From positions 4,882 to 68,881 of the forward strand of contig JADFYW010000009.1 of assembly GCA_015232855.1 (NCBI GenBank): a DNA stretch of 64,000 nucleotides. The letters run 5' to 3'. The notes beneath the pieces are model-generated. The model saw only the letters and a program-made list of their open reading frames with translations. It was not told the origin of the DNA and made no database searches. The position numbers and the translations under genes were made by a program. The first letter of the stretch is position 1. Every line of letters starts with the position of its first letter. Positions 1 to 64,000 of this stretch are shown one piece after another. The DNA is from Fibrobacteria bacterium. GTDB lineage: Bacteria > Fibrobacterota > Fibrobacteria > UBA11236 > JADFYW01.

Positions 1-141
1 GAGAGTCGAATAAGTCAATTGAGTCGATTAATTACAATAATCAGCTCAATCAACTCAAAAGAAAAGCTGTTGCCGAGTTCTTCTAAATTAGTCTATTTGT
101 TGCCATTTTTGATTAAATGAAAGAAATCATTACTCTGCTAT

Positions 142-166
142 CATTTGTTCGCAATAAATGGTACGG
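142..166 (+). promoter_or_regulatory. Conserved 25-nt upstream motif CATTTGTTCGCAAnAAATGnTACnG (copy 1)
   Basis: 22 of 25 positions match a second copy at 4500..4524. It ends 33 nt upstream of the ATG at 199. Whether it is a promoter element or an operator is not established. Confidence 0.3.
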
Positions 167-198
167 TTTTTGAGTAATATCTATGCTATATTAGTTGT

Positions 199-1074
199 AT
201 GCCTAAGAATAGCTCACTTCCAAATATCTATGCTTATAATGATTTTAGAAAGTTTATTGCCGATTATCAGAAGGCTCGTCATGCTATAGATAAAAGCTTC
301 ACAAAAACAGAATTTTGTAAGCTGCTGGGAATCCCCAATGCCAGAAGTTATATCAATGATATCATCAGCCCAGAGAGGAAACGGAAACTCACCCCCAACT
401 TTGTCGAACTGTTTATCAGGACATTGAAATTTGATGCGAAAGAAGCATTATTTTTTCGCTGTCTGGTAAATTTTAATCAGGCAGTTTACCCTGATGAACG
501 GGACCTGTATTTTGATCAACTTATTTCCCTCAATCGCACACCCACCCGGAAATTGGATAAATTAGCCTACACCTATTACAAAGAATGGTATCATGGCGTA
601 ATCCGTGCCTTACTTGAAATACAGGACTTTGGGGAGGATGGCGATTACGCTGCGCTGGCACGTATGGTATACCCTCATATAAAAGAAACGCAAGCACGAC
701 AGTCCATTGTTTTGTTGAAAGAATTGCAGCTTATAGCAAAAAATGAGCATGGATTTTATAAGCCCACGGAGAAGTGCCTGGCAACGGATACGTTTCTTCA
801 AAATGAAATGGTGAAAAATTACCAGATCCGTTGTTTACAGTTGGCAGAAAAGGCCATCATTCAGAATACCAAACTTCCTCAGAGTGTTACCTCCCGGACT
901 ATCAGTGTTTCTTTGGAAGGGTATAAAAGAATAGAAAAACAAATAGGGAAATTTAGTTCAGAGATACGTTCCACTGTTCATAAGGACGAGAGTGCACCGG
1001 ACCGTGTATGCCATCTTGATATTTTGTTGTTTCCGGTATCACAGATTTCAGAGGCAGGAGAGGGACGTATATGA
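199..1074 (+). CDS. TIGR02147/DUF4423-like protein, putative HTH regulator
   Basis: 291-aa ORF. The N-terminal region (YNDFRKFIADYQ..FTKTEFCKLLGIPNARSYINDIISPERKRKLT..FFRCLVNFNQA) matches my recollection of the Fibrobacter-type TIGR02147 family with an XRE-like helix-turn-helix. Its stop overlaps the next start (ATATGA). Confidence 0.55.
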   Translation: MPKNSSLPNIYAYNDFRKFIADYQKARHAIDKSFTKTEFCKLLGIPNARSYINDIISPERKRKLTPNFVELFIRTLKFDAKEALFFRCLVNFNQAVYPDERDLYFDQLISLNRTPTRKLDKLAYTYYKEWYHGVIRALLEIQDFGEDGDYAALARMVYPHIKETQARQSIVLLKELQLIAKNEHGFYKPTEKCLATDTFLQNEMVKNYQIRCLQLAEKAIIQNTKLPQSVTSRTISVSLEGYKRIEKQIGKFSSEIRSTVHKDESAPDRVCHLDILLFPVSQISEAGEGRI

Positions 1075-2477
1075 AACTCATCCTATTAATGGCCTCCGCC
1101 TTCTTCATGTTGTTTTGTTCGAATAACGTTGATCTCACGGGTACAGTAGATGAGACGGGAACAGGAACACCTGCTGCTAAAGTAGCAGGAAGGGTGCTTG
1201 ATGGAGAGCAGAAACCTGTGGAGAATGCCATTGTTATTCTTCATGATCAGCAGGATATACAATTATCTCTGGAGTTGGTTACTGAGCGGCTGCAACAAGA
1301 AACCTATACTGATAGCAATGGATTTTTCCAGTTTGATTCTGTGGACACCAGCCAATACTACATTGAAATTAATGATAGAGATAGTCTCGGTTCATTTTCA
1401 AATACCACCATTAAATCGGGAGACACCATGGTTACGCTCAATGTTACCCTTACTAAGATGGGTGTTGTTGATGGAACTATTAAGACCAGTGGACGAAATA
1501 ATGTCTCGATATATTTCTTTGAGATAAACAGGGTTATCACCCTGGATTTAACCGGCAGGTTAGAACCTACCCGGCTACCCCCGGGTGAGTATTCCGTTCG
1601 CTTGATGGATGGCGATTCACTCATTCCCTCCTTTTTGGACACCAGTGCTATCAATGTGGTGTCTGGTGATACTGTTTTTCTATCTAATATTGAAGTCCAA
1701 AAAGACTCAGGTATGGTTTTAATACCAGCGAAGGACTCAAGTTTTCAAATGGGCAGTAATAACGGTTTACCCGATCAAAAACCGGTTCACACTGTAAGCT
1801 TCACTTATAATTTTTGGATGGATACCACAGAAGTTACACAGAAAGATTACTTAACCATAATGAACACAGCATATAATGATTTTTCTCCACCGGCCTGGGA
1901 CAAAGGTGTTGGTCCTGATTACGGTGTTTATTATGTCAACTGGTTTGATGCTGTGCTTTATTGTAATGCAAAAAGCAAACGAGTTGGGTTCGATACCGTA
2001 TACAGCTATGATTCAATAAGTGGTATACCTGGCAATGCTTGCCAACTAAATGGGCTTTCTGTTGATATAACCAAAAAAGGGTACCGATTGCCGACAGAAG
2101 CCGAATGGGAGTATGCTTCCCGGGCGGGAACTCAAACAGATTATTATTGGGAGAGTACTTCTGCAAATGATTACGCCTGGGATTTATCGAATAGTAATGG
2201 GATACAACATGCTGTTGCAACGAAATTACCTAATGCCTATGGTTTGTATGACATGGCCGGCGGACTTTGGGAATTGTGTAATGATACCTATGGACGTGAT
2301 TATTATGCAATTAGCTCTGAAGTAAATCCTGAAGGCTCAATCGTCGGAGAAGAGAGGGTAATGCGTGGCGGAGGCTGGAATAATGAAACTTCAGTTATAG
2401 GTTCTGCTGTTCGTTCCAAAGTAACCCCGGACTATATCCGCTATGTAATTGGCTTTCGGGTTGTCCTTCCTGAGTGA
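1071..2477 (+). CDS. Lipoprotein with carboxypeptidase-regulatory-like Ig domain and C-terminal FGE-sulfatase (SUMF1/EgtB/PvdO family) domain
   Basis: Signal peptide plus lipobox (FMLFC). GRVLDGEQKPVENAIV..TDSNGFFQF resembles a CarboxypepD_reg domain. The C-terminal half has FGE-sulfatase hallmarks (GYRLPTEAEWEYASRAG, NAYGLYDMAGGLWELC, RVMRGGGWN). Confidence 0.75.
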   Translation: MKLILLMASAFFMLFCSNNVDLTGTVDETGTGTPAAKVAGRVLDGEQKPVENAIVILHDQQDIQLSLELVTERLQQETYTDSNGFFQFDSVDTSQYYIEINDRDSLGSFSNTTIKSGDTMVTLNVTLTKMGVVDGTIKTSGRNNVSIYFFEINRVITLDLTGRLEPTRLPPGEYSVRLMDGDSLIPSFLDTSAINVVSGDTVFLSNIEVQKDSGMVLIPAKDSSFQMGSNNGLPDQKPVHTVSFTYNFWMDTTEVTQKDYLTIMNTAYNDFSPPAWDKGVGPDYGVYYVNWFDAVLYCNAKSKRVGFDTVYSYDSISGIPGNACQLNGLSVDITKKGYRLPTEAEWEYASRAGTQTDYYWESTSANDYAWDLSNSNGIQHAVATKLPNAYGLYDMAGGLWELCNDTYGRDYYAISSEVNPEGSIVGEERVMRGGGWNNETSVIGSAVRSKVTPDYIRYVIGFRVVLPE

Positions 2478-2487
2478 TGAGCATGTA

Positions 2488-4248
2488 ATGAAAACTGTTT
2501 TATCTCTTTTAATGGTGGTTAGCCTTGTGGTGGCCCAGTATCCTCAATACTCTGATCCCATATACCCGGAGTGCCTCGACCTTCAAGATAGTGATTTTAG
2601 ACTGGTTAAAATATTTTCTCTTTCAGATGACTCAACCTTAAGTGAGCCCATGCGTATGGACTTTTATCAGGACGATTCTCAAAAGGTGAATATTTACTTT
2701 ATCGAAAGATACGGAACAATCAAATATTTTAATGCGACCACCAAAAAACTTTCGGTTGTTGGCAAATTAGATGTTGTAGCTACAGACGCAGATGAGGCAG
2801 GTCTCATAGGCTTTGCTCTGGATCCTGGTTTTAAAGACAATCGATTTGTTTATTTTTATTGGACTCCTGTATCGCCAAGTGTGTATCGCTTGTCACGTTT
2901 TAAAATATCAGCAGACTCTAACAAACTTGATCCAACATCGGAAAAAGTAATTGTTGATATACTGGATACTCGTATTGGTGTGAATGGGGAACCAGGTGGC
3001 TTTTTTCATAATGGCGGGTCCCTGTTTTTTGATAAAAAGGGCGACCTTTGGTGGACCATTGGAGAGCATGATCATTGTAATGTTACTCCAGCCTCCTATC
3101 ATAGCACCACTGATAAAGAGTGTAGCGGAGAAGATAATTCCAGTGATACTCATTCGTGGTATGGCAGTATCGTGAGGATACATCTGAACCCGGACGGTTC
3201 ATATTCCATTCCTAAAGATAATTTTGGGGAATATTGGAGTAAGAAATTTGCTACTGAAGGGAGAATGACATTATCCCAAAAGTATGCTGACACCTCTTTG
3301 GTACGGCCAGAAATATATGCGAAGGGATTTACAAACCCGATGTCCATATCTATTGACCCTCTTACCGGTTGGGCGGCAGTATCAGATTGTGGTGCTCAAT
3401 GCCATAAAATAGATCCAACCCATTATTGCCCTGCTGACGGCCTGTCTGAAAAACATATTTTAATTACAGAACCTGGTTTTCATGGCTGGCCCTATTTTCA
3501 CGCTAAAAACCATCCTTATGCCATTACGGTCGAAGATGAAAAAGAACCGTTAAAGCCCGTTAACCTTTCACCCTTCAACCAGGGTGTTGATACGCTTCCG
3601 CCGGCTACTCCTGCAACTTACGTATACGGTCCTCCGGAATGGGGAAATTGGATTTGCTCGGTAGGGGGGACGTTCTATCGTTACAACTGGGGAAATCCTT
3701 CTGATATTAGCCTTCCACCCCATTTTGATGGTGTAATGATTTCTTCTGATTTAAACACCGGGTGGAAAAGGGCAATTGAAATAGATTCTGGTACCGGAGC
3801 TTTTATAAAAGCCAGTGCGGACTTATGGACAACACTTCTTGATACCACGCTTAATAAAGAGGTGAGCTCTACAGGAAAGGGTAATGTGATGGATTTAAGG
3901 CATGGCCCTGATGGGGCCTTGTATTTATTAAATTATTCACAAAGACAGTATACCGTTGATGAAACTACAGGCCTGTATAGAATAGAATATCATGGAGATT
4001 GTAAGCCTGTTGTTGGAACGAAAGATAATAGGACTGTACATCATAGGAATATTATCAAATCTGGATATATTGATATAGACGGTGAATATACCGCTGAGTT
4101 TTTCAAACTTAACGGAAAAAAAGTGTATTCGTTAAAAGGGTTTGGTAAAGAAAAACTTCCATTAGCACATCTTCCGGGATCAGGTCTTTATAAAATGAGA
4201 GTTCACAGCAACGGAAAAATACTTTATAGTATTTTTGTGAAAAACTGA
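2488..4248 (+). CDS. Secreted glucose/sorbosone dehydrogenase-like (PQQ-type) beta-propeller with T9SS-like C-terminal sorting domain, paralog 1
   Basis: I chose the start at the ATG at 2488 (MKTVLSLLMVVSLVVAQ signal peptide) rather than the ORF-track 2449, which overlaps the upstream gene. GSDH-like motifs: DEAGLIGFALDP..RFVYFYWTP, HNGGSLFFDKKGDLW, GSIVRI..PDGSYSIP, EIYAKGFTNPM, GWPYF, HGPDGALYLLNY. The last ~70 aa (..GLYKMRVHSNGKILYSIFVKN) resemble a Por/T9SS CTD. Confidence 0.7.
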   Translation: MKTVLSLLMVVSLVVAQYPQYSDPIYPECLDLQDSDFRLVKIFSLSDDSTLSEPMRMDFYQDDSQKVNIYFIERYGTIKYFNATTKKLSVVGKLDVVATDADEAGLIGFALDPGFKDNRFVYFYWTPVSPSVYRLSRFKISADSNKLDPTSEKVIVDILDTRIGVNGEPGGFFHNGGSLFFDKKGDLWWTIGEHDHCNVTPASYHSTTDKECSGEDNSSDTHSWYGSIVRIHLNPDGSYSIPKDNFGEYWSKKFATEGRMTLSQKYADTSLVRPEIYAKGFTNPMSISIDPLTGWAAVSDCGAQCHKIDPTHYCPADGLSEKHILITEPGFHGWPYFHAKNHPYAITVEDEKEPLKPVNLSPFNQGVDTLPPATPATYVYGPPEWGNWICSVGGTFYRYNWGNPSDISLPPHFDGVMISSDLNTGWKRAIEIDSGTGAFIKASADLWTTLLDTTLNKEVSSTGKGNVMDLRHGPDGALYLLNYSQRQYTVDETTGLYRIEYHGDCKPVVGTKDNRTVHHRNIIKSGYIDIDGEYTAEFFKLNGKKVYSLKGFGKEKLPLAHLPGSGLYKMRVHSNGKILYSIFVKN

Positions 4249-4282
4249 TTAGTTATACAGAACGCAGTATATCCCTCTATAC

Positions 4283-4403
4283 GTCAGTTCGAGTAGCTCT
4301 CCGAAGGAGGGCGTATCGAGAACACAACATTATGGATTGGATTTTATTGGTTGTACTTCTATGGTGCCTCTCGATATGGCACTTCATGCCTACTCGAGGT
4401 GAC
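4283..4403. repeat. Imperfect inverted repeat (intergenic palindromic element), followed by CTTTGCGTT-like short direct repeats to about 4460
   Basis: The left arm is GTCAgtTCGAGTAG..TATCGAGA. The reverse complement of the right arm is GTCAccTCGAGTAG..TATCGAGA. It lies in the 378-bp spacer between the two paralogs, and GC content is visibly higher than in the flanks. Confidence 0.6.
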
Positions 4404-4499
4404 GGTCTCGATACAACCCTTTGCGTTTCCTCTGCGTTCTCTGCGCCTTTGCGTTGAACCTGTTCAATATTGAACGGGATCTAGCTACCCCCCCACCAA

Positions 4500-4524
4500 C
4501 ATTTGTTCGCAAAAAATGTTACAG
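4500..4524 (+). promoter_or_regulatory. Conserved 25-nt upstream motif (copy 2)
   Basis: CATTTGTTCGCAAAAAATGTTACAG, compared with CATTTGTTCGCAATAAATGGTACGG at 142..166. It starts 127 nt upstream of the ATG at 4627. Confidence 0.3.
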
Positions 4525-4626
4525 CGCCACGGAAATATTCAGGGTATATTAATAATGTATTCAATCGTTTACTTATACAACATTATTATAATCGTTTTTA
4601 ACAAAAGCTACTATAGCGAGGTGTAA

Positions 4627-6390
4627 ATGACCAATTCATTAACAATATTATTATTGCTTGTAACAATCGTTAACAGCATATACGCACAATATCCTAAATA
4701 CTCTGGCACTGAACGTCCGGAATGTGTTGACCTTCAGGATAGTGATTTTAAAATGACGACTTTGTTTAAATTTAAAGATGATCCCTCTTTAAAAGAGCCC
4801 ATGCGCATGGATTTTTATCAGGACGATTCCGGTAATGTAAACGTTTACTTTATAGAAAGATACGGAAAACTCAAATATTATGATGCGAGGACCAAAAAAC
4901 TTTCATTAGTTGGTAGGCTCGATGTGGTTGCCTCTGGCAACGATGAGGCTGGTCTCATTGGTATGGCCCTTGATCCGGACTTTAAAAACAATAGACTGGT
5001 TTATTTTTATTGGACCCCTGTGGCCCCAAGTGTTTATCGTTTGTCCCGGTTTAAAGTACTAGGCGATTCCAATAAACTTGATCTCACCTCAGAAAAAGTA
5101 ATAATTGATATTCCTGATACACGCATTGGCGCAGGCGGAACAAAAGGAGGATATTTCCATAACGGGGGCTCACTCTTTTTTGATAATAAGGGAGACCTTT
5201 GGTGGACCATTGGTGAACACGACCACTGTAATGCCATTCCAGAAATTTATCATAACACTACAGACAAAGAGTGTAGTGGCGAAGATAATTCGAGTGATGC
5301 CCATTCATGGTATGGAAGTATCGTGAGAATTCACCCGGAATCAGATGGGTCGTACACTATTCCAGATAATAACTTTGGTGAATTTTGGAGTGAAAAATTT
5401 GCAGAAGAGGGGAGGATGACTTTGTCTCAGAAATACACGGATACTTCCTTGGTGAGACCAGAAATATATGCTAAAGGTTTCAGAAATCCTATGTCTGTGT
5501 CGGTGGATCCTGTCACTGGTTGGGCGGCTGTTTCTGAATGTGGTGCACAATGCCATAAAGTAGATCCTGCTTATTACTGCCCGACTGATGGTCTATCAGA
5601 AAAGCATATGCTGATTACAGAGCCAAGTTTTCAGGGTTGGCCTTATTTTCATGGTAATAATCATCCTTTTGCTATGAATGCAAGTGATGAGAAAAATGCA
5701 TTGAAACCTGTTAATAATTCACCTTTCAACCAGGGTGTTGATACGCTTCCCCCGGCCATACCGGGTACCTATGTATACGGTGCTCCGAAATGGGGTGATA
5801 ATATCTGCTCAGTAGGTGGCACATTTTTTCGATATAACTGGGAAAATCCCTCAGATATATCCTTGCCACCTCATTTTGATGGCGTTATGATCTCTTCTGA
5901 TTTAAATACCGGCTGGAAAAGGGCTATTGAAATAGATTCTGCAACGGGAGACTTCGTCAAGGTCAGTCCGGATTTATGGACCTCTCTCCTTGATACTACC
6001 ATAAATGCTGATTTAGGTAAAGAAGCAGGAAATGTTATGGATTTACGGCATGGTCCTGATGGTGCCTTGTATTTGTTGAACTATTCACAAATGCAATACT
6101 TACCAGATAAAACCACTGGGCTGTATAGAATCGAATATCATGGGGACTGCAGAATTACTCCTGTAAAGCGCTATACCCCAAAACAGCGAAATGTTATAAA
6201 GGCAGGATTTATTGATGTACAAGGTGAATACAGAGCTGAATTTTTTAAAATTAATGGCCAGAAAGTGTATACTTTCAATGGCTTTGACAAAGAAAAACTT
6301 CCGTTAGACCATCTTCCTTCATCAGGTTTATACAAAGTGAGAATTTCTACTAATAACATAATTGTTAATAGTGTTTTCATGAAAATGTAA
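4627..6390 (+). CDS. Secreted glucose/sorbosone dehydrogenase-like beta-propeller with T9SS-like CTD, paralog 2
   Basis: 587 aa and collinear with 2488..4248; roughly 70-80 percent identical by eye. It has the same motif set, a GAGGTG Shine-Dalgarno before the ATG, a signal peptide (..VNSIYAQ) and a C-terminal sorting-domain-like tail. Confidence 0.7.
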   Translation: MTNSLTILLLLVTIVNSIYAQYPKYSGTERPECVDLQDSDFKMTTLFKFKDDPSLKEPMRMDFYQDDSGNVNVYFIERYGKLKYYDARTKKLSLVGRLDVVASGNDEAGLIGMALDPDFKNNRLVYFYWTPVAPSVYRLSRFKVLGDSNKLDLTSEKVIIDIPDTRIGAGGTKGGYFHNGGSLFFDNKGDLWWTIGEHDHCNAIPEIYHNTTDKECSGEDNSSDAHSWYGSIVRIHPESDGSYTIPDNNFGEFWSEKFAEEGRMTLSQKYTDTSLVRPEIYAKGFRNPMSVSVDPVTGWAAVSECGAQCHKVDPAYYCPTDGLSEKHMLITEPSFQGWPYFHGNNHPFAMNASDEKNALKPVNNSPFNQGVDTLPPAIPGTYVYGAPKWGDNICSVGGTFFRYNWENPSDISLPPHFDGVMISSDLNTGWKRAIEIDSATGDFVKVSPDLWTSLLDTTINADLGKEAGNVMDLRHGPDGALYLLNYSQMQYLPDKTTGLYRIEYHGDCRITPVKRYTPKQRNVIKAGFIDVQGEYRAEFFKINGQKVYTFNGFDKEKLPLDHLPSSGLYKVRISTNNIIVNSVFMKM

Positions 6391-6404
6391 GCAAAGGAGT
6401 ATTT

Positions 6405-7748
6405 ATGATAAATAAAACATTGATTGGTATCATATTTATAATTGGATTATGGAGTAATACATTGGCCCAACTTGTCCCCGACCTTCTCAATTGGGATGGT
6501 TCGTATGATGACCTTATTACTTTGCCTCCATTACTGTCTCAAACAGGCTTTGATCCAGCACAAACAAATGTTTTTGTTCCTTATAAGGTGAATGTTCCCC
6601 AATATAAAAATCTCATGTATGCAAAAAGATACGTCTCTGTACCAGCAGGTACTACAATAATTCCGGGTGATAGTTTGAACTACCAATATCCTGTAGGTAC
6701 TACTTTTATTCGGGAAATATTTATGGATAGAGAGTATGGAAACCCTTCTACGCAAATTAAGGTTGAAGTCCAAATGCAAATAAGAACCACCCAGGAAAAA
6801 TGGGCACGAGTTAACTATTCTTACACCGCAGGTAGTAGTGACGCCATGTTGATTGATGGGTATTATGGCTACGTTGATACCGTGTATTCAATAAATGTCA
6901 AAGGTAAAAATCTTCCCTATGCAACTACCACAGGCACTACGGTGGAGAAGGTGTCCTTTCCCTATTTCCGGTTGGCAGGGGATTGTGAGCAATGCCATTG
7001 GGATAGTTCGCCCAATGGTTTTATTACGCAACAGTTAAACATGGAAAATCAGCTTCAAACATTAGTAGATAAAAAAGTGCTTTCTGCAGTGCCTGATGTA
7101 AATCAAATACAAGCTAAAGGCATGGTCGTTGATTGGAAGGAGAAAAAAGATACAGCTGCTAGTCTTTATAAAAGGGTCTTATCATATTTGGGGGCTAACT
7201 GTGGTCACTGTCATTCTTCCATGCAGGAGCGATTTATTTCTGGAAAGGTTTCTGAATTAGAATATTTTCGTCATCCTTCAAGTCCTATACCTCCTTTTAT
7301 GGTAAATGATACACTTGAATCAGAAATATTATTTAAAATTGGCAGGCCAGATAGCTCAATGGCCATCATGAGAATGCTGGATGGCACCATGCCTGCTGGA
7401 GAAGTTTCCCTACCTGATGTAATCGGTATTAAAATGATGTGGGATTGGGTAAATGGCCTGGATAATAATGCTGCCAATGATGTTCCCTGGGAAGATGTTG
7501 TCTTATCAACGAAAGATGTTTCTAAGAATAGTTCTCAGCGTAGATTTTCTGCTTCTTATGATAATGGACTTATTCGATTAAACGGTACCCGTTCGATAAA
7601 GTCCCCGGTTAGTCTTTATTCTATAAAGGGTCGTAATATTCAGGTACAGAAATTGCCCAATGGGAATTTCTCTGTAACTGAGAAATTATCTCCGGGTGTT
7701 TATTTTGTAAAGCGGGACACGGACATATCTTTACTATCGGTATATTAG
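6405..7748 (+). CDS. Secreted di-haem c-type cytochrome-like protein with T9SS-like CTD
   Basis: Signal peptide. Two CxxCH motifs: CEQCH at nt 6984..6998 and CGHCH at nt 7200..7214. The overall layout reminds me of the SO_2930-type dihaem family, but that is recollection only. The C-terminal ~80 aa (..LSPGVYFVKRDTDISLLSVY) resemble a T9SS CTD. AAGGAG lies before the ATG. Confidence 0.6.
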   Translation: MINKTLIGIIFIIGLWSNTLAQLVPDLLNWDGSYDDLITLPPLLSQTGFDPAQTNVFVPYKVNVPQYKNLMYAKRYVSVPAGTTIIPGDSLNYQYPVGTTFIREIFMDREYGNPSTQIKVEVQMQIRTTQEKWARVNYSYTAGSSDAMLIDGYYGYVDTVYSINVKGKNLPYATTTGTTVEKVSFPYFRLAGDCEQCHWDSSPNGFITQQLNMENQLQTLVDKKVLSAVPDVNQIQAKGMVVDWKEKKDTAASLYKRVLSYLGANCGHCHSSMQERFISGKVSELEYFRHPSSPIPPFMVNDTLESEILFKIGRPDSSMAIMRMLDGTMPAGEVSLPDVIGIKMMWDWVNGLDNNAANDVPWEDVVLSTKDVSKNSSQRRFSASYDNGLIRLNGTRSIKSPVSLYSIKGRNIQVQKLPNGNFSVTEKLSPGVYFVKRDTDISLLSVY

Positions 7749-7787
7749 CTAATACCTCGATATCGTGAGATCCCTTGCGTTAAAATA

Positions 7788-8495
7788 TCACAGCACCCGT
7801 TTGTTACCAAGCAACATCTCACACAAATAGTGGAGTAAATTAATATCCCGTCTTTTTAACAGGACGATTCGCTCAACAAGTTTTTTATAAAAACGGGAAT
7901 CGGATGAATTACCGGTCTGCTCGAATAGTGAGGCAATTTTACCCTTTAACTCACTAACACCTGCAGGTGGACATTCATCAAAGTCATTTTGACCAAAAGC
8001 ATCTATCGCTTCGGCCCCGGAACAAGATGAAAGAAACCAGGCGTATAACATCACCGCCTGAGAGAGATTAAGGGATGGGTAAGGCGCATGTAAAGGAATG
8101 CCGGAAATGATATCACATAAATCCAGTTCTTCGTTTCGAAGTCCGTTATCTTCCCGGCCAAATACAATCGCGACATTATGTATTGACTCTTCTTTATTAT
8201 GCAGAAACTTTTTGAGTTCCGGACCGGGGTGATAATTATGTTTAACGGTCCGATGTTTAGCCGTTGTTCCTATCACAAAATCCATTTTCTGAATTGCGTC
8301 TTTAAGGCTGGGGAAAACTTTGGCGTTATCCAGAATGTCATTAGCTCCATAAGCCAGCCATTTAGCTTTCTCTTGCTGATGCAGGTCTGAATTGATCAAA
8401 ATTAATTTGTCAAAGCCCATAGTCTTAATCGCCCGGGCGCTGCCGCCCACATTTTCGGGAACGATGGGTTCAACAAGGATAAAATGAAGGACCAT
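7788..8495 (-). CDS. trmJ: SpoU-family tRNA (cytidine/uridine-2'-O)-methyltransferase, TrmJ-like
   Basis: ILVEPIVPENVGGSARAIKTMGF.., VFGREDNGLRNEEL and SLNLSQAVMLYAW align well with the TrmJ/SpoU motifs as I remember them. Confidence 0.7.
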   Translation of the reverse strand: MVLHFILVEPIVPENVGGSARAIKTMGFDKLILINSDLHQQEKAKWLAYGANDILDNAKVFPSLKDAIQKMDFVIGTTAKHRTVKHNYHPGPELKKFLHNKEESIHNVAIVFGREDNGLRNEELDLCDIISGIPLHAPYPSLNLSQAVMLYAWFLSSCSGAEAIDAFGQNDFDECPPAGVSELKGKIASLFEQTGNSSDSRFYKKLVERIVLLKRRDINLLHYLCEMLLGNKRVL

Positions 8496-8644
8496 AAATA
8501 ATATTCCAGTCTTGTTAAAATATCCAATATTGATAAGTCATTATTAAAAAATAGCCTATTTTTACATACTGGTCATTCCTGGCTGCTTGCGTATTTCGCA
8601 CTTGTCATTGGCATACCATGGCGACTATGCGTATAAAACGCATT

Positions 8645-8674
8645 GCGGAAGAAAGCTATACTACTTTCTTCCGC
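8645..8674 (-). terminator. Possible intrinsic terminator after the 8715..11231 gene
   Basis: An 11-bp stem (GCGGAAGAAAG / CTTTCTTCCGC) with an 8-nt loop. On the minus strand it is followed by AAUGCGUUUUAU, which is only a short U-run. Confidence 0.4.
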
Positions 8675-8714
8675 ATATAGGGTTTCCCCTGAACCAAAGG
8701 GTAAGTACTGGGTA

Positions 8715-11231
8715 TTATTTCAACTCTTTAGTCTTGACCATTACTTTTCTGCTCATGTCGTCATAATACCCTACAAATGCTTTATTATTTTCATTAATAA
8801 CGAGGGATACGTGAGAACCGTTACCCTGAGAAACTTTATATGCATCTACCGTTTTCCAGTTTGCGGTATCATATTTCCTCACTGTTACTTCACCATCAGC
8901 CAGATAAACATGATTGTCTGCCCCAATAGCCAGAGCGAAATCAGAGGTATAACCGTCAACCACATATCCGGGCCCTACCTGGCCCCATCCTGCGATATAT
9001 TGCATAACACGTAATCCACCTAAGACACCTTTTTCAATAAAAGCGATATAGGGCATATTTTCTTTGTCAAAAGCCAATTCGATTAAACCGGAACGAGGGT
9101 AGGACATCACAGCAGTCATATTAGCGTCCCCCACAGACCCGTTGGAGAAACCACGGACGCCAACAAGTTCCCAATCGGTATTGTTGAACTTTTTAACCGT
9201 AAGCCGGTAATCATGGGCGCCATCTGCATAGGCAATATAGGGAATGTCCCTATTGTCCACCTTCAAACAAAGATAGGCCGAAAGGGTATCAGCAAACAGT
9301 TCGGTTCCCATAGGTTCCAGCTTATTACCATTGAGTTTGTAAACACGCATCCGGGTGCTGCCTCTGGATGTTTGCATATTTTTTAAGCCTATCCAAAAAC
9401 TTACATAAACGACCCCATTACCACCCACCTCAATATTAATATCCAAAAAATCATGATAGGTAGAATGAGAAAATGCTTCCGTATTCACGTTGCCGGCCAC
9501 ATTCCAGGATGCTCCATTATATTTCAGTACTTTTACTTCATAATATTTTGAAGGATTATTATTGACCATAGTATCCTCATCTGTAATAAGAGCTGCATAC
9601 ATACCATGGTCAGGACTTATGAAAAAATCCACTTTACTCGAGTATTCATTTGGAAAATTGACGATAGTTGCCGGGTTCCAGGTATTCTGATTATGGGTAA
9701 GGATTGAAGTCTCAAGCATAGGAGTTCCGCTCATTCTAAAAAGAAAAGGAACATCCATGAGACCAAGACCAAGGGATAAATGAGTGAGATTCATCACATC
9801 TTCTTCAAGAGAATATACGGGATTCCAACCATCACTTAACAAACTGTCTTGTTTATAAGTAGTATCATAACTCTGACTATCAGAATAAGGAACGGGTAGA
9901 GGAACAGGCATAGGAGGTGTTATGTAAGGAGGCATCATAGTATCCGGTGCTATCCAGGTACTATCCATAGGTTTTGCTGTTCCCTTTTTTACCTTTATGT
10001 ACAATGTGTCCGTATCCATTTCTCCGTTATCATTAGTCACGCGTAAAACGATTGGAAGAGAGTCATGTACTTCTTGAATAACAATAACAGTGTCAATGGT
10101 GGAACAATCCACAAAATTATTCAAGCTTCCTATACTCCACTCCTGGCGTACAATTTTTCCATATACACCGGGATAACTCATAGAAACGAGTTTATAACTG
10201 TCTTCGGTATATATTACATAGAGAGAATCCTGTGTCATTCCCGGTAATAACATGGGGAACATATCGAACTGTATTCTCGCCTCAGGAATGTCTTTATTGG
10301 CAGTGATAACAAAACTTCTGGTTTTTTGATTACCATCAACATCAGTCACCCGGACCCGGCACTCCAATTGAGTCGCACCCACAGGAATTAAAACTTCATT
10401 ATCAGACATCATGGCTCCGTAAAAAGAAGTGTCCCGAAGTGCTTTTTCTACCAATTGCCCACTATTACCTATATCCCATTCCCAGCGTACTATTCTCGTC
10501 TGATAATAATATGGCACTCGTACATTTATCCATGTTTCATGCCCTGCAACTGCATATATACTGTCTATTTCTATGGAAAGGAGATTGTTTTTTGGTTCAA
10601 ACATGGGAACCTTAATATCTCCCAGCATATCGGTAAAAGGTACTACTTCACTGGTGCCAATTAACTCACCGTTAGCTCTGTAGATGTTAACAATCAATAT
10701 ATACTTCTCGCCACCCATACTTTTTTTCGTATAGATAAATCCTGAAAAAGCATTTGCAGCCGCATTATGCCCAAGTTCTACGGTCTTTAAAGGTGCTTCG
10801 GCTTCATCCATTAAGAGCGCTTCTATTTTGTGAATAGCAGCCGCTTCGCCAAATGGGTCAGCAAAAAACTCACCGTAAATGTCCCGCTGAACTATATAAA
10901 TAGCGGGTAAGTCATCCACAAAATTGCTGATAACCTGGATATCCAATAGCTGGCCATCTTTTGTGATTACCAGGGTGTCATCCTGTATGGGTGCACTTAA
11001 GTCAGAGATAAGCTGATAAGAGCCATCTTCAAGAGTTGTGTCTGAAATCCCCATCTTTTTTAGAGTAGCAATAGCCATTGAAACAGGTTTGCTGTCTTTG
11101 TCATAAACCTTACCTGTTAAATTAACCTGGTTTGCGCTTTCTTCCTCTTCACCGGGATTTAAAACATCCAAACAACCCATCACAAAAATAATTACGGCTG
11201 TTAATATCTGGATTTTCATTAATTTCAACAT
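8715..11231 (-). CDS. Large (838 aa) surface lipoprotein with CarboxypepD_reg-like and PKD-like domains and a C-terminal repeat (propeller-like) region
   Basis: Lipobox (FVMGC). NLTGKVYDKDSKPV..EDGSYQL is CarboxypepD_reg-like. There are two PKD-like W-x-W-D/S-I-G segments (WEWDIGNSG, QEWSIGS). The C-terminal third has about six repeats of the pattern PYIAY.D....L.V.KYNG..W..VG. Confidence 0.45.
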   Translation of the reverse strand: MLKLMKIQILTAVIIFVMGCLDVLNPGEEEESANQVNLTGKVYDKDSKPVSMAIATLKKMGISDTTLEDGSYQLISDLSAPIQDDTLVITKDGQLLDIQVISNFVDDLPAIYIVQRDIYGEFFADPFGEAAAIHKIEALLMDEAEAPLKTVELGHNAAANAFSGFIYTKKSMGGEKYILIVNIYRANGELIGTSEVVPFTDMLGDIKVPMFEPKNNLLSIEIDSIYAVAGHETWINVRVPYYYQTRIVRWEWDIGNSGQLVEKALRDTSFYGAMMSDNEVLIPVGATQLECRVRVTDVDGNQKTRSFVITANKDIPEARIQFDMFPMLLPGMTQDSLYVIYTEDSYKLVSMSYPGVYGKIVRQEWSIGSLNNFVDCSTIDTVIVIQEVHDSLPIVLRVTNDNGEMDTDTLYIKVKKGTAKPMDSTWIAPDTMMPPYITPPMPVPLPVPYSDSQSYDTTYKQDSLLSDGWNPVYSLEEDVMNLTHLSLGLGLMDVPFLFRMSGTPMLETSILTHNQNTWNPATIVNFPNEYSSKVDFFISPDHGMYAALITDEDTMVNNNPSKYYEVKVLKYNGASWNVAGNVNTEAFSHSTYHDFLDINIEVGGNGVVYVSFWIGLKNMQTSRGSTRMRVYKLNGNKLEPMGTELFADTLSAYLCLKVDNRDIPYIAYADGAHDYRLTVKKFNNTDWELVGVRGFSNGSVGDANMTAVMSYPRSGLIELAFDKENMPYIAFIEKGVLGGLRVMQYIAGWGQVGPGYVVDGYTSDFALAIGADNHVYLADGEVTVRKYDTANWKTVDAYKVSQGNGSHVSLVINENNKAFVGYYDDMSRKVMVKTKELK

Positions 11232-11402
11232 GGTGATACCTCCTATTCATTCCAGGATATCGACAAAATATGCGGAGGGATAAGTAGTATGGCCTGGAAA
11301 TGTGATCTGGCTCAACATCCGTGAGCACTTTTGTGATCTCCATCAAGTATTTAAAGAAAGAAGTATCTCGAAAGTCAAAAGTTTGATTAATCCCATAAAG
11401 AA

Positions 11403-11538
11403 GTCATTCCGGGTTGTACCCCAAGGGTAGGCTTCGCGCTCCGGAATCAAGCGCTTTTACCGATCTTAGCCATCCAGTAGATTCTGGGCACCCGTCCTCC
11501 GCAGGAGCTCTGCTCCGGAGGGTGGAAGCCAGAATGAC
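11403..11538. repeat. Palindromic intergenic element (GTCATTCCGGG...CCGGAATC ... GATTCTGG...CCAGAATGAC)
   Basis: Terminal inverted arms with an internal GC-rich hairpin. It belongs to the same family as the elements at 12631, 22490 and 42481. Confidence 0.6.
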
Positions 11539-11598
11539 TGGATGGAAGTAAACCTTTGACTCTTGAGGAAGTATAAGTAACGTGGATTTTAAAGAAAT

Positions 11599-12528
11599 TT
11601 ACAGACTTATTCCCGTCTTCTTTAGGATTGTCATTGGCCCGATATCTGAAATAATCTGAATTTCCTCTTTATTCTTTGCCAGCAGCCCTCCGGCAAAGCC
11701 CAGAGCATTAACTGAGATGGTTTTAACACATTCTACAGACCGTGGAACAAGGAAAATCCATTTTCTGGTAACAAGGAGATTGTATGGCCCGGTATGACTG
11801 GCGTCCTCTTTGTCTGATTTTTTATTAAGACGGGTTTTCTGTAACATCTCACGGTAGAGAGCATAGAGCCTGTCGGCAGCGTCCTCTGCCATAGCTGATA
11901 ACGGAATGCCATGGTATGCAAAACAGTGTTTGAAAGGAAGAGAAGAAATTTGAAGCATTGCTCCCGGTGAGCCATCGGTAGGAAAAAGAACGCAAAGAGG
12001 TACAGAAGATACTTCTTCTGACATGCCAAGAGGTATGAGTTGTAGATGTTTATGGGCCTGACTGGCCCCGGCAATTTCTCCGCCGTTATAGAAGCCCAGT
12101 CCGTCAAACTCGTTCAGGCAAAGCCAAAGCGCTGCAAAGTCTTTTCGGTTGAGCAGCGTATTTTGGTGTTCGAATTCCCGGGTAACTATTAATAGATGAT
12201 TGTCTATTACTTTGAATTTATTAAGAAGACAAAGATGGGTATTGCTGATACCTGACACGAACATATCTTCTTCATAAGGTAAAAATGGATTATGCACCGG
12301 CGAATGGGAATTGACATTTTTTTTGTTTTCGGCAAGTTTGATCCTGCTCTTTGCTTTTTCGGCCAGGCTGGATATGGTTCTCAAAACAAATCGGACACCA
12401 CCATCTTCAATGAAACTCTCAAACGTATCAATTGATAGTAATGCTCCTGATTTTTGGGCCTTGTCCATTGCTTCTTTGGCCAGGGAAAGTAATGAGCCTG
12501 GAATAAGAACCTGATTTTCTGTCTGCAT
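11599..12528 (-). CDS. ATP adenylyltransferase / Ap4A phosphorylase (APA1/APA2-like, GalT/HIT-related)
   Basis: NPFLPYEEDMFV, LLNKFKVIDNHLLIVTREFEHQ and YNGGEIAGASQAHKHLQLIPL carry the H-x-H-x-Q signature of this family. Confidence 0.6.
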   Translation of the reverse strand: MQTENQVLIPGSLLSLAKEAMDKAQKSGALLSIDTFESFIEDGGVRFVLRTISSLAEKAKSRIKLAENKKNVNSHSPVHNPFLPYEEDMFVSGISNTHLCLLNKFKVIDNHLLIVTREFEHQNTLLNRKDFAALWLCLNEFDGLGFYNGGEIAGASQAHKHLQLIPLGMSEEVSSVPLCVLFPTDGSPGAMLQISSLPFKHCFAYHGIPLSAMAEDAADRLYALYREMLQKTRLNKKSDKEDASHTGPYNLLVTRKWIFLVPRSVECVKTISVNALGFAGGLLAKNKEEIQIISDIGPMTILKKTGISL

Positions 12529-12630
12529 TATTAAAAGATAATAATTTGAAACGCCGGTATCTTTGCGCGTTATTCCTGAATTATCTATATCTATTGTAAT
12601 GGCTACTATTCAATAAAAACTAATGAGACA

Positions 12631-12841
12631 ATGTCATTAAGTTAAGAGTATTGCAAAGAATAAAAAGCTAAAACCAAGTCATTCCGGCTTGTCCGGAATC
12701 AAAAGCATCGCATAAATGAAACGATTATTATTAAAAAACGAACAAACCAAAACAATATTATCTTATGAGTTTCTATTGTTTGGATTCCAGACAAGCTGGA
12801 ATGACTGGTTTTGAGACAGATGTTACTTAATTTAATGACAT
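12631..12841. repeat. Long composite palindrome in a divergent intergenic region
   Basis: Outer arms ATGTCATTAAGTTAAG (12631..12646) and CTTAATTTAATGACAT (12826..12841). Inner 23-nt arms GTCATTCCGGCTTGTCCGGAATC (12678..12700) and GATTCCAGACAAGCTGGAATGAC (12783..12805). Confidence 0.7.
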
Positions 12842-12883
12842 TGACTAACGAGATTCTAATTAATAACCGGGAAGAACATTGTT

Positions 12884-13672
12884 TTGAAAAAAAAGATCCT
12901 ACTCTCCATTCATGATATCCATAATGGCAATTACCAGGCCATAGAATCCTTTTTGCAAAATCTGCCGGAAGAGGTCAGGCCGGTAACAGCTCTTGCTATA
13001 GTCCCCCGGTACCACGATACAAAACCACTTCCTGAACAAAAAGAATTCTGTACCTGGCTTAAAGAACAAGCCGGACAGGGAAGTGAATTATTTATCCATG
13101 GCCTCCACCACCTGAGCTGGGAGCAGCTCTCAAAACGCCTTAAAGCGAAAGACATAAAACCTGCCTGTGGTATACGGAATCATCGTAATGCACGGGGGAA
13201 ATTCATAAACAAGTTTGTAACGGAAAATGAAGCGGAACTCTGTGGACTTGAAGAACCGGGAAAAATGGCAATTATAAAACGGGCGGTTTCTGATTTTAAT
13301 GATGCAGGTGTTCCTTTTAAAGGGTTTATCGCTCCCACCTGGTATGGTACGCCTTTGCAACATTCAGCTTTGCGCAAACAAGGCATTTCAATACTGGAAA
13401 GTCGATTTTCTGTTAGCCATTTATTGCGCCACAAAACCGTATTTGCGCCACCGGTTTCTTTTCCCACACCCGGGTCTCCACTTTTTCATGCGGCCAGGGC
13501 AGTTAATAATCTGTATACACTCTCGGTTCAAAATATATTACCGGTCTCGCGTATAGCTCTTCATCCTGCTGACTTGTCTTCCTTTTCGGTAAAGCATATC
13601 CCTGGTTATCCGGATGCAATTTGCTTTAAAACCTATTCGGAAATATTCGGAATTGAAACTAGGGGCAATTAG
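12884..13672 (+). CDS. DUF2334 / polysaccharide-deacetylase-like protein
   Basis: TTG start. The N-terminal ILLSIHDI.. motif and the overall size resemble the DUF2334 predicted deacetylases. This is weak, by-eye evidence only. Confidence 0.4.
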   Translation: MKKKILLSIHDIHNGNYQAIESFLQNLPEEVRPVTALAIVPRYHDTKPLPEQKEFCTWLKEQAGQGSELFIHGLHHLSWEQLSKRLKAKDIKPACGIRNHRNARGKFINKFVTENEAELCGLEEPGKMAIIKRAVSDFNDAGVPFKGFIAPTWYGTPLQHSALRKQGISILESRFSVSHLLRHKTVFAPPVSFPTPGSPLFHAARAVNNLYTLSVQNILPVSRIALHPADLSSFSVKHIPGYPDAICFKTYSEIFGIETRGN

Positions 13673-15035
13673 ACAACACTTCTCCGGGAGTGGCTTTTGG
13701 TAAGGAGCCGTCTCCAGCTAGTTCTGTCTGACACCAGTTGTTTCCGTTAAAAGTTTTCCCGATTCCATCTACATGCAGAGAATTGACGATGTCATCATCA
13801 ATAAAGATGGAATCCGCGTCATCTGATGTGTATGAGGTATACGCAATTGAATCAATAACCGTATTGGCCTGGGTAACTTTATTACAGATGATCATAAGCT
13901 GAGACTTGGTATTGGTAATGGTAAATCTATCATTGGATATAAACTCATCTTTAACCGCTACATTTGAGTCCCCAAATACCAGTACTGCACCTGGAAGTAG
14001 TTGTAATCCTTCGCCCAGACGAAACCAGGTGGTAGGAGCATCGGTAGATGTTGATTTCCCAATACGGCAACTGTCAAGCTCCAGCGTATCAATTGAACGA
14101 TTGTAAATTTCTATCCACTCTCCTTCTCCCTCACCTGTGCCGGGATCCGCACAAAATTCTGTAAAGATGATGTCCGTTGGGTCCGGTTCCCTTTTAACAG
14201 CGTTTGTGTAGGATACGCCAAAACTTACTGCAGGGTCTTCTGGTAAGGTTATCGTTAATGAAATTTTCCCCAACACATTATCGAGTTGTAGGGCAAAATG
14301 GTGTGCAGTTCCTTTTTCTACCAAAACCGAGTCTGTGGTAAGCTCTTTAAATTTTAACTTGCCGTCTGCAAGAAAAAGAGAACAACTCACTGCGTATTTA
14401 TACCCCCCTTTGAGGTTGTCCAGGGTAAATTTTCCTAATTCGGAACCTACCAGTTCAAGCTCAGCTCTGTAGACATCTGTGGAGCCGCTTAAATAAAATA
14501 CTCCGCTGTCTACACCTGCACCAAGCTGAAAGGCAAAAGAAACGTTTGAAAATATTGGAGTACTATTAATGGTTACCGCAGCTTCCTGCCCCTGGATTAT
14601 TTCAATCCCGTTTTTTTGTCCTTCATAGATAAGCACTCCGGTGCTGTCGTATATCCACAGCTCTAAAAGCTTGTTTGTACCGGGATAAATGTCATCCACC
14701 CGAACCGTAGTATTGGTGCCTTTAATGCCCCAGGATTGTACGGGGGTGTTATCGGTAGAGGTCAATGATATATACATAGAATCGATAGTTCTTAAGGCTG
14801 TTTCTGATTTTTTACTGAGCCCTGAGAGCTCATCCCAGTTAATGCCCGCATTTTCACTGTATTTTTCTTTCAACTCTTGTTTGACGATAGTAAGTGACAA
14901 GGTGCCGGAGGCATCGCTGGTATCATTCACACGTTCATTTTCCAGGCTGTTTTGTGTGCAGCCAGATACGAGGTATAATATTGATAAAATGGCGAGGTGA
15001 AAATAAATATTGGCTAGTATTGTTTTTACTTTCAT
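13659..15035 (-). CDS. Lipoprotein with C-terminal lamin-tail (LTD) domain
   Basis: Lipobox (LVSGC). The C-terminal region IIFTEFCADPGTGEGEGEWIEIYNRS..LVFGDS matches the LTD pattern (I.E...NP......EWIELYN). Its 3' end overlaps the convergent gene by 14 nt. Confidence 0.5.
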   Translation of the reverse strand: MKVKTILANIYFHLAILSILYLVSGCTQNSLENERVNDTSDASGTLSLTIVKQELKEKYSENAGINWDELSGLSKKSETALRTIDSMYISLTSTDNTPVQSWGIKGTNTTVRVDDIYPGTNKLLELWIYDSTGVLIYEGQKNGIEIIQGQEAAVTINSTPIFSNVSFAFQLGAGVDSGVFYLSGSTDVYRAELELVGSELGKFTLDNLKGGYKYAVSCSLFLADGKLKFKELTTDSVLVEKGTAHHFALQLDNVLGKISLTITLPEDPAVSFGVSYTNAVKREPDPTDIIFTEFCADPGTGEGEGEWIEIYNRSIDTLELDSCRIGKSTSTDAPTTWFRLGEGLQLLPGAVLVFGDSNVAVKDEFISNDRFTITNTKSQLMIICNKVTQANTVIDSIAYTSYTSDDADSIFIDDDIVNSLHVDGIGKTFNGNNWCQTELAGDGSLPKATPGEVLSNCP

Positions 15036-15158
15036 TTGTGCCTCCCTGTTTCCTATGGTAACCTCACCTCATAGAGGTGTGATACTTGTTTGTTTACCAA
15101 AACATAAGAAATTTATGGAAGAATTCAATTCGTAAGTGTATCAGGTTTCAATTTCCAT

Positions 15159-17093
15159 TTATATATCCTCCAGTGTTAGTTTTGAGTCATTAATGGTATT
15201 AAGTAATCTGATATCCGGAACAATTCGTTTCATCCGGGCCTGATCCAGCAATACTTTGTGCATGGTCAGTTTACGAGTAAACAAATAACGGCCCTCCTCG
15301 TTTTTTGTTTCACATTTTACGGTAAACAGTGAGTTTGATACATCGGTACACGAAATATCAAAATCAACTTTTTTATCAGTAGGGAGGATAAACTCAACAC
15401 TTTCTTCCAAATCAGTTTCAAACCCATTATACACTTTTGTTATACGAGTAGTGTCATAGGTCGTCAAATACGCATTAAAAATATGGGACAGACGAAACTG
15501 GGTTTTCCCCTTTCGGCTGATAACCTGTTGGCTATTACTAAACGTTATACTGGACTTAAGTGCCTTGCCTCTGTCATTCAAGGTTTCCAAATTATGGGTC
15601 TTTAACCGGTTAGATGTTCCTAATTCAGATATATATTTTTGGAAAACCTCCGCTATATCCTTTTTCTCCATATCAAGAAAGGAATTTCGTTTTTGGTAAG
15701 CAAATACACCTCCGTATTCCAGATTGATTTTAATTTCAGAATCTCCAAGCTCATCAGGAGTAAGATCTACTATAACATGTTGCTTTTTGTAAGAAGGGCC
15801 GGAAGCGCTTGGAGGTAACATACGCGGCATTCCGGTTTTAAGCGAAAGAGCAGGTAAATCAAAAAAATTCAAAGGATATTCACCCAGTTTTGCACCCCGG
15901 GAATAGGGAAATACAAGGTATTCTTTATTAAAAATGGTGACAGAAACAAGTGGGACCGACAAGACGGCTGGCGTTATAAAGTGCATATCAAAACCGCCAT
16001 AACTATGGGGGCGTGTTACATAAATTTGGGGATCTAGCTTGATATGCTTAAACATCTCTGATAAAATAACAGCCATTTCCCAAAGGTTCCCCTTACCATT
16101 TTTTATAACTTTATCCGGGTTTATCGGGTTCATTCGGGAATGGACATAGCTGATGTTTTCCTGTACCCAATGAAAGATGGCGTCAGCTTTTACATACTGA
16201 GATTTAAAGGGAGCGGTAATTTCATCAACTTTGTTTCGTAGTTTACTTGTTGATTTAAAAAAGGACTGTTTCAAAAGAATGTTTTTATATCCTTCTGTTA
16301 AGTCTTCCCAGCTATTTATTGCATCCATCTGTCCGTACATACCACTGGTCTGATAAGAACGCATAACAAGCGAGACCCGTGGTTCGGTAACATCAATACC
16401 TTGTTGATAACGTAACCGGCTGCGGGGAAGAACCTGTTGTTTATTCCAAATGTAATAGTCAAGATTTTTTTTATTAGGTACAGGCTTTTTTTGATGGCGG
16501 TTAATAGCACCATAACTATTAAATGCATAATTATATTTGGAAAGCGCAGATAAGGTAAATCTTGCGTGTTTGACAGGTATTGGTTGAGAAAAATAATGTT
16601 CCAGAAACATAAGGGGTGATTGGGTGGATGATTCGATTAGTATTTCAATCTCACATCCTTTGGTTACTCTGGGGATAATCACTTTTCCTTCTTTTTTGTA
16701 CATTGATTTTAATTTTGCAACCGGAACAGGAATTTGAATATTATTAGAATCTCTTACAATTACATTAAATTTCTTTATAAACCTGGAATAAACCGGTATT
16801 TTCAGTGAACCGTACTGGGCACCATCATTTGTTAATATTTTAATTTTTTTATTAATGATATACCGGGTTACCGGGTTTGAAGTCAACGGTGTGGTCAGGT
16901 AACTTGTTTCAATAAAAAGTTCATCCACATTATAATAAGCCCCATATGATTTCCATTTGTCCTGCATGGCCCTGGAAACCTTGTCACCGGTAAGAAGATT
17001 TGGTTTGGACATGGGTGCACATCCTGAAAGTAACAGGAAAGAAAATAACGCAACTAAAACAAGAAGTCGTTTATTCATAATTATTTTTTCCAT
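15159..17093 (-). CDS. DUF3857/transglutaminase-like lipoprotein paralog with a degenerate active site
   Basis: Lipobox (LLSGC). It has the same length and architecture as the upstream gene. Where that gene has the catalytic GDC, this one has GKGNLWEM, with no Cys. Confidence 0.5.
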   Translation of the reverse strand: MEKIIMNKRLLVLVALFSFLLLSGCAPMSKPNLLTGDKVSRAMQDKWKSYGAYYNVDELFIETSYLTTPLTSNPVTRYIINKKIKILTNDGAQYGSLKIPVYSRFIKKFNVIVRDSNNIQIPVPVAKLKSMYKKEGKVIIPRVTKGCEIEILIESSTQSPLMFLEHYFSQPIPVKHARFTLSALSKYNYAFNSYGAINRHQKKPVPNKKNLDYYIWNKQQVLPRSRLRYQQGIDVTEPRVSLVMRSYQTSGMYGQMDAINSWEDLTEGYKNILLKQSFFKSTSKLRNKVDEITAPFKSQYVKADAIFHWVQENISYVHSRMNPINPDKVIKNGKGNLWEMAVILSEMFKHIKLDPQIYVTRPHSYGGFDMHFITPAVLSVPLVSVTIFNKEYLVFPYSRGAKLGEYPLNFFDLPALSLKTGMPRMLPPSASGPSYKKQHVIVDLTPDELGDSEIKINLEYGGVFAYQKRNSFLDMEKKDIAEVFQKYISELGTSNRLKTHNLETLNDRGKALKSSITFSNSQQVISRKGKTQFRLSHIFNAYLTTYDTTRITKVYNGFETDLEESVEFILPTDKKVDFDISCTDVSNSLFTVKCETKNEEGRYLFTRKLTMHKVLLDQARMKRIVPDIRLLNTINDSKLTLEDI

Positions 17094-18982
17094 ATTCGGG
17101 CATTTGAGAATTTCTTCCGAATTTTAAAATAAGAGACCAGGCTTTCCCGGTTATCATTTTGAATATTTGTCCGCATGTTGATAAACTGGCGGGAAATAAT
17201 ATTTTTGTTTTGTTGCCACTTTCCCGTTGCAATAGCATGGTCAATATTTGTTAGTTCGAAATCAGTGAAACCGGGAGGCAGTTGCCAGCTATCATACTGT
17301 TCGATAGCTTCAAAAAAACGGGGCCCTTCACGTTCCAGAGTGGTATAGCGTACCTGACCGCCAAAAAGAGAGGGGCTTTCGAGTACAAACCCACCTTTAT
17401 CCATATCGACATAAGCCTTATTAAAATTGGCCTTATACTGAATTTTGATATAATCACTTGTTAATTTAATTACCGAAGAAGAGAGCGTATTCAGGTTGAA
17501 ATAGTCTTTGAGCATATCAGTCAAAAAGGGCTTTTTTTCTTCTTGATTCAGGTCATTTATTATGGGTAATATCCTGAACGCAGCCATACCGAAAAGTTCA
17601 ATATTACCGGACAGCTGCCATTTTACAGTGCCGGTCCCTGGCTGTATTGACGACTGCGTAATAATTTTATTAAGGAACTTGTCGCCAGCATCTATTACAG
17701 TGGTATGCGTATTTCCCGGTTTAATCAGCAGAGCTTTTTGGCCATGTATATGAAGAAAAGAGCTTGCAGGATTACCAAAATTAACCGTTGGGTCGATATA
17801 TCTTGTGAGACCTTTGGAATCTTTATAAGAAAGCAGCATATGGTTAAATGATCCGAGGCTTGGATAGTTTTCCATGAGTTGAAAATTACTTTTGGTAATG
17901 GTGAGAGCCAGATTTGTCTCTATTCCTTTTTCTCTAAGCAGCACCTTAAGCAGGGAAGACATTTCTTTGCAGTCTCCGTATCCCCGGTTAATAATCAGCT
18001 TTGCCGGACGTGGCATGATAGCATATATTTTCTTTTCATCCGCATGGTACCTGACTTTTTGCCGAAGTAACAGGAAAGCTTCTTTGATTATGGAATCCCT
18101 GTTTGAGGATTTGATATTTGCAGCGATGTCAATTATTTCCCTGGAAGGTTCAAAAGCCTGAGATATCATCCCCAGGTAATAGTCCCCCAGCTGTTTCCAG
18201 GTAAAAGAAATTTCTCCGGACGGCGGAAGACTCATATGGAGACTGGCATACCATTCTTCAGGCTTTACGAGCCTGTTGTAGTCATCTATTTTCAGAAGAT
18301 TTTTGGCAGTATATTCGTAATTTATCTCATTTTCGTCCTCTGTTATCACCGTATCTACATCAAGTTTTTCGTTATTCAAAAAACCGAATCGAATACGGTA
18401 ATTTTTAGGTACGGAAAATTTTATGCTCCGGTTAACTACATTATACATGTCCCTCATAACGACCTGGTTATAAAACTCCGGGCGAAAATAATAACGCGTT
18501 ACCACCAGACGCAGGATAAGTTTTTCCTGATATTTTGGTATATCTACATACTGCACCCATCTATTGGATTCATAAATTTCATTTTCTTTTGTCCGGAATC
18601 GTTTGATGGCCATGGGACGTGCTTGCCAGGATTTGTTATCCGGATAAAAAGCATAAAGCTGGATGGTTGGTTTATATTCAATGGTTTCATAGTCATTAAC
18701 AAAAATTCTCTCAAACAGATTGGGATTTCGCTGGGCCACATATATGTATGATATATTTCGAACGCACAGTACTTTTTTCTGCATCCTGGTACTGAAAAAG
18801 ATATGAGTTGAGTCTTTTAATTTTACAGCGGTTTCATCTTTCCATTTGGCAGGGATAGAGGCTACCAGTTTTTGCATTTCCTGATTATCTGATTTTTTTA
18901 CTGGAATTGCACAAGAAAACAACCCAAAACAAACCATATAAAACAAGAGCATATTTTTAATAAATAACTTCATAATTCGCAA
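17081..18982 (-). CDS. DUF3857 + transglutaminase-like cysteine protease-fold lipoprotein
   Basis: Lipobox (LFSC). RGYGDCKEMSSLLKVLLREKGIE is the transglutaminase core Cys, followed by FNHMLLSY..YIDPT (His and Asp). Confidence 0.65.
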   Translation of the reverse strand: MRIMKLFIKNMLLFYMVCFGLFSCAIPVKKSDNQEMQKLVASIPAKWKDETAVKLKDSTHIFFSTRMQKKVLCVRNISYIYVAQRNPNLFERIFVNDYETIEYKPTIQLYAFYPDNKSWQARPMAIKRFRTKENEIYESNRWVQYVDIPKYQEKLILRLVVTRYYFRPEFYNQVVMRDMYNVVNRSIKFSVPKNYRIRFGFLNNEKLDVDTVITEDENEINYEYTAKNLLKIDDYNRLVKPEEWYASLHMSLPPSGEISFTWKQLGDYYLGMISQAFEPSREIIDIAANIKSSNRDSIIKEAFLLLRQKVRYHADEKKIYAIMPRPAKLIINRGYGDCKEMSSLLKVLLREKGIETNLALTITKSNFQLMENYPSLGSFNHMLLSYKDSKGLTRYIDPTVNFGNPASSFLHIHGQKALLIKPGNTHTTVIDAGDKFLNKIITQSSIQPGTGTVKWQLSGNIELFGMAAFRILPIINDLNQEEKKPFLTDMLKDYFNLNTLSSSVIKLTSDYIKIQYKANFNKAYVDMDKGGFVLESPSLFGGQVRYTTLEREGPRFFEAIEQYDSWQLPPGFTDFELTNIDHAIATGKWQQNKNIISRQFINMRTNIQNDNRESLVSYFKIRKKFSNARIWKK

Positions 18983-19107
18983 TAAAAGTAATAATTTTAA
19001 TACAATAAATTGGCAAAAACAAATTTTCTAAGAAAATATTAATTCCTGAGTTATTTATTATTTTCAACCAAAGTCTCTCTCATAAAAAGGAAAAACCTCC
19101 TGGAGAA

Positions 19108-19683
19108 TTGAACTTGAATAATTCCATGCTATGGATCGGTATACTGCCTGTTATTGCTTTTCTGATTCTTGATTCGTATACCGACAAAAAGAAAGCTCTG
19201 TTAGGGGCTATAGTTCTCGGATTGGGAGAGTTTATTTTTACCCTTATTCAATTTGGTTCGATAGATTACCTCACGGTTCTAACGTTGTTATTACTTCTCG
19301 TTTTTGTTGGAATTTCTCTTAAAACCAATAATGATTTTTATTTTAAAATTCAGAGTGCAGTGGTAAATATCATTCTTGCTTTGATTTTAATCGTCAGTCA
19401 ATATCTGTTCGGAAAGTTCATTTTGTTGGATGGGTTTATTAAATACGTAGGGATTAACTTTTTTGCAAAGTATAATCCTGCCATAACAAAAGAAATCACT
19501 ATTCAGTTGCTGGAGGCACTTAATACCCAGCTTCCCTGGTGGCTTTTCATTCATTCAGCCTTAACGATATATGCTGCCGCTAAATGGAATAAATGGTTGT
19601 GGGCAATTATCCGCATTCCGGGATTATATATATTTCTATTTTTCGTTATGAAAAATATTGCAGCGGGTATTTTACCGAAGTAG
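19108..19683 (+). CDS. Polytopic inner-membrane protein, YciB/IspZ (intracellular septation protein A)-like
   Basis: About five predicted TM helices. The central segment NNDFYFKIQSAVVNIILALILIVSQYLFGK resembles E. coli YciB [27 protein letters not shown]. The start is uncertain (TTG at 19108 or ATG at 19126). Confidence 0.4.
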   Translation: MNLNNSMLWIGILPVIAFLILDSYTDKKKALLGAIVLGLGEFIFTLIQFGSIDYLTVLTLLLLLVFVGISLKTNNDFYFKIQSAVVNIILALILIVSQYLFGKFILLDGFIKYVGINFFAKYNPAITKEITIQLLEALNTQLPWWLFIHSALTIYAAAKWNKWLWAIIRIPGLYIFLFFVMKNIAAGILPK

Positions 19684-19699
19684 CTTTGAAGAGTATATC

Positions 19700-21436
19700 A
19701 TGGATAAAACAAAAAAGTATTATGATGAAGAAATGCGCTATCTTGAAAAAGAAGGCGCGCGTTTTGCTGAGGCTTTCCCAGAAAGCGCTGCCCGGCTGCA
19801 CTTAAATTCTCCTGGAGACCGGGACCCTGATGTAGAACGATTACTGGAAGGTTTTGCCTTCCTTACCGGGCGCATAAGGGAGCAACTCGATGATGACTTT
19901 TCAGATGTTGCCGCAAATATGCTGGAACATACTGCTCCGGAATTTCTCCGACAGGTTCCATCTCTTGCTATGCTTCAATTTCAGCCTCGTCCGGGTATGC
20001 TACACAAAAGCTACACTATTCCCCGGCATACGGTTGTTCTTTCAAATCCTACTGGAAAGGAACTGCGAACTTGCCGATTTCAAACGACTCGTGAAGTAAC
20101 CGTGCACCCACTATCCCTTGTTCATGCCGGAAAGACCCATCATTCTGAAAAAGGAACGGGAATAGTACTTACTTTTTTGTGTGAAGCAGAATCAGGAAAC
20201 GCCTTGTTTGAAACAGATTTGTTGCCACTATTTATCCATGCAGAACGTTCCATTTCCTGGCGCCTCCATTATCTGTTAAACCGGATGGTCAAAGAGGTAG
20301 AGATTCAAACAGAAACATCAGATATTCCCTTAACCGGAAAGGCAAGACCTGCTTTTTTTGGTGCAGGATATTCTGAGAGTGAACGCTTATTTCCCAATAC
20401 TCCCAACAGCCCCGAAAACAGCCGTCTGTTGCACGAATTTTTCTCTTTTGAAGAAAAATTCAGATTCCTGGAAATGAAGGGTTGGTGTCATTTGAGGGGT
20501 AAACTGGTCAAAAATAAAATCAGTCTTTGTTTTTATTTCAGTGATGCTGCAGCCTCTCTTCTTGAGAACACACCAGTGCAGACGGATATGTTTAAGCTGT
20601 ATACGACGCCAGTAATTAATGTTTATGAAAGTCAGGCTGAACCTGTTCGGCATGACCATTCCCGGTTTGAATATCCGGTCATCGCAAAAGCAGGATATCC
20701 CGATGAAGTATATGCTATTAAAGAGGTAAAGAGCATTAACCCTCAGTCGGGTAAGGAGATAAACTATCGAAAAATGTATGCGCCCGGGAGTCGGGTGCCA
20801 GCGGAAAAAAATAGTGATACTTACTATACTGTGCGACGGGAGCATATAAAAGACAGCGGTTATCAGTCGTTTGTCTCGCTCAATGGCGGACATCCGGAAG
20901 AGGAACTGATATCTTTTGGTATTTACACGACTAATGCGGACTTTCCCCGGGAAAATATTAATGAGGGAGATATTTGTAATCCGGTGTCTGGGTTTCCCGA
21001 CTTTATTCGCTTTGAGAACATAACGCGCCCGACGGCAACCTGCTATCCCCCTAAACCTTCCGGCTACTTATGGAGTTTAATTGCGCACTTTCGCATGAAC
21101 CTTAAAACATTATGTCAAAAAGAAAATTTTTGTAATGTCCTTCAATTATATGATTGGGCCCATTCAAATTCTGTGAAGCGCATTAACCAAAAGCTGACAG
21201 GCCTTTCCCTGGCTTCAGATACTTTCTTTCTTAAGGGTCAGTTGTTACGAGGAGCACGTATTTCTATTACGCTACAAGATAATGCCTTTGAGGATGCTGG
21301 TGAATTGAATGTGTTGGGTGAGGTTTTGCATCGGTTTTTTTCTGGATATGCGTCTATTAATTGCGCTATTGCTCTTGATATCAAATTGGAGCCATCCGGC
21401 GATCTTCATTCCTGGTTACCAGAGGAGAATGGGTGA
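19700..21436 (+). CDS. tssF: Type VI secretion system baseplate subunit TssF (ImpG/VasA family)
   Basis: The N-terminus is canonical for TssF: YYDEEMRYLEKEGARFAEAFPESAARLHL....DPDVERLLEGFAFLTGRIREQLDDDFSDV..L..T.PEFLRQVPS. At about 578 aa the size fits. I chose the ATG at 19700 over the track start at 19658, which overlaps the upstream gene. Confidence 0.85.
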   Translation: MDKTKKYYDEEMRYLEKEGARFAEAFPESAARLHLNSPGDRDPDVERLLEGFAFLTGRIREQLDDDFSDVAANMLEHTAPEFLRQVPSLAMLQFQPRPGMLHKSYTIPRHTVVLSNPTGKELRTCRFQTTREVTVHPLSLVHAGKTHHSEKGTGIVLTFLCEAESGNALFETDLLPLFIHAERSISWRLHYLLNRMVKEVEIQTETSDIPLTGKARPAFFGAGYSESERLFPNTPNSPENSRLLHEFFSFEEKFRFLEMKGWCHLRGKLVKNKISLCFYFSDAAASLLENTPVQTDMFKLYTTPVINVYESQAEPVRHDHSRFEYPVIAKAGYPDEVYAIKEVKSINPQSGKEINYRKMYAPGSRVPAEKNSDTYYTVRREHIKDSGYQSFVSLNGGHPEEELISFGIYTTNADFPRENINEGDICNPVSGFPDFIRFENITRPTATCYPPKPSGYLWSLIAHFRMNLKTLCQKENFCNVLQLYDWAHSNSVKRINQKLTGLSLASDTFFLKGQLLRGARISITLQDNAFEDAGELNVLGEVLHRFFSGYASINCAIALDIKLEPSGDLHSWLPEENG

Positions 21437-22404
21437 GGCTTTCGGTAAAAAAGAGACTTTTTTCTCAGGGATGGGAGTTTAGTTTTTTCCAGGCAGTAGC
21501 ACTGCTTGAACATTTTTATGGTGATATTCAAAAGCCCGATAGCCCTGTGCGTTTTTCCACGAGCCCCTCAATTGCTTTTCCGTCTTCTGATATATCAGCT
21601 ATAGAACAGCACCGGGAATGCATCCGGCTTATTTCGGATTTTTCTGGTCTTTATGGGGTATCTTCTCCTTTGCCCTCTTATTTTACTACTCCCGTATGCC
21701 AGAACAATAAAACGGGACAGATGCTCCGGGCTTTTTATGACCTCTTTAGCCACCGTCTCTATCAGCTACTCTATCTTGCCTGGAAAAAAGGCCGGATTTT
21801 TCCTATGCGTAATGGACACGCCGATATGGTGTCCTCCTCTTTATATGCACTTTCGGGCCGGGGTCTCAGACTTAAGCAAAATGGAGAGAGCCAATCTTCA
21901 CCTATGAGTGAATGGAATCAAATTTTTTTCACAGGATTTTATTTTCAGCGTAATGGCTCTGCTCAAAACCTTGCAAAATTAATTTCTTTGGTATTCGATC
22001 TTCCCCGGGTTTCGATTTCCCAATTTACATCCAGATGGATACAAAATCCCAGACGGATGAGATTAGGGGATATCTCCGGAAAGCTTGGACAAGGATATTT
22101 TCTTGGCGAGAGAATTAAAGACAACACAGGTGCTTTTACCATTATCATTGGACCGTTGGATTATGCCCAGGCAAAAGGATTCTTGCCGCAACAAGCATCG
22201 TCAACTATGCGTTCCCGATACCGTGAACTGTTAGAATTGGTTGATGGGTTTTTGCAAGAGCCCCTTGACTATAGCATAACTTTTCTCCTGGATCTGGAAA
22301 AAGCACCAAGACCTGTATTGGGTGCAGATTCTACCTTATTGGGCCAGACTGCCTGGTTGGGAAAACCAACGGGCAAAACAATGAAAGTAGAAATTAAGCG
22401 CTAA
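21433..22404 (+). CDS. tssG: Type VI secretion system baseplate subunit TssG (ImpH/VasB family)
   Basis: The GTG start overlaps the tssF stop (GTGA). FSFFQAVALLEH, VRFSTSPSIAFPSSDI, SPLPSYF and FYDLFSHRLYQLLYLAWKK match TssG hallmarks. 323 aa. Confidence 0.8.
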   Translation: MRLSVKKRLFSQGWEFSFFQAVALLEHFYGDIQKPDSPVRFSTSPSIAFPSSDISAIEQHRECIRLISDFSGLYGVSSPLPSYFTTPVCQNNKTGQMLRAFYDLFSHRLYQLLYLAWKKGRIFPMRNGHADMVSSSLYALSGRGLRLKQNGESQSSPMSEWNQIFFTGFYFQRNGSAQNLAKLISLVFDLPRVSISQFTSRWIQNPRRMRLGDISGKLGQGYFLGERIKDNTGAFTIIIGPLDYAQAKGFLPQQASSTMRSRYRELLELVDGFLQEPLDYSITFLLDLEKAPRPVLGADSTLLGQTAWLGKPTGKTMKVEIKR

Positions 22405-22489
22405 ACCCCCCTTTTTAACCTAAAAATAACTTATGATTTTATATACTAGTTAACTTGCCAGTCAGGAATTTTTCAAAATACTTAAAAAA

Positions 22490-22567
22490 GTTCATTCCGA
22501 CTTGTTCGGAATCAAGCATTTTTAAGTATTTTGTCCATTTAGCAGATTCCGGGCAAGCCGGAATGAC
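22490..22567. repeat. Palindromic intergenic element (GTTCATTCCGACTTGTTCGGAATC ... GATTCCGGGCAAGCCGGAATGAC)
   Basis: Inverted 23-24-nt arms. There is also a flanking AAAATACTTAAAAA / TTTTTAAGTATTTT inverted pair. Confidence 0.65.
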
Positions 22568-22626
22568 AGAATTTAGAGAACTCCTTACTCTCGAGTAATT
22601 AAATCTGAAACAAATAAATTGAATAT

Positions 22627-23733
22627 ATGCTCAACTACATTTCACTAGCTCTGTCTCTTTTTTATGCAGGAACATTATTTTATCTGATTATTGGTGCGGT
22701 CAGGCTGTACCGAAAACACTCAACAAGCAGAAAAAAACCTTTTATTTCGATTATTGTGCCATTGCGAAATGAAGGAAAGGGAGCTCAGGCCACTTTGGAT
22801 GCTTTAGCTGTTCAGGACTACAAAGGGGAATGGGAAGTGATTTGCGTAAATGATCGCTCCACAGATAAGACTGGCGCAATTCTTAAACAAATGGCCAAAG
22901 TAGATAACCATTTTAAAATTATAGAAATTGGCCAGGACGAACCTCATGTGACCTCTCCCAAAAAACGGGCCCTGCAACGGGGCTTTGACAATGCTTCCGG
23001 CGAAATATTTATCACAACGGATGGCGATTGCGTTCCCCAGCCGGGCTGGCTCACTTCCATGGCAAAAAACTTTACTGCGCCCATTGGTATTGTCCAGGGT
23101 TCTAAACGCATTGCCCGGGCTGATAACCTGCTTACCAAATTTCAGGAGATAGAAACTCTTGCCTATGTAAGCGTAGAAGCTGCTTCGTTTGCTCTGGGAA
23201 AGCCCATGCTTGCCAGTGCTCCTTCCCTGGCGTATCGGAGGACTCTCTATGAAGAGGCGGGTGGTTTTGATGGTATGGAGCATCTGGTGTCAGGGGATGA
23301 TGATATGCTGGTACACAAGATGCAGCAATCGGGGAATTACGAAGTAAGATACAATGTTGACCCTGAGGCTTGCGTACGTACCCAGCCGGCGAATACCTGG
23401 AAGGAAATGCTTCTGCAGCGTGCCCGGTGGGCCAGCAACGGCCTGCATTATGAGAGCCGGTGGTTTGTGCTGTTTCTGATATGTCTTTTTTCGTATTATG
23501 TAATGGTTGTTGCAGGTCCTTTTCTGGTAATCACCGGGTTGTTACGATGGGAGCTTTTTGTATTTTCTTTGGCTGTAAAATTTATTCTGGATCATATATT
23601 TGTTTTTCGCATCACCAAAAAACTATTTGGTCGCAGAGCTCTTTTGAATCTCTGGTGGGCGGAATTTTTACATTATCCTATTATTGTATTTTCGGTTATT
23701 ACCGGCCATCTTGGCTTGTATAAGTGGAAATAA
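22627..23733 (+). CDS. Family-2 glycosyltransferase, membrane-bound, processive type (QxxRW)
   Basis: N-terminal TM, SIIVPLRNE, TDGDC, GDDDML and QRARW, followed by about three C-terminal TM helices. Confidence 0.75.
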   Translation: MLNYISLALSLFYAGTLFYLIIGAVRLYRKHSTSRKKPFISIIVPLRNEGKGAQATLDALAVQDYKGEWEVICVNDRSTDKTGAILKQMAKVDNHFKIIEIGQDEPHVTSPKKRALQRGFDNASGEIFITTDGDCVPQPGWLTSMAKNFTAPIGIVQGSKRIARADNLLTKFQEIETLAYVSVEAASFALGKPMLASAPSLAYRRTLYEEAGGFDGMEHLVSGDDDMLVHKMQQSGNYEVRYNVDPEACVRTQPANTWKEMLLQRARWASNGLHYESRWFVLFLICLFSYYVMVVAGPFLVITGLLRWELFVFSLAVKFILDHIFVFRITKKLFGRRALLNLWWAEFLHYPIIVFSVITGHLGLYKWK

Positions 23734-23830
23734 TAGACCTTTGAAAAGGTCTTAAAAACATTTAATAAAAATTACACCCAAAGGGCATAAGTTTCATTGA
23801 AGCGGTGCTAATGCACCTCTTAATTCAGCT

Positions 23831-26281
23831 TTATTTATTTCTACGTCGTTGCAAGTCTGTCTGGCTGCTTTCGAGTTTGATATCAGGTATATCTATAACC
23901 GAGATATTAAAACGCCAGCCCTTGCCGATACCCACAGGGGTCCAGCTGAAGTTCATGCGCCAGCAATGAAGGACACGGTTGAATACCATGGAGTGCTTCG
24001 AAAACTTACCTTCCTTGAAATCATAAGCCGTGTTGTAGGAAAACTCCCACTTGGGAGTGGGATTAAGTTTGAGACCACCGGAGAATGAATGCGTGAGGTT
24101 TTTTTGAAAAATAGTTTCACTTTTTCGGGTTGCGCTGTAGTTGAACCCATAACTCATATCCGCCGACCAGGGTCTGGTTTGAAACTGCCTGTTTGATTTA
24201 GTTTTGATGTCTTCTTTTAACATGCCCGAATTAAAGTCTCCGGAGAAGCTAAAATTTTTACGCCAGCTGAAATTGTAAGACATCAGTTTGGGGAAAATAA
24301 TATCATTTTTCCGAGGGGCAGTGACGAAGTCATTATAAAGCCGATGAGTCAAATTAATGTTAAGGGGAATGTGCTTCACAATTTCAGAGCTTACATTGGA
24401 ACTGATATCAGAGAATTTTCGGTCTTCTGCTTCAAAATTATAGTTGAGGCTACTACTGGTGGAAAATATCTTGTAGCTGACAGACTTTGTCTTCTCCCCT
24501 GATGTATCTTTGGGTATGAGCTTAATATCAACAATATTGGAAATACCCATGTTTATGGTTTTTTGTTTTATCTGGCTTCTGGATCCCCCCAGAGTAGGAT
24601 GGGGTACATAGGTTTTGTTTTCAGGAATTTTAGGTGCCCAGGTAAATCCTAAAGTAGGAGATACCACATGGCGTATTTTTTCCCACCGTCCCAGTCGGGG
24701 CTCTGCGATACCATAAAGCTTGGTGTTGGCGCTTACTCCTGACTGAAATGTATACACATTATCGCCCATACGAAATTCAGATGGCTGAAAATCAGCTTTT
24801 GGGGATCCGTCTTTACCTATACTGGAATGCAGGTTCCAGTTATGTTGGAAATTTGCTGAGGGTGTTACATTAATATGTTGAAGTACGGGGTAATTAAGTT
24901 GCATGCTTAGTTTATTACTGGCACCAACAGAAGTCATAGAATCACCTGCAGCGCCAGAGGTTGCGGCCGGGTTGTTTTTAGTGTACACACTAAAATCACC
25001 ACCATAGTTATAAGTAATTTTGCGATATAGGGGTATTTCCTCTTCTTCTAAGTCCTGGTTGGCCCAGTAGTCGTCTTCTTCATAGGGAAATAATGGCGCC
25101 GTGAAAGCAAAACTGGCTTTGGGCAATTCCCATATTCGCTTTCCGGAGGTAAGGTTGTAATCCTGCATGGTACTAATATTCACCCGGGCGCGGTTCCAGT
25201 CTAGTGTATTCGTATAACCAAGCCTTGCGTTGGCTGTTTGTTCCAGGGCCTCTTTCTCGTCTAATGCCTCATCTAATATCTTGCTGTTTGAAACAAAGGT
25301 GCCATTTCCTGTTAATTTCTGTATGCCGTCGGGGGTGAGGTTCTGATCATGAGAGAAGTTTACTTTCCAGCCGGAGTTTCCCGGGTTGAATTCGCTCATA
25401 TAGGCATCACCACCCAGGGAACCCGTGAGTACTCCCCGCTTGTTGTATCTATACAAGCCCCTCAGGTTAGTTTTGTCAAAGGTGCCGTTTGCCCCTTCTA
25501 TTAAATCACCAGTCATTTGGTAATCCATAAAATCATTCATACTCCAGTAATAGCCGATATCCCGCATATAAAAACCCTGGGCCTGGTCGCCGCCCCATTT
25601 TGGCCTGGTAAAACCTGATCGCCGTCCCTTACCCAGTGGCACCACCAGCATAGGGGCAACAGCCACAGGTACACCGCTGATATTCATCACCACTGGCCTC
25701 GCCAGCACTTTTTTGCCTGGTTCAAGTACCATACGCCTGCTGTAAAAAAAGAAGTGCTGGTCTTCCAAATTATCACAGGTAGAAAAGTCACCACGTGATA
25801 TGAAAATAGCACCGGATTTCTGTTTGCGCACTTCCATACCATTAAACATCTGTTTGTCCCGTCTGGTGGTTCCATAATAAATCTCGCCAACTTCACGTTT
25901 GTGGTTATACCGGAGACGGTATCCAAGTATTTCGGGCTGGGTATTTTCACGTATCCTGGGAGTGCCAAAGGCTTCCACCATTTCGTTTTTATTGTCCAGA
26001 AAAATAGTGTCGGAATGAAGTGTCGCACCTTTATAGGTAAGTATTGCCTTATCAAACAAAGAAAATTTTTCTTTTTGAGCATTAAAAGAAAAGAAATCAC
26101 TTTCCCAGGAAATAGTATCGCCTGCAATAACAGAAGCTGAATCTGCTGTTGAATCTACACTGGAAGCGGTGGTATCTGTAATCGTATCTGAGAGTGCCAG
26201 CTTAAACAGTTCTTCTGCAGCTGAAAAGGAGACAAAAAACAGGACGGAAATGAGAAAAAACCGTATGGGAAAAAAATTCAT
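23831..26281 (-). CDS. lptD: LptD/OstA-like outer-membrane LPS-assembly protein
   Basis: 816 aa with a signal peptide. The N-terminal segment is OstA-like (FSLFDKAILTYKGATLHSDTIFLDNKNEMVEAFGTPRI). The long C-terminal region is rich in beta-strands and aromatic residues. Confidence 0.55.
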   Translation of the reverse strand: MNFFPIRFFLISVLFFVSFSAAEELFKLALSDTITDTTASSVDSTADSASVIAGDTISWESDFFSFNAQKEKFSLFDKAILTYKGATLHSDTIFLDNKNEMVEAFGTPRIRENTQPEILGYRLRYNHKREVGEIYYGTTRRDKQMFNGMEVRKQKSGAIFISRGDFSTCDNLEDQHFFFYSRRMVLEPGKKVLARPVVMNISGVPVAVAPMLVVPLGKGRRSGFTRPKWGGDQAQGFYMRDIGYYWSMNDFMDYQMTGDLIEGANGTFDKTNLRGLYRYNKRGVLTGSLGGDAYMSEFNPGNSGWKVNFSHDQNLTPDGIQKLTGNGTFVSNSKILDEALDEKEALEQTANARLGYTNTLDWNRARVNISTMQDYNLTSGKRIWELPKASFAFTAPLFPYEEDDYWANQDLEEEEIPLYRKITYNYGGDFSVYTKNNPAATSGAAGDSMTSVGASNKLSMQLNYPVLQHINVTPSANFQHNWNLHSSIGKDGSPKADFQPSEFRMGDNVYTFQSGVSANTKLYGIAEPRLGRWEKIRHVVSPTLGFTWAPKIPENKTYVPHPTLGGSRSQIKQKTINMGISNIVDIKLIPKDTSGEKTKSVSYKIFSTSSSLNYNFEAEDRKFSDISSNVSSEIVKHIPLNINLTHRLYNDFVTAPRKNDIIFPKLMSYNFSWRKNFSFSGDFNSGMLKEDIKTKSNRQFQTRPWSADMSYGFNYSATRKSETIFQKNLTHSFSGGLKLNPTPKWEFSYNTAYDFKEGKFSKHSMVFNRVLHCWRMNFSWTPVGIGKGWRFNISVIDIPDIKLESSQTDLQRRRNK

Positions 26282-26318
26282 ACGGGTAAAAGTAAAAAAC
26301 TAAATCACCGGATGTAAC

Positions 26319-26615
26319 TTACATAAGTTTCAGGCGCTCTTCGGGGGTCAGCAAGGTAACCAGCCTGACGCCAAAGTTATCATCAATAATGACGACTTCT
26401 CCCTTGGCAATAACCTTGTTATTAACCACAAAATCAACTGTCTCTCCCGCAAGTCGCCCTAATTCAACTACTTTACCTGTTTTTAATTCTAAAAGCTCCC
26501 TTATTTTAAGTTTTGAATCTCCTAAAATAAGACGAATAGGCAGTTTGATATCCTGAAGGTTTTCAATATCCAGTTTTTTTCGGTTAGAAGCAGTGTATTT
26601 AATATTTTGGGTCAT
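26319..26615 (-). CDS. FliN/SpoA-domain protein (flagellar switch / T3SS sorting-platform C-ring fold)
   Basis: 98 aa. IKLPIRLILGDSKLKIRELLELKTGKVVELGRLAGETVDFVVNNKVIAKGEVVIIDDNFGVRLVTLL is a near-consensus FliN C-terminal (SpoA) domain. Confidence 0.8.
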   Translation of the reverse strand: MTQNIKYTASNRKKLDIENLQDIKLPIRLILGDSKLKIRELLELKTGKVVELGRLAGETVDFVVNNKVIAKGEVVIIDDNFGVRLVTLLTPEERLKLM

Positions 26616-27049
26616 TTTGTTCCAATAATTCTATGCCTGTTATAATTATATCGAAATTTCTGACTAATTTCTTAAGAATAATCATACAAGACCGATTTTT
26701 TTTCTGTTTGAGCGAAAAAAGAGTTAAAAAAATGACATTTCTTTAATAGAAAAGATGGATTTTTCTTTTTTTTGCCTCTTCATGATAATTTTTTTTTGGG
26801 TAAACCGGTTAAGTACTTTGTGTTAATTATTGAAAAAAGATCGCAAAGCTGGTATAATATTTGAGATGGTAATGCTCAATTCGATATCTTTCAGTATTTT
26901 ATTGCTGGTGCTTAGCGTAGTAGTAACGGTTTATTTATTGACAAGGGAATTCAAACTGGAAAAGTCATTTTTTGACAGGGAAGAGCAAAGGTTACGTCAA
27001 AAAATAATTAAATATCAGATGTCCAATGAACAGACTGAATAAATGAGGC

Positions 27050-28690
27050 TTATACCTTCGTTTTTAGTTGAAAAGAAAACTTTGTACCTTTTCCCCATTC
27101 TGATGTGGCCATAAGTTTGTTGCCATGACTCTCGATAATACCTTGGGAAACAGGTAGTCCAAGTCCTGAACCTTCTGAATGGCTTGCGGCATCACCAATA
27201 CGAGAAAACTTATTGAAAATTTTATTAAGGTCCTTTTTTTTAATACCTGTCCCGTTGTCTTCAACAAAAAACTCAATATAATCTGGTTTTGAAAATATTG
27301 AACCCTGGGCCGAAGGGTCATTGATAACCGATTGAGCTCCCAGTTTTACCATTCCTTCTTTATCAGTAAACTTCACTGCGTTTGAAAGGAGGTTCATCAT
27401 TACTTCCCGTATTTTTTCAAAATCTCCCATTACATCGGGTAAGCCCTCTTCAACAGTAATTTCAAGGGATAGTTCTTTGTTTTTACATCGGGGATTGATA
27501 ATGTCAAAACACTGAGTGACCAGTTCTGCCGGCTTAAAGGGCTGAATATGATAATTCATATTTCCGGATTCGATTTTACTTAAATCAAGAATATTGTTGA
27601 CCAGACGTTCAAGACGTTGTCCTTCATTATTAATTATCTGCAGGTATTCTTTTTGATCAGAAAAATTATTAGACCGCTGTTCCAATAATGATTCTGAATA
27701 GGCAAGTATTGAAGCAAGGGGTGTTTTTAATTCATGGCTAACCATTGAAATGAAGTTATCCTTCATTTTATCCAGTTCTTTTAGACGCTCTAGTTCTTTG
27801 GACAAAGCAAGATCCTGGCATACACATACCATGCCGGGTTTTGCGGACTCGGAGATATGCATGACTGAAGCGGTTAAAAGGGCCGTTCTTTCTTCGTTAT
27901 ATAGCGGGGTTTTAAAGGTGAGTTCTACGGGTTCGGGGTTTTCATAATTCTGAATATGTTGTAAGAGCTTGGAAAATGTATCACGCAGATAATCAGGAAA
28001 AACAACTGAATATTTATTTCCAATTGCAATTTTGGACCTGATTTCAAAGAAGTTCTCCGCTTTCTTATTAAAAATGGTAATCTTCCCGTCCGGATCTATT
28101 GTTACTACCGCATGAGAAAGAGAGGCGATAACACCATCGATATATTCCTTCATGGAATTTAAGGTTATCGCTCTTTTTTCAAGTTCGGATCGGGATTGGA
28201 TGTTCATAATGGCCAAAGACGTTTGGCCAGCAATTGTAGTAAGTGCAAGACCTGTTATCTCTGAGTAAGAAATGTAAAACTTTCCCAAATCAAGACTTAT
28301 CGCTCCAATAATATCTTGTCCATGGACCATGGGGGCTATGGCCTGGCCGTTGTCTTCAGTATCACCGGGCTGTACGGTAACGGTTCCTCTTTTACAACAC
28401 CAGTATAAAATTTCTTCGTCAATGAGTTCTATGTCTGGATTTTCAGAATATGAAATCTCACCGATAAGGTTAAAGTTTTCGTCATTGAATAAATAAACCT
28501 GGCATGAGAGACATTCAATAACCTGGGGGATAATGGCAAACAAGGATTGGAGAATGTCTTCCAGAGATTTTGAATCATTGATCTCAACTGAGAGATTTTG
28601 AATAGCAAATAACTGGTCAAACGACTTTCGGAAATCACTGTTAGTGACCCGGAGCTGCTCCAGTTCTTCTCTATGATTTTCTTTATTCAT
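27050..28690 (-). CDS. Cytoplasmic GAF-PAS sensor histidine kinase
   Basis: H-box SHELKTPL, N-box LLSNAVKFT, G-boxes DNGTGI and GSGLGL. GAF-like and PAS-like regions lie upstream. No TM segment is visible. Confidence 0.85.
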   Translation of the reverse strand: MNKENHREELEQLRVTNSDFRKSFDQLFAIQNLSVEINDSKSLEDILQSLFAIIPQVIECLSCQVYLFNDENFNLIGEISYSENPDIELIDEEILYWCCKRGTVTVQPGDTEDNGQAIAPMVHGQDIIGAISLDLGKFYISYSEITGLALTTIAGQTSLAIMNIQSRSELEKRAITLNSMKEYIDGVIASLSHAVVTIDPDGKITIFNKKAENFFEIRSKIAIGNKYSVVFPDYLRDTFSKLLQHIQNYENPEPVELTFKTPLYNEERTALLTASVMHISESAKPGMVCVCQDLALSKELERLKELDKMKDNFISMVSHELKTPLASILAYSESLLEQRSNNFSDQKEYLQIINNEGQRLERLVNNILDLSKIESGNMNYHIQPFKPAELVTQCFDIINPRCKNKELSLEITVEEGLPDVMGDFEKIREVMMNLLSNAVKFTDKEGMVKLGAQSVINDPSAQGSIFSKPDYIEFFVEDNGTGIKKKDLNKIFNKFSRIGDAASHSEGSGLGLPVSQGIIESHGNKLMATSEWGKGTKFSFQLKTKV

Positions 28691-28710
28691 GAGCTTCGTT
28701 GTATTCCTCG

Positions 28711-29571
28711 TTAAATCGCTTGAAGAAAAATACTTGCCTTAGTTATTTCATCTTCCGCCCGTTCAAGGAATTTAGGCAGATCAATAGAATTAAAATTCAT
28801 GTCGTTCCAAATAGTCTCTGACACAATAGGTATACTGTTATCCCCCCCAGAGCCACTTCCCAGAGCCCTGGCAAAAATATCTGCCAGATGCACCAGACCG
28901 GTGATTTCTTTATAATCACCCGCCAGCTCGGGATTATGATGATATTGAATAACGGCGGTAAGATTTGATGGCAGCTTCCATCGTTCGGCAACCCAGGATC
29001 CTATTTCCTGGTGAGTAACTTTTAACACTCCCTTTTCTGCGTCTTTTAATAAACAGTTATGCTTATCTCTGTAAATGAGAACTTCTTCAAACAAATCAAC
29101 AACACAATGGTTAATAATTACTTTTCCGAGATCATGTAATAAACCGCCGATAAATGCTTCTTCAGAAATTTTATGCTTGTATAATTCAGCCAGAACTTTT
29201 GCGATAGCTCCTGTGGAAACTGAATGGAGCCAGAATGCTTCCTGGTCAAATTCTTTAGATTTACCAGTTTTTCCAATGACATTCAAAATAGAAGCTGTGA
29301 GTACAATGTTTTTTACAGTAGTGAACCCTAAAATAACAATTGCATGGGTAATTGTTTTTATCCGGCCCGGAAAACCATAAAAAGCAGAATTCACTAATTT
29401 CAGTGTTTTTGAAGTGAGAGACTGGTCGGTAGTAATAGCCTCTCCTACTTCAGCAGCAGAGGTACGTGGATTCTGCATTAACTGGGTAATTTGAGAAACA
29501 ACGGTAGGTAAAGTCGGCAAATCCGATAACTTATTTGTAATGTCCTTAAGGTGTTTAAGGGTATCTTCCAT
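28711..29571 (-). CDS. HDOD domain protein
   Basis: LPTLPTVVSQITQLMQNPRTSAAEVGEAITTDQSLTSKTLKLVNSAFYGFPGRIKTITHAIVILGF and GLLHDLGK are typical HDOD motifs. Confidence 0.85.
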   Translation of the reverse strand: MEDTLKHLKDITNKLSDLPTLPTVVSQITQLMQNPRTSAAEVGEAITTDQSLTSKTLKLVNSAFYGFPGRIKTITHAIVILGFTTVKNIVLTASILNVIGKTGKSKEFDQEAFWLHSVSTGAIAKVLAELYKHKISEEAFIGGLLHDLGKVIINHCVVDLFEEVLIYRDKHNCLLKDAEKGVLKVTHQEIGSWVAERWKLPSNLTAVIQYHHNPELAGDYKEITGLVHLADIFARALGSGSGGDNSIPIVSETIWNDMNFNSIDLPKFLERAEDEITKASIFLQAI

Positions 29572-29867
29572 TATTCACTGTCCATAATATGCTTCTTTAC
29601 AGCATCGTATATTAATTTCATGTTCGGGTTCTCAAGTACTTGTTCAAAGGTCATTTCAAGCTTATTGAGCTTATTTTCTTTTTCCTCTGAAGTATCATCC
29701 CTTTCTTCCAAAATATTTACAATTACCACGCCCCAGTTTCTGAGACGGGAGGACATTGTTGCTTTTAATTCTACACCTGGCGCTAAAAGGATCTTACCGT
29801 CTGTTCCTAAAATAGGTTTGGCGAGCAGCATGCCATCTTCAATTTCTGTTACGGGAACTTTTTTCAC
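29571..29867 (-). CDS. Small protein resembling the N-terminal module of HD-GYP/HDOD proteins (DUF3391-like)
   Basis: VPVTEIEDGMLLAKPILGTDGKILLAPGVELK is the pattern commonly fused N-terminally to HD-type c-di-GMP proteins. Its stop overlaps the HDOD start (TAATG). Confidence 0.4.
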   Translation of the reverse strand: MKKVPVTEIEDGMLLAKPILGTDGKILLAPGVELKATMSSRLRNWGVVIVNILEERDDTSEEKENKLNKLEMTFEQVLENPNMKLIYDAVKKHIMDSE

Positions 29868-29992
29868 ATCTTTATTTTAACACACCTTTCTTATAACAAG
29901 CAATCTCCAATTGCAATTTATTATTGATTAGTTAGTGATATTTTTTCGGATTCTCTTAAGGTTAAATAGAATGGAGCTATTTCAAATAGAGA

Positions 29993-30012
29993 ATAACTCT
30001 GGATAACTCTGG
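29993..30012. promoter_or_regulatory. Perfect tandem 10-bp direct repeat (ATAACTCTGG x2) in a divergent promoter region
   Basis: Read directly from the sequence. It lies between the minus-strand HDOD/kinase operon (start 29867) and the plus-strand PilZ gene (start 30118). Confidence 0.3.
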
Positions 30013-30117
30013 AAAAGTTGGGGCTTTAAAAGATTTTTAAGATTACGTCTGTTTGTTTGAGAAAAAGCTTCATGAAATAAAAGTGGCAGAGTCTTTTGAA
30101 ATAGTTATTTTGAATTT

Positions 30118-31278
30118 ATGATTATAAGAACGCTGGGCATGCTTCCTATTTCGGTTTTTATTTTTTTTATCGGTGTATCGTCACTTTTTTCAGCTGAAAC
30201 CGCTAAGAGAAATAATGTTACTGAAATATTCAGCAAAGCCTTTCCCTCTGCCAGTCCCCTTCTCATTGTTGTAATCGGAACCTTATTAATACTTATCCTT
30301 GGTTGTTTCGTTGCTTGGGAAATTATTAAAACCGATAAACAAAAGCGGGAGAAGGTAAGTCTTAGTTGGCAAAACTTTAGTGAGCTTGCCGGGAAAAGTG
30401 AACTTGGGGTTGAGGATATGAAGCTTTTAAAGGGACTTATCCATGCAGGGAATATAAAACAGGCAGATACTATTTTTGAGGCACCTGGTATTTATGAAAA
30501 AGCATTGAGTGCGTTTATTGAAGAATTTTCTCAGAACTATCCAGAGGAATCCCTACCCTATCAGGAACTTTACCATCTTCGCCAAAAACTTGATTTTGTC
30601 ATGGTTCCCATTGAGACTCCTTTGGTAAGTACACGCCAACTAACACCAGGCTTGCCGATTACCATTAAAAGTGGAAAAAAAAGTGGTTTTATAAAAGCGA
30701 GAGTAAAAGAAGTGACAGAACAGGCCTGGACTATCCAGGCAGAGGGCACTCCGCTTTCAATGGGCGATAATCAGGAAATAATGGTATGGTTCATCAGGGC
30801 TGGTGATGGGGAATATCACCTTCAATCCAGGTTAATATCGAATCAGGACAACATGATGGTTCTCAGTCACACCCTGAATCTGCAAAGAAAGCAACTCAGA
30901 AATTGGGTTCGTGTGGATGTAAATATACCCTGCAGAGTTTCTATTTGGGAGTTAAATACAGCAGATGAAATAATACAAAAGGAGCTGCCCCAAGGGCTTA
31001 AACTTGATGGTCGCATTATTGATATCAGTGGGGGCGGTATGGCTTTAAGACTGAGTAAAAATATTCCATCAAACTCAATGGTTAAACTCTTTTTTGATTT
31101 GCCCGGCACACCGGTTAAAAATGCCCAGGCTGTTGTTTTAAGCTCAAACCCTGTAAAAAAGGGTGTGGATGATGCCTTCATTCATCGATTAAAATTCTCT
31201 GATATGGAAGTGCAGCTTCAGGAAAAAATTATCCGCTTTGTATTTGAGAAAAATCGTATGGATTCTCAGTTTCGTTGA
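30118..31278 (+). CDS. Membrane-anchored YcgR-like PilZ domain protein (c-di-GMP receptor)
   Basis: Two N-terminal hydrophobic segments. The C-terminal PilZ domain has both signature motifs: RKQLR (RxxxR) and DISGGG (D/NxSxxG). Confidence 0.75.
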   Translation: MIIRTLGMLPISVFIFFIGVSSLFSAETAKRNNVTEIFSKAFPSASPLLIVVIGTLLILILGCFVAWEIIKTDKQKREKVSLSWQNFSELAGKSELGVEDMKLLKGLIHAGNIKQADTIFEAPGIYEKALSAFIEEFSQNYPEESLPYQELYHLRQKLDFVMVPIETPLVSTRQLTPGLPITIKSGKKSGFIKARVKEVTEQAWTIQAEGTPLSMGDNQEIMVWFIRAGDGEYHLQSRLISNQDNMMVLSHTLNLQRKQLRNWVRVDVNIPCRVSIWELNTADEIIQKELPQGLKLDGRIIDISGGGMALRLSKNIPSNSMVKLFFDLPGTPVKNAQAVVLSSNPVKKGVDDAFIHRLKFSDMEVQLQEKIIRFVFEKNRMDSQFR

Positions 31279-31598
31279 TTTCCTAAAACAGAAAATATTT
31301 TCTTTAAGTAGTCTTTTTTGTTTCCTGGTTGTGCTATTTAGCGCGCTAGAGAGCAAAATAATATGCAAAAAATGTTGCTTTAAGTAAGATTATTTTTGGA
31401 AGTTTTACACAAGATATTGTGTAGTATTCTCCATATATGCCCCCATATATATTGTTTTACCCCATTTCATTTTTTTGAGGATTGTTCTTTTTGTGTTAAG
31501 GCATTTTTAAACATAACCGATAAATTTGAAGTGGAAGAAAATCTGATTATGTACCAGCTGAATTGCACAGGAAGAAACTTGAAACGAGTATTTAAAAC

Positions 31599-32684
31599 AT
31601 GCCAATAAAAATTAAAGACAATGTAATACGACTTATGAGCGGAGACCCCGTTAGCGTAGGACTTGATATCGGCAATCATAGTGTAAAAATTGTCTGTATC
31701 CGGCACCGGCCATCAGGTCCACTGCTTTTAAGTGCGGGTATCCATGTTTTTAAAGAAGGCACGATGGAAAATGGTGAAATTCAAAACCGCAATGAATTAT
31801 TAAATGCTGTTATTTCCTTGATAAACAAAACTCCTACCCGGAAAATCAAAAAGGTAAATTTCTCGCTTTCCTGGTCATATGGCGTTATTGCGGATCGTAT
31901 ACGTCTTAAATCTTCTCAGATTGAATCTGATGAAGAACTCATTCTCATGGAAGCAAGCAGGCATAGTCCATTTGATGTAGATGATATTCAACTCGATTAT
32001 AAGATATTGAACAAGAATGATGTGACTGGTGATATGGAAGTATTACTGGTTGCGGCCAAGGTAAATAAAATGCAACCGTTTTTGTCATTGATTGAAGATG
32101 CAAACCTGGAGGCTGTTAATGTGGATGTGGACACATTCGCAACGACAAATGCATTTCTATTTTCTGCAAATCCGGAGGATTTAGATAAAGTAGTCTGTCT
32201 TGCTAACATCGGAGATAATGTGACCAATCTCACTTTTATTAAGCATGGCGCTTATCATTCAACCAGGGATGTAGAAACAGCAGGCAATTATTTTCTACAG
32301 ACTATCGCCAAAAAACTGGACATCAATCCGATGGAAGCAACATCCATCCTGAAAGGACGAAGCCAGCAAAATTTCGATGAAGAGCTTGTTGAAAATTGTA
32401 TAGAAAACTCCGCTGAAGAATTATCAGTGGGTATTGAAATGGCATTTAAATATTTCAAATCAATGGAAAATAATTTGAGCATAGACAAACTGGTATTATG
32501 TGGAGGCGGTGCCTGTATCGAGACTCTGCCAGAACTCCTGGCTGAGCGACATGATATCGAAGTGGAAATTGCTGACCCGTTAAGCAAAATAGACTGTGAC
32601 AAATCAAAATTTGTAACTGCAATCCCAAAAAACATTTCAACTAGTCTTATGGTGGCAACAGGACTTGCTATCAGGAAATTTTAA
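31599..32684 (+). CDS. pilM: Type IV pilus assembly ATPase-fold protein PilM
   Basis: VGLDIGNHSVKIV is the actin-like N-terminus. It is 361 aa and is followed by pilNOPQ. Confidence 0.85.
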   Translation: MPIKIKDNVIRLMSGDPVSVGLDIGNHSVKIVCIRHRPSGPLLLSAGIHVFKEGTMENGEIQNRNELLNAVISLINKTPTRKIKKVNFSLSWSYGVIADRIRLKSSQIESDEELILMEASRHSPFDVDDIQLDYKILNKNDVTGDMEVLLVAAKVNKMQPFLSLIEDANLEAVNVDVDTFATTNAFLFSANPEDLDKVVCLANIGDNVTNLTFIKHGAYHSTRDVETAGNYFLQTIAKKLDINPMEATSILKGRSQQNFDEELVENCIENSAEELSVGIEMAFKYFKSMENNLSIDKLVLCGGGACIETLPELLAERHDIEVEIADPLSKIDCDKSKFVTAIPKNISTSLMVATGLAIRKF

Positions 32685-32692
32685 TAAGCATT

Positions 32693-33412
32693 ATGAGTGA
32701 TTTGATAGAAATAAATTTACTACCCGTAGAAAATCGGAAGATAAGAAAGGATTACACCTATCTTCTGGACATAAAAGCGGTTTTACCCACTTTGGTGCTT
32801 GTGGTTACTTTGCTGTGTTACCAATTTGGAAATAAGTATATCGACAATCGGATTGAAGCCAGTGAAAAAACTCTGGAAAAACTGGATAACGCAATCAAGG
32901 AAAATCAACCAATTCTGGCTCGTATCGCAACCCTTGAAAAACTGCTTCAAGAAAAAGAAGGAAAGAACATTTCTTTGAAAAGTATCACTCAAAACAAGAA
33001 ATTTTGGGTACGTCTTATGGAGGGGTGCAATAAATCAATGCCAGCTAATACCTGGTTAACCGAAATTATACAGGTCCCTGAAAATGAATCGCAGTTGAGA
33101 GTTAAAGGTGCCACCTATCTATTTTCAGAAGTGGCAGTATATATGATTGATCTTGAAGCAATTGAATCCATCAACCAGGTTCAGCTTGAAAAAATAGAAG
33201 TCGATCCATTGAATAAATCACGGGCTTTCTTTTTTAACCTTGTGCTACAGCTCAATTTAACTTCTGATGTGGGTAGCACTATTATGCCCCAGGTTCCAGA
33301 AGGTTTGGAAATACCTCCTGGAGAAATGCCAGAAGGCGGGGCCCCTGCATTTAGTCCACCTCCAAACATCAACGACACTCCTGATAACTCAAAACTGGAT
33401 TTTAGCACATGA
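32693..33412 (+). CDS. pilN: Type IV pilus assembly protein PilN (with Pro-rich C-terminal extension)
   Basis: INLLP.. N-terminus, a single TM, a coiled coil and its position after pilM. The tail is MPQVPEGLEIPPGEMPEGGAPAFSPPP. Confidence 0.7.
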   Translation: MSDLIEINLLPVENRKIRKDYTYLLDIKAVLPTLVLVVTLLCYQFGNKYIDNRIEASEKTLEKLDNAIKENQPILARIATLEKLLQEKEGKNISLKSITQNKKFWVRLMEGCNKSMPANTWLTEIIQVPENESQLRVKGATYLFSEVAVYMIDLEAIESINQVQLEKIEVDPLNKSRAFFFNLVLQLNLTSDVGSTIMPQVPEGLEIPPGEMPEGGAPAFSPPPNINDTPDNSKLDFST

Positions 33413-33999
33413 AGAACCTGTCGTTAAACGGAAAATTATGGATTTTCGCCTGCTTGTGCGTTGGAGCAGCGGGTTATCTCGGTTGGTCTTTTAAAACTGA
33501 AAAATGGGATACCTATATAGTCACCATAAAAGAAAATGAAGAGATCATTTTCTTAAAGCGGGCAAGATTACAAAAGATTATCCTGCAGAAACAGCGGCTG
33601 GAACAATTAAATGCTGAAATTGAAAATGCGGACAAAGAATTTAAAGAATTAAATGAAATGTTCCCTGATAAGGATATTATTCCCAAACGAATAAAAGACC
33701 TCAATCGTGCTGCCAGACACTCTTCTGTGTTACCGGTAAGTTTTGAGCCTGTCAATACGGTAGAGAAAGAATACTATACAGAGAATTTTTATAAGGTTAA
33801 AGTTTCTTCAGACTACCACAGGCTTGGACGTTTTCTGGAGTCTATTGCAAACTTTAAATATCCCACTGCAATTACTGAGGTCAAGATAGTTCAAAATCCA
33901 CAAATGATGAATGAATCAACGGACAAAGAATTTGTAGATGTTGAAGGTAATTTGTTATTAACTGAGTTCAAACTTAAAACCTATACGGCCAGAAAATGA
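33409..33999 (+). CDS. pilO: Type IV pilus assembly protein PilO
   Basis: Single TM, coiled coil and a ferredoxin-like C-terminus. Its position fits, and it has 4-nt ATGA overlaps with both neighbours. Confidence 0.65.
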   Translation: MKNLSLNGKLWIFACLCVGAAGYLGWSFKTEKWDTYIVTIKENEEIIFLKRARLQKIILQKQRLEQLNAEIENADKEFKELNEMFPDKDIIPKRIKDLNRAARHSSVLPVSFEPVNTVEKEYYTENFYKVKVSSDYHRLGRFLESIANFKYPTAITEVKIVQNPQMMNESTDKEFVDVEGNLLLTEFKLKTYTARK

Positions 34000-35597
34000 A
34001 AGGATTATTGAATAAACCGATATTGCTTTGCGTGCTCGTTTGGGCTAGCGTAAATGGCGCCAGGCTTACGCGCATACATATGGGAGACTATGTGGACAAG
34101 GTTTACATAGAATATTATTTCGCTGGAGAAGGGGACGAAATCCGGATACCAAAGTTTTTTCAGCATTTTAAAAAATCAGATCAAACATTCTCTATTAATT
34201 TTTTAGAGACAGAAAGTGAAATTGATTTGGGTATCTATGCTGCACCAGCCAATAACCCTTATGCAAGTCAGATAGTTCTTAAAAAGATAAAAAGGAAAAA
34301 AAACGGGCAGATTCGAAATTTTCTCTCGGTTGAATTTTCTGCTCTCAAGGGTATGGATAAAAAGAGATATCCCGCTGTGAAAGCAGACCACAATCTTTTG
34401 CGACTTGAGTTGCCTATACAAAGTAATACTTCTATTGACTGGTTACTAGCTCCTCAAACGAGTCAGATTGCTAAGAATAATGATACTCAACCCGAAGGGA
34501 CTATTGATCCCAAACATGTCGGGGATAAAGCAAAGACATTTACCGTAAAACCTGAAATAGCGGAATACATTGTTTTAAGAGATGAGGTGAATTTGCGGAG
34601 TCAACCTCGTGTTGATGTTAAGGTAGTAGGCAAATTAGCTATTGGGACAGAAGTAACCCGGATAAGTGAAAAAAACAACTGGTTCCTGGTGGTAGCAGGA
34701 AAAGATTCAGGATATATCCGGAAAGATATGATAGTGCGAAGTGATGGATTAAATCAGGCCCAGTTAGATAAAATAAATAGTGTCATTGAGGCTAAAGAGA
34801 AGAAAGTGCAGGAAGAAGAGGCTAAACAGCGGGCTGAAGCAGAGCGCAAAGAAAAGGAAGTGTTGGCCGCAAAACAAAAAGAGGAAGAAAAGCGAAGAAT
34901 TACCGAAGAGAAAGAAGCTGAAAAAGTGCGACTTAAAAAAGAAAAAGAAGAGCGGGAAGCGGAGGAAAAACGAAAAGAGACTTTGGCAGCAAAACAGAAA
35001 CAAGAAGAAGATGAGAGAAAAGCAGTAGCAAAAAAGCTGGAACAGGAACGATTGGAAAAAGAAAAACAGCAGCGTGCTGTGGAGAAACAAAATCGCCTGG
35101 CAGCAGAAAAGCGTCTAAAAGCTCAGAAAGCTTCTTTGGCTAATGCAGAAAAATTACAACAAGAAACCAGAAACGAGGCAGAAGAAGATTGGATGATGAC
35201 GGAAAAGAAACTGGCGGCCAAACTTATCAACGATAACCGTACCACGATACAGACAAAAAAATCGGAACCGAAGAAAGCCAAAAGGGTACATTATTCGAGT
35301 TTTGGAAGTCGTGATCCGTTTCTTCCTCTCAAAGAACTTGCCATAAAAGAAGGGAATATGCGTATTGATCAAATGAAGCTTGTTGGTATCATATGGGAAA
35401 CTCATAGTCCATTGGCCGTACTTGAACATCGTATGGAATCCGGTATATCTTTGACTGTAAAAGAAGGCGATGTTATAAACAATGGTACCGTTGTTCAAAT
35501 AACAAAAAAAGAATGTATCTTTGATATTTCTGAGTATGGCGTTATACGCTCCTATACCTTAAGACTTGTCTCCCCGATAAAAAGGATGTCACCATGA
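33996..35597 (+). CDS. Atypical 533-aa PilP-like protein: AMIN-like N-terminus, SH3b, ER/K charged helix, PilP-like C-terminus
   Basis: Positionally it is PilP. The C-terminus has SRDPFLPL plus a beta-rich domain. The SH3b-like segment is VNLRSQPRVDVKVVGKLAIGTEVTRISEKNNWFLVV. An E/K/R-only tract of about 129 aa lies at nt 34803..35189. Confidence 0.5.
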   Translation: MKGLLNKPILLCVLVWASVNGARLTRIHMGDYVDKVYIEYYFAGEGDEIRIPKFFQHFKKSDQTFSINFLETESEIDLGIYAAPANNPYASQIVLKKIKRKKNGQIRNFLSVEFSALKGMDKKRYPAVKADHNLLRLELPIQSNTSIDWLLAPQTSQIAKNNDTQPEGTIDPKHVGDKAKTFTVKPEIAEYIVLRDEVNLRSQPRVDVKVVGKLAIGTEVTRISEKNNWFLVVAGKDSGYIRKDMIVRSDGLNQAQLDKINSVIEAKEKKVQEEEAKQRAEAERKEKEVLAAKQKEEEKRRITEEKEAEKVRLKKEKEEREAEEKRKETLAAKQKQEEDERKAVAKKLEQERLEKEKQQRAVEKQNRLAAEKRLKAQKASLANAEKLQQETRNEAEEDWMMTEKKLAAKLINDNRTTIQTKKSEPKKAKRVHYSSFGSRDPFLPLKELAIKEGNMRIDQMKLVGIIWETHSPLAVLEHRMESGISLTVKEGDVINNGTVVQITKKECIFDISEYGVIRSYTLRLVSPIKRMSP

Positions 35598-37192
35598 ATA
35601 CACATCGTTACCTGTCCATATGCACAATAGTAGCGCTTCTTATAAGCGTTGCCCTTGTTTACGGCGAAAAGACAGTTGCTGATGACGGCAGTTCACTCAT
35701 CAATACTTCCATGGCAAAAATGCCCAGTGAAGAAAGTTTTACCCGGGACTTTTATTTTTCAAATCTTGACATTCGTTCAGCATTTAAAGCCCTGGCCAAG
35801 TCTGGCAATGTAGATATTGTACTGTCCCCGACTGTTTCCGGTAAGGTGTCGCTTTCCCTCTCTGACAAAACCTGGGAACAGGCACTCAGAATCCTCTGTC
35901 TCATGCACAATCTGCATTCCTCAGTTGAAACGGGATATGTATATGTACAAACCATGGCTGAAGTAAATTCGATTGCAAAAGAAGAACAGCTTGAGCGGGA
36001 AATAATCAAATTAAAACATTCTAAAGTAAAAGATCTTGAAGAAGCCGTAAAAGGCCTGCTTTCCTCTCGGGGTAAAATCTCATTGTTAGAATCTTCCAAT
36101 GCACTCATTGTTACTGATTTGCGGACCCGGATGGATGCTATACAGAAAGCTATTAATACACTGGATGTTGAGCGTTTCCAGGTACATATCCAGGCGGAGA
36201 TAATAGAAGTGAATTCAAATGATCTTCAGGAAATGGGGTTTAACTGGGGTAATGTTTCTAATAAGGGTATTGGGACCATTAATCAGAGTGGGAATATTGG
36301 TAGTGCGCAGATTCCAACATCTAATACCGGTACAGCTTCAGCGACGAGCAGTAGTCAGTCTGCTGTTACACAACTCACTCCGTCCAAATATTCTGAGTTT
36401 TATAATGTTGCCTCTACAGGTGGCAAAGTGGCAAATCCAAGTCTATCGATGGCTTTTGGCCTCCTTAAGGGGCGCCTTATGGGAGTAGTAGAATATTTGC
36501 TTTCCGAAGGTAAAGGAGAAGTTGTGGCTAAGCCTCAAATTACTACCATGGATAACAAGGAGGCCAGGATTTTTATTGGTGAAAACATCCCTTTCCTTAA
36601 GCAGGATGAGAGTTTTAATTCTATTGTTGAATATGTTTCAGCGGGTATAGAACTGATTGTTACACCGCACATAACTAACGAGAATAGAATTATCCTTGAC
36701 TTGCAACCTCAACGAAGCTCTGCCAGTACCGATCCAATTTCTAAAAGTCCCAGGATTTCCACCACAGAAGCCCGTACAACCGTTGTTGTAAATGATGGCC
36801 AGACAGTGGTGATTGGTGGACTTACTTCAAAATCACAAAATGAGATTGAAAGTGGTATCCCCCTGTTGAAGGACATACCTTTATTAGGGTTCCTTTTCAG
36901 GTATACTAAAAAAGAAGTGGTTAAAAAGGACCTTATCATTTTTATTACTCCTTATATTGTTCGAAATGACCTGGAAATGTCGGCCATTGTAAAATCACCG
37001 GGAAAAGTGGTAGAAAAAAAACCGACTAAGACAGCAATTCCTGAAAAATCTTCATCAAGACCAAATACAAAGCCGGAAACAGAATCATTCGATACTGATT
37101 TTCAGACTGATTTACCAGAAGAAGATGTGGAAACGACAGATGATGATTTTAATAATGAAAATGTCGATGATTTTCTGAATGATCTTAATTAG
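35594..37192 (+). CDS. pilQ: Type IV pilus secretin PilQ
   Basis: N0-like domain (NLDIRSAFKALAKSGNVDIVLSP.VSGKVSLSL). Secretin core (IPLLKDIPLLGFLFRYTKKEVVKKDLIIFITPYIV). Acidic C-terminal tail. Confidence 0.85.
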   Translation: MNTHRYLSICTIVALLISVALVYGEKTVADDGSSLINTSMAKMPSEESFTRDFYFSNLDIRSAFKALAKSGNVDIVLSPTVSGKVSLSLSDKTWEQALRILCLMHNLHSSVETGYVYVQTMAEVNSIAKEEQLEREIIKLKHSKVKDLEEAVKGLLSSRGKISLLESSNALIVTDLRTRMDAIQKAINTLDVERFQVHIQAEIIEVNSNDLQEMGFNWGNVSNKGIGTINQSGNIGSAQIPTSNTGTASATSSSQSAVTQLTPSKYSEFYNVASTGGKVANPSLSMAFGLLKGRLMGVVEYLLSEGKGEVVAKPQITTMDNKEARIFIGENIPFLKQDESFNSIVEYVSAGIELIVTPHITNENRIILDLQPQRSSASTDPISKSPRISTTEARTTVVVNDGQTVVIGGLTSKSQNEIESGIPLLKDIPLLGFLFRYTKKEVVKKDLIIFITPYIVRNDLEMSAIVKSPGKVVEKKPTKTAIPEKSSSRPNTKPETESFDTDFQTDLPEEDVETTDDDFNNENVDDFLNDLN

Positions 37193-37229
37193 TATCTGTT
37201 CTGGAACAATCAGTATTTAATCCAGTATA

Positions 37230-37287
37230 GAAATCCACGTCCTCCCCGCATCGCTGAAGCTATGCCGGGCAGGTAGGGTGTGGATTC
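37230..37287. repeat. GC-rich hairpin element downstream of pilQ
   Basis: GAAATCCAC..GCTATGCCGGGCAGGTAGGGTGTGGATTC has terminal AATCCAC/GTGGATT pairing. A second hairpin (AGCTTAGG..CCTAAGCT) lies about 30 nt later. It is the same style as the other intergenic elements. Confidence 0.45.
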
Positions 37288-37441
37288 TTTACTAGCAATA
37301 TTTAGGGGGCTCAAAGCTTAGGCTTGGCTCCTAAGCTACCATTTTAGAATATAATTTGGCAAATTCGCTTTGTTTTGCTTAATTTTCCATTATTTACATA
37401 TTTAAAAAAACCTGCTTTTCATTTAACCAAATGGGATAATT

Positions 37442-39226
37442 TTGCAAATAACACATCATTGTAATCAATTGCGCGAATCGGATGTCGGTCAACAGGTTGC
37501 TCTCAGAGGGTGGATTGATCGCCGAAGAGATCATGGGGGCGTTATTTTCACTGACTTGCGGGACAGGGAAGGAAAGACTCAGGTTGTTTTTAATCCGGAT
37601 TTTAATGCGAAGATCCATGAAGCTGCTGATAAACTTAGGAATGAATTTGTCATTCATGTAAAGGGTGAAGTGAAGCATCGTCCTGAGGGTATGGTTAATC
37701 CTAAAATGGATACAGGAGCAGTTGATGTTTATGCTCATGAACTCCTCATTCTTAGCAAGTGTCTTCCTCTTCCCATTTCAATTAATGATAACGCAGAAGA
37801 AGCTCCGGAAGGGGAAGATGTCCGCTTAAAATTCAGGTATCTGGATATGCGCAGACCAAGGCAACAGCGTTTAATTAAACTAAAAAGCGACTTCTTGTTT
37901 GCCTGGAGGAAGGCCCTGCATGAATCCGGTTTCCTGGAAGTGGAAACTCCCATACTTATGAAAAGTACTCCGGAAGGAGCCAGAGATTTCCTGGTCCCCA
38001 GTCGCCTCAATCCCGGGAAGTTTTATGCTTTGCCACAGAGTCCACAAACCTATAAGCAATTATTGATGGTTGCGGGTTGTGAAAAATATTATCAGATAGC
38101 AAAGTGTTTCCGAGATGAAGATTTGCGGGCTGATCGGCAGCCTGAATTCCTTCAGATTGATTGTGAAATGTCTTTTGTTGAGTGCGAAGACATATATGCT
38201 CAATTCGAAAAAATATTCAAATCCGTTGTTGGAGAGGTATGGGGAAAAGACATTGTTACTCCTTTCAGGCGTATTCCCTATAGTGAAGCGATGTTAAAAT
38301 ACGGAAGCGATAAACCGGATCTCCGATATGGACTTGAAATACATGATGTGAGTGAAATAGCACAAAAATGTGATTTTAAAGTATTTCGTGAAATAGTAGA
38401 AAAAGGTGGTGTAGTCAGGGGTCTGGCAGCAAAAGGCTGTGTTGATTTTACAAGGAAGATAATAGATGATCTCACTGCGTATGTTGGTAAATATGGTTCT
38501 AAAGGCCTGGTCTGGATGCGCTGTAAACCGGAAGGTGTGGAATCCCAGGTTGGCAAATTTTTTAAGCCGGAACAACTGGAACAGCTGAGAGAGCATATTG
38601 GTGGAGAGCCAGGTGATATGCTTTTCTTTATTGCCGGAAAAGAAAAGATGGTTGCAAACGCCATGGGGCAACTTCGTGTCGAAATAGCCAGAAAGAAAGA
38701 ACTCACCAAAAACAAACCTGATGAGTATCTCTGGGTTACTGATTTCCCTATGTTTGAATATAGCGAAACCGAAGATAGGTTTACGGCTTGCCACCATCCC
38801 TTTACTTCACCACAAGATGATCAAATGCATTTAATAGAAGAGGGTAAGCTTGATAATATTCTGGCTAAGGCATATGATATGGTACTTAACGGTGTAGAAA
38901 TCGGCGGTGGCTCAATAAGAATTCACCGCCCGGAAGTGCAGCAAAAAGTTTTTAAATGTCTGGGTATGTCAGAAGAACAATGGAAACAAAAATTTGGATA
39001 CTTTGTTGAGGCATTCCAATATGGTCCTCCTCCACATGGTGGTTTGGCCTTTGGAGTGGATCGAGTACTTGCAACTTTGGAATCCAGAGACTCAATCAGA
39101 GACTTTATTCCTTTTCCCAAAACCAGTTCAGGAATTTCTCTTCTTGAAAATTGTCCCTCAGAAGTAGATGCAGAACAACTCCAGGAACTTCATATTCAGG
39201 TATCTGGAACTGCTAAAAAAGCCTGA
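37442..39226 (+). CDS. aspS: Aspartate--tRNA ligase (bacterial type)
   Basis: TTG start. VALRGWIDRRRDHGGVIFTDLRDREG, QSPQTYKQLLM, FRDEDLRADRQPEF and GGGSIRIH are the class IIb motifs. Confidence 0.95.
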   Translation: MQITHHCNQLRESDVGQQVALRGWIDRRRDHGGVIFTDLRDREGKTQVVFNPDFNAKIHEAADKLRNEFVIHVKGEVKHRPEGMVNPKMDTGAVDVYAHELLILSKCLPLPISINDNAEEAPEGEDVRLKFRYLDMRRPRQQRLIKLKSDFLFAWRKALHESGFLEVETPILMKSTPEGARDFLVPSRLNPGKFYALPQSPQTYKQLLMVAGCEKYYQIAKCFRDEDLRADRQPEFLQIDCEMSFVECEDIYAQFEKIFKSVVGEVWGKDIVTPFRRIPYSEAMLKYGSDKPDLRYGLEIHDVSEIAQKCDFKVFREIVEKGGVVRGLAAKGCVDFTRKIIDDLTAYVGKYGSKGLVWMRCKPEGVESQVGKFFKPEQLEQLREHIGGEPGDMLFFIAGKEKMVANAMGQLRVEIARKKELTKNKPDEYLWVTDFPMFEYSETEDRFTACHHPFTSPQDDQMHLIEEGKLDNILAKAYDMVLNGVEIGGGSIRIHRPEVQQKVFKCLGMSEEQWKQKFGYFVEAFQYGPPPHGGLAFGVDRVLATLESRDSIRDFIPFPKTSSGISLLENCPSEVDAEQLQELHIQVSGTAKKA

Positions 39227-39312
39227 AATTTGGGATTTTTATAGACATTTTTCCATTCTCATCTTGACGGGAATTTACGAAAGGTTTAGCTTTGTTAAAA
39301 AGGTAGGCATCT

Positions 39313-39546
39313 ATGAATATTGTTAAAAAGCTCGTATTAATTATTTTTCTGGGTATTTTTTGTTTTTCACTTACTTCCTGTGCGAAAACCAAAGGTGGTG
39401 CGAGCCCGGGTGCGTCAGATGATGCTGGTTCGGCTGCCAGTGCAGAGGATACCGAACTTGATCAAGCCAAACAGGATGCGGAATCCGCCGAATGGGAAGC
39501 TCACCGTCTAAGAGAAGAATTGCACAGAAAGCAACAACCTCAATAA
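39313..39546 (+). CDS. Small coiled-coil lipoprotein (paralog A)
   Basis: Lipobox LTSC. The ~55-aa mature part is acidic and helical (ELDQAKQDAESAEWEAHRLREEL). Confidence 0.45.
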   Translation: MNIVKKLVLIIFLGIFCFSLTSCAKTKGGASPGASDDAGSAASAEDTELDQAKQDAESAEWEAHRLREELHRKQQPQ

Positions 39547-39601
39547 ATAGCTTAAAATTCACAGAATTATTATTTTGCAGAGCTTTTTTTTCATTCGCAA
39601 A

Positions 39602-39859
39602 ATGGCCTTGCTTGGTGCTGTTTTCCTATTATGTTTGTTGATTTTTACATCGTGCTCATCTAAACCAAACAAGCAGGAATTAAGCCGTATTGATGATGCG
39701 AGAATTGAAGCTGAAGCAGCTGAAGCCCAGTTAAAGACCCTGAAAAAAGAAAGGGAAAAACTGGAACAAGAACTTGAAAAACTAAAACAATCCTTAAAAG
39801 AAAAAACGGAATCAGTAAATGATGCAAAATCCAATATTCCGGATAAAAGCTCAAAATGA
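39602..39859 (+). CDS. Small coiled-coil lipoprotein (paralog B)
   Basis: I prefer the ATG at 39602 over the TTG at 39575. Lipobox FTSC. KPNKQELSRIDDARIEAEAAEAQLKTLKKEREKLEQELEKLKQSL aligns with the 41407 gene. It ends in Lys. Confidence 0.5.
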   Translation: MALLGAVFLLCLLIFTSCSSKPNKQELSRIDDARIEAEAAEAQLKTLKKEREKLEQELEKLKQSLKEKTESVNDAKSNIPDKSSK

Positions 39860-39893
39860 TTCAGCTTTTTCCCAGTACCATTTTTTTCGGTAA

Positions 39894-40856
39894 GTGATAA
39901 AAACATTCTATCCAATTGAAGGTGATTTAAAAATCCGTTTGGCAGGTCCGGCAGAGGCTTTCCTGTTGAAAATTGAAGATGTTTGTAAACTAAAGGTTTT
40001 AAGTTGTGAAGAAGGCTTTCTTTTTCAATCCGATTCTCAAGAACCAATTGTTTTTGCAACTAAAATATTGGATGGTTTAAAAGAAGCCATTAATAACCAA
40101 CAAGAGATTTCTGAGCAATCGATAGAAAATTTCAGACAATTATTTCAGGCATCTTCTGAAAATAGCAGTACTTTTGAGCATTATTTGCAAACACCCGTGC
40201 ACTGGGACCGGTATGGAAAACCAGTTCATGCAAGAACAATAGGCCAGGCCTATTTTATCCAAAAAGTCATGGAAACAGATATATGCCTGGCCACAGGGCC
40301 TGCTGGTACCGGAAAAACCTTTCTCGCAGTTGCCCTGGCAGTATCATTTTTGAATAAACAAAAAGTCAGTAAAATTGTTTTGGCCCGTCCAGCGGTGGAA
40401 TCTGGCGAATACCTTGGGTTTTTGCCGGGGGATTTAAGAGAAAAAATAGCTCCTTATATGACTCCTATCTCTGACGCCTTGAATGAATTAGTGCCAGCGG
40501 ATTTACTAGCCAAATATCGGGAAGAAGAAAAGATAGAGATCGCACCACTTGCATATATGCGTGGAAGGACCTTAAACAACTGTTTCATTATTCTTGATGA
40601 GGCCCAGAACACAACAATTGCACAAATGAAAATGTTTCTCACTCGTGTTGGAGTTGATAGTAAAGTTATTGTTGCCGGAGATGAAACTCAGAAAGACTTA
40701 CCCCCAAAATCCGCTTCTGGACTGCAGCATGCCAAAAAAATATTGAAGCATATTCCGGGAATTGGAATCATTTCTCTCAGTGTACAGGATGTAGTAAGGC
40801 ATCAGCTGGTAAAAGACATCATTTATGCTTATGAAAAATCAGAAAAAAGAAAGTAA
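39894..40856 (+). CDS. phoH: PhoH-family ATPase
   Basis: GTG start. Walker A GPAGTGKTFLAVALAV, then ILDEAQN and VIVAGDETQKDLP. Confidence 0.85.
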   Translation: MIKTFYPIEGDLKIRLAGPAEAFLLKIEDVCKLKVLSCEEGFLFQSDSQEPIVFATKILDGLKEAINNQQEISEQSIENFRQLFQASSENSSTFEHYLQTPVHWDRYGKPVHARTIGQAYFIQKVMETDICLATGPAGTGKTFLAVALAVSFLNKQKVSKIVLARPAVESGEYLGFLPGDLREKIAPYMTPISDALNELVPADLLAKYREEEKIEIAPLAYMRGRTLNNCFIILDEAQNTTIAQMKMFLTRVGVDSKVIVAGDETQKDLPPKSASGLQHAKKILKHIPGIGIISLSVQDVVRHQLVKDIIYAYEKSEKRK

Positions 40857-40911
40857 ATCTTGATATTTTTTTAACGCTATCTTATATTTATCACGGTTTT
40901 TAAAGCTTATT

Positions 40912-41109
40912 ATGAATAACAAATTTTTTTCAAGAGAGAATTACGTCGGAATACTAATAGGTATCGCGGGACTTGTCCTGGGATTCTGGTTTTTAGCCCA
41001 GGGCCCGGTTAATGGTTCCCTTACTTTAAATGTTGCTCCGATTGTTCTCAGTTTAACGTATTGTGTCGTTTTTCCGGTAGCAATATTATGGAAAAAAGGT
41101 CAGAAATAA
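40912..41109 (+). CDS. Small two-TM membrane protein (DUF3098-like)
   Basis: 65 aa. FSRENYVGILIGIAGLVLGFWFLAQGP resembles the DUF3098 family common in the FCB group. Weak evidence. Confidence 0.35.
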   Translation: MNNKFFSRENYVGILIGIAGLVLGFWFLAQGPVNGSLTLNVAPIVLSLTYCVVFPVAILWKKGQK

Positions 41110-41130
41110 TAATGCTTGTAGTCACTAAAA

Positions 41131-41205
41131 GGGCGCTTAGCTCAGTTGGTTTAGAGCACCTGCCTTACAAGCAGGGGGTCGTAAGTTCAAATCTTACATC
41201 GCCCA
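41131..41205 (+). tRNA. tRNA-Val (anticodon UAC)
   Basis: I folded the cloverleaf by hand: acceptor GGGCGCT/ATCGCCC (one C6-U67 mismatch), D arm GCTC/GAGC, anticodon stem CCTGC/GCAGG with loop CTTACAA, T arm GTAAG-TTCAAAT-CTTAC. CCA is not encoded. Confidence 0.85.
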
Positions 41206-41214
41206 AAAGTTTTA

Positions 41215-41289
41215 GGAGTGGTAGCTCAATTTGGTTAGAGTACTAGCCTGTCACGCTAGGGGTTGCGAGTTCAAGTCTCGTCCATTCCG
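41215..41289 (+). tRNA. tRNA-Asp (anticodon GUC)
   Basis: Acceptor GGAGTGG/CCATTCC, anticodon stem CTAGC/GCTAG with loop CTGTCAC, T arm GCGAG-TTCAAGT-CTCGT, discriminator G. CCA is not encoded. Confidence 0.9.
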
Positions 41290-41295
41290 TAAATC

Positions 41296-41335
41296 AAAAG
41301 CAGGCTTTTAAATAAAGCCTGCTTTTTTATTTTTA
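41296..41335 (+). terminator. Intrinsic terminator after the tRNA pair
   Basis: AAAAGCAGGCTTT-TAAATA-AAAGCCTGCTTTT followed by TTATTTTT. Confidence 0.8.
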
Positions 41336-41406
41336 CATCCAAAGAACATAAGTTACTTTACACATAGAGCATTCTGTGCAATTCAGTTTTATAAAGGAGA
41401 GCCTGT

Positions 41407-41682
41407 ATGTATACTCATCCACAAAAAGTAAAAAAAGGATTTAAGCTTTTTCTATTGGCCTTAGGCCTCTTTTTTGTTTTGAGTGCCTGTACCAAAAAGC
41501 CATCAGAGCAAGAGCTATCAATGCTTGAAGAGGCAAAAAAAGCTGCAGAAGCGGCAAATCAGCAGGTTATTATGCTTGAGACTGAGTATAAACAGTTGGA
41601 GACAGAGCTTGAAGGTGAAAAACAAGCTCTAGCAGAAAATTTGGAAGAACAGCGTATTATTAAAGAAAAACTTGAGCAATAA
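41407..41682 (+). CDS. Small coiled-coil lipoprotein (paralog C)
   Basis: Lipobox LSAC. KKPSEQELSMLEEAKKAAEAANQQVIMLETEYKQLETELEGEKQAL aligns with paralog B. Confidence 0.5.
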   Translation: MYTHPQKVKKGFKLFLLALGLFFVLSACTKKPSEQELSMLEEAKKAAEAANQQVIMLETEYKQLETELEGEKQALAENLEEQRIIKEKLEQ

Positions 41683-41691
41683 GGGGGGGGA

Positions 41692-42444
41692 ATGATGATC
41701 AAAAAATTATTGACAGTCATTTTACTTGTGATGTTGCTGGCTGAAGCTGCTAAAATCACTTATGAAGAATATAGCAAGCAATTGTCTACAGCGAAACAAA
41801 CCGAAGAGGAAGCTCTCCCCAGGATTGCAGAGTTAAAATCAAAAATTGCGACTTTAAAAATTGAAATAGAACAAACCCAGAAAAGTTCGCAACAGGCCTG
41901 GGAAGCAACCCTTGGCTTGCTTGGGACCACTCAGGAAGACTATGATGATTTTATTAACCGTGTAGAAGAATTACGTGTAGAAACCGAATCTTTTCGACAA
42001 AAGTATGCCGATGATTTGAAAGCCTGGTCTGTCTCGATTATTGATTCTGAAAATAAATTGCAAACCATGAAAAACAATAAGGTTGCAGCTCTTCAGCGGG
42101 TTGAAGAATATTTTGAAGCAGTGACTCTGGCTATTCAGACTTCAAAGGGTGCTCATTCAGAAGCCGCACAGGCGTCTGAAAACACCCCAGCAGAAAAGGT
42201 TACTGCTGTAGCAAAACCTCAAGCATCGGCCACTGTTGTTTCTCAAAAAAGTTCTGGATCAACGGCTGAAACCTACACGGTTGAGATTTCCAACCAATAT
42301 CGTGACTGCCTCTGGAAAATAGCTGGTAAACCGGAAGTGTTTGGAAACCCCTATCGCTGGAAAGAATTATATGATGCTAATGCTGAGGTAATTAAAAACC
42401 CTAATCTTATTTATCCTGGGCAAACCCTTAAGATTCCTCGATAA
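41692..42444 (+). CDS. Secreted coiled-coil protein with C-terminal LysM peptidoglycan-binding domain
   Basis: Signal peptide (..LLAEAA) and a long helical region. The C-terminal YTVEISNQYRDCLWKIAGKPEVFGNPYRWKELYDANAEVIKNPNLIYPGQTLKIP is LysM. Confidence 0.7.
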   Translation: MMIKKLLTVILLVMLLAEAAKITYEEYSKQLSTAKQTEEEALPRIAELKSKIATLKIEIEQTQKSSQQAWEATLGLLGTTQEDYDDFINRVEELRVETESFRQKYADDLKAWSVSIIDSENKLQTMKNNKVAALQRVEEYFEAVTLAIQTSKGAHSEAAQASENTPAEKVTAVAKPQASATVVSQKSSGSTAETYTVEISNQYRDCLWKIAGKPEVFGNPYRWKELYDANAEVIKNPNLIYPGQTLKIPR

Positions 42445-42480
42445 TTAGTATCAAAACTTTTTGTATGTTAAATGACCTCT

Positions 42481-42558
42481 GTCATCGCCCGACTTGACCG
42501 GGCAATCCATTCAAAAATCGGTGAATTTCTGGATTGCCCGGTCAAGCCGGGCTATGAC
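42481..42558. repeat. Palindromic intergenic element between convergent genes (GTCATCGCCCGACTTGACCGGGCAATCC ... GGATTGCCCGGTCAAGCCGGGCTATGAC)
   Basis: 28-nt inverted arms. It probably also acts as a bidirectional terminator hairpin. Confidence 0.7.
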
Positions 42559-42607
42559 ATGTTCATAGCATAAATAATTTTTGTTAGTTTTGAATAGAAT
42601 CTAATTT

Positions 42608-43420
42608 CTAAATATTAATTACCACTCGGTATGTATATTTTGAATGTGCAGTACCGAGAGTAAGTGTTCCTTCTTTTTTCTTAAAAAAGACCGGCCCGGG
42701 TTGGCCGTTTTTACTTCCGATTGGCTTGCCATCTACAATGGCTCCTAAATGACTGCCCCGGTCAAAAACGCCTATATTCCCGTTTTCGGATATGAAGCTC
42801 ACATGGTGGCGGGATATTTGCCAGGGCTGTTTATCAGGAATTTTTAGGTCGTTTTGAATGAGAGGATCATTTACATCGCGGCCGAGCCTAAAAGGGAATT
42901 TCGAAAAGGTAAAATGGCTTGATGGTAAAGATAATTCGGCCTCAGGAGTCATCCCTTCAAGAGTTACACTTACTGCTGCGTGAGGTTTTCCTTTATTTTC
43001 AGCGAGATCTTTTTCACTGGGAGGTTCCATAAAGGTGGTCATGCCGGTGGGCTCTTTTTCGTACTTTGACTGCAAATGCAAAATGGTCATATTTGCTTCT
43101 CTCAATCGTTCAAACAAAGCACTTAACAAATTAAGGGATACATCGGGGTGTGCTTTTAGAGTCTGGAAAAGCCCATCCCGATGTACCTCCCGAACAACTG
43201 TTTCTTCAACTGCAGTAACGGTCGCAGATCTTGGCTTTTCATCAATAACGCTCATTTCTCCAACAGTTTCTCCACCATTTAAATAGGTGAGGTGGATCCG
43301 CTTACCATTTACTTCCCTGGTAACTTCTACTTTACCACGTTCAATAATATAGGCGGTATCACCAGGGTCATTTTCCTTGATTAATACTTCTCCCTTGGCA
43401 AACTGACGGATAGTAATCAA
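42608..43420 (-). CDS. Cyclic-nucleotide-binding (CAP_ED) domain fused to an FHA-like domain
   Basis: N-terminal FAKGEVLIKENDPGDTAYIIERGKVEV..GETVGEMSVID.KPRSATVTA is cNMP-binding. C-terminal FRLGRD....ISRHHVSF..GNIGVFDRGSHLGAIVDGKPI is FHA-like. Confidence 0.65.
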   Translation of the reverse strand: MITIRQFAKGEVLIKENDPGDTAYIIERGKVEVTREVNGKRIHLTYLNGGETVGEMSVIDEKPRSATVTAVEETVVREVHRDGLFQTLKAHPDVSLNLLSALFERLREANMTILHLQSKYEKEPTGMTTFMEPPSEKDLAENKGKPHAAVSVTLEGMTPEAELSLPSSHFTFSKFPFRLGRDVNDPLIQNDLKIPDKQPWQISRHHVSFISENGNIGVFDRGSHLGAIVDGKPIGSKNGQPGPVFFKKKEGTLTLGTAHSKYTYRVVINI

Positions 43421-43515
43421 AATAGCCTCCTAAAACTAAATCAAAATCTGCTGTATTTTTTTATCTATTACAGGATCTTACACCTTTTAAACTTAAAAAG
43501 CCAGTTATTTTAGCA

Positions 43516-45864
43516 GTGTCAAAAAACCTCCTTTTCTTTTTTATCCAATTTACCCAGAAGTACCGAATACGGGTTAAATGGCTTTATGGTATTTTTTTGG
43601 TTCAACCCATTTTGTTCGGGGCCCTTTTTCATTTTTATAGTGCACTATTTTCTTTAGGAGCATTTATAATAAGTATGCTGTTTTTTTATGGTTTTAAGAA
43701 AAAACGCTTGATTACTCTTAGCTTTATCTTTGGAATATGGGTGCTTATTTTGCATATGCATTATCCCCATTCTCCCCATCTGGTGCCTCCAAATGTGCTT
43801 ACCGGAAAAATTCTTTCTTTTCCTTCTGGAGTTGGTAAAAAACGATTTATCATTAAAACCAAAGAATATGGACAAGGTGTCATAGAAGCGGATTCCCTTT
43901 CCCATGATTTTCTCCCCGGTGCTTTCATTCAGGTTTTAGGTAGCATAAAACCTTTATATCCTCCAACAAACCCCGGACAGTTTGATTATGGCAAGTATCT
44001 GGAATCGCAAAATATTGGCTGGCTCTATTCTGCAGACACTATTATCGGTTTACAACAGGCAAATTTGTACTGGCGGTTTATCCATCGGTTCAGAAATGTT
44101 TTGCAAACAAGTCTCCGTGAAACTATTGCGCCAGAAGCTTTACCGGTTATAGAAGCGGCCCTGCTCGGCTCAAGGAGTATGTTAACTCCAGAAACCAGAG
44201 AAAGCTTTGCTAACTCTGGTATGTTCCATTTGTTGGCTATTAGTGGCTTGCATGTAGGTGTAATAGCCCTTGTGCTCATTCAGCTTTTTTTGTTTTTTCG
44301 TGTTCCCAGAAAAGGAGCCTTATGCCTGGCAGGTATCCTGCTTCTCATATATATACCAGTGAGTGGTTCTTCTATCAGTGTGATTCGCTCTGTTATTATG
44401 TTCTGGTGCATCATCATTTCCACCCTATCAGAGCGCAGGCAGTTTACCATGAATAACCTTGCGGTCACCTGTACGCTCTGCTTGTTAGCCATGCCGTATC
44501 AAATTCTATCTTTAGGATTCCAACTATCCTTCACAGCTACTTTTTTTCTGCTTTATTATTCTGAAACTTTTTCACAGATACTGCAAAATTTGCCAATACG
44601 ATCTATTGTGGTTAAAAGCATGGTTTCTACTTTGTTGGTTGGTGTGTTATTATTTATGGCCACTTTTCCTTTTTTAGCTGCTCACATTCATCAGATATCT
44701 CCCCTGGCTATCATTGGTAACATACTGACTATTTTTCTTACTTCATTTATGGTTCTTACGGGTGTGCTTTCCATTTTGTTTCATGTTGTGCATTATCCTG
44801 GAGTCTGGATGGGTGAGACATGTTCAATATTTGCAGATGCTCTTTTGTATTCAGTTCGTACTTTAAGTGGTGTAAGTTGGAGTCATATTTTTCAGCAGGA
44901 ACTGTCCTGGCCAATTATTTGTGTTATCCTGGCCACCTTAATTATTTCCCCTTTTGCTTTTCAGAGCCATAAATTCCGTTTGGTCATTTTGAGCATGATT
45001 TTAGTAGTCTCTTTCTTTTTCGGCCTATCAGGTGTTAAACGTACAATCTATAATCCTGTGGAGATTACTTTTCTTGATGTAGGACAAGGGGATGCTCTTT
45101 TATGCCGACTTCCCGGAAATACGAACATATTAATTGATGCCGGGAATGGAAAACCCAATACCGGTTCTGGCAAATACACAATTCTGCCCTATTTAAAGTA
45201 TTGCGGTATTAATCGTCTTGACCTTGTAATTGTAACTCATGGGGATCTTGATCATTATGGCGGCCTTCATTACCTGGCTGGTCGTGTAAACATTGATAAG
45301 GTGATATATCCAGGAAATCAGACTCCGACGGAAAGGTGGCGGGGGACGATGCAGAAGCTAAAACAACACCAGGTTCCAGTGGAAATTATTAATTGTAATG
45401 ATACCCTTTTCCGTTCTGATGAAGTGTCACTTGTTGTATTAAGTCCTTGCTATGACGGGCAATTTGATGGGAGAAATAATAACTCGGTGGTTATGAAACT
45501 TTTACTTCACCGTAAAACGCTTTTGCTTACAGGTGATATAGAGCGTGAGGCGGAAGCATGGCTTATTTCACATTACAAAATGGATGTAGATATTTTAAAA
45601 GTATCCCATCATGGAAGTGCAGGTGCATCTTCAAACCAATTCTTAGCGTACTTTAAACCAGAAATTGCTTTAATCAGCGCAGGCAGGAATAATCGTTTCA
45701 AGATGCCTCATGAAGAGACGCTTAGGCGCCTTGAAAATCATAAGATTATTACTCTCTCAACACAGCAATTTGGAGCCATTCAGTTTACTTCTGACCGGTT
45801 CAGAGATTCCTGGAAGGTTTTTCTTCGTTCTCACGATATCGGGTCATTGGTACCGGAAAAGTAG
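43516..45864 (+). CDS. comEC: DNA internalisation competence protein ComEC/Rec2 (with metallo-beta-lactamase domain)
   Basis: Polytopic competence domain (SGMFHLLAISGLHVG) and C-terminal FLDVGQGDA..HGDLDHYGG..SHHGS. Confidence 0.85.
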   Translation: MSKNLLFFFIQFTQKYRIRVKWLYGIFLVQPILFGALFHFYSALFSLGAFIISMLFFYGFKKKRLITLSFIFGIWVLILHMHYPHSPHLVPPNVLTGKILSFPSGVGKKRFIIKTKEYGQGVIEADSLSHDFLPGAFIQVLGSIKPLYPPTNPGQFDYGKYLESQNIGWLYSADTIIGLQQANLYWRFIHRFRNVLQTSLRETIAPEALPVIEAALLGSRSMLTPETRESFANSGMFHLLAISGLHVGVIALVLIQLFLFFRVPRKGALCLAGILLLIYIPVSGSSISVIRSVIMFWCIIISTLSERRQFTMNNLAVTCTLCLLAMPYQILSLGFQLSFTATFFLLYYSETFSQILQNLPIRSIVVKSMVSTLLVGVLLFMATFPFLAAHIHQISPLAIIGNILTIFLTSFMVLTGVLSILFHVVHYPGVWMGETCSIFADALLYSVRTLSGVSWSHIFQQELSWPIICVILATLIISPFAFQSHKFRLVILSMILVVSFFFGLSGVKRTIYNPVEITFLDVGQGDALLCRLPGNTNILIDAGNGKPNTGSGKYTILPYLKYCGINRLDLVIVTHGDLDHYGGLHYLAGRVNIDKVIYPGNQTPTERWRGTMQKLKQHQVPVEIINCNDTLFRSDEVSLVVLSPCYDGQFDGRNNNSVVMKLLLHRKTLLLTGDIEREAEAWLISHYKMDVDILKVSHHGSAGASSNQFLAYFKPEIALISAGRNNRFKMPHEETLRRLENHKIITLSTQQFGAIQFTSDRFRDSWKVFLRSHDIGSLVPEK

Positions 45865-45915
45865 TAAAGCAGATTTTTTTGATTCTTAACGAAATTTTAT
45901 ACATTTCCACGTTAT

Positions 45916-46422
45916 ATGAGTTTTGATGATCATACTGACAACGAATTTATAAAAAAGGTATATGATGATACCTCCATTTCCCGTATTCCCATTTCGGGTA
46001 TAGTAAAAGGTTACCATATATTGCCATATATTCTTGTGGGTCCCAATAAGTCTGTGGATACCGGTTCTGTAAAACTGTCTGGAGAAATTACCGTTAGCCC
46101 CAAACTTATTCTGTCTTTGAATGCTCTGGAAGAAAAATTTGAAGAGATTTTTGATGAGCCGGAGCCCTTTATGGATAAAAGCCTGGTTTCCCGGTCTTTT
46201 TCTTTCAAGTTACTGCAGAAAGAAAATAAAAAAGTACAAAATGATAATATGAGTATTGAACGTACTCAGATTCCGGATAAAGAACTCCTTGAAAATGTGC
46301 TCGATGAGCTTGATAAAAAAGAAACGTTAAATACAGGAGTAATCTGGAGCCCCCATCCTAATTTTTATCCGGTAAGTCTCGAAAAATTTATTGTGTCAAT
46401 ACTTGATAAAGAATTCAAGTAA
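45916..46422 (+). CDS. Hypothetical protein (168 aa)
   Basis: A clean ORF directly after comEC. I recognise no family. Confidence 0.3.
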   Translation: MSFDDHTDNEFIKKVYDDTSISRIPISGIVKGYHILPYILVGPNKSVDTGSVKLSGEITVSPKLILSLNALEEKFEEIFDEPEPFMDKSLVSRSFSFKLLQKENKKVQNDNMSIERTQIPDKELLENVLDELDKKETLNTGVIWSPHPNFYPVSLEKFIVSILDKEFK

Positions 46423-46436
46423 TTACAGATCGCCCG

Positions 46437-47570
46437 TTAAGCTCTCTTTAAGAGATTTCTAGCTCGTTCCCACCAGAATGGAAAGCGGGTGTCTTTTTTA
46501 AATTGCGGAGAAAGCCTGGAAAAAGCTTTGGCAGCCTCTTTTTCTTTGCCCAGTGCTTGGTTTAAACTAATAAGATATACGAGTCCCATTACCAAATCCC
46601 GGGTTAAATGCCCCGACTGATTATCGATGATATCAGTGGCCCATACATGAGCTGTGGTATAAGCGTTTTCCCGTTCAGAATCGGTTTCGGCAAACTTTGC
46701 AAGCATGACATTTGCGTGCACTACTTCAATGGCATCAATTGATTTTTTATCTTTGGATATATCACGTATAGTCTGATCATACAATTGCCAGGCCAAATAA
46801 CCAGCGCGTTGTTCCCGGGGAAGGGTGAAAAAAGTTTTACTGTTCCCTCTCTGGTGATCAGAAAGGAGCTTGGGACGGGATGATATCTTTTTGGTAATGA
46901 AGTCTTTTTCTTCATTGGTTAGTGAAGATGGGACCATTCCTTCGGGTACGGTCACTATGAAGTGATCAAGCCGACGGGAGGCAAAATAACAATTGTGGCA
47001 AACTGCAATTTCATAAATTTCATAATCCATTTCATTTTCACGATCTTCTTTCAGACGCCATTGGGGGGTTATATTGTTGTCTTCCCATTTAAGCTCATGC
47101 ATTTCTTCATCACATAAATAACCAGTAACTTCGTTTGCTTCACAAAAGGGACAAATTAAAGAAAGTCTTCGAATCGCATCAGAACCCGTTGCAAGGTCAA
47201 AGTATTTGCGTCTTGTTTCTTCTTGATGATGTGTAAATGAGGCCTCAAATTTTTCAAGATTGTTGAATAATTGAATGGTATCTGGAGTTATCTGTGCTTC
47301 CCAATTTTGATGTTCCTTTTCATCCAGACCAAAAACAGAAGTTTTACGACCTTGTTTTGCCAGGTTTTTGTACACATTCTGAATTAATTTGAATCCCACA
47401 GCATTAATTGAGGGTACTCCGGACAAATCGAGACAGAGATTATAATCTTCATTCTGAATAAAATTCAGAAGCGGTTTTTTTAGTTCCAGTCCAGCCTGAG
47501 TATCAAGTGAGCCCGTTAAAGAAAAAACCCGATAATCTTTTTTTCTGCTTGTTTTTATATCAATTGGCAT
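46437..47570 (-). CDS. STAS domain fused to a DUF2225-like zinc-ribbon/helical domain
   Basis: I chose the ATG at 47570; the ORF track extends to a TTG at 47615. The STAS-like region is YRVFSLTGSLDTQAGLELKKPL..LCLDLSGVPSINAVGFKLI. It is followed by CPFC..(about 40 aa)..CHNC and a helical C-terminus, as in DUF2225. Confidence 0.5.
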   Translation of the reverse strand: MPIDIKTSRKKDYRVFSLTGSLDTQAGLELKKPLLNFIQNEDYNLCLDLSGVPSINAVGFKLIQNVYKNLAKQGRKTSVFGLDEKEHQNWEAQITPDTIQLFNNLEKFEASFTHHQEETRRKYFDLATGSDAIRRLSLICPFCEANEVTGYLCDEEMHELKWEDNNITPQWRLKEDRENEMDYEIYEIAVCHNCYFASRRLDHFIVTVPEGMVPSSLTNEEKDFITKKISSRPKLLSDHQRGNSKTFFTLPREQRAGYLAWQLYDQTIRDISKDKKSIDAIEVVHANVMLAKFAETDSERENAYTTAHVWATDIIDNQSGHLTRDLVMGLVYLISLNQALGKEKEAAKAFSRLSPQFKKDTRFPFWWERARNLLKRA

Positions 47571-47699
47571 AGGAGAACCCCGCACTTTTTTTGCTCTTTT
47601 CAGTAATATAATCAAATTACCCGTAGTTTTTCAGCATTCTTAGTTTTTTCCTCAAGCCTTGGTTTTTATTATCTTTATTTAAACAAAGAGAGATTAAAA

Positions 47700-49280
47700 A
47701 TGCCACTGCCCCTACTTACCGCTCCTGAAATGAAGTTGGTTGAAAAACAGACAACTACTGAGACTGGTATAAGCGAGCTACAGATGATAACTCAGGCTGG
47801 TGCAGCTGTTTTTCGCTGTGCAAAACAGGTAACGGTAAAGTTGCCACATTCTGAGAAGAAAAACTGGATTATTATTTGTGGTAAAGGTCATAATGGGGCG
47901 GATGGTTTACAAGCAGCAATACTGGCTGCTGAACAGGATTATAAAATTACCTTGTACCAGATCTTTTCGGATAAGGGTTATAGTCCGGAAACAATACAGC
48001 TTCACCAACAGCTTAATCAGCAGGGAATAAAGGTTCATTTCTATAAAGATGCCTCTGAACTTCATCTCCCATATGACACCGCTTTGATTATTGAGGGATT
48101 GTTGGGGGCCGGAGTAACTAACCCTGCCAGGGGGCTTGTAGCAGAGAGTATTAAAAAAATAAATCAAAGCTCGGTGCCAGTTTTGTCAATTGATATTCCT
48201 TCCGGGCTTTATACAGATGAAACAAATATTGAGCTTCATGTGAAACCCGTTGCTACAATCTCTTTTGGAACGCAAAAACTATCTTCTCTTTTTTATCCTT
48301 CTGCTGGTGAATTTGGAAAAACTTTTTTTGACAAGCTTTGTTTCCCGCCTTCTCTTACAACAAAACAACCCTCCCGTCTTTCTGTTTTCCAGAGTAGTGA
48401 TGCAGACGCCTCTTACCCCACAAGACCCTATGATGCCTACAAGTATTCTACTGGAAAGATACTTGTTATAGCGGGATCAAAAGGTATGCACGGAGCATCA
48501 ATACTTTGTTCCCGGGCCGCTCTTAATGCAGGTGCTGGCATGGTCAAACTCGTGGTTCCCGCTGCTATGCATAATGAGGTTTGTAACCATACTCTTGAAA
48601 TTATATCTCATGGGGCTGGTGACAAAAAACGCACGACACATTTTTCTCTTTTAGAAATAGAAGAATTGTTGGCGCATATTGAATGGGCAGATACGGTGTG
48701 TCTTGGTCCAGGGCTAGGCAGACATCCTGATACGATTGCATTTTTACTGGAATTGATACCTCAGATTTCGAAACCACTGGTAATTGATGGGGACGGGCTT
48801 CACTTTTTTTATCCGGAAGTTAATCCTCAAATTATCAAATTACAGCCGGAGAATCAGCATATTATAGTCACTCCCCATGCTGGGGAATATAAGCGGATGG
48901 GAGGCTTCTATCAGTATAATTGTCCGTTGGAACATATTAAAGGCGTACAAAACCTGGCCTCAAACAGGGGGGTCACCCTTTTACTGAAAGGTCCCACCAC
49001 GACAATCAGTGACGCCAAAGGACATGCCATAATTTGTCCGCCTGGTAACCCAGGGCTGGCCACAGCAGGTACGGGAGACGTCCTGGCTGGGGTTATAACG
49101 GCACTGGTACACCAGGCTGATACTATTACTGCGGCTTCTTTGGGTGTTTTTTTACATAATACCTCAGCCAATCTTGCCCAGGTGCTAACCGGTATATCGG
49201 GAATGACCGCCTCAGATGTACTTAATCACATTCCTCATGCCAGCAAACAAATAGAAGACCGCAAACAAGATTTCGCTTAA
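47700..49280 (+). CDS. nnr: Bifunctional NAD(P)H-hydrate repair enzyme Nnr (epimerase + ADP-dependent dehydratase)
   Basis: YjeF_N motif ICGKGHNGADG. The C-terminal carbohydrate-kinase part has GTGDVLAG. Confidence 0.85.
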   Translation: MPLPLLTAPEMKLVEKQTTTETGISELQMITQAGAAVFRCAKQVTVKLPHSEKKNWIIICGKGHNGADGLQAAILAAEQDYKITLYQIFSDKGYSPETIQLHQQLNQQGIKVHFYKDASELHLPYDTALIIEGLLGAGVTNPARGLVAESIKKINQSSVPVLSIDIPSGLYTDETNIELHVKPVATISFGTQKLSSLFYPSAGEFGKTFFDKLCFPPSLTTKQPSRLSVFQSSDADASYPTRPYDAYKYSTGKILVIAGSKGMHGASILCSRAALNAGAGMVKLVVPAAMHNEVCNHTLEIISHGAGDKKRTTHFSLLEIEELLAHIEWADTVCLGPGLGRHPDTIAFLLELIPQISKPLVIDGDGLHFFYPEVNPQIIKLQPENQHIIVTPHAGEYKRMGGFYQYNCPLEHIKGVQNLASNRGVTLLLKGPTTTISDAKGHAIICPPGNPGLATAGTGDVLAGVITALVHQADTITAASLGVFLHNTSANLAQVLTGISGMTASDVLNHIPHASKQIEDRKQDFA

Positions 49281-49281
49281 T

Positions 49282-50181
49282 ATGACAACATCCAATATAC
49301 CAATTCTCCGCTCTTTGGCGATAGTTGCCTATAAAGAAATTAAGTATGTTTCTCCGGCAATAGATTTCATTACTGACTGGGCGGCTAGTCGGCCAAATGT
49401 TCAAATTTTGGCTCACCCCAATCTCCATAAAATCGTTAAACCAGGCTTAGTGAAGACAAGCGAAAGGCAGATTAGAAGCCGTGCTGATATAGTATTATCC
49501 CTTGGAGGTGATGGTACCTTTCTGTCAAGTGCCCGATTGATGAGTGGCAGTACTACTCCCATTCTTGGTATTAACATGGGCCGTCTGGGATTCTTGTCAG
49601 ATGTTGCTCTTGAAAATTTGCGGGAGGCGCTGGATCTGATTGACCATGGTGAATATGATATTTCACAACGGATGATGTTAACCATAAAGGTGATGGATGG
49701 TCGAAAAAAGGTTTTTGAAGATCATGCGTTAAACGACGTTACGATTGCGGGTAAACAGGGTATGGAACTCATTGATCTTCGGGTTACCGTTAGCGGTGAG
49801 CATCTTACCTATTACTGGGGAGATGGCCTTTTGGTAAGTACTCCAACCGGTTCTACCGCATATAGTCTTTCTGCAGGTGGCCCCATTATCTATCCTACTT
49901 CTGAATTGTATTTACTTACACCGCTTAATCCCAAATCTTTGGCCATTCGCCCTATTATCCTTCCCGCGGATCATACTATAAAAGTGAACAGTGAAAATCC
50001 TCCCGGAAAACTGGTAAAAATGGTTATAGATGGACGGCATGAGTTTAAAATTTTACCCCGATATACTATTTTCATAAATAAACATAAGACCAGTGTCCAT
50101 ATTCTTCGTCTCAAAGGGTCCTCATACCATAAGTCCATCCATGATAAACTGGGCTGGAGCGGCCGGCATGAAATTAAGTAA
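49282..50181 (+). CDS. nadK: NAD kinase
   Basis: LGGDGTFL, NDVTI and TPTGSTAYSLSAGGPI. Confidence 0.9.
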   Translation: MTTSNIPILRSLAIVAYKEIKYVSPAIDFITDWAASRPNVQILAHPNLHKIVKPGLVKTSERQIRSRADIVLSLGGDGTFLSSARLMSGSTTPILGINMGRLGFLSDVALENLREALDLIDHGEYDISQRMMLTIKVMDGRKKVFEDHALNDVTIAGKQGMELIDLRVTVSGEHLTYYWGDGLLVSTPTGSTAYSLSAGGPIIYPTSELYLLTPLNPKSLAIRPIILPADHTIKVNSENPPGKLVKMVIDGRHEFKILPRYTIFINKHKTSVHILRLKGSSYHKSIHDKLGWSGRHEIK

Positions 50182-50189
50182 TTATTGTT

Positions 50190-51878
50190 ATGTTATCTGA
50201 ACTCACCATTAAAAACCTCGCCATTATTGACTTTCTCCATCTGGAATTTCCAGAGGGCCTGACGGTTATCAGTGGTGAAACCGGAGCCGGAAAATCCATT
50301 CTTATTAATGCGCTTAAATTTGTATCCGGTGATAAAATTAAACAGACACAAATCCGTAAAGATAAAGGAGGGCCTTCTGAGTTAAAAATAGAGGCCATTT
50401 TTGATACTCCAAAACCCTCACCTGCCAAGGATATATTACGGACATTACAGATTGATGAAAGTGAATCAGAACTGATTTTAGAACGACAAATCACCCCGGG
50501 GGGGAAAAACCGCTACCGGATAAACGGTCACATTGTACCCGGTGCAAAAATGGCAGAACTCAGCGGATTTTTACTGGATTTGCATGGGCAACATCAACAA
50601 CAATCTTTACTTAAGGCTTCAACGCATATTAATTACATAGATACCTTTGCCAAAAATGAGAAAAAACTTCAGCAAGTAAAAAATATATATGTTGAGTGGC
50701 GTGATTATTTGCGGCTCCTGGCCTCAAAAGAAAGGGAAGTCCATAATACAAAAGAAATGTTTGATTTTTACTCCTTCCAGTTTAATGAACTGGATGGAGC
50801 TCACTTAGAGGAAGGGGAAGAAGAACATCTGGAGGAAAAGCTGAAGGCATTATCCGGCCTGGAAAAAACCGTTGAAAGCCTGGAAGTAAGCCTTGGGATT
50901 CTCGACAATGAGCCAAATGGGATTTTACGCAATCTTACCCAACTTAAAACCCGATTGACCTATCTTGAAAATAAAATAAGCAGCTTTGTTGGTCTGAGTG
51001 ATAAAATTTCTCTGATACAAGCAGAGCTGAAAGAAATTCTACATCGTTTGGGGGGGTACGAGACTCCCCAGGCCCTTTCTGCTTCTGAAATTGACGGACT
51101 CAATGCCAGGCTGGCACAGCTTCAGCGGCTTAAAGCAAAATATAAAACAGATATTAAAGGACTTATATTTCTCAAAGAAGAACGGAAAAAAGCCCTGGAT
51201 GACCTGGAAAATTTTTCATCTGATTATGAGGATTTAAAACATAAAGCCCAGGACTTGTTTCACGCACTTATGAAAAAGGCCGAGGTGTTGAGTTCACAAC
51301 GAAAAAAAGCAGGGAAAAAATTTGAGCAGGAAGTTCAAAACTACCTGGATAAAATAGGAATGACTGGAAGTCGTTTTCACTGCAAATGGGAAAGCATAAA
51401 AGCTGATGCCTTTGACTCCCATTCTCTGCATCAAAATGGAATTGATACATTGGAATTTTTATTTTCGGCTAATGCAGGTGAAGAACCCGCTCCTCTGGGT
51501 ACCATTGCCTCAGGTGGAGAATCATCCAGAGTTATGCTGGCCATAAAAGCTGTGTTGGCAGAAAATGCGGTTGTTCCTTTTATGGTGTTTGATGAAATTG
51601 ATACTGGTATTGGTGGTGAAACCGCTAACTACCTGGGTGAATTACTGAGACAGCTCTCCCAGCATCACCAAATTATTGTAATTACTCACTTACCGCAAAT
51701 AGCTGCTTTTGCCTCACACCAAATTAAAGTATATAAAGAAATATCCGGTGGCCGTACGGTTACCAAAGTGAAAGCTCTTAGTGCGAATGAGCGTATCAAA
51801 GAACTGGCGAGAATGATAGGGGATGAATCTTCAGAATCTTCCCTTGAACATGCCAAAGTCCTGTTGACCCAGAAATAG
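50190..51878 (+). CDS. recN: DNA repair protein RecN
   Basis: MLSELTIKNLAIID..GETGAGKSIL, a long coiled coil, and the C-terminal FDEIDTGIGG signature. The nadK-recN linkage is widely conserved. Confidence 0.9.
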   Translation: MLSELTIKNLAIIDFLHLEFPEGLTVISGETGAGKSILINALKFVSGDKIKQTQIRKDKGGPSELKIEAIFDTPKPSPAKDILRTLQIDESESELILERQITPGGKNRYRINGHIVPGAKMAELSGFLLDLHGQHQQQSLLKASTHINYIDTFAKNEKKLQQVKNIYVEWRDYLRLLASKEREVHNTKEMFDFYSFQFNELDGAHLEEGEEEHLEEKLKALSGLEKTVESLEVSLGILDNEPNGILRNLTQLKTRLTYLENKISSFVGLSDKISLIQAELKEILHRLGGYETPQALSASEIDGLNARLAQLQRLKAKYKTDIKGLIFLKEERKKALDDLENFSSDYEDLKHKAQDLFHALMKKAEVLSSQRKKAGKKFEQEVQNYLDKIGMTGSRFHCKWESIKADAFDSHSLHQNGIDTLEFLFSANAGEEPAPLGTIASGGESSRVMLAIKAVLAENAVVPFMVFDEIDTGIGGETANYLGELLRQLSQHHQIIVITHLPQIAAFASHQIKVYKEISGGRTVTKVKALSANERIKELARMIGDESSESSLEHAKVLLTQK

Positions 51879-51955
51879 TTTTTGCCCTCATGCTTTTTTA
51901 ATTTGCAGTCTCAGGGCTGGCTATTGGCAGTGGTAAAATTTATCTTAATAACCAA

Positions 51956-53191
51956 ATGGAAGAAGAAGCTCCTCAATCAGAACTAAAGCTTGAACCTCAA
52001 CGAAAAGAGGGGCGGGTCTGGTTTTCCTTAAAGCTGACTAATTTTCTGGCAGCAATTAGCTGTCTTGTGCTGGATTACAACAAAACAGCTGTTCTCTTAT
52101 TGCTTTTATCTCTTTTGATGGGCTTATATACTTCTTTTAAAATAAGACAGGAAGATATTGAAAAGCTTGTACAAAAATTCTGGTTTGGCCTTACGGAGAA
52201 GGGCCTCGTTAATATTATTTTTTTGATGCTTTTCCTGAGAATCCTCTGGCGTCCCTTTCATGATTTTCCCACCATTCTGTGTTTGGGACTTATTACCATC
52301 ACTTTGCGGAACCTGTTCTATCTTGCTTTTTCAGTAAGCTTATTAAAAGAAGAGAAGGCACTGCCGCTTAATTCGATTTGGGGAAAAATTACCACTCTCT
52401 CTCTTAACATTACCATGTTACTTTATGCACTGAGGGTCGAAAAACTTCCTTTGAAAGTCTGGAAAATCCAAAAGGATATCCAAAATTTTTCAAATATATT
52501 TATGGTGATCTCCCTCCTCCTGATTTTTGCTACGAGCCTTGGCTATCTCTATTTTTACTACCGGGACCCTGACCATCGTAAACCTTTCTCAGTTGCTTCC
52601 CAGCTTACATTCAGCCGCATTATTTTAAGTCCTGTGTTTATCTGGGTTTTCTTCTACGATAATAATCTTACTTATCAGGATAATAATCTGATTTTCAAAT
52701 TTCTTGCTCTATTCATGGTGATTTCCTTTGCCATTAGTGACGGTTTGGATGGTCATCTCGCCCGCAAATTTGGGCAGGTATCCAAGCTTGGAAAATATCT
52801 GGATCCTTTTTCGGATAAAATTTCAACCATGAGTATTTTTCTTTGTTTCCTTGCTTCAGATTATGCAAATGTCTGGATGATAGCGCTTATTTATTTTCGA
52901 GAAGCTACTATTGAGACGCTGCGCACCCTGGCAGCGGGAGAAAATGTGGTGCTTGATGCCCGCCGTAGCGGAAAATGGAAAACTGCGATACAGTTAACGG
53001 TTATTATCACCATCCTCATAGGAGCAATAGCGGATACTATTATCATGCGTTATTGGCCCGATATTCCCCACTGGCCACAGGTTTGGAATTGGATCCCTTA
53101 CACATTGATGTATATAGTTGCTCTGGTTACTATCTTGTCAGGCGTGGACTATATTATAGGAAATTTGAAAGTCCTCAAACGCTATATCTAA
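51956..53191 (+). CDS. CDP-alcohol phosphatidyltransferase family protein (PgsA-like) with ~220-aa N-terminal polytopic extension
   Basis: DGLDGHLARKFGQVSKLGKYLDPFSDK is the D-G-x2-A-R-x8-G-x3-D-x3-D motif and sits in the C-terminal half. The N-terminal half is an additional set of TM helices. Confidence 0.7.
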   Translation: MEEEAPQSELKLEPQRKEGRVWFSLKLTNFLAAISCLVLDYNKTAVLLLLLSLLMGLYTSFKIRQEDIEKLVQKFWFGLTEKGLVNIIFLMLFLRILWRPFHDFPTILCLGLITITLRNLFYLAFSVSLLKEEKALPLNSIWGKITTLSLNITMLLYALRVEKLPLKVWKIQKDIQNFSNIFMVISLLLIFATSLGYLYFYYRDPDHRKPFSVASQLTFSRIILSPVFIWVFFYDNNLTYQDNNLIFKFLALFMVISFAISDGLDGHLARKFGQVSKLGKYLDPFSDKISTMSIFLCFLASDYANVWMIALIYFREATIETLRTLAAGENVVLDARRSGKWKTAIQLTVIITILIGAIADTIIMRYWPDIPHWPQVWNWIPYTLMYIVALVTILSGVDYIIGNLKVLKRYI

Positions 53192-53275
53192 TAGAAACAC
53201 GAAAAGGTTATGTGTCAAAGCAAAAATGTGTGATGCTTTTATTATTTTATAAGCTGCTTAAACCAAGGAGAGAAA

Positions 53276-53761
53276 ATGTCCCGATTTTTCTTAACCATAA
53301 ATACTATTACGTTTTTATCTCTTATGGTCTTTTTGTGTAGTTGTGAACTTGAAAAAGAAGAGAAGGAAAATAAGTTTTACAAAACGGTGAATGACAAAAA
53401 AGTACTGATACCCGGTTGCTGGTCAATGGATAAGGAGCCTGTTAAGGAACTCAAAAAACATTGCAAAGGAACTCTTCTGGAAATAGAAGATAATCTCTAT
53501 TTTAATCTTTACCATCATAACCTCTCAAGCTCTGGGCAGCTCTATATTATGACGGATGAGTCTGGCGACAATTGGCTTCAGTTTGATCATGATGGGTTAT
53601 CTCAAAATGAAAATTGCACTGATACTTCTGTGCATACAATGGATTATTTTGATAATATCAAATATTTTGATGTGGGCAGAAAAGAGTTCAAATTATTTTC
53701 TCTTAATACCTTTCCTGAGAACTTGCTCTATCACCTAAAGAAAATATCTTGTGGTGAATAA
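53276..53761 (+). CDS. Hypothetical lipoprotein
   Basis: Signal peptide plus a Cys cluster (VFLCSC). No family recognised. Confidence 0.35.
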   Translation: MSRFFLTINTITFLSLMVFLCSCELEKEEKENKFYKTVNDKKVLIPGCWSMDKEPVKELKKHCKGTLLEIEDNLYFNLYHHNLSSSGQLYIMTDESGDNWLQFDHDGLSQNENCTDTSVHTMDYFDNIKYFDVGRKEFKLFSLNTFPENLLYHLKKISCGE

Positions 53762-53778
53762 AACTTTTTTGGGAAGTG

Positions 53779-55548
53779 TTATAAGCTACCCTTTACCAAT
53801 AGGGTAAACTTCCAGGTGTCAAGTATATCGCGGTATTTAGGGTCAAGGGGAAAAGCAATGTTGAGATGGGTGACGGTCTGTTGAACTGAGCGTGTGGCAC
53901 CCAGGCGTAGCCCGAAACCAGCAGAGTAATGCAGGCCTAAGGCCTCAAAATCCTGGTAATGGGCATATGCATCACCGGCATTAAGAAACATCGCAAGGGC
54001 AGGGGCTACGGTCCCCATTTCCAGATTAGGAAAATAACGCTGTTCCAGTTCTATTAACAGTCGCGCCTGACCCGCAAAAAAGCGGTTGGGGTAGCCATTT
54101 AAGCCTTGTTCGCCCCCCAACACAAGCTGAGAGGCCTCTTCCCGTGCAAAATAATGCTTCCACTGGGTAGCAAAATAACTTGCATGTTTGGCAGAGGGCC
54201 TCCATTGGTACTCGCAAACTCCGGCCAGAGTCCCGTCTTCTAATTGTCCACTATAATCCAGAAAATAACCCGTTGATAACCGGGTGAGTATAAAATGCCG
54301 TGATTTCCAGGCGTTAACATAGGCCAGTAAATGTCGCAGATACAGGCTACTGTTTTTAGCCCCTAAAAACGGCACATTTTGTGCAATGCCTGTGGCAATT
54401 CGAAATCCCACATCGAGATTTTCGCTCCACTTCAGGTTCCTGAAATTTTTTACTGTCTTGTACTGGTTTTGAAAATAACTGAAATAAATACCAGATAGAA
54501 AGTCTGTCCGATTATCCAGTTGGAATTTGTGCAAAGCATCTTCGGAAACTTGAGAGTGCTCCTGTAAACTTTTGTTTATGAGAAAGGGTGTCCCGGATTC
54601 CTGATAGATATCGGTCCAATTAATGGTAAGAGAAAGATTTAATTTGTGCTTTGTCCCAAATGACCTGGTAAGGCTGCCAGAAACGTTAAGCTCTACTACA
54701 TCTTCATATCTGAGAAAAAGAGCGGGACCCACATCAGACTTGTCAAAAAATAGCAAAGTGGTACCGGTGGAAGCGGATGCCTTTTGCTTACGGGCCACCC
54801 CGGGCTTATCCGCATCAAGGTAATAATAAATATCCCGCTTATAACCATAACCGCTTAATAACATGCCCCACTTTTGCTGCTTGGAAAGTAGTGGCCGTTT
54901 GAGGCTGTACTCATATTTATAACCATCGGACAGTTTTGCGGCGAGCCCGGAGAGTTCCAGAGAATTCCAGATAAAAGCCTTGTTTTCATACTGGAGCATG
55001 TATATGTTTCTGTCCACTTCATGGCCATAGATCAATGCAATTTTCTGACCGGTCCCCAGGAGATTACTTTCCACAGGACCCAAAAACCAGGTCCATTCAT
55101 CGCCTGGTTTTTGTAAGTTCCAGGCGGGTATGGTCGAAAACTGATCAAAAGTTGTTATGCGTATATTGGCATGTCCGTTTTTTTTTCGCTGAACTTCAAT
55201 AATCGCGTCTGCCAGAAACTCTTCCTTCCTGAGGCGCCGCTCAGTTTCAATCAACAGCTCTTGGTTTACCTCAGTCCCCTTTTTAAAAAGGAGTCGTTTC
55301 TTAATGGTAACAGTCTTGCTTTCAATATGTAAACGATTCCCCATATCAAAATAGAAGGCCTCCATATCGCTGTTTGCGCGTGAACCATCAAAGGCGTCAT
55401 AGATTTTAAAGTTGATAGAATCAACCACAGCTCTAAATTCCGCATCAAGTTCTCTTGCCGGAGAGTATCCGTCAGCAGGTGTGAAGTTCCGGTTATTCGC
55501 AAACGCATAAAGAGGAAGACACAAACAAATAAATAAAAGCATGGGCAT
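53779..55548 (-). CDS. Omp85-family outer-membrane protein (BamA/TamA-like, surface antigen D15 domain)
   Basis: Signal peptide, a POTRA-like N-terminus, and a C-terminal beta-barrel with a YSAGFGLRLG.. motif. Confidence 0.55.
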   Translation of the reverse strand: MPMLLFICLCLPLYAFANNRNFTPADGYSPARELDAEFRAVVDSINFKIYDAFDGSRANSDMEAFYFDMGNRLHIESKTVTIKKRLLFKKGTEVNQELLIETERRLRKEEFLADAIIEVQRKKNGHANIRITTFDQFSTIPAWNLQKPGDEWTWFLGPVESNLLGTGQKIALIYGHEVDRNIYMLQYENKAFIWNSLELSGLAAKLSDGYKYEYSLKRPLLSKQQKWGMLLSGYGYKRDIYYYLDADKPGVARKQKASASTGTTLLFFDKSDVGPALFLRYEDVVELNVSGSLTRSFGTKHKLNLSLTINWTDIYQESGTPFLINKSLQEHSQVSEDALHKFQLDNRTDFLSGIYFSYFQNQYKTVKNFRNLKWSENLDVGFRIATGIAQNVPFLGAKNSSLYLRHLLAYVNAWKSRHFILTRLSTGYFLDYSGQLEDGTLAGVCEYQWRPSAKHASYFATQWKHYFAREEASQLVLGGEQGLNGYPNRFFAGQARLLIELEQRYFPNLEMGTVAPALAMFLNAGDAYAHYQDFEALGLHYSAGFGLRLGATRSVQQTVTHLNIAFPLDPKYRDILDTWKFTLLVKGSL

Positions 55549-55626
55549 TTACATAAGTTAAAAAAAATTACTCACAAAAAGGCAAAGGGCATCAGTTTCT
55601 GCTTTTTCATGTGAGAGAGGTAAAAA

Positions 55627-56046
55627 AGAAAGCGGGTCTATAAGCCGGGTTTTGTCACAGCTCTGCCAACGGCAAAGCCGGGATGATCATCTATCTGGGA
55701 CTGCTGTTACCAACAGCCTCTAGCTACCTACCCGAAAGTATGCCGGAGCGGACCACTCCGGTTCCTCCTTTCCGCAAAGCGAAAAAAAAGAATCCTTCCC
55801 TATTTGGTATTGCACCGGATGGGGTTTACCCTGCCGTCCCTGTCACCAGGAGCGCGGTGAGCTCTTACCTCACCATTTCACCCTTACCATCTTTTGCCAG
55901 TCATAGACCTGCGCCAGATGGCGGTATATTTTCTGCGGCACTTTCCTTCCGTCACCGAAACTGGCCGTTAACCAGCATCCCGCCCTTTGGTGCCCGGACT
56001 TTCCTCTGAAAAGAAAACCTTTCAGCGATCATCCGACCCGCTTTCT
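55627..56046 (-). ncRNA. rnpB: RNase P RNA, bacterial type A
   Basis: The minus strand carries the universal GAGGAAAGTCCGGGC (plus-strand 55992..56006) and ACAAAACCCGGCTTAT near the 3' end. P1 pairing is AGAAAGCGGGTC (5') with GACCCGCTTTCT (3'). The region is GC-rich. The overlapping plus-strand ORF 55683..56009 is spurious. Ends are approximate (+/-10 nt). Confidence 0.9.
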
Positions 56047-56074
56047 CATCACTAAAATACTTCGGGGCCCGGTA

Positions 56075-57349
56075 TTATCCAATCTGAGAAAGTGCTTTTT
56101 TTGCCGCTTCAGCAGTTTTGTCTAAAATATCATCAGTATGGGCAGATGATAGAAAGCCTGCTTCAAACTGGGATGGGGCCAGATAGATTCCATTGGCAAG
56201 CATAGCGCGAAACCAGGCTGCAAATTTTTCAGTGTCTGATTTACAGGCATCTTCATAAGAAGAAACAGGTCCGGGAGTAAAAAAAACGGTCATCATGGAG
56301 CCTACTCGGTTAATCCAGAATGGCAGGCCACTGGCCTCAAAAGCAGAACGTAAATCATCTTCCCAACGCTTGGCTTGTGTTTCCAGTTTTTCATAAAATC
56401 CTGGTTTTTGGAGAGCTTTGAGTGTTGCTATGCCTGCAGCAGTTGCAAGTGGATTTCCAGAAAGGGTGCCTGCCTGATACACAGGCCCTGAAGGGCTTAA
56501 TTGCTCCATTATTTCCCGTTTACCGCCATAGGCACCAACCGGAAGACCGCCACCTATAATTTTACCCATGGTAGTAAGATCCGGAGTAACTTGATATCTC
56601 CCTTGAGCTCCGGTCAGACTTACCCGAAAGCCAGTCATAACTTCATCAAAAATTAACAAGCTACCGTTTTTATCACAAAGTTCCCGCAGGCCTTCCAAAA
56701 AACCTGGCGCTGGAGGGATGGTACCCATATTACCGGCTATGGGTTCGACAATAAGACAAGCTATATTTTTTCCATGCTTTTCAAATAATGCACTTACTGA
56801 GTCCAGGCTGTTAAAATCTGCAAGCAATGTATCGGCAGAGGCGCCTTTGGTGACACCGGGGCTTGAAGGGCGTCCGAAGGTAAGAGCACCAGAACCTGCT
56901 TCAATCAGAAAACTGTCGCCATGACCATGATAACATCCCCGGAATTTAATGAGTAAATCCCGGCCGGTAAATCCCCTGGCCAGACGTAGTGCGCTCATGG
57001 TTGCTTCAGTGCCCGAGTTAACCAAACGGACCATCTCAATTGAAGGCATGATAGAACAGATAAGTTCGGCCATCTCAAGCTCGGCTTTTGTACAAGCACC
57101 AAAACTAACACCTTTTTTGGCAGCTTCAATAATAGAATCAGTAACTTCAGGAAAACTATGTCCGAGGATCATAGGTCCCCAGGAGCCGACATAATCGATA
57201 TATGCTTTCTCCTCTGTATCATATATATATGGACCTTTGGCAGCAGAAATAAATATCGGGTCCATGCCCACCGATTTAAAAGCGCGTACGGGCGAGTTCA
57301 CACCACCTGGAATATATTGACGAGATTTATCAAACAATGAAACATTCAT
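56075..57349 (-). CDS. hemL: Glutamate-1-semialdehyde 2,1-aminomutase
   Basis: [11 protein letters not shown] and the class-III aminotransferase core (..FDEVMTGFR..). Confidence 0.95.
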
Positions 57350-57363
57350 ATTCAGGGATCCTT

Positions 57364-58146
57364 TTAGGGTTTGTTTTGGTAATAATTTTTAAGGCACCGG
57401 AGGAGGCCTTCATTGTTTGCTTTGGTAGCTTCTTCAAAATTTTCTACACCGTAATGTCTCAGAGCTTCAGAGGCGGATGGCCCTATTGAAAATAGAGCCA
57501 GAGAATCGGGAACAGAAACAGATGTGCTTGTAGTCGGGGGCTGTAAACATTCAAAAAAATTGTGTACCATAGATCCTGAAGTAAATACAATGGCGTTAAT
57601 ACGAGGTAACAACGGTACCAGTTTCTCAGCAGTGCCTGATGGAATTGCAGGTGTATACACAGGATAATTAGCAATGACAACTTTTTTTCGGGCAAAGTCT
57701 TCGGGATTAAGGCGGGTAACATCAGAGCATGGGTGCAGCCATTTGCAGGGCCCGGCAGGTCTAAATTCCTTTAAAAAACCCTGTAGGCCCGCCTCTTTGC
57801 TGCAAAAATCTACCTTCCCGCCATATGCTTTAATTTTTTCTACTACTTTAGCGCTGATGGTGTAAACCGGTTTTCGCAGCCAGAAGGTTTTTAATGCCTC
57901 TGTAGCGCTTGTAGCGCCAGTCATGGGATCCAGTTTTGGAAAAAAGAATTCGATTCCGTGAACACTTGAAAAAAACAACCCGTTTACACTGGCAGGTGAG
58001 GGAACTGGCCTGGTTATACCCGTAAGCGGAGAAAGTTGTATCAGTGGTAATTCTATTACTTCAAAACCCACATCTTGTAAGCAGCTTGTTAAACTTGCGG
58101 CCTGGGCGGCTGGACGTGTATTTAAAATCCGGATTATTTCTGACAT
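57364..58146 (-). CDS. hemD: Uroporphyrinogen-III synthase
   Basis: [11 protein letters not shown]...[10 protein letters not shown], 260 aa, positioned between hemC and hemL. Confidence 0.75.
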
Positions 58147-58165
58147 AGATTAACTCCTCAAATAT

Positions 58166-59128
58166 TCAGGACTCCGAATTATTTTCGTCCTGAAGTAAAG
58201 CGTGATCAGGTAAGTCTTTAGGAATAGGAATTTGCTTTTCCTTGCATTCTTCCAAAATGTTCCATACTACTTCCTCTGCCAGTTCCTCAATATCTTCAGG
58301 GGAAGCGGTTTTTTCATACTTGGCTCCCTTCAGGGTTTTTATTTCACCAAGTACGGCTGACATCCTGAGAGCGTCTCCAGATGGATAAACGTGACAGGCC
58401 ATGGGCGCTTTACAGCCTCCTCCAACAGCAGACATGAACTCTCGTTCCAAAAGAACACAAGCCTCGGTCAAATCCGAATTCACAGCACGTATGATTTTAA
58501 TAGTTGGGTTATCATTACGCCGGCACTCAATAGCAAGAGCGCCCTGGCCAATTGCGGGGACCATTTCATTCAAAGAAAAAAGATGAGCTGATTCATCAAA
58601 AATTCCTAGACGCTTCAAACCGGCAGCAGCTAATATAAGACCCTGGAGCTCGCCTGATTTAACTTTGTTGATACGGGTATCAATATTACCGCGGGTTAAT
58701 ACATATTCCAGGTCAGGTCGTATCCAACTTAACTGAAGAATACGTCTGGGAGAACCTGTACCGACTTTAGCTTTCGGAGGTAATTCGCGAAAGGACATAC
58801 CCTCTGAGATAAGAACGTCTCTGGCATCTTCCCGTTCAGGAAAAGAGGCCAGACAGAGTTCTTCGGGTTCTTGTTCCGGGACATCTTTTAGAGAGTGCAC
58901 TGCGCAATGAATATCACCTTGTAAAAGGGCGATTTGAAGTTCCTTAACAAATACGCCGAGATCTTTAAATTTATCCAGATCGGTTTTTTGGTCGATATCG
59001 CCTGTAGTTTTAATGATTTTAATTTCTATTTCAAGCTCGGGAAAGTGCTCTTGTAATACTCCTGCAACCCATTTGGTCTGGGTTACCGCAAGAAGGCTTC
59101 CACGGGTTCCGATAATCAATTTTTTCAT
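58166..59128 (-). CDS. hemC: Hydroxymethylbilane synthase (porphobilinogen deaminase)
   Basis: IGTRGSLLAVTQT.., HSLKDVP, RGNIDTR, and the cofactor-binding Cys region GGGCKAP. Confidence 0.95.
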   Translation of the reverse strand: MKKLIIGTRGSLLAVTQTKWVAGVLQEHFPELEIEIKIIKTTGDIDQKTDLDKFKDLGVFVKELQIALLQGDIHCAVHSLKDVPEQEPEELCLASFPEREDARDVLISEGMSFRELPPKAKVGTGSPRRILQLSWIRPDLEYVLTRGNIDTRINKVKSGELQGLILAAAGLKRLGIFDESAHLFSLNEMVPAIGQGALAIECRRNDNPTIKIIRAVNSDLTEACVLLEREFMSAVGGGCKAPMACHVYPSGDALRMSAVLGEIKTLKGAKYEKTASPEDIEELAEEVVWNILEECKEKQIPIPKDLPDHALLQDENNSES

Positions 59129-59400
59129 ATGTCTATTTCCTGGAGTTTCCGTGTATTGAATATTTCAAGTGCAATAAAATAGTTTATTAAAGAATCTAAT
59201 TCTTAACTTTTTAATGGCAGAAAACAATCATTAGCCCACACTCCTAAAAGAGTATAAAATTCTTCTGGTTATACCAATTAACTGCGGTTATATCTTAATG
59301 CCTTATCTCTAACCGGGAAATTTTGAAGTGATAATTAAAAAAACAGGAAGCTTGCTTTGATTTTTGATGGCACCAAAAAAATATGGGCTTTATATCCTGG

Positions 59401-59628
59401 CTATTTCTCAACAATGATTAGATATTTACCATCTCTTTTTGGAGAAATAGAAATAAGCTTGTGGCTATCAAGAGTAAGTGAAGTACTTATACTATCAAGA
59501 GCCTTTTCATTATCAATGAGCGCTTGCAATTGCTTTCCAGGATATATCTGAGAAAGTTTAACCTTAATTTTTGCATAATTAAGAGGGCAGGATATACCGC
59601 TTACGTCTATTTGTTCCATAAGGGTCAA
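59401..59628 (-). CDS. TusA/SirA-family sulfurtransferase-like protein
   Basis: 75 aa. DVSGISCPLNYAKIK matches the D-x-x-G-x-x-CP motif. Confidence 0.6.
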   Translation of the reverse strand: MTLMEQIDVSGISCPLNYAKIKVKLSQIYPGKQLQALIDNEKALDSISTSLTLDSHKLISISPKRDGKYLIIVEK

Positions 59629-59637
59629 TAAATAGAG

Positions 59638-59943
59638 TTACATACCGGGAAGTTTCATGCCTTGGGTAAGGCCGCCCAGTTTTTCTTGTGATTCAGCATC
59701 GATTTGTGATTTAACATTATGGTATGCTGCCAAAATTAAATCCTCAAGCGCTTCAACATCATCCGGATCTACAGCGTCGGGGTTGAGTTTGATATTCTGT
59801 AACTCATACTTACCATTCATTTCTATGGTAACCATTCCACCACCTGCATTAGCTTCAAAGACTTTTTCTTCTAATTCTGCCTGTACACGGGTCATTTTTC
59901 CCTGGAGTTTTTGCATGTTTTTCATCATTTTTTGCATATTCAT
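59638..59943 (-). CDS. ybaB: Nucleoid-associated protein YbaB/EbfC
   Basis: MQKMMKNMQKLQ..E....F...AGGGMV..EMNGK typical sequence. It is located downstream of dnaX, as in most bacteria. Confidence 0.9.
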   Translation of the reverse strand: MNMQKMMKNMQKLQGKMTRVQAELEEKVFEANAGGGMVTIEMNGKYELQNIKLNPDAVDPDDVEALEDLILAAYHNVKSQIDAESQEKLGGLTQGMKLPGM

Positions 59944-60107
59944 AAGAAAATACCTCTTCTAAATCGGTGAGCGGTCACGGCACTATTCTCCGATACCTGG
60001 GTTGTGAAATGAAAAATATAAAAACTTTTTGCTGGTTCGACTTTTACCTTTTTACGTCTAAAACCAGTTTAATAAAATGAGAAGATGGTTTTATTCATTA
60101 AAGCTGC

Positions 60108-61973
60108 TTACTTCATACCATAAACAACCCGTCCATCAAATAATTCAAGAATGTAGCCAATAATAGGATCTATTTCCACAAGTTCATCTTCACTAAGGAA
60201 GCCGTCTAGCTTGTATTTCCCTTGTGTTGAGGCTTGCTCTTGTTTTTTTTCTGGCTTTTCTTGTATTATCAATTGGAGATCTAAATCAAAATTAACAGGA
60301 TCTTCTGATTGTACATTTTCGCCAACTTGATATTTTGATAGCAGAAATTGCTTTAGAGCCTTTTGACAGTTTGTGTCATTTTTTACTAATCCAAAATGAG
60401 ACTCTTTTGTAAAATTAATTCGCAATAGGGTAGGATCTCCATCAATGAGTAATACCTGGGTCTCAAGGAAATATCCAGCTATAAGAGGTTGCTTGTCCAT
60501 TAGTTCAGAAATGAGTTCTTGCCACTTTTCTACTATATCCTGCAATGATACCAAGCGCTCAATTACCGGAGCAGGTGCTTCTGTATCAGTGTCAGAGAGG
60601 GGTTCCTCATAATCCTCGTTTTCATAATCGTGTGGTTCCTTTTGCTCTTCAGAAACAACCTGCATCCCGGGGATAACAGGAAGAGGAGTAGGATTTTGTT
60701 TTGCCTGCCCGTAAGAGGTTTGTGGAGCAGGGTCGCTTGGGAGTGGTGGTTCTCCTGATGATTCCAGGGGAACAGTCTGGTCTTGTTTATTGGGCTCCTG
60801 AGGAGGAGTACCTGTATTAATTATTTTTTTTTTTGCCCCTCGGCCAATTGGGAGGAGCTAATAAGTTCGGATAAGCTAACTACCCTGTCCAGACTGGCCA
60901 ATCTGGCCACCCCCATTTCAAGCGTTAGCAAAGCATTGGGTGAGGCTTTAAGTTCAAACATAATATCGGAAATTGTTTTAGTGTAACGAAGGATATCTCC
61001 GTCGGTAATATGTTCACTGAGCTTTAAAAGATGTGCATGACGTTGTGCGCTAATCCCAATATATTCAGGAGTGAAATCAGCCTGTTTTACATAAAGGATA
61101 GTATGGAGATACATTCCAAAACCACGAAGGATTTCTTCAATATCGATCCCCCGGTCATAAAATTTTCGTAGCACCGTAAAAGAAGCCTGTTTATCTTGAG
61201 CTATAACGGCTCTCAGTAGTTCATCATATAATTCATCCGGCGGAATCCCCAATACCTGGCGTACGGCTTCTGCTGAAAGAGAAGCACCCGAAAAAGCATA
61301 TACTTGATCAAACAGGCTAAGTGCGTCTCTCATACTACCATCTGCGCGTGTTGCCAGGGTGGAAAGGGCCTCAGGTTCAGCCTCTATTGATTCGTTTTGG
61401 CAAATGAATTCCAAACGTCCCCGTATGTCTTTTTCTGTAATGCGTTTAAAATCAAAGCGCTGTACCCGCGAAAGAATAGTTTGAGGTACCTTCCGAAATT
61501 CGGTGGTTGCAAAAATAAAAATGACATTGGGGGGGGGGCTCTTCGAGGGTCTTCAGTAAAGCGTTGAAGGCTTCTCTGGTAAGCATATGTACTTCATCAA
61601 TAATAAAGACTTTGTATTTACCCTCCATGGGAGCGTACTTAACCTGCTCTCGTAATTCGCGGATATCATCTACTCCACGATTTGAGGCTCCATCAATTTC
61701 CAGGACATCAATAGAATTACCTATTGAGATTTCTTTACATTGCTTACATTCTCCGCAGGGAGAAGGTGTAGGACCGTTTTTGCAATTGAGGGCTTTGGTT
61801 AATATTCTTGCTGAAGTTGTTTTACCAACACCGCGCGTACCGGTAAATAAATATCCATGGCCTATTTTACCTGAAGAAATGGCGTTTTTTAAAGTCTGGG
61901 TAACATGGCCTTGCCCCACAAGATCCTCAAAGTTTTCCGGTCGCCATTTTCTTGCTAATACTGTATAAGCCAT
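60108..61973 (-). CDS. dnaX: DNA polymerase III subunit gamma/tau (dnaX), reading frame interrupted at two homopolymer tracts
   Basis: There are three ORFs. ORF 61452..61973 holds the AAA+ N-terminus (GTRGVGKTT, zinc module [22 protein letters not shown]). ORF 60821..61414 holds domains II-III. ORF 60108..60665 holds the tau-type C-terminus. The canonical continuation [25 protein letters not shown] is in the +1 frame after the C10 run. The C-terminal ORF is reached by a -1 shift in the A11 run. Confidence 0.9.
60824..60834 (-). other. A11 homopolymer (T11 on plus strand): candidate slippery site at the dnaX gamma/tau junction
   Basis: The coding strand reads GGG CAA AAA AAA AAA TAA. The -1 frame stays open through the run and on into ORF 60108..60665. 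Confidence 0.6.
61529..61538 (-). other. C10 homopolymer (G10 on plus strand) breaking the dnaX AAA+ core
   Basis: GAG CCC CCC CCC CAA TGT.. gives [10 protein letters not shown].. and then a stop. With C9 or C12 the frame reads EPPP(P)[10 protein letters not shown].., which is the conserved sequence. Confidence 0.7.
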
Positions 61974-62034
61974 GATAATTTTTTAATGTTTGTCTACTCA
62001 AAGAATAGTTTATGCTGGGTGAAATTGGGCGAAA

Positions 62035-62922
62035 TTATTTTTTTTTGTGGGTGTAATAAATGAGTGTGGCTTTATTGCCCTTTTCGTTGAAATGCACCTC
62101 GTCAAAGATGTATTTTGCTATCATTATCCCCCGTCCATTCCTGTTCAGTACATTTATTTTGTTTTTGGGATCTGGTAGTTTCTTCCAGTTAAAACCGTTT
62201 CCTTCATCCATTACTACATATTCAACCTTGCATATAGAGGGAAAAACCTTTGTTTTAATAGTGACCACCCGGCTTTTAAAAGGTTCCCTGTTTGCTCGTT
62301 CCCAGGCAAGCTTAAAAAATGCTGCATGTTTTAATGCATTTCGTTTTTCTTCATAACTGATACCCAGATTACCGTGTTCGATTGCATTATTAATAATTTC
62401 ATTAAGCCCGAGTATCACCTGATATTTTGAATTTTCTTCTACTGGCAGGGAATTGTATACCAGGTTTTTTACCACCTGTACTACCAGAGAGAAATCATTT
62501 GGAATTACTATTTTTCGTTCTTCATATCGCACTGAAAAGGGATTGTACACATCTGAGCGTTCAGCAATGAGTTTTGCTAACTGATATAAAAGATCATCGG
62601 GATCAAGAGGTCTGATAAAACAATTCCAGGCTCCTGCCTGAATAAGAGCGGGTGCCTGATTTTTATTTGACAATATGGGTATAACGGGTATCCGGGATAT
62701 ATTTCTCCGAATATTATTTATATAGGTAATAGTATCTTCTTCAAACAACTCAGGGTCAAAAAAGAATGCGATGAATCCCTGTTTCTCCAGATCACCGGGC
62801 AAACCTCTATCAGGAGAGGTATATTCAATCTGAATATCCAATTGCCTGGCGCAATCAGTAACAACAGCCTTACAGGTTTCGTCTTTTACAAGTAGTAGTA
62901 ATTTTTTAACAGTATCACTCAT
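62035..62922 (-). CDS. Receiver-like domain fused to a GHKL ATPase of the anti-sigma (RsbW/SpoIIAB, HATPase_c_2) type
   Basis: The N-terminal CheY-like pattern has acidic pair KDE, FFFDPE as the putative acceptor Asp, and ILSN. FIRPL replaces the usual K-P. The C-terminus has NEIINNAIEHGN, VMDEGNGF and NGRGIMIAK. Confidence 0.6.
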   Translation of the reverse strand: MSDTVKKLLLLVKDETCKAVVTDCARQLDIQIEYTSPDRGLPGDLEKQGFIAFFFDPELFEEDTITYINNIRRNISRIPVIPILSNKNQAPALIQAGAWNCFIRPLDPDDLLYQLAKLIAERSDVYNPFSVRYEERKIVIPNDFSLVVQVVKNLVYNSLPVEENSKYQVILGLNEIINNAIEHGNLGISYEEKRNALKHAAFFKLAWERANREPFKSRVVTIKTKVFPSICKVEYVVMDEGNGFNWKKLPDPKNKINVLNRNGRGIMIAKYIFDEVHFNEKGNKATLIYYTHKKK

Positions 62923-63140
62923 ATACAGGTTATTATTTGGGACTGGTATTTACAAAAAAAGTAACTGGTGAAATGTTATTATAAATCTGAGTCAAAAACA
63001 AAGATAATTATTGCCAAAGTGTTTTTTTTCCCTACCCCTCAGGTATAAATTTTATATTACCGGCATATTTTTCGAAAGATGTTTCATATAGGCGTCTCTA
63101 TAATTATTTTAATTATTTTTAGATTTTATTTAAAGAACTC

Positions 63141-63605
63141 ATGACAACAATAACTCAATCTACCTCTATAGAATGCACTCCTCGTGAGCTGTTTCAGTTT
63201 CTGACTAAACCAGCTAATATTGTATCTGTTTCTCCGCATTTACCGTCTTTATCCTTTTATTCTCCCTCTCTTATGTTGGGTAAAGGACAAATAGTACATT
63301 CCGCCCTTAATTACGGTCTATTTCAACTCACCTGGAATACTAAAATCACAAAATTTGAACCCTATACCTTTTTCGAAGGAACCCTTGTTGAAGGTCCTTT
63401 TAAAAAATGGGTTCATCGTCATCATTTTGAGTACCAGGGTAAAAAAACCATCATCCATGATGAAATCGAGTATGAAGTCGGTCTGGGCCTTTTGGGTAAA
63501 CTTATTGAACGTCTGATTATTAATTATCAGATAGAGAATTTCCTGAAAGAAAGAATGAAAAATACCACTGCTAAAATCAAGCAGGTGCGGAAAAATATTG
63601 CCTGA
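63141..63605 (+). CDS. SRPBCC-superfamily (cyclase/dehydrase-like) protein
   Basis: 154 aa. The ...FEGTLVEGPFKKWVHRHHFE.. pattern is typical of this ligand-binding fold. Confidence 0.5.
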   Translation: MTTITQSTSIECTPRELFQFLTKPANIVSVSPHLPSLSFYSPSLMLGKGQIVHSALNYGLFQLTWNTKITKFEPYTFFEGTLVEGPFKKWVHRHHFEYQGKKTIIHDEIEYEVGLGLLGKLIERLIINYQIENFLKERMKNTTAKIKQVRKNIA

Positions 63606-63614
63606 CTTAGCTGA

Positions 63615-64000
63615 TTGCGTCTAGCTTATTTCATATCTGGTCATGGTTTTGGACATGGTGTGAGAAGCTGTGCAATAATCAACCATATTCCCTCTTCAAT
63701 TGACATCATTATAATTTCTTCATTGCCGGAAGCCTTCTTCCGGGAAGAGTTATGTCGTCCTTTCTCTTTGATACCGGGAAAACTGGATTGTGGATGTCTT
63801 CAAACTGATTCGGAAAATACTGATATCAAAGGGACTCTGTCTCAATACTCCAAATTGCATGATAACCGTGAGGTTTTATGCAGTCGTTTTACACATATTC
63901 TTGAGAAGAAAGCCGTTAATCTTGTATTTTCAGATATTGTGCCCATGGCATTTCCTATTGCCAGGCGGCTTGGGGTATCTGCTTACGGAGTAGCAAATTT
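63615..64000 (+). CDS. Glycosyltransferase (GT1/GT28-like, MJ1255-type), 5' part only; runs off the window
   Basis: This ORF is not in the ORF track because it has no stop inside the window. I translated it by hand from the TTG at 63615: MRLAYFISGHGFGHGVRSCAIINHIP...NLVFSDIVPMAFPIARRLGVSAYGVANF. The GHGFGH and SD..P motifs are typical of this family. Confidence 0.5.
   Translation, partial: MRLAYFISGHGFGHGVRSCAIINHIPSSIDIIIISSLPEAFFREELCRPFSLIPGKLDCGCLQTDSENTDIKGTLSQYSKLHDNREVLCSRFTHILEKKAVNLVFSDIVPMAFPIARRLGVSAYGVAN

Follow-up and report, generated by a model that had tools for sequence, protein, structure and literature searches.

Why do two subunits of the T6SS baseplate wedge, TssF and TssG, occur in a member of the Fibrobacterota as an adjacent gene pair with no other T6SS gene in 64 kb (the whole stretch of DNA analysed, hereafter the window)? 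The first-pass annotation offered three answers: a split locus, a decaying remnant or the core of an undescribed membrane-associated assembly. The habit of the lineage and the integrity of the genes argue most strongly for the split locus, whereas the undescribed assembly is without positive evidence and nothing speaks in favour of a new kind of machine. We put at about 65% the probability that tssF and tssG are a two-gene module detached from an otherwise canonical multi-locus T6SS(i) of the Fibrobacterota type.

tssF and tssG form an intact, coupled pair

On the plus strand, tssF (19700..21436) starts with ATG and encodes an intact, full-length wedge subunit of 578 aa, and tssG (21433..22404) starts with GTG and encodes the second wedge subunit, of 323 aa. 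TssF scores 437.7 bits against the NCBIfam model TIGR03359 (cut-off 260.3; profile positions 2–592 of 600) and 409.8 bits against Pfam PF05947 (positions 3–603 of 608), and TssG scores 210.3 bits against TIGR03347 (cut-off 143.3; positions 2–300 of 300) and 224.6 bits against PF06996. Both curated equivalog cut-offs are passed with full-length coverage; all four models proposed for checking the pair thus matched, and the TssF/ImpG and TssG/ImpH identities that the first-pass annotation had assigned hold. tssG lies directly 3' of tssF on the same strand in an overlapping reading frame, and the translational coupling claimed earlier can be read at 21433–21436, where GTGA combines the tssG GTG start with the tssF TGA stop. 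The N-terminus of TssG lines up with those of its homologues; an in-frame TTG at 19658, considered as an alternative tssF start, has no support from homologue N-termini.

The isolation of this pair was examined by three routes, and all bear out the earlier description. No other T6SS gene was found in the window by Pfam scans of 48 ORFs or by NCBIfam scans of the ORFs without a Pfam match. Used as tblastn queries, the TssA, B, C, E, K, L, M, Hcp, ClpV and VgrG proteins from five relatives matched nothing in it below E = 0.003, and no fragments of neighbouring T6SS genes turned up. A complete T6SS(i) core at one locus is accordingly absent from the 64 kb by Pfam, NCBIfam and tblastn. Similarity to TssE occurs nowhere in the window, and the slot 5' of tssF is occupied by a yciB-like gene. 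The wedge core shares a homologous architecture with the phage T4 gp6/gp7/gp53/gp25 wedge and with eCIS (Afp/PVC) baseplates. The eCIS/phage-tail sheath, tube, gp25-like and spike Pfam families are, however, absent from all ORFs of the window, and its TssF and TssG match T6SS-specific equivalog models.

Comparison with the solved EAEC Sci-1 wedge (PDB 6GIY, 6GJ1, 6N38) showed that residues 2–575 of the window TssF align with 3–580 of 6GIY_A (E = 8e-69) and that EAEC TssG (6GIY_C) is matched over residues 36–292 (E = 2.4e-13), although the solved proteins share little sequence identity with those of the window. As in the window, the two genes of E. coli Sci-1 are adjacent and coupled; there, however, tssE and tssK accompany them within a complete cluster, whereas here no partner is found in 64 kb.

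T6SS genes of related Fibrobacterota are commonly dispersed

To place this arrangement among relatives, we read gene organisation from the best 80 TssC loci of at least 600 matches in a genome-contig profile search. Among the TssC matches listed, at least 19 Fibrobacterota/Chitinivibrionia species-representative genomes carry a bare tssA-tssB-tssC-hcp module, that is, one with no further core gene inside the fetched flanks. A Chitinivibrionales MAG (L095, GCA_014728215.1) carries a detached tssE-tssF-tssG-clpV module amid housekeeping genes, and a Chitinispirillia MAG (L038) has hcp-tssF-tssG without tssE. Outside the phylum, the functional T6SS-A and T6SS-Bi of Neisseria have their core genes across two or three loci, one of them tssM-tssA-tssF-tssG-tssJ-tssE (PMC10210955), although these belong to another subtype and their modules are larger than the window pair. 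The earlier premise that clusters always enclose tssF and tssG is therefore too strong, and scattered T6SS modules are common in Fibrobacterota.

The window resembles L095 and the genomes with bare tssA-tssB-tssC-hcp modules in keeping baseplate genes apart from sheath and tube genes, among housekeeping genes, but L095 retains tssE and clpV whereas the window has tssF-tssG only. Among the 19 related Fibrobacterota tssF loci examined there is no other module of tssF-tssG only, and tssE lies immediately 5' of tssF in 18, L038 being the exception. The closest homologues are encoded in the clusters L001 (GCA_025360005.1), L003 (GCA_043732185.1) and L098 (JGI Ga0452212_121898), with identities of 39–43% for TssF and 32–34% for TssG. 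These clusters share with the window the order tssF then tssG and the overlap of their frames; they differ in that hcp-tssE and the tssK-L-M-A-B-C genes, absent here, precede tssF, that the overlap is 16 nt rather than 4 nt (13–37 nt, mostly 13–16, across relatives) and that their TssG is 60 aa longer. Two TssC matches of 73–74% identity were considered as partner loci and set aside, since one is accompanied by a tssF-tssG pair of its own and the other ends at a contig edge; neighbouring NCBI accessions yielded no TssF-TssC pair from one MAG.

TssF and TssG retain the marks of functional relatives

Whether the genes still look functional bears on the second answer, a recent remnant: the T6SS would have been lost by deletion or rearrangement, leaving tssF-tssG as its last survivors, intact, functionless and bound to decay. 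The bit scores of both proteins fall inside the ranges of five relatives whose genes lie within T6SS loci (417.6–509.5 for TssF, 174.7–242.7 for TssG), and the neighbour-joining root-to-tip distance of TssF (0.773, against 0.72–0.775 in its clade) indicates a normal branch length. Although no homologue exceeds 43% overall identity, 58 of the 64 TssF columns with at least 90% conservation in the family are kept and 6 changed, mostly conservatively; this retention is in the lowest decile (mean 61.8, sd 2.4). Judged by sequence, TssF and TssG appear to be constrained, full-length proteins. The GC3 of tssF (0.381, against a window mean of 0.361 ± 0.034) and its codon-usage distance (0.069, against a mean of 0.103) are host-like although the source genomes of the nearest TssF clade have 49–60% GC, which points to long residence. 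The codon-usage distance of tssG is unusual (0.182).

Decay of this kind would agree with the slightly low column retention, with the lack of any further T6SS gene in 64 kb, with the missing tssE, which adjoins tssF in nearly all related loci, and with the distance of the nearest TssF homologue (43% identical, with none above this in a search of 5.8 billion proteins). Yet both ORFs are intact across 2.7 kb on a contig that has at least one frameshift elsewhere (in dnaX); the GTGA junction, the homologue-like N-termini and the compact 16-nt upstream junction are all preserved; HMM scores and branch length are like those of functional relatives; and the window holds no leftover fragments of adjoining T6SS genes. 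We consider a remnant unlikely, at a fraction of the probability of the split locus.

The upstream gene encodes an ordinary YciB-like protein

Upstream of the pair, on the plus strand, lies a gene for an IspA/YciB-like polytopic inner-membrane protein of 191 aa (19108..19683), whose end is separated from the tssF ATG by 16 nt. Its PF04279 match is weak, barely above the cut-off (29.8 against 28.7 bits), and it falls under the cut-offs of the NCBIfam model VC0807_fam (34.7 against 65 bits) and of TIGR00997 ispZ (22.5 against 165 bits). The protein has about five hydrophobic segments and belongs to a family of 217 representatives, the best 43% identical, and 30 of 31 family members match PF04279. 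By these matches it is a member of a distant YciB-like family of ordinary IspA/YciB type, not an equivalog. The gene is preceded by an AT-rich intergenic region (18983..19107, + strand), beyond which lie two divergent DUF3857/transglutaminase genes, as described earlier (15159–18982, minus strand). A promoter scan found one weak sigma-70-like site in this region (19010–19037, 9/12 match); promoter-like sites number 16, which is not significant against 10.9 ± 4.0 in shuffles. We regard 18983..19107 as the candidate promoter region for yciB-like/tssF/tssG, and the spacing of the three genes suggests that they are probably co-transcribed.

This neighbourhood could be taken to suggest that TssF and TssG were repurposed for a role that needs no sheath, tube or spike, such as a membrane-associated platform formed with the YciB-like protein; in its full form, the organism would lack any sheath, tube, spike, TssE and TssK, and the pair with its YciB-like neighbour would be a selected stand-alone platform outside contractile injection. 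What speaks for this is circumstantial: a polytopic membrane protein is encoded closely upstream on the same strand, and the window contains no partners. The YciB-like protein itself comes from an ordinary family that has no known T6SS link. The recurrence of yciB-like/tssF/tssG synteny that the first-pass annotation had asked about did not materialise: the databases searched hold no second instance. TssF and TssG moreover keep the conserved columns and the rate of their family, which argues for unchanged partners. Both the repurposing and the platform in its full form are very improbable. The locus would become important only if the genome lacked all other T6SS genes; it would then be the first case of TssF-TssG maintained apart from contractile injection.

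Synteny breaks at a widespread palindromic element

On the other side, the palindromic repeat and the membrane GT2 glycosyltransferase noted earlier 3' of tssG are both present. The repeat is a REP-like element (22474..22566) in which a 22-nt hairpin unit occurs twice in inverted orientation (22492–22513, +; 22545–22566, −) alongside a perfect 15-nt inverted repeat (22474–22488/22519–22533). With a second doublet at 12679–12804, the window holds four copies against none expected, and these differ from one another. No Rfam family was found within 18–24 kb, the terminator-like call at the element is on the minus strand only, and neither the promoter nor the terminator scan exceeded background; the element may act as a terminator or be the scar of a recombination event. 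It was rejected as a species-specific marker: it matches at least 120 metagenome contigs with GC from 0.34 to 0.60 and is thus widespread. The matched contigs listed carry no T6SS gene and no DNA identical to the window.

The GT2 gene (22627..23733, +; Pfam GT2 families) is followed by LptD (23831–26281, minus strand) and is the first gene of a conserved GT2-LptD-FliN-HK-HDOD-PilZ-PilMNOQ block. L097 has an orthologue of 53.5% identity, equally placed relative to LptD; the GT2 gene is context only, outside the T6SS module. The pair sits exactly where the PilQ...LptD-GT2 synteny with L096 and L097 ends, beside the REP-like doublet. A different contig (L023) of the L097 genome (JBNKOC01) carries a complete T6SS.

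A chimeric contig joined at the repeat, which would make the isolation partly illusory, could account for a synteny break that coincides with an element of a family widespread in metagenomes, on a contig with at least one homopolymer frameshift, but we give it hardly any weight: the four copies differ, so that the stretches they share exactly fall short of the usual k-mer length in assembly; neither GC nor codon usage shifts at the junction; and a join at 22.5 kb leaves unexplained why tssE, hcp and tssBC are missing 5' of tssF, a side that has no repeat.

A probable detached module of a split T6SS

For the split locus, an origin can be proposed. Since the cluster ends with tssF-tssG in L001, L003 and L007, one breakpoint suffices to detach them. 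A rearrangement would have moved the terminal pair away from tssE and the remaining cluster to a site beside the GT2-LptD block, 3' of the yciB-like gene, whose promoter would now probably drive tssF-tssG. Translational coupling would hold the amounts of TssF and TssG matched, and TssF2-TssG1 heterotrimers would, by analogy with the EAEC wedge, assemble with TssE and TssK trimers whose genes lie at other sites. The baseplate would consist of six wedges surrounding VgrG and, again as in EAEC, would be the platform from which the Hcp tube and the TssBC sheath polymerise.

If this is true, the pair is an ordinary T6SS baseplate pair, and the core genes of Fibrobacterota T6SSs are commonly distributed among modules of few genes (tssA-B-C-hcp, tssE-F-G-clpV and, in this case, only tssF-G). 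Detection rules built on a single locus would then miss or mis-score Fibrobacterota T6SSs, and the question arises of how several promoters coordinate stoichiometric assembly. Counted against a split locus are the tssE gene found 5' of tssF in 18 of the 19 loci, the lowest-decile column retention, the tssG codon-usage distance, co-transcription read from spacing only and partner genes that would have to lie outside the 64 kb.

LptD and TssF of the window also differ in their nearest relatives: LptD is closest to JBHPJW01 (64%) and JBNKOC01 (57%), whereas TssF is nearer to the L001 clade (41–43% vs 34%). Such a pattern could suggest horizontal transfer of the pair; the codon usage of tssF is host-like, however, and the TssF of JBNKOC01 is itself a long branch.

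Identity and isolation of the tssF-tssG pair

tssF (19700-21436, + strand) matches nearly the whole Pfam T6SS_TssF profile (409.8 bits) and scores 437.7 bits against the NCBIfam equivalog TIGR03359 (cut-off 260.3), and tssG (21433-22404, +) scores 224.6 bits against T6SS_TssG and 210.3 bits against TIGR03347 (cut-off 143.3), upholding the identities proposed in the first-pass annotation. Reading the sequence also bears out the coupling described there, with GTGA shared by the tssG start (GTG) and the tssF stop (TGA), and homologue N-termini align with those of both proteins. TssF matches the solved EAEC TssF (6GIY_A) end to end (E = 8e-69), and TssG matches EAEC 6GIY_C (E = 2.4e-13). All near homologues come from Fibrobacterota MAGs, the top non-self TssF match reaching only 43% identity; the pair is a new, divergent TssF and TssG family member. 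A yciB-like gene on the same strand (19108-19683, +) stops 16 nt short of the tssF start codon (ATG). Its product is a membrane protein distantly of the IspA/YciB type, scoring 29.8 bits with PF04279 (cut-off 28.7), in a family of 217 representatives where 30 of 31 members match PF04279. Judging from the 16-nt spacing, the transcript probably begins ahead of the yciB-like gene.

We scanned the 48 window ORFs against Pfam, and those lacking a Pfam match against NCBIfam, and searched the whole window by tblastn with TssA, B, C, E, F, G, K, L, M, Hcp, ClpV and VgrG from five relatives. None of these searches found a T6SS gene besides tssF and tssG in the 64 kb, and the remainder is chromosomal housekeeping (PilMNOQ, AspRS, PhoH, ComEC, NAD kinase, RecN, hemC/D/L, dnaX, class A RNase P RNA at 55625-56044 on the - strand with 307 bits, and two tRNAs, tRNA-Val and tRNA-Asp, at 41131-41289); the pair therefore stands alone within 64 kb. 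The isolated pair reported earlier is confirmed, and its interpretation, which ranged over a split locus, a decaying remnant and an undescribed assembly, is partly supported. A 108-aa ORF at 55683-56009 (+) is spurious because it overlaps the RNase P RNA.

T6SS gene organization in Fibrobacterota

In 18 of the 19 Fibrobacterota tssF loci read, tssF is immediately preceded by tssE, and sheath and tube genes are also adjacent in 17 of those 18. Since the cluster ends with tssG in the closest clade, a single breakpoint between tssE and tssF would yield the window arrangement. T6SS gene clustering is not the rule in this phylum, where the system seems to be routinely split over small modules. A four-gene tssA-tssB-tssC-hcp module occurs in at least 19 species-representative genomes among the matches listed, mostly Chitinivibrionia (fetched loci L021, L022, L024-L033, L040-L042, L047, L048, L055 and L058, from a TssC search of genome contigs). 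The flanking DNA retrieved with it, complete to 10 kb on either side at 8 of the 19 loci, contains none of tssE, F, G, K, L, M, clpV and vgrG. A Chitinivibrionales MAG (GCA_014728215.1) carries tssE-tssF-tssG-clpV alone amid lpxB, radical-SAM and other housekeeping genes, and a Chitinispirillia MAG has hcp-tssF-tssG with no space for tssE. Multi-locus T6SSs have been described in Neisseria (PMC10210955).

The simplest account, to which we assign a probability of about 0.65, is that the window pair was relocated as one module of a T6SS spread over several loci; its detached arrangement is unusual but unsurprising. By analogy with the EAEC structures, the two products would assemble into TssF2-TssG1 wedges, joining TssE, TssK and VgrG from genes elsewhere.

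Separately, locus L039 of a Fibrobacteria MAG (JACKCV01) holds two divergent tssF copies within 7 kb (5832-7514, -; 12298-13995, +), one of which precedes tssB-tssC in the opposite orientation.

Constraint, codon usage and synteny

A recently orphaned remnant is an unlikely alternative. TssF retains 58 of 64 columns with 90% or higher conservation across an alignment of 118 homologues (others: mean 61.8, sd 2.4, minimum 51), and its six changes are mostly conservative. HMM scores of the pair lie within the range of five T6SS-locus relatives (TssF 417.6-509.5 bits; TssG 174.7-242.7 bits). In a neighbour-joining tree the closest Fibrobacteria clade is sister to window TssF, whose root-to-tip distance is 0.773 vs 0.72-0.775 in its clade. 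The contig is not indel-free, having at least one frameshift: dnaX (60821-61973, -) is broken into two ORFs within a G10 run (61529-61538), across which a one-base shift restores the frame perfectly (…LEEPPP |…); this defect in an essential gene probably arose in sequencing or assembly. Given this frameshift elsewhere in the contig, the intact 2.7 kb of tssF-tssG is not trivial. Repurposing as a stand-alone pair has very little probability.

By GC3 (0.381) and codon-usage distance (0.069 vs a window mean of 0.103), tssF looks native, despite its nearest clade belonging to genomes of 49-60% GC. tssG has typical GC3 (0.387) and a high codon-usage distance from other window genes (0.182), exceeding the mean for genes longer than 900 nt by about 3 sd; tssF is one of the most typical genes.

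LptD (23831-26281, -), whose gene lies 1.4 kb from tssG, is matched by relatives in GCA_042567505.1 (64%) and GCA_050294405.1 (57%), and the block PilQ-(SH3)-PilO-PilN-PilM, PilZ, HDOD, histidine kinase, FliN-like, LptD keeps the same order in all three. GCA_050294405.1 has a GT2 gene after LptD, as in the window (22627-23733, +; 53.5% identity), and a complete T6SS cluster on a separate contig. Synteny with the relatives ends exactly in the tssG-GT2 spacer. That the contig is an assembly chimera is highly improbable.

Adjoining lptD is a lone 98-aa FliN/SpoA-domain protein (26319-26615, -), 75% identical and in the same position in the two relatives (LptD loci L096, 9406-9702, and L097, 9642-9938). 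It is another isolated, synteny-conserved large-machine component, and the window has no further flagellar or injectisome gene.

A REP-like element and other features

The tssG-GT2 spacer contains a 22-nt REP-like hairpin, TCATTCCRRCTTGYYYGGAATC, as an inverted doublet (22492-22513, +; 22545-22566, -). A second inverted doublet (12679-12700, +; 12783-12804, -) brings the window to four units, with 0 expected by chance, and the stems show compensatory changes (CCGG/CCGG, CCAG/CTGG, CCGA/TCGG). The 9.7-kb segment between the doublets holds DUF2334, an LTD lipoprotein, two transglutaminase-like genes, yciB-like, tssF and tssG. The unit has no Rfam match; its extended consensus, TGTCATTCCGGCTTGTCCGGAATCTTTC, occurs in at least 120 metagenome contigs (GC 0.34-0.60), often again in inverted pairs, which shows the repeat to be broadly distributed and not species-specific.

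Near the start of the window, two tandem paralogous GSDH-domain genes (2449-4248 and 4627-6390, +) are 73-76% identical in DNA across about 800 nt at a spacing of 2151 nt. The gene after them (6405-7748) encodes a dihaem-cytochrome-like protein carrying a T9SS sorting tail.
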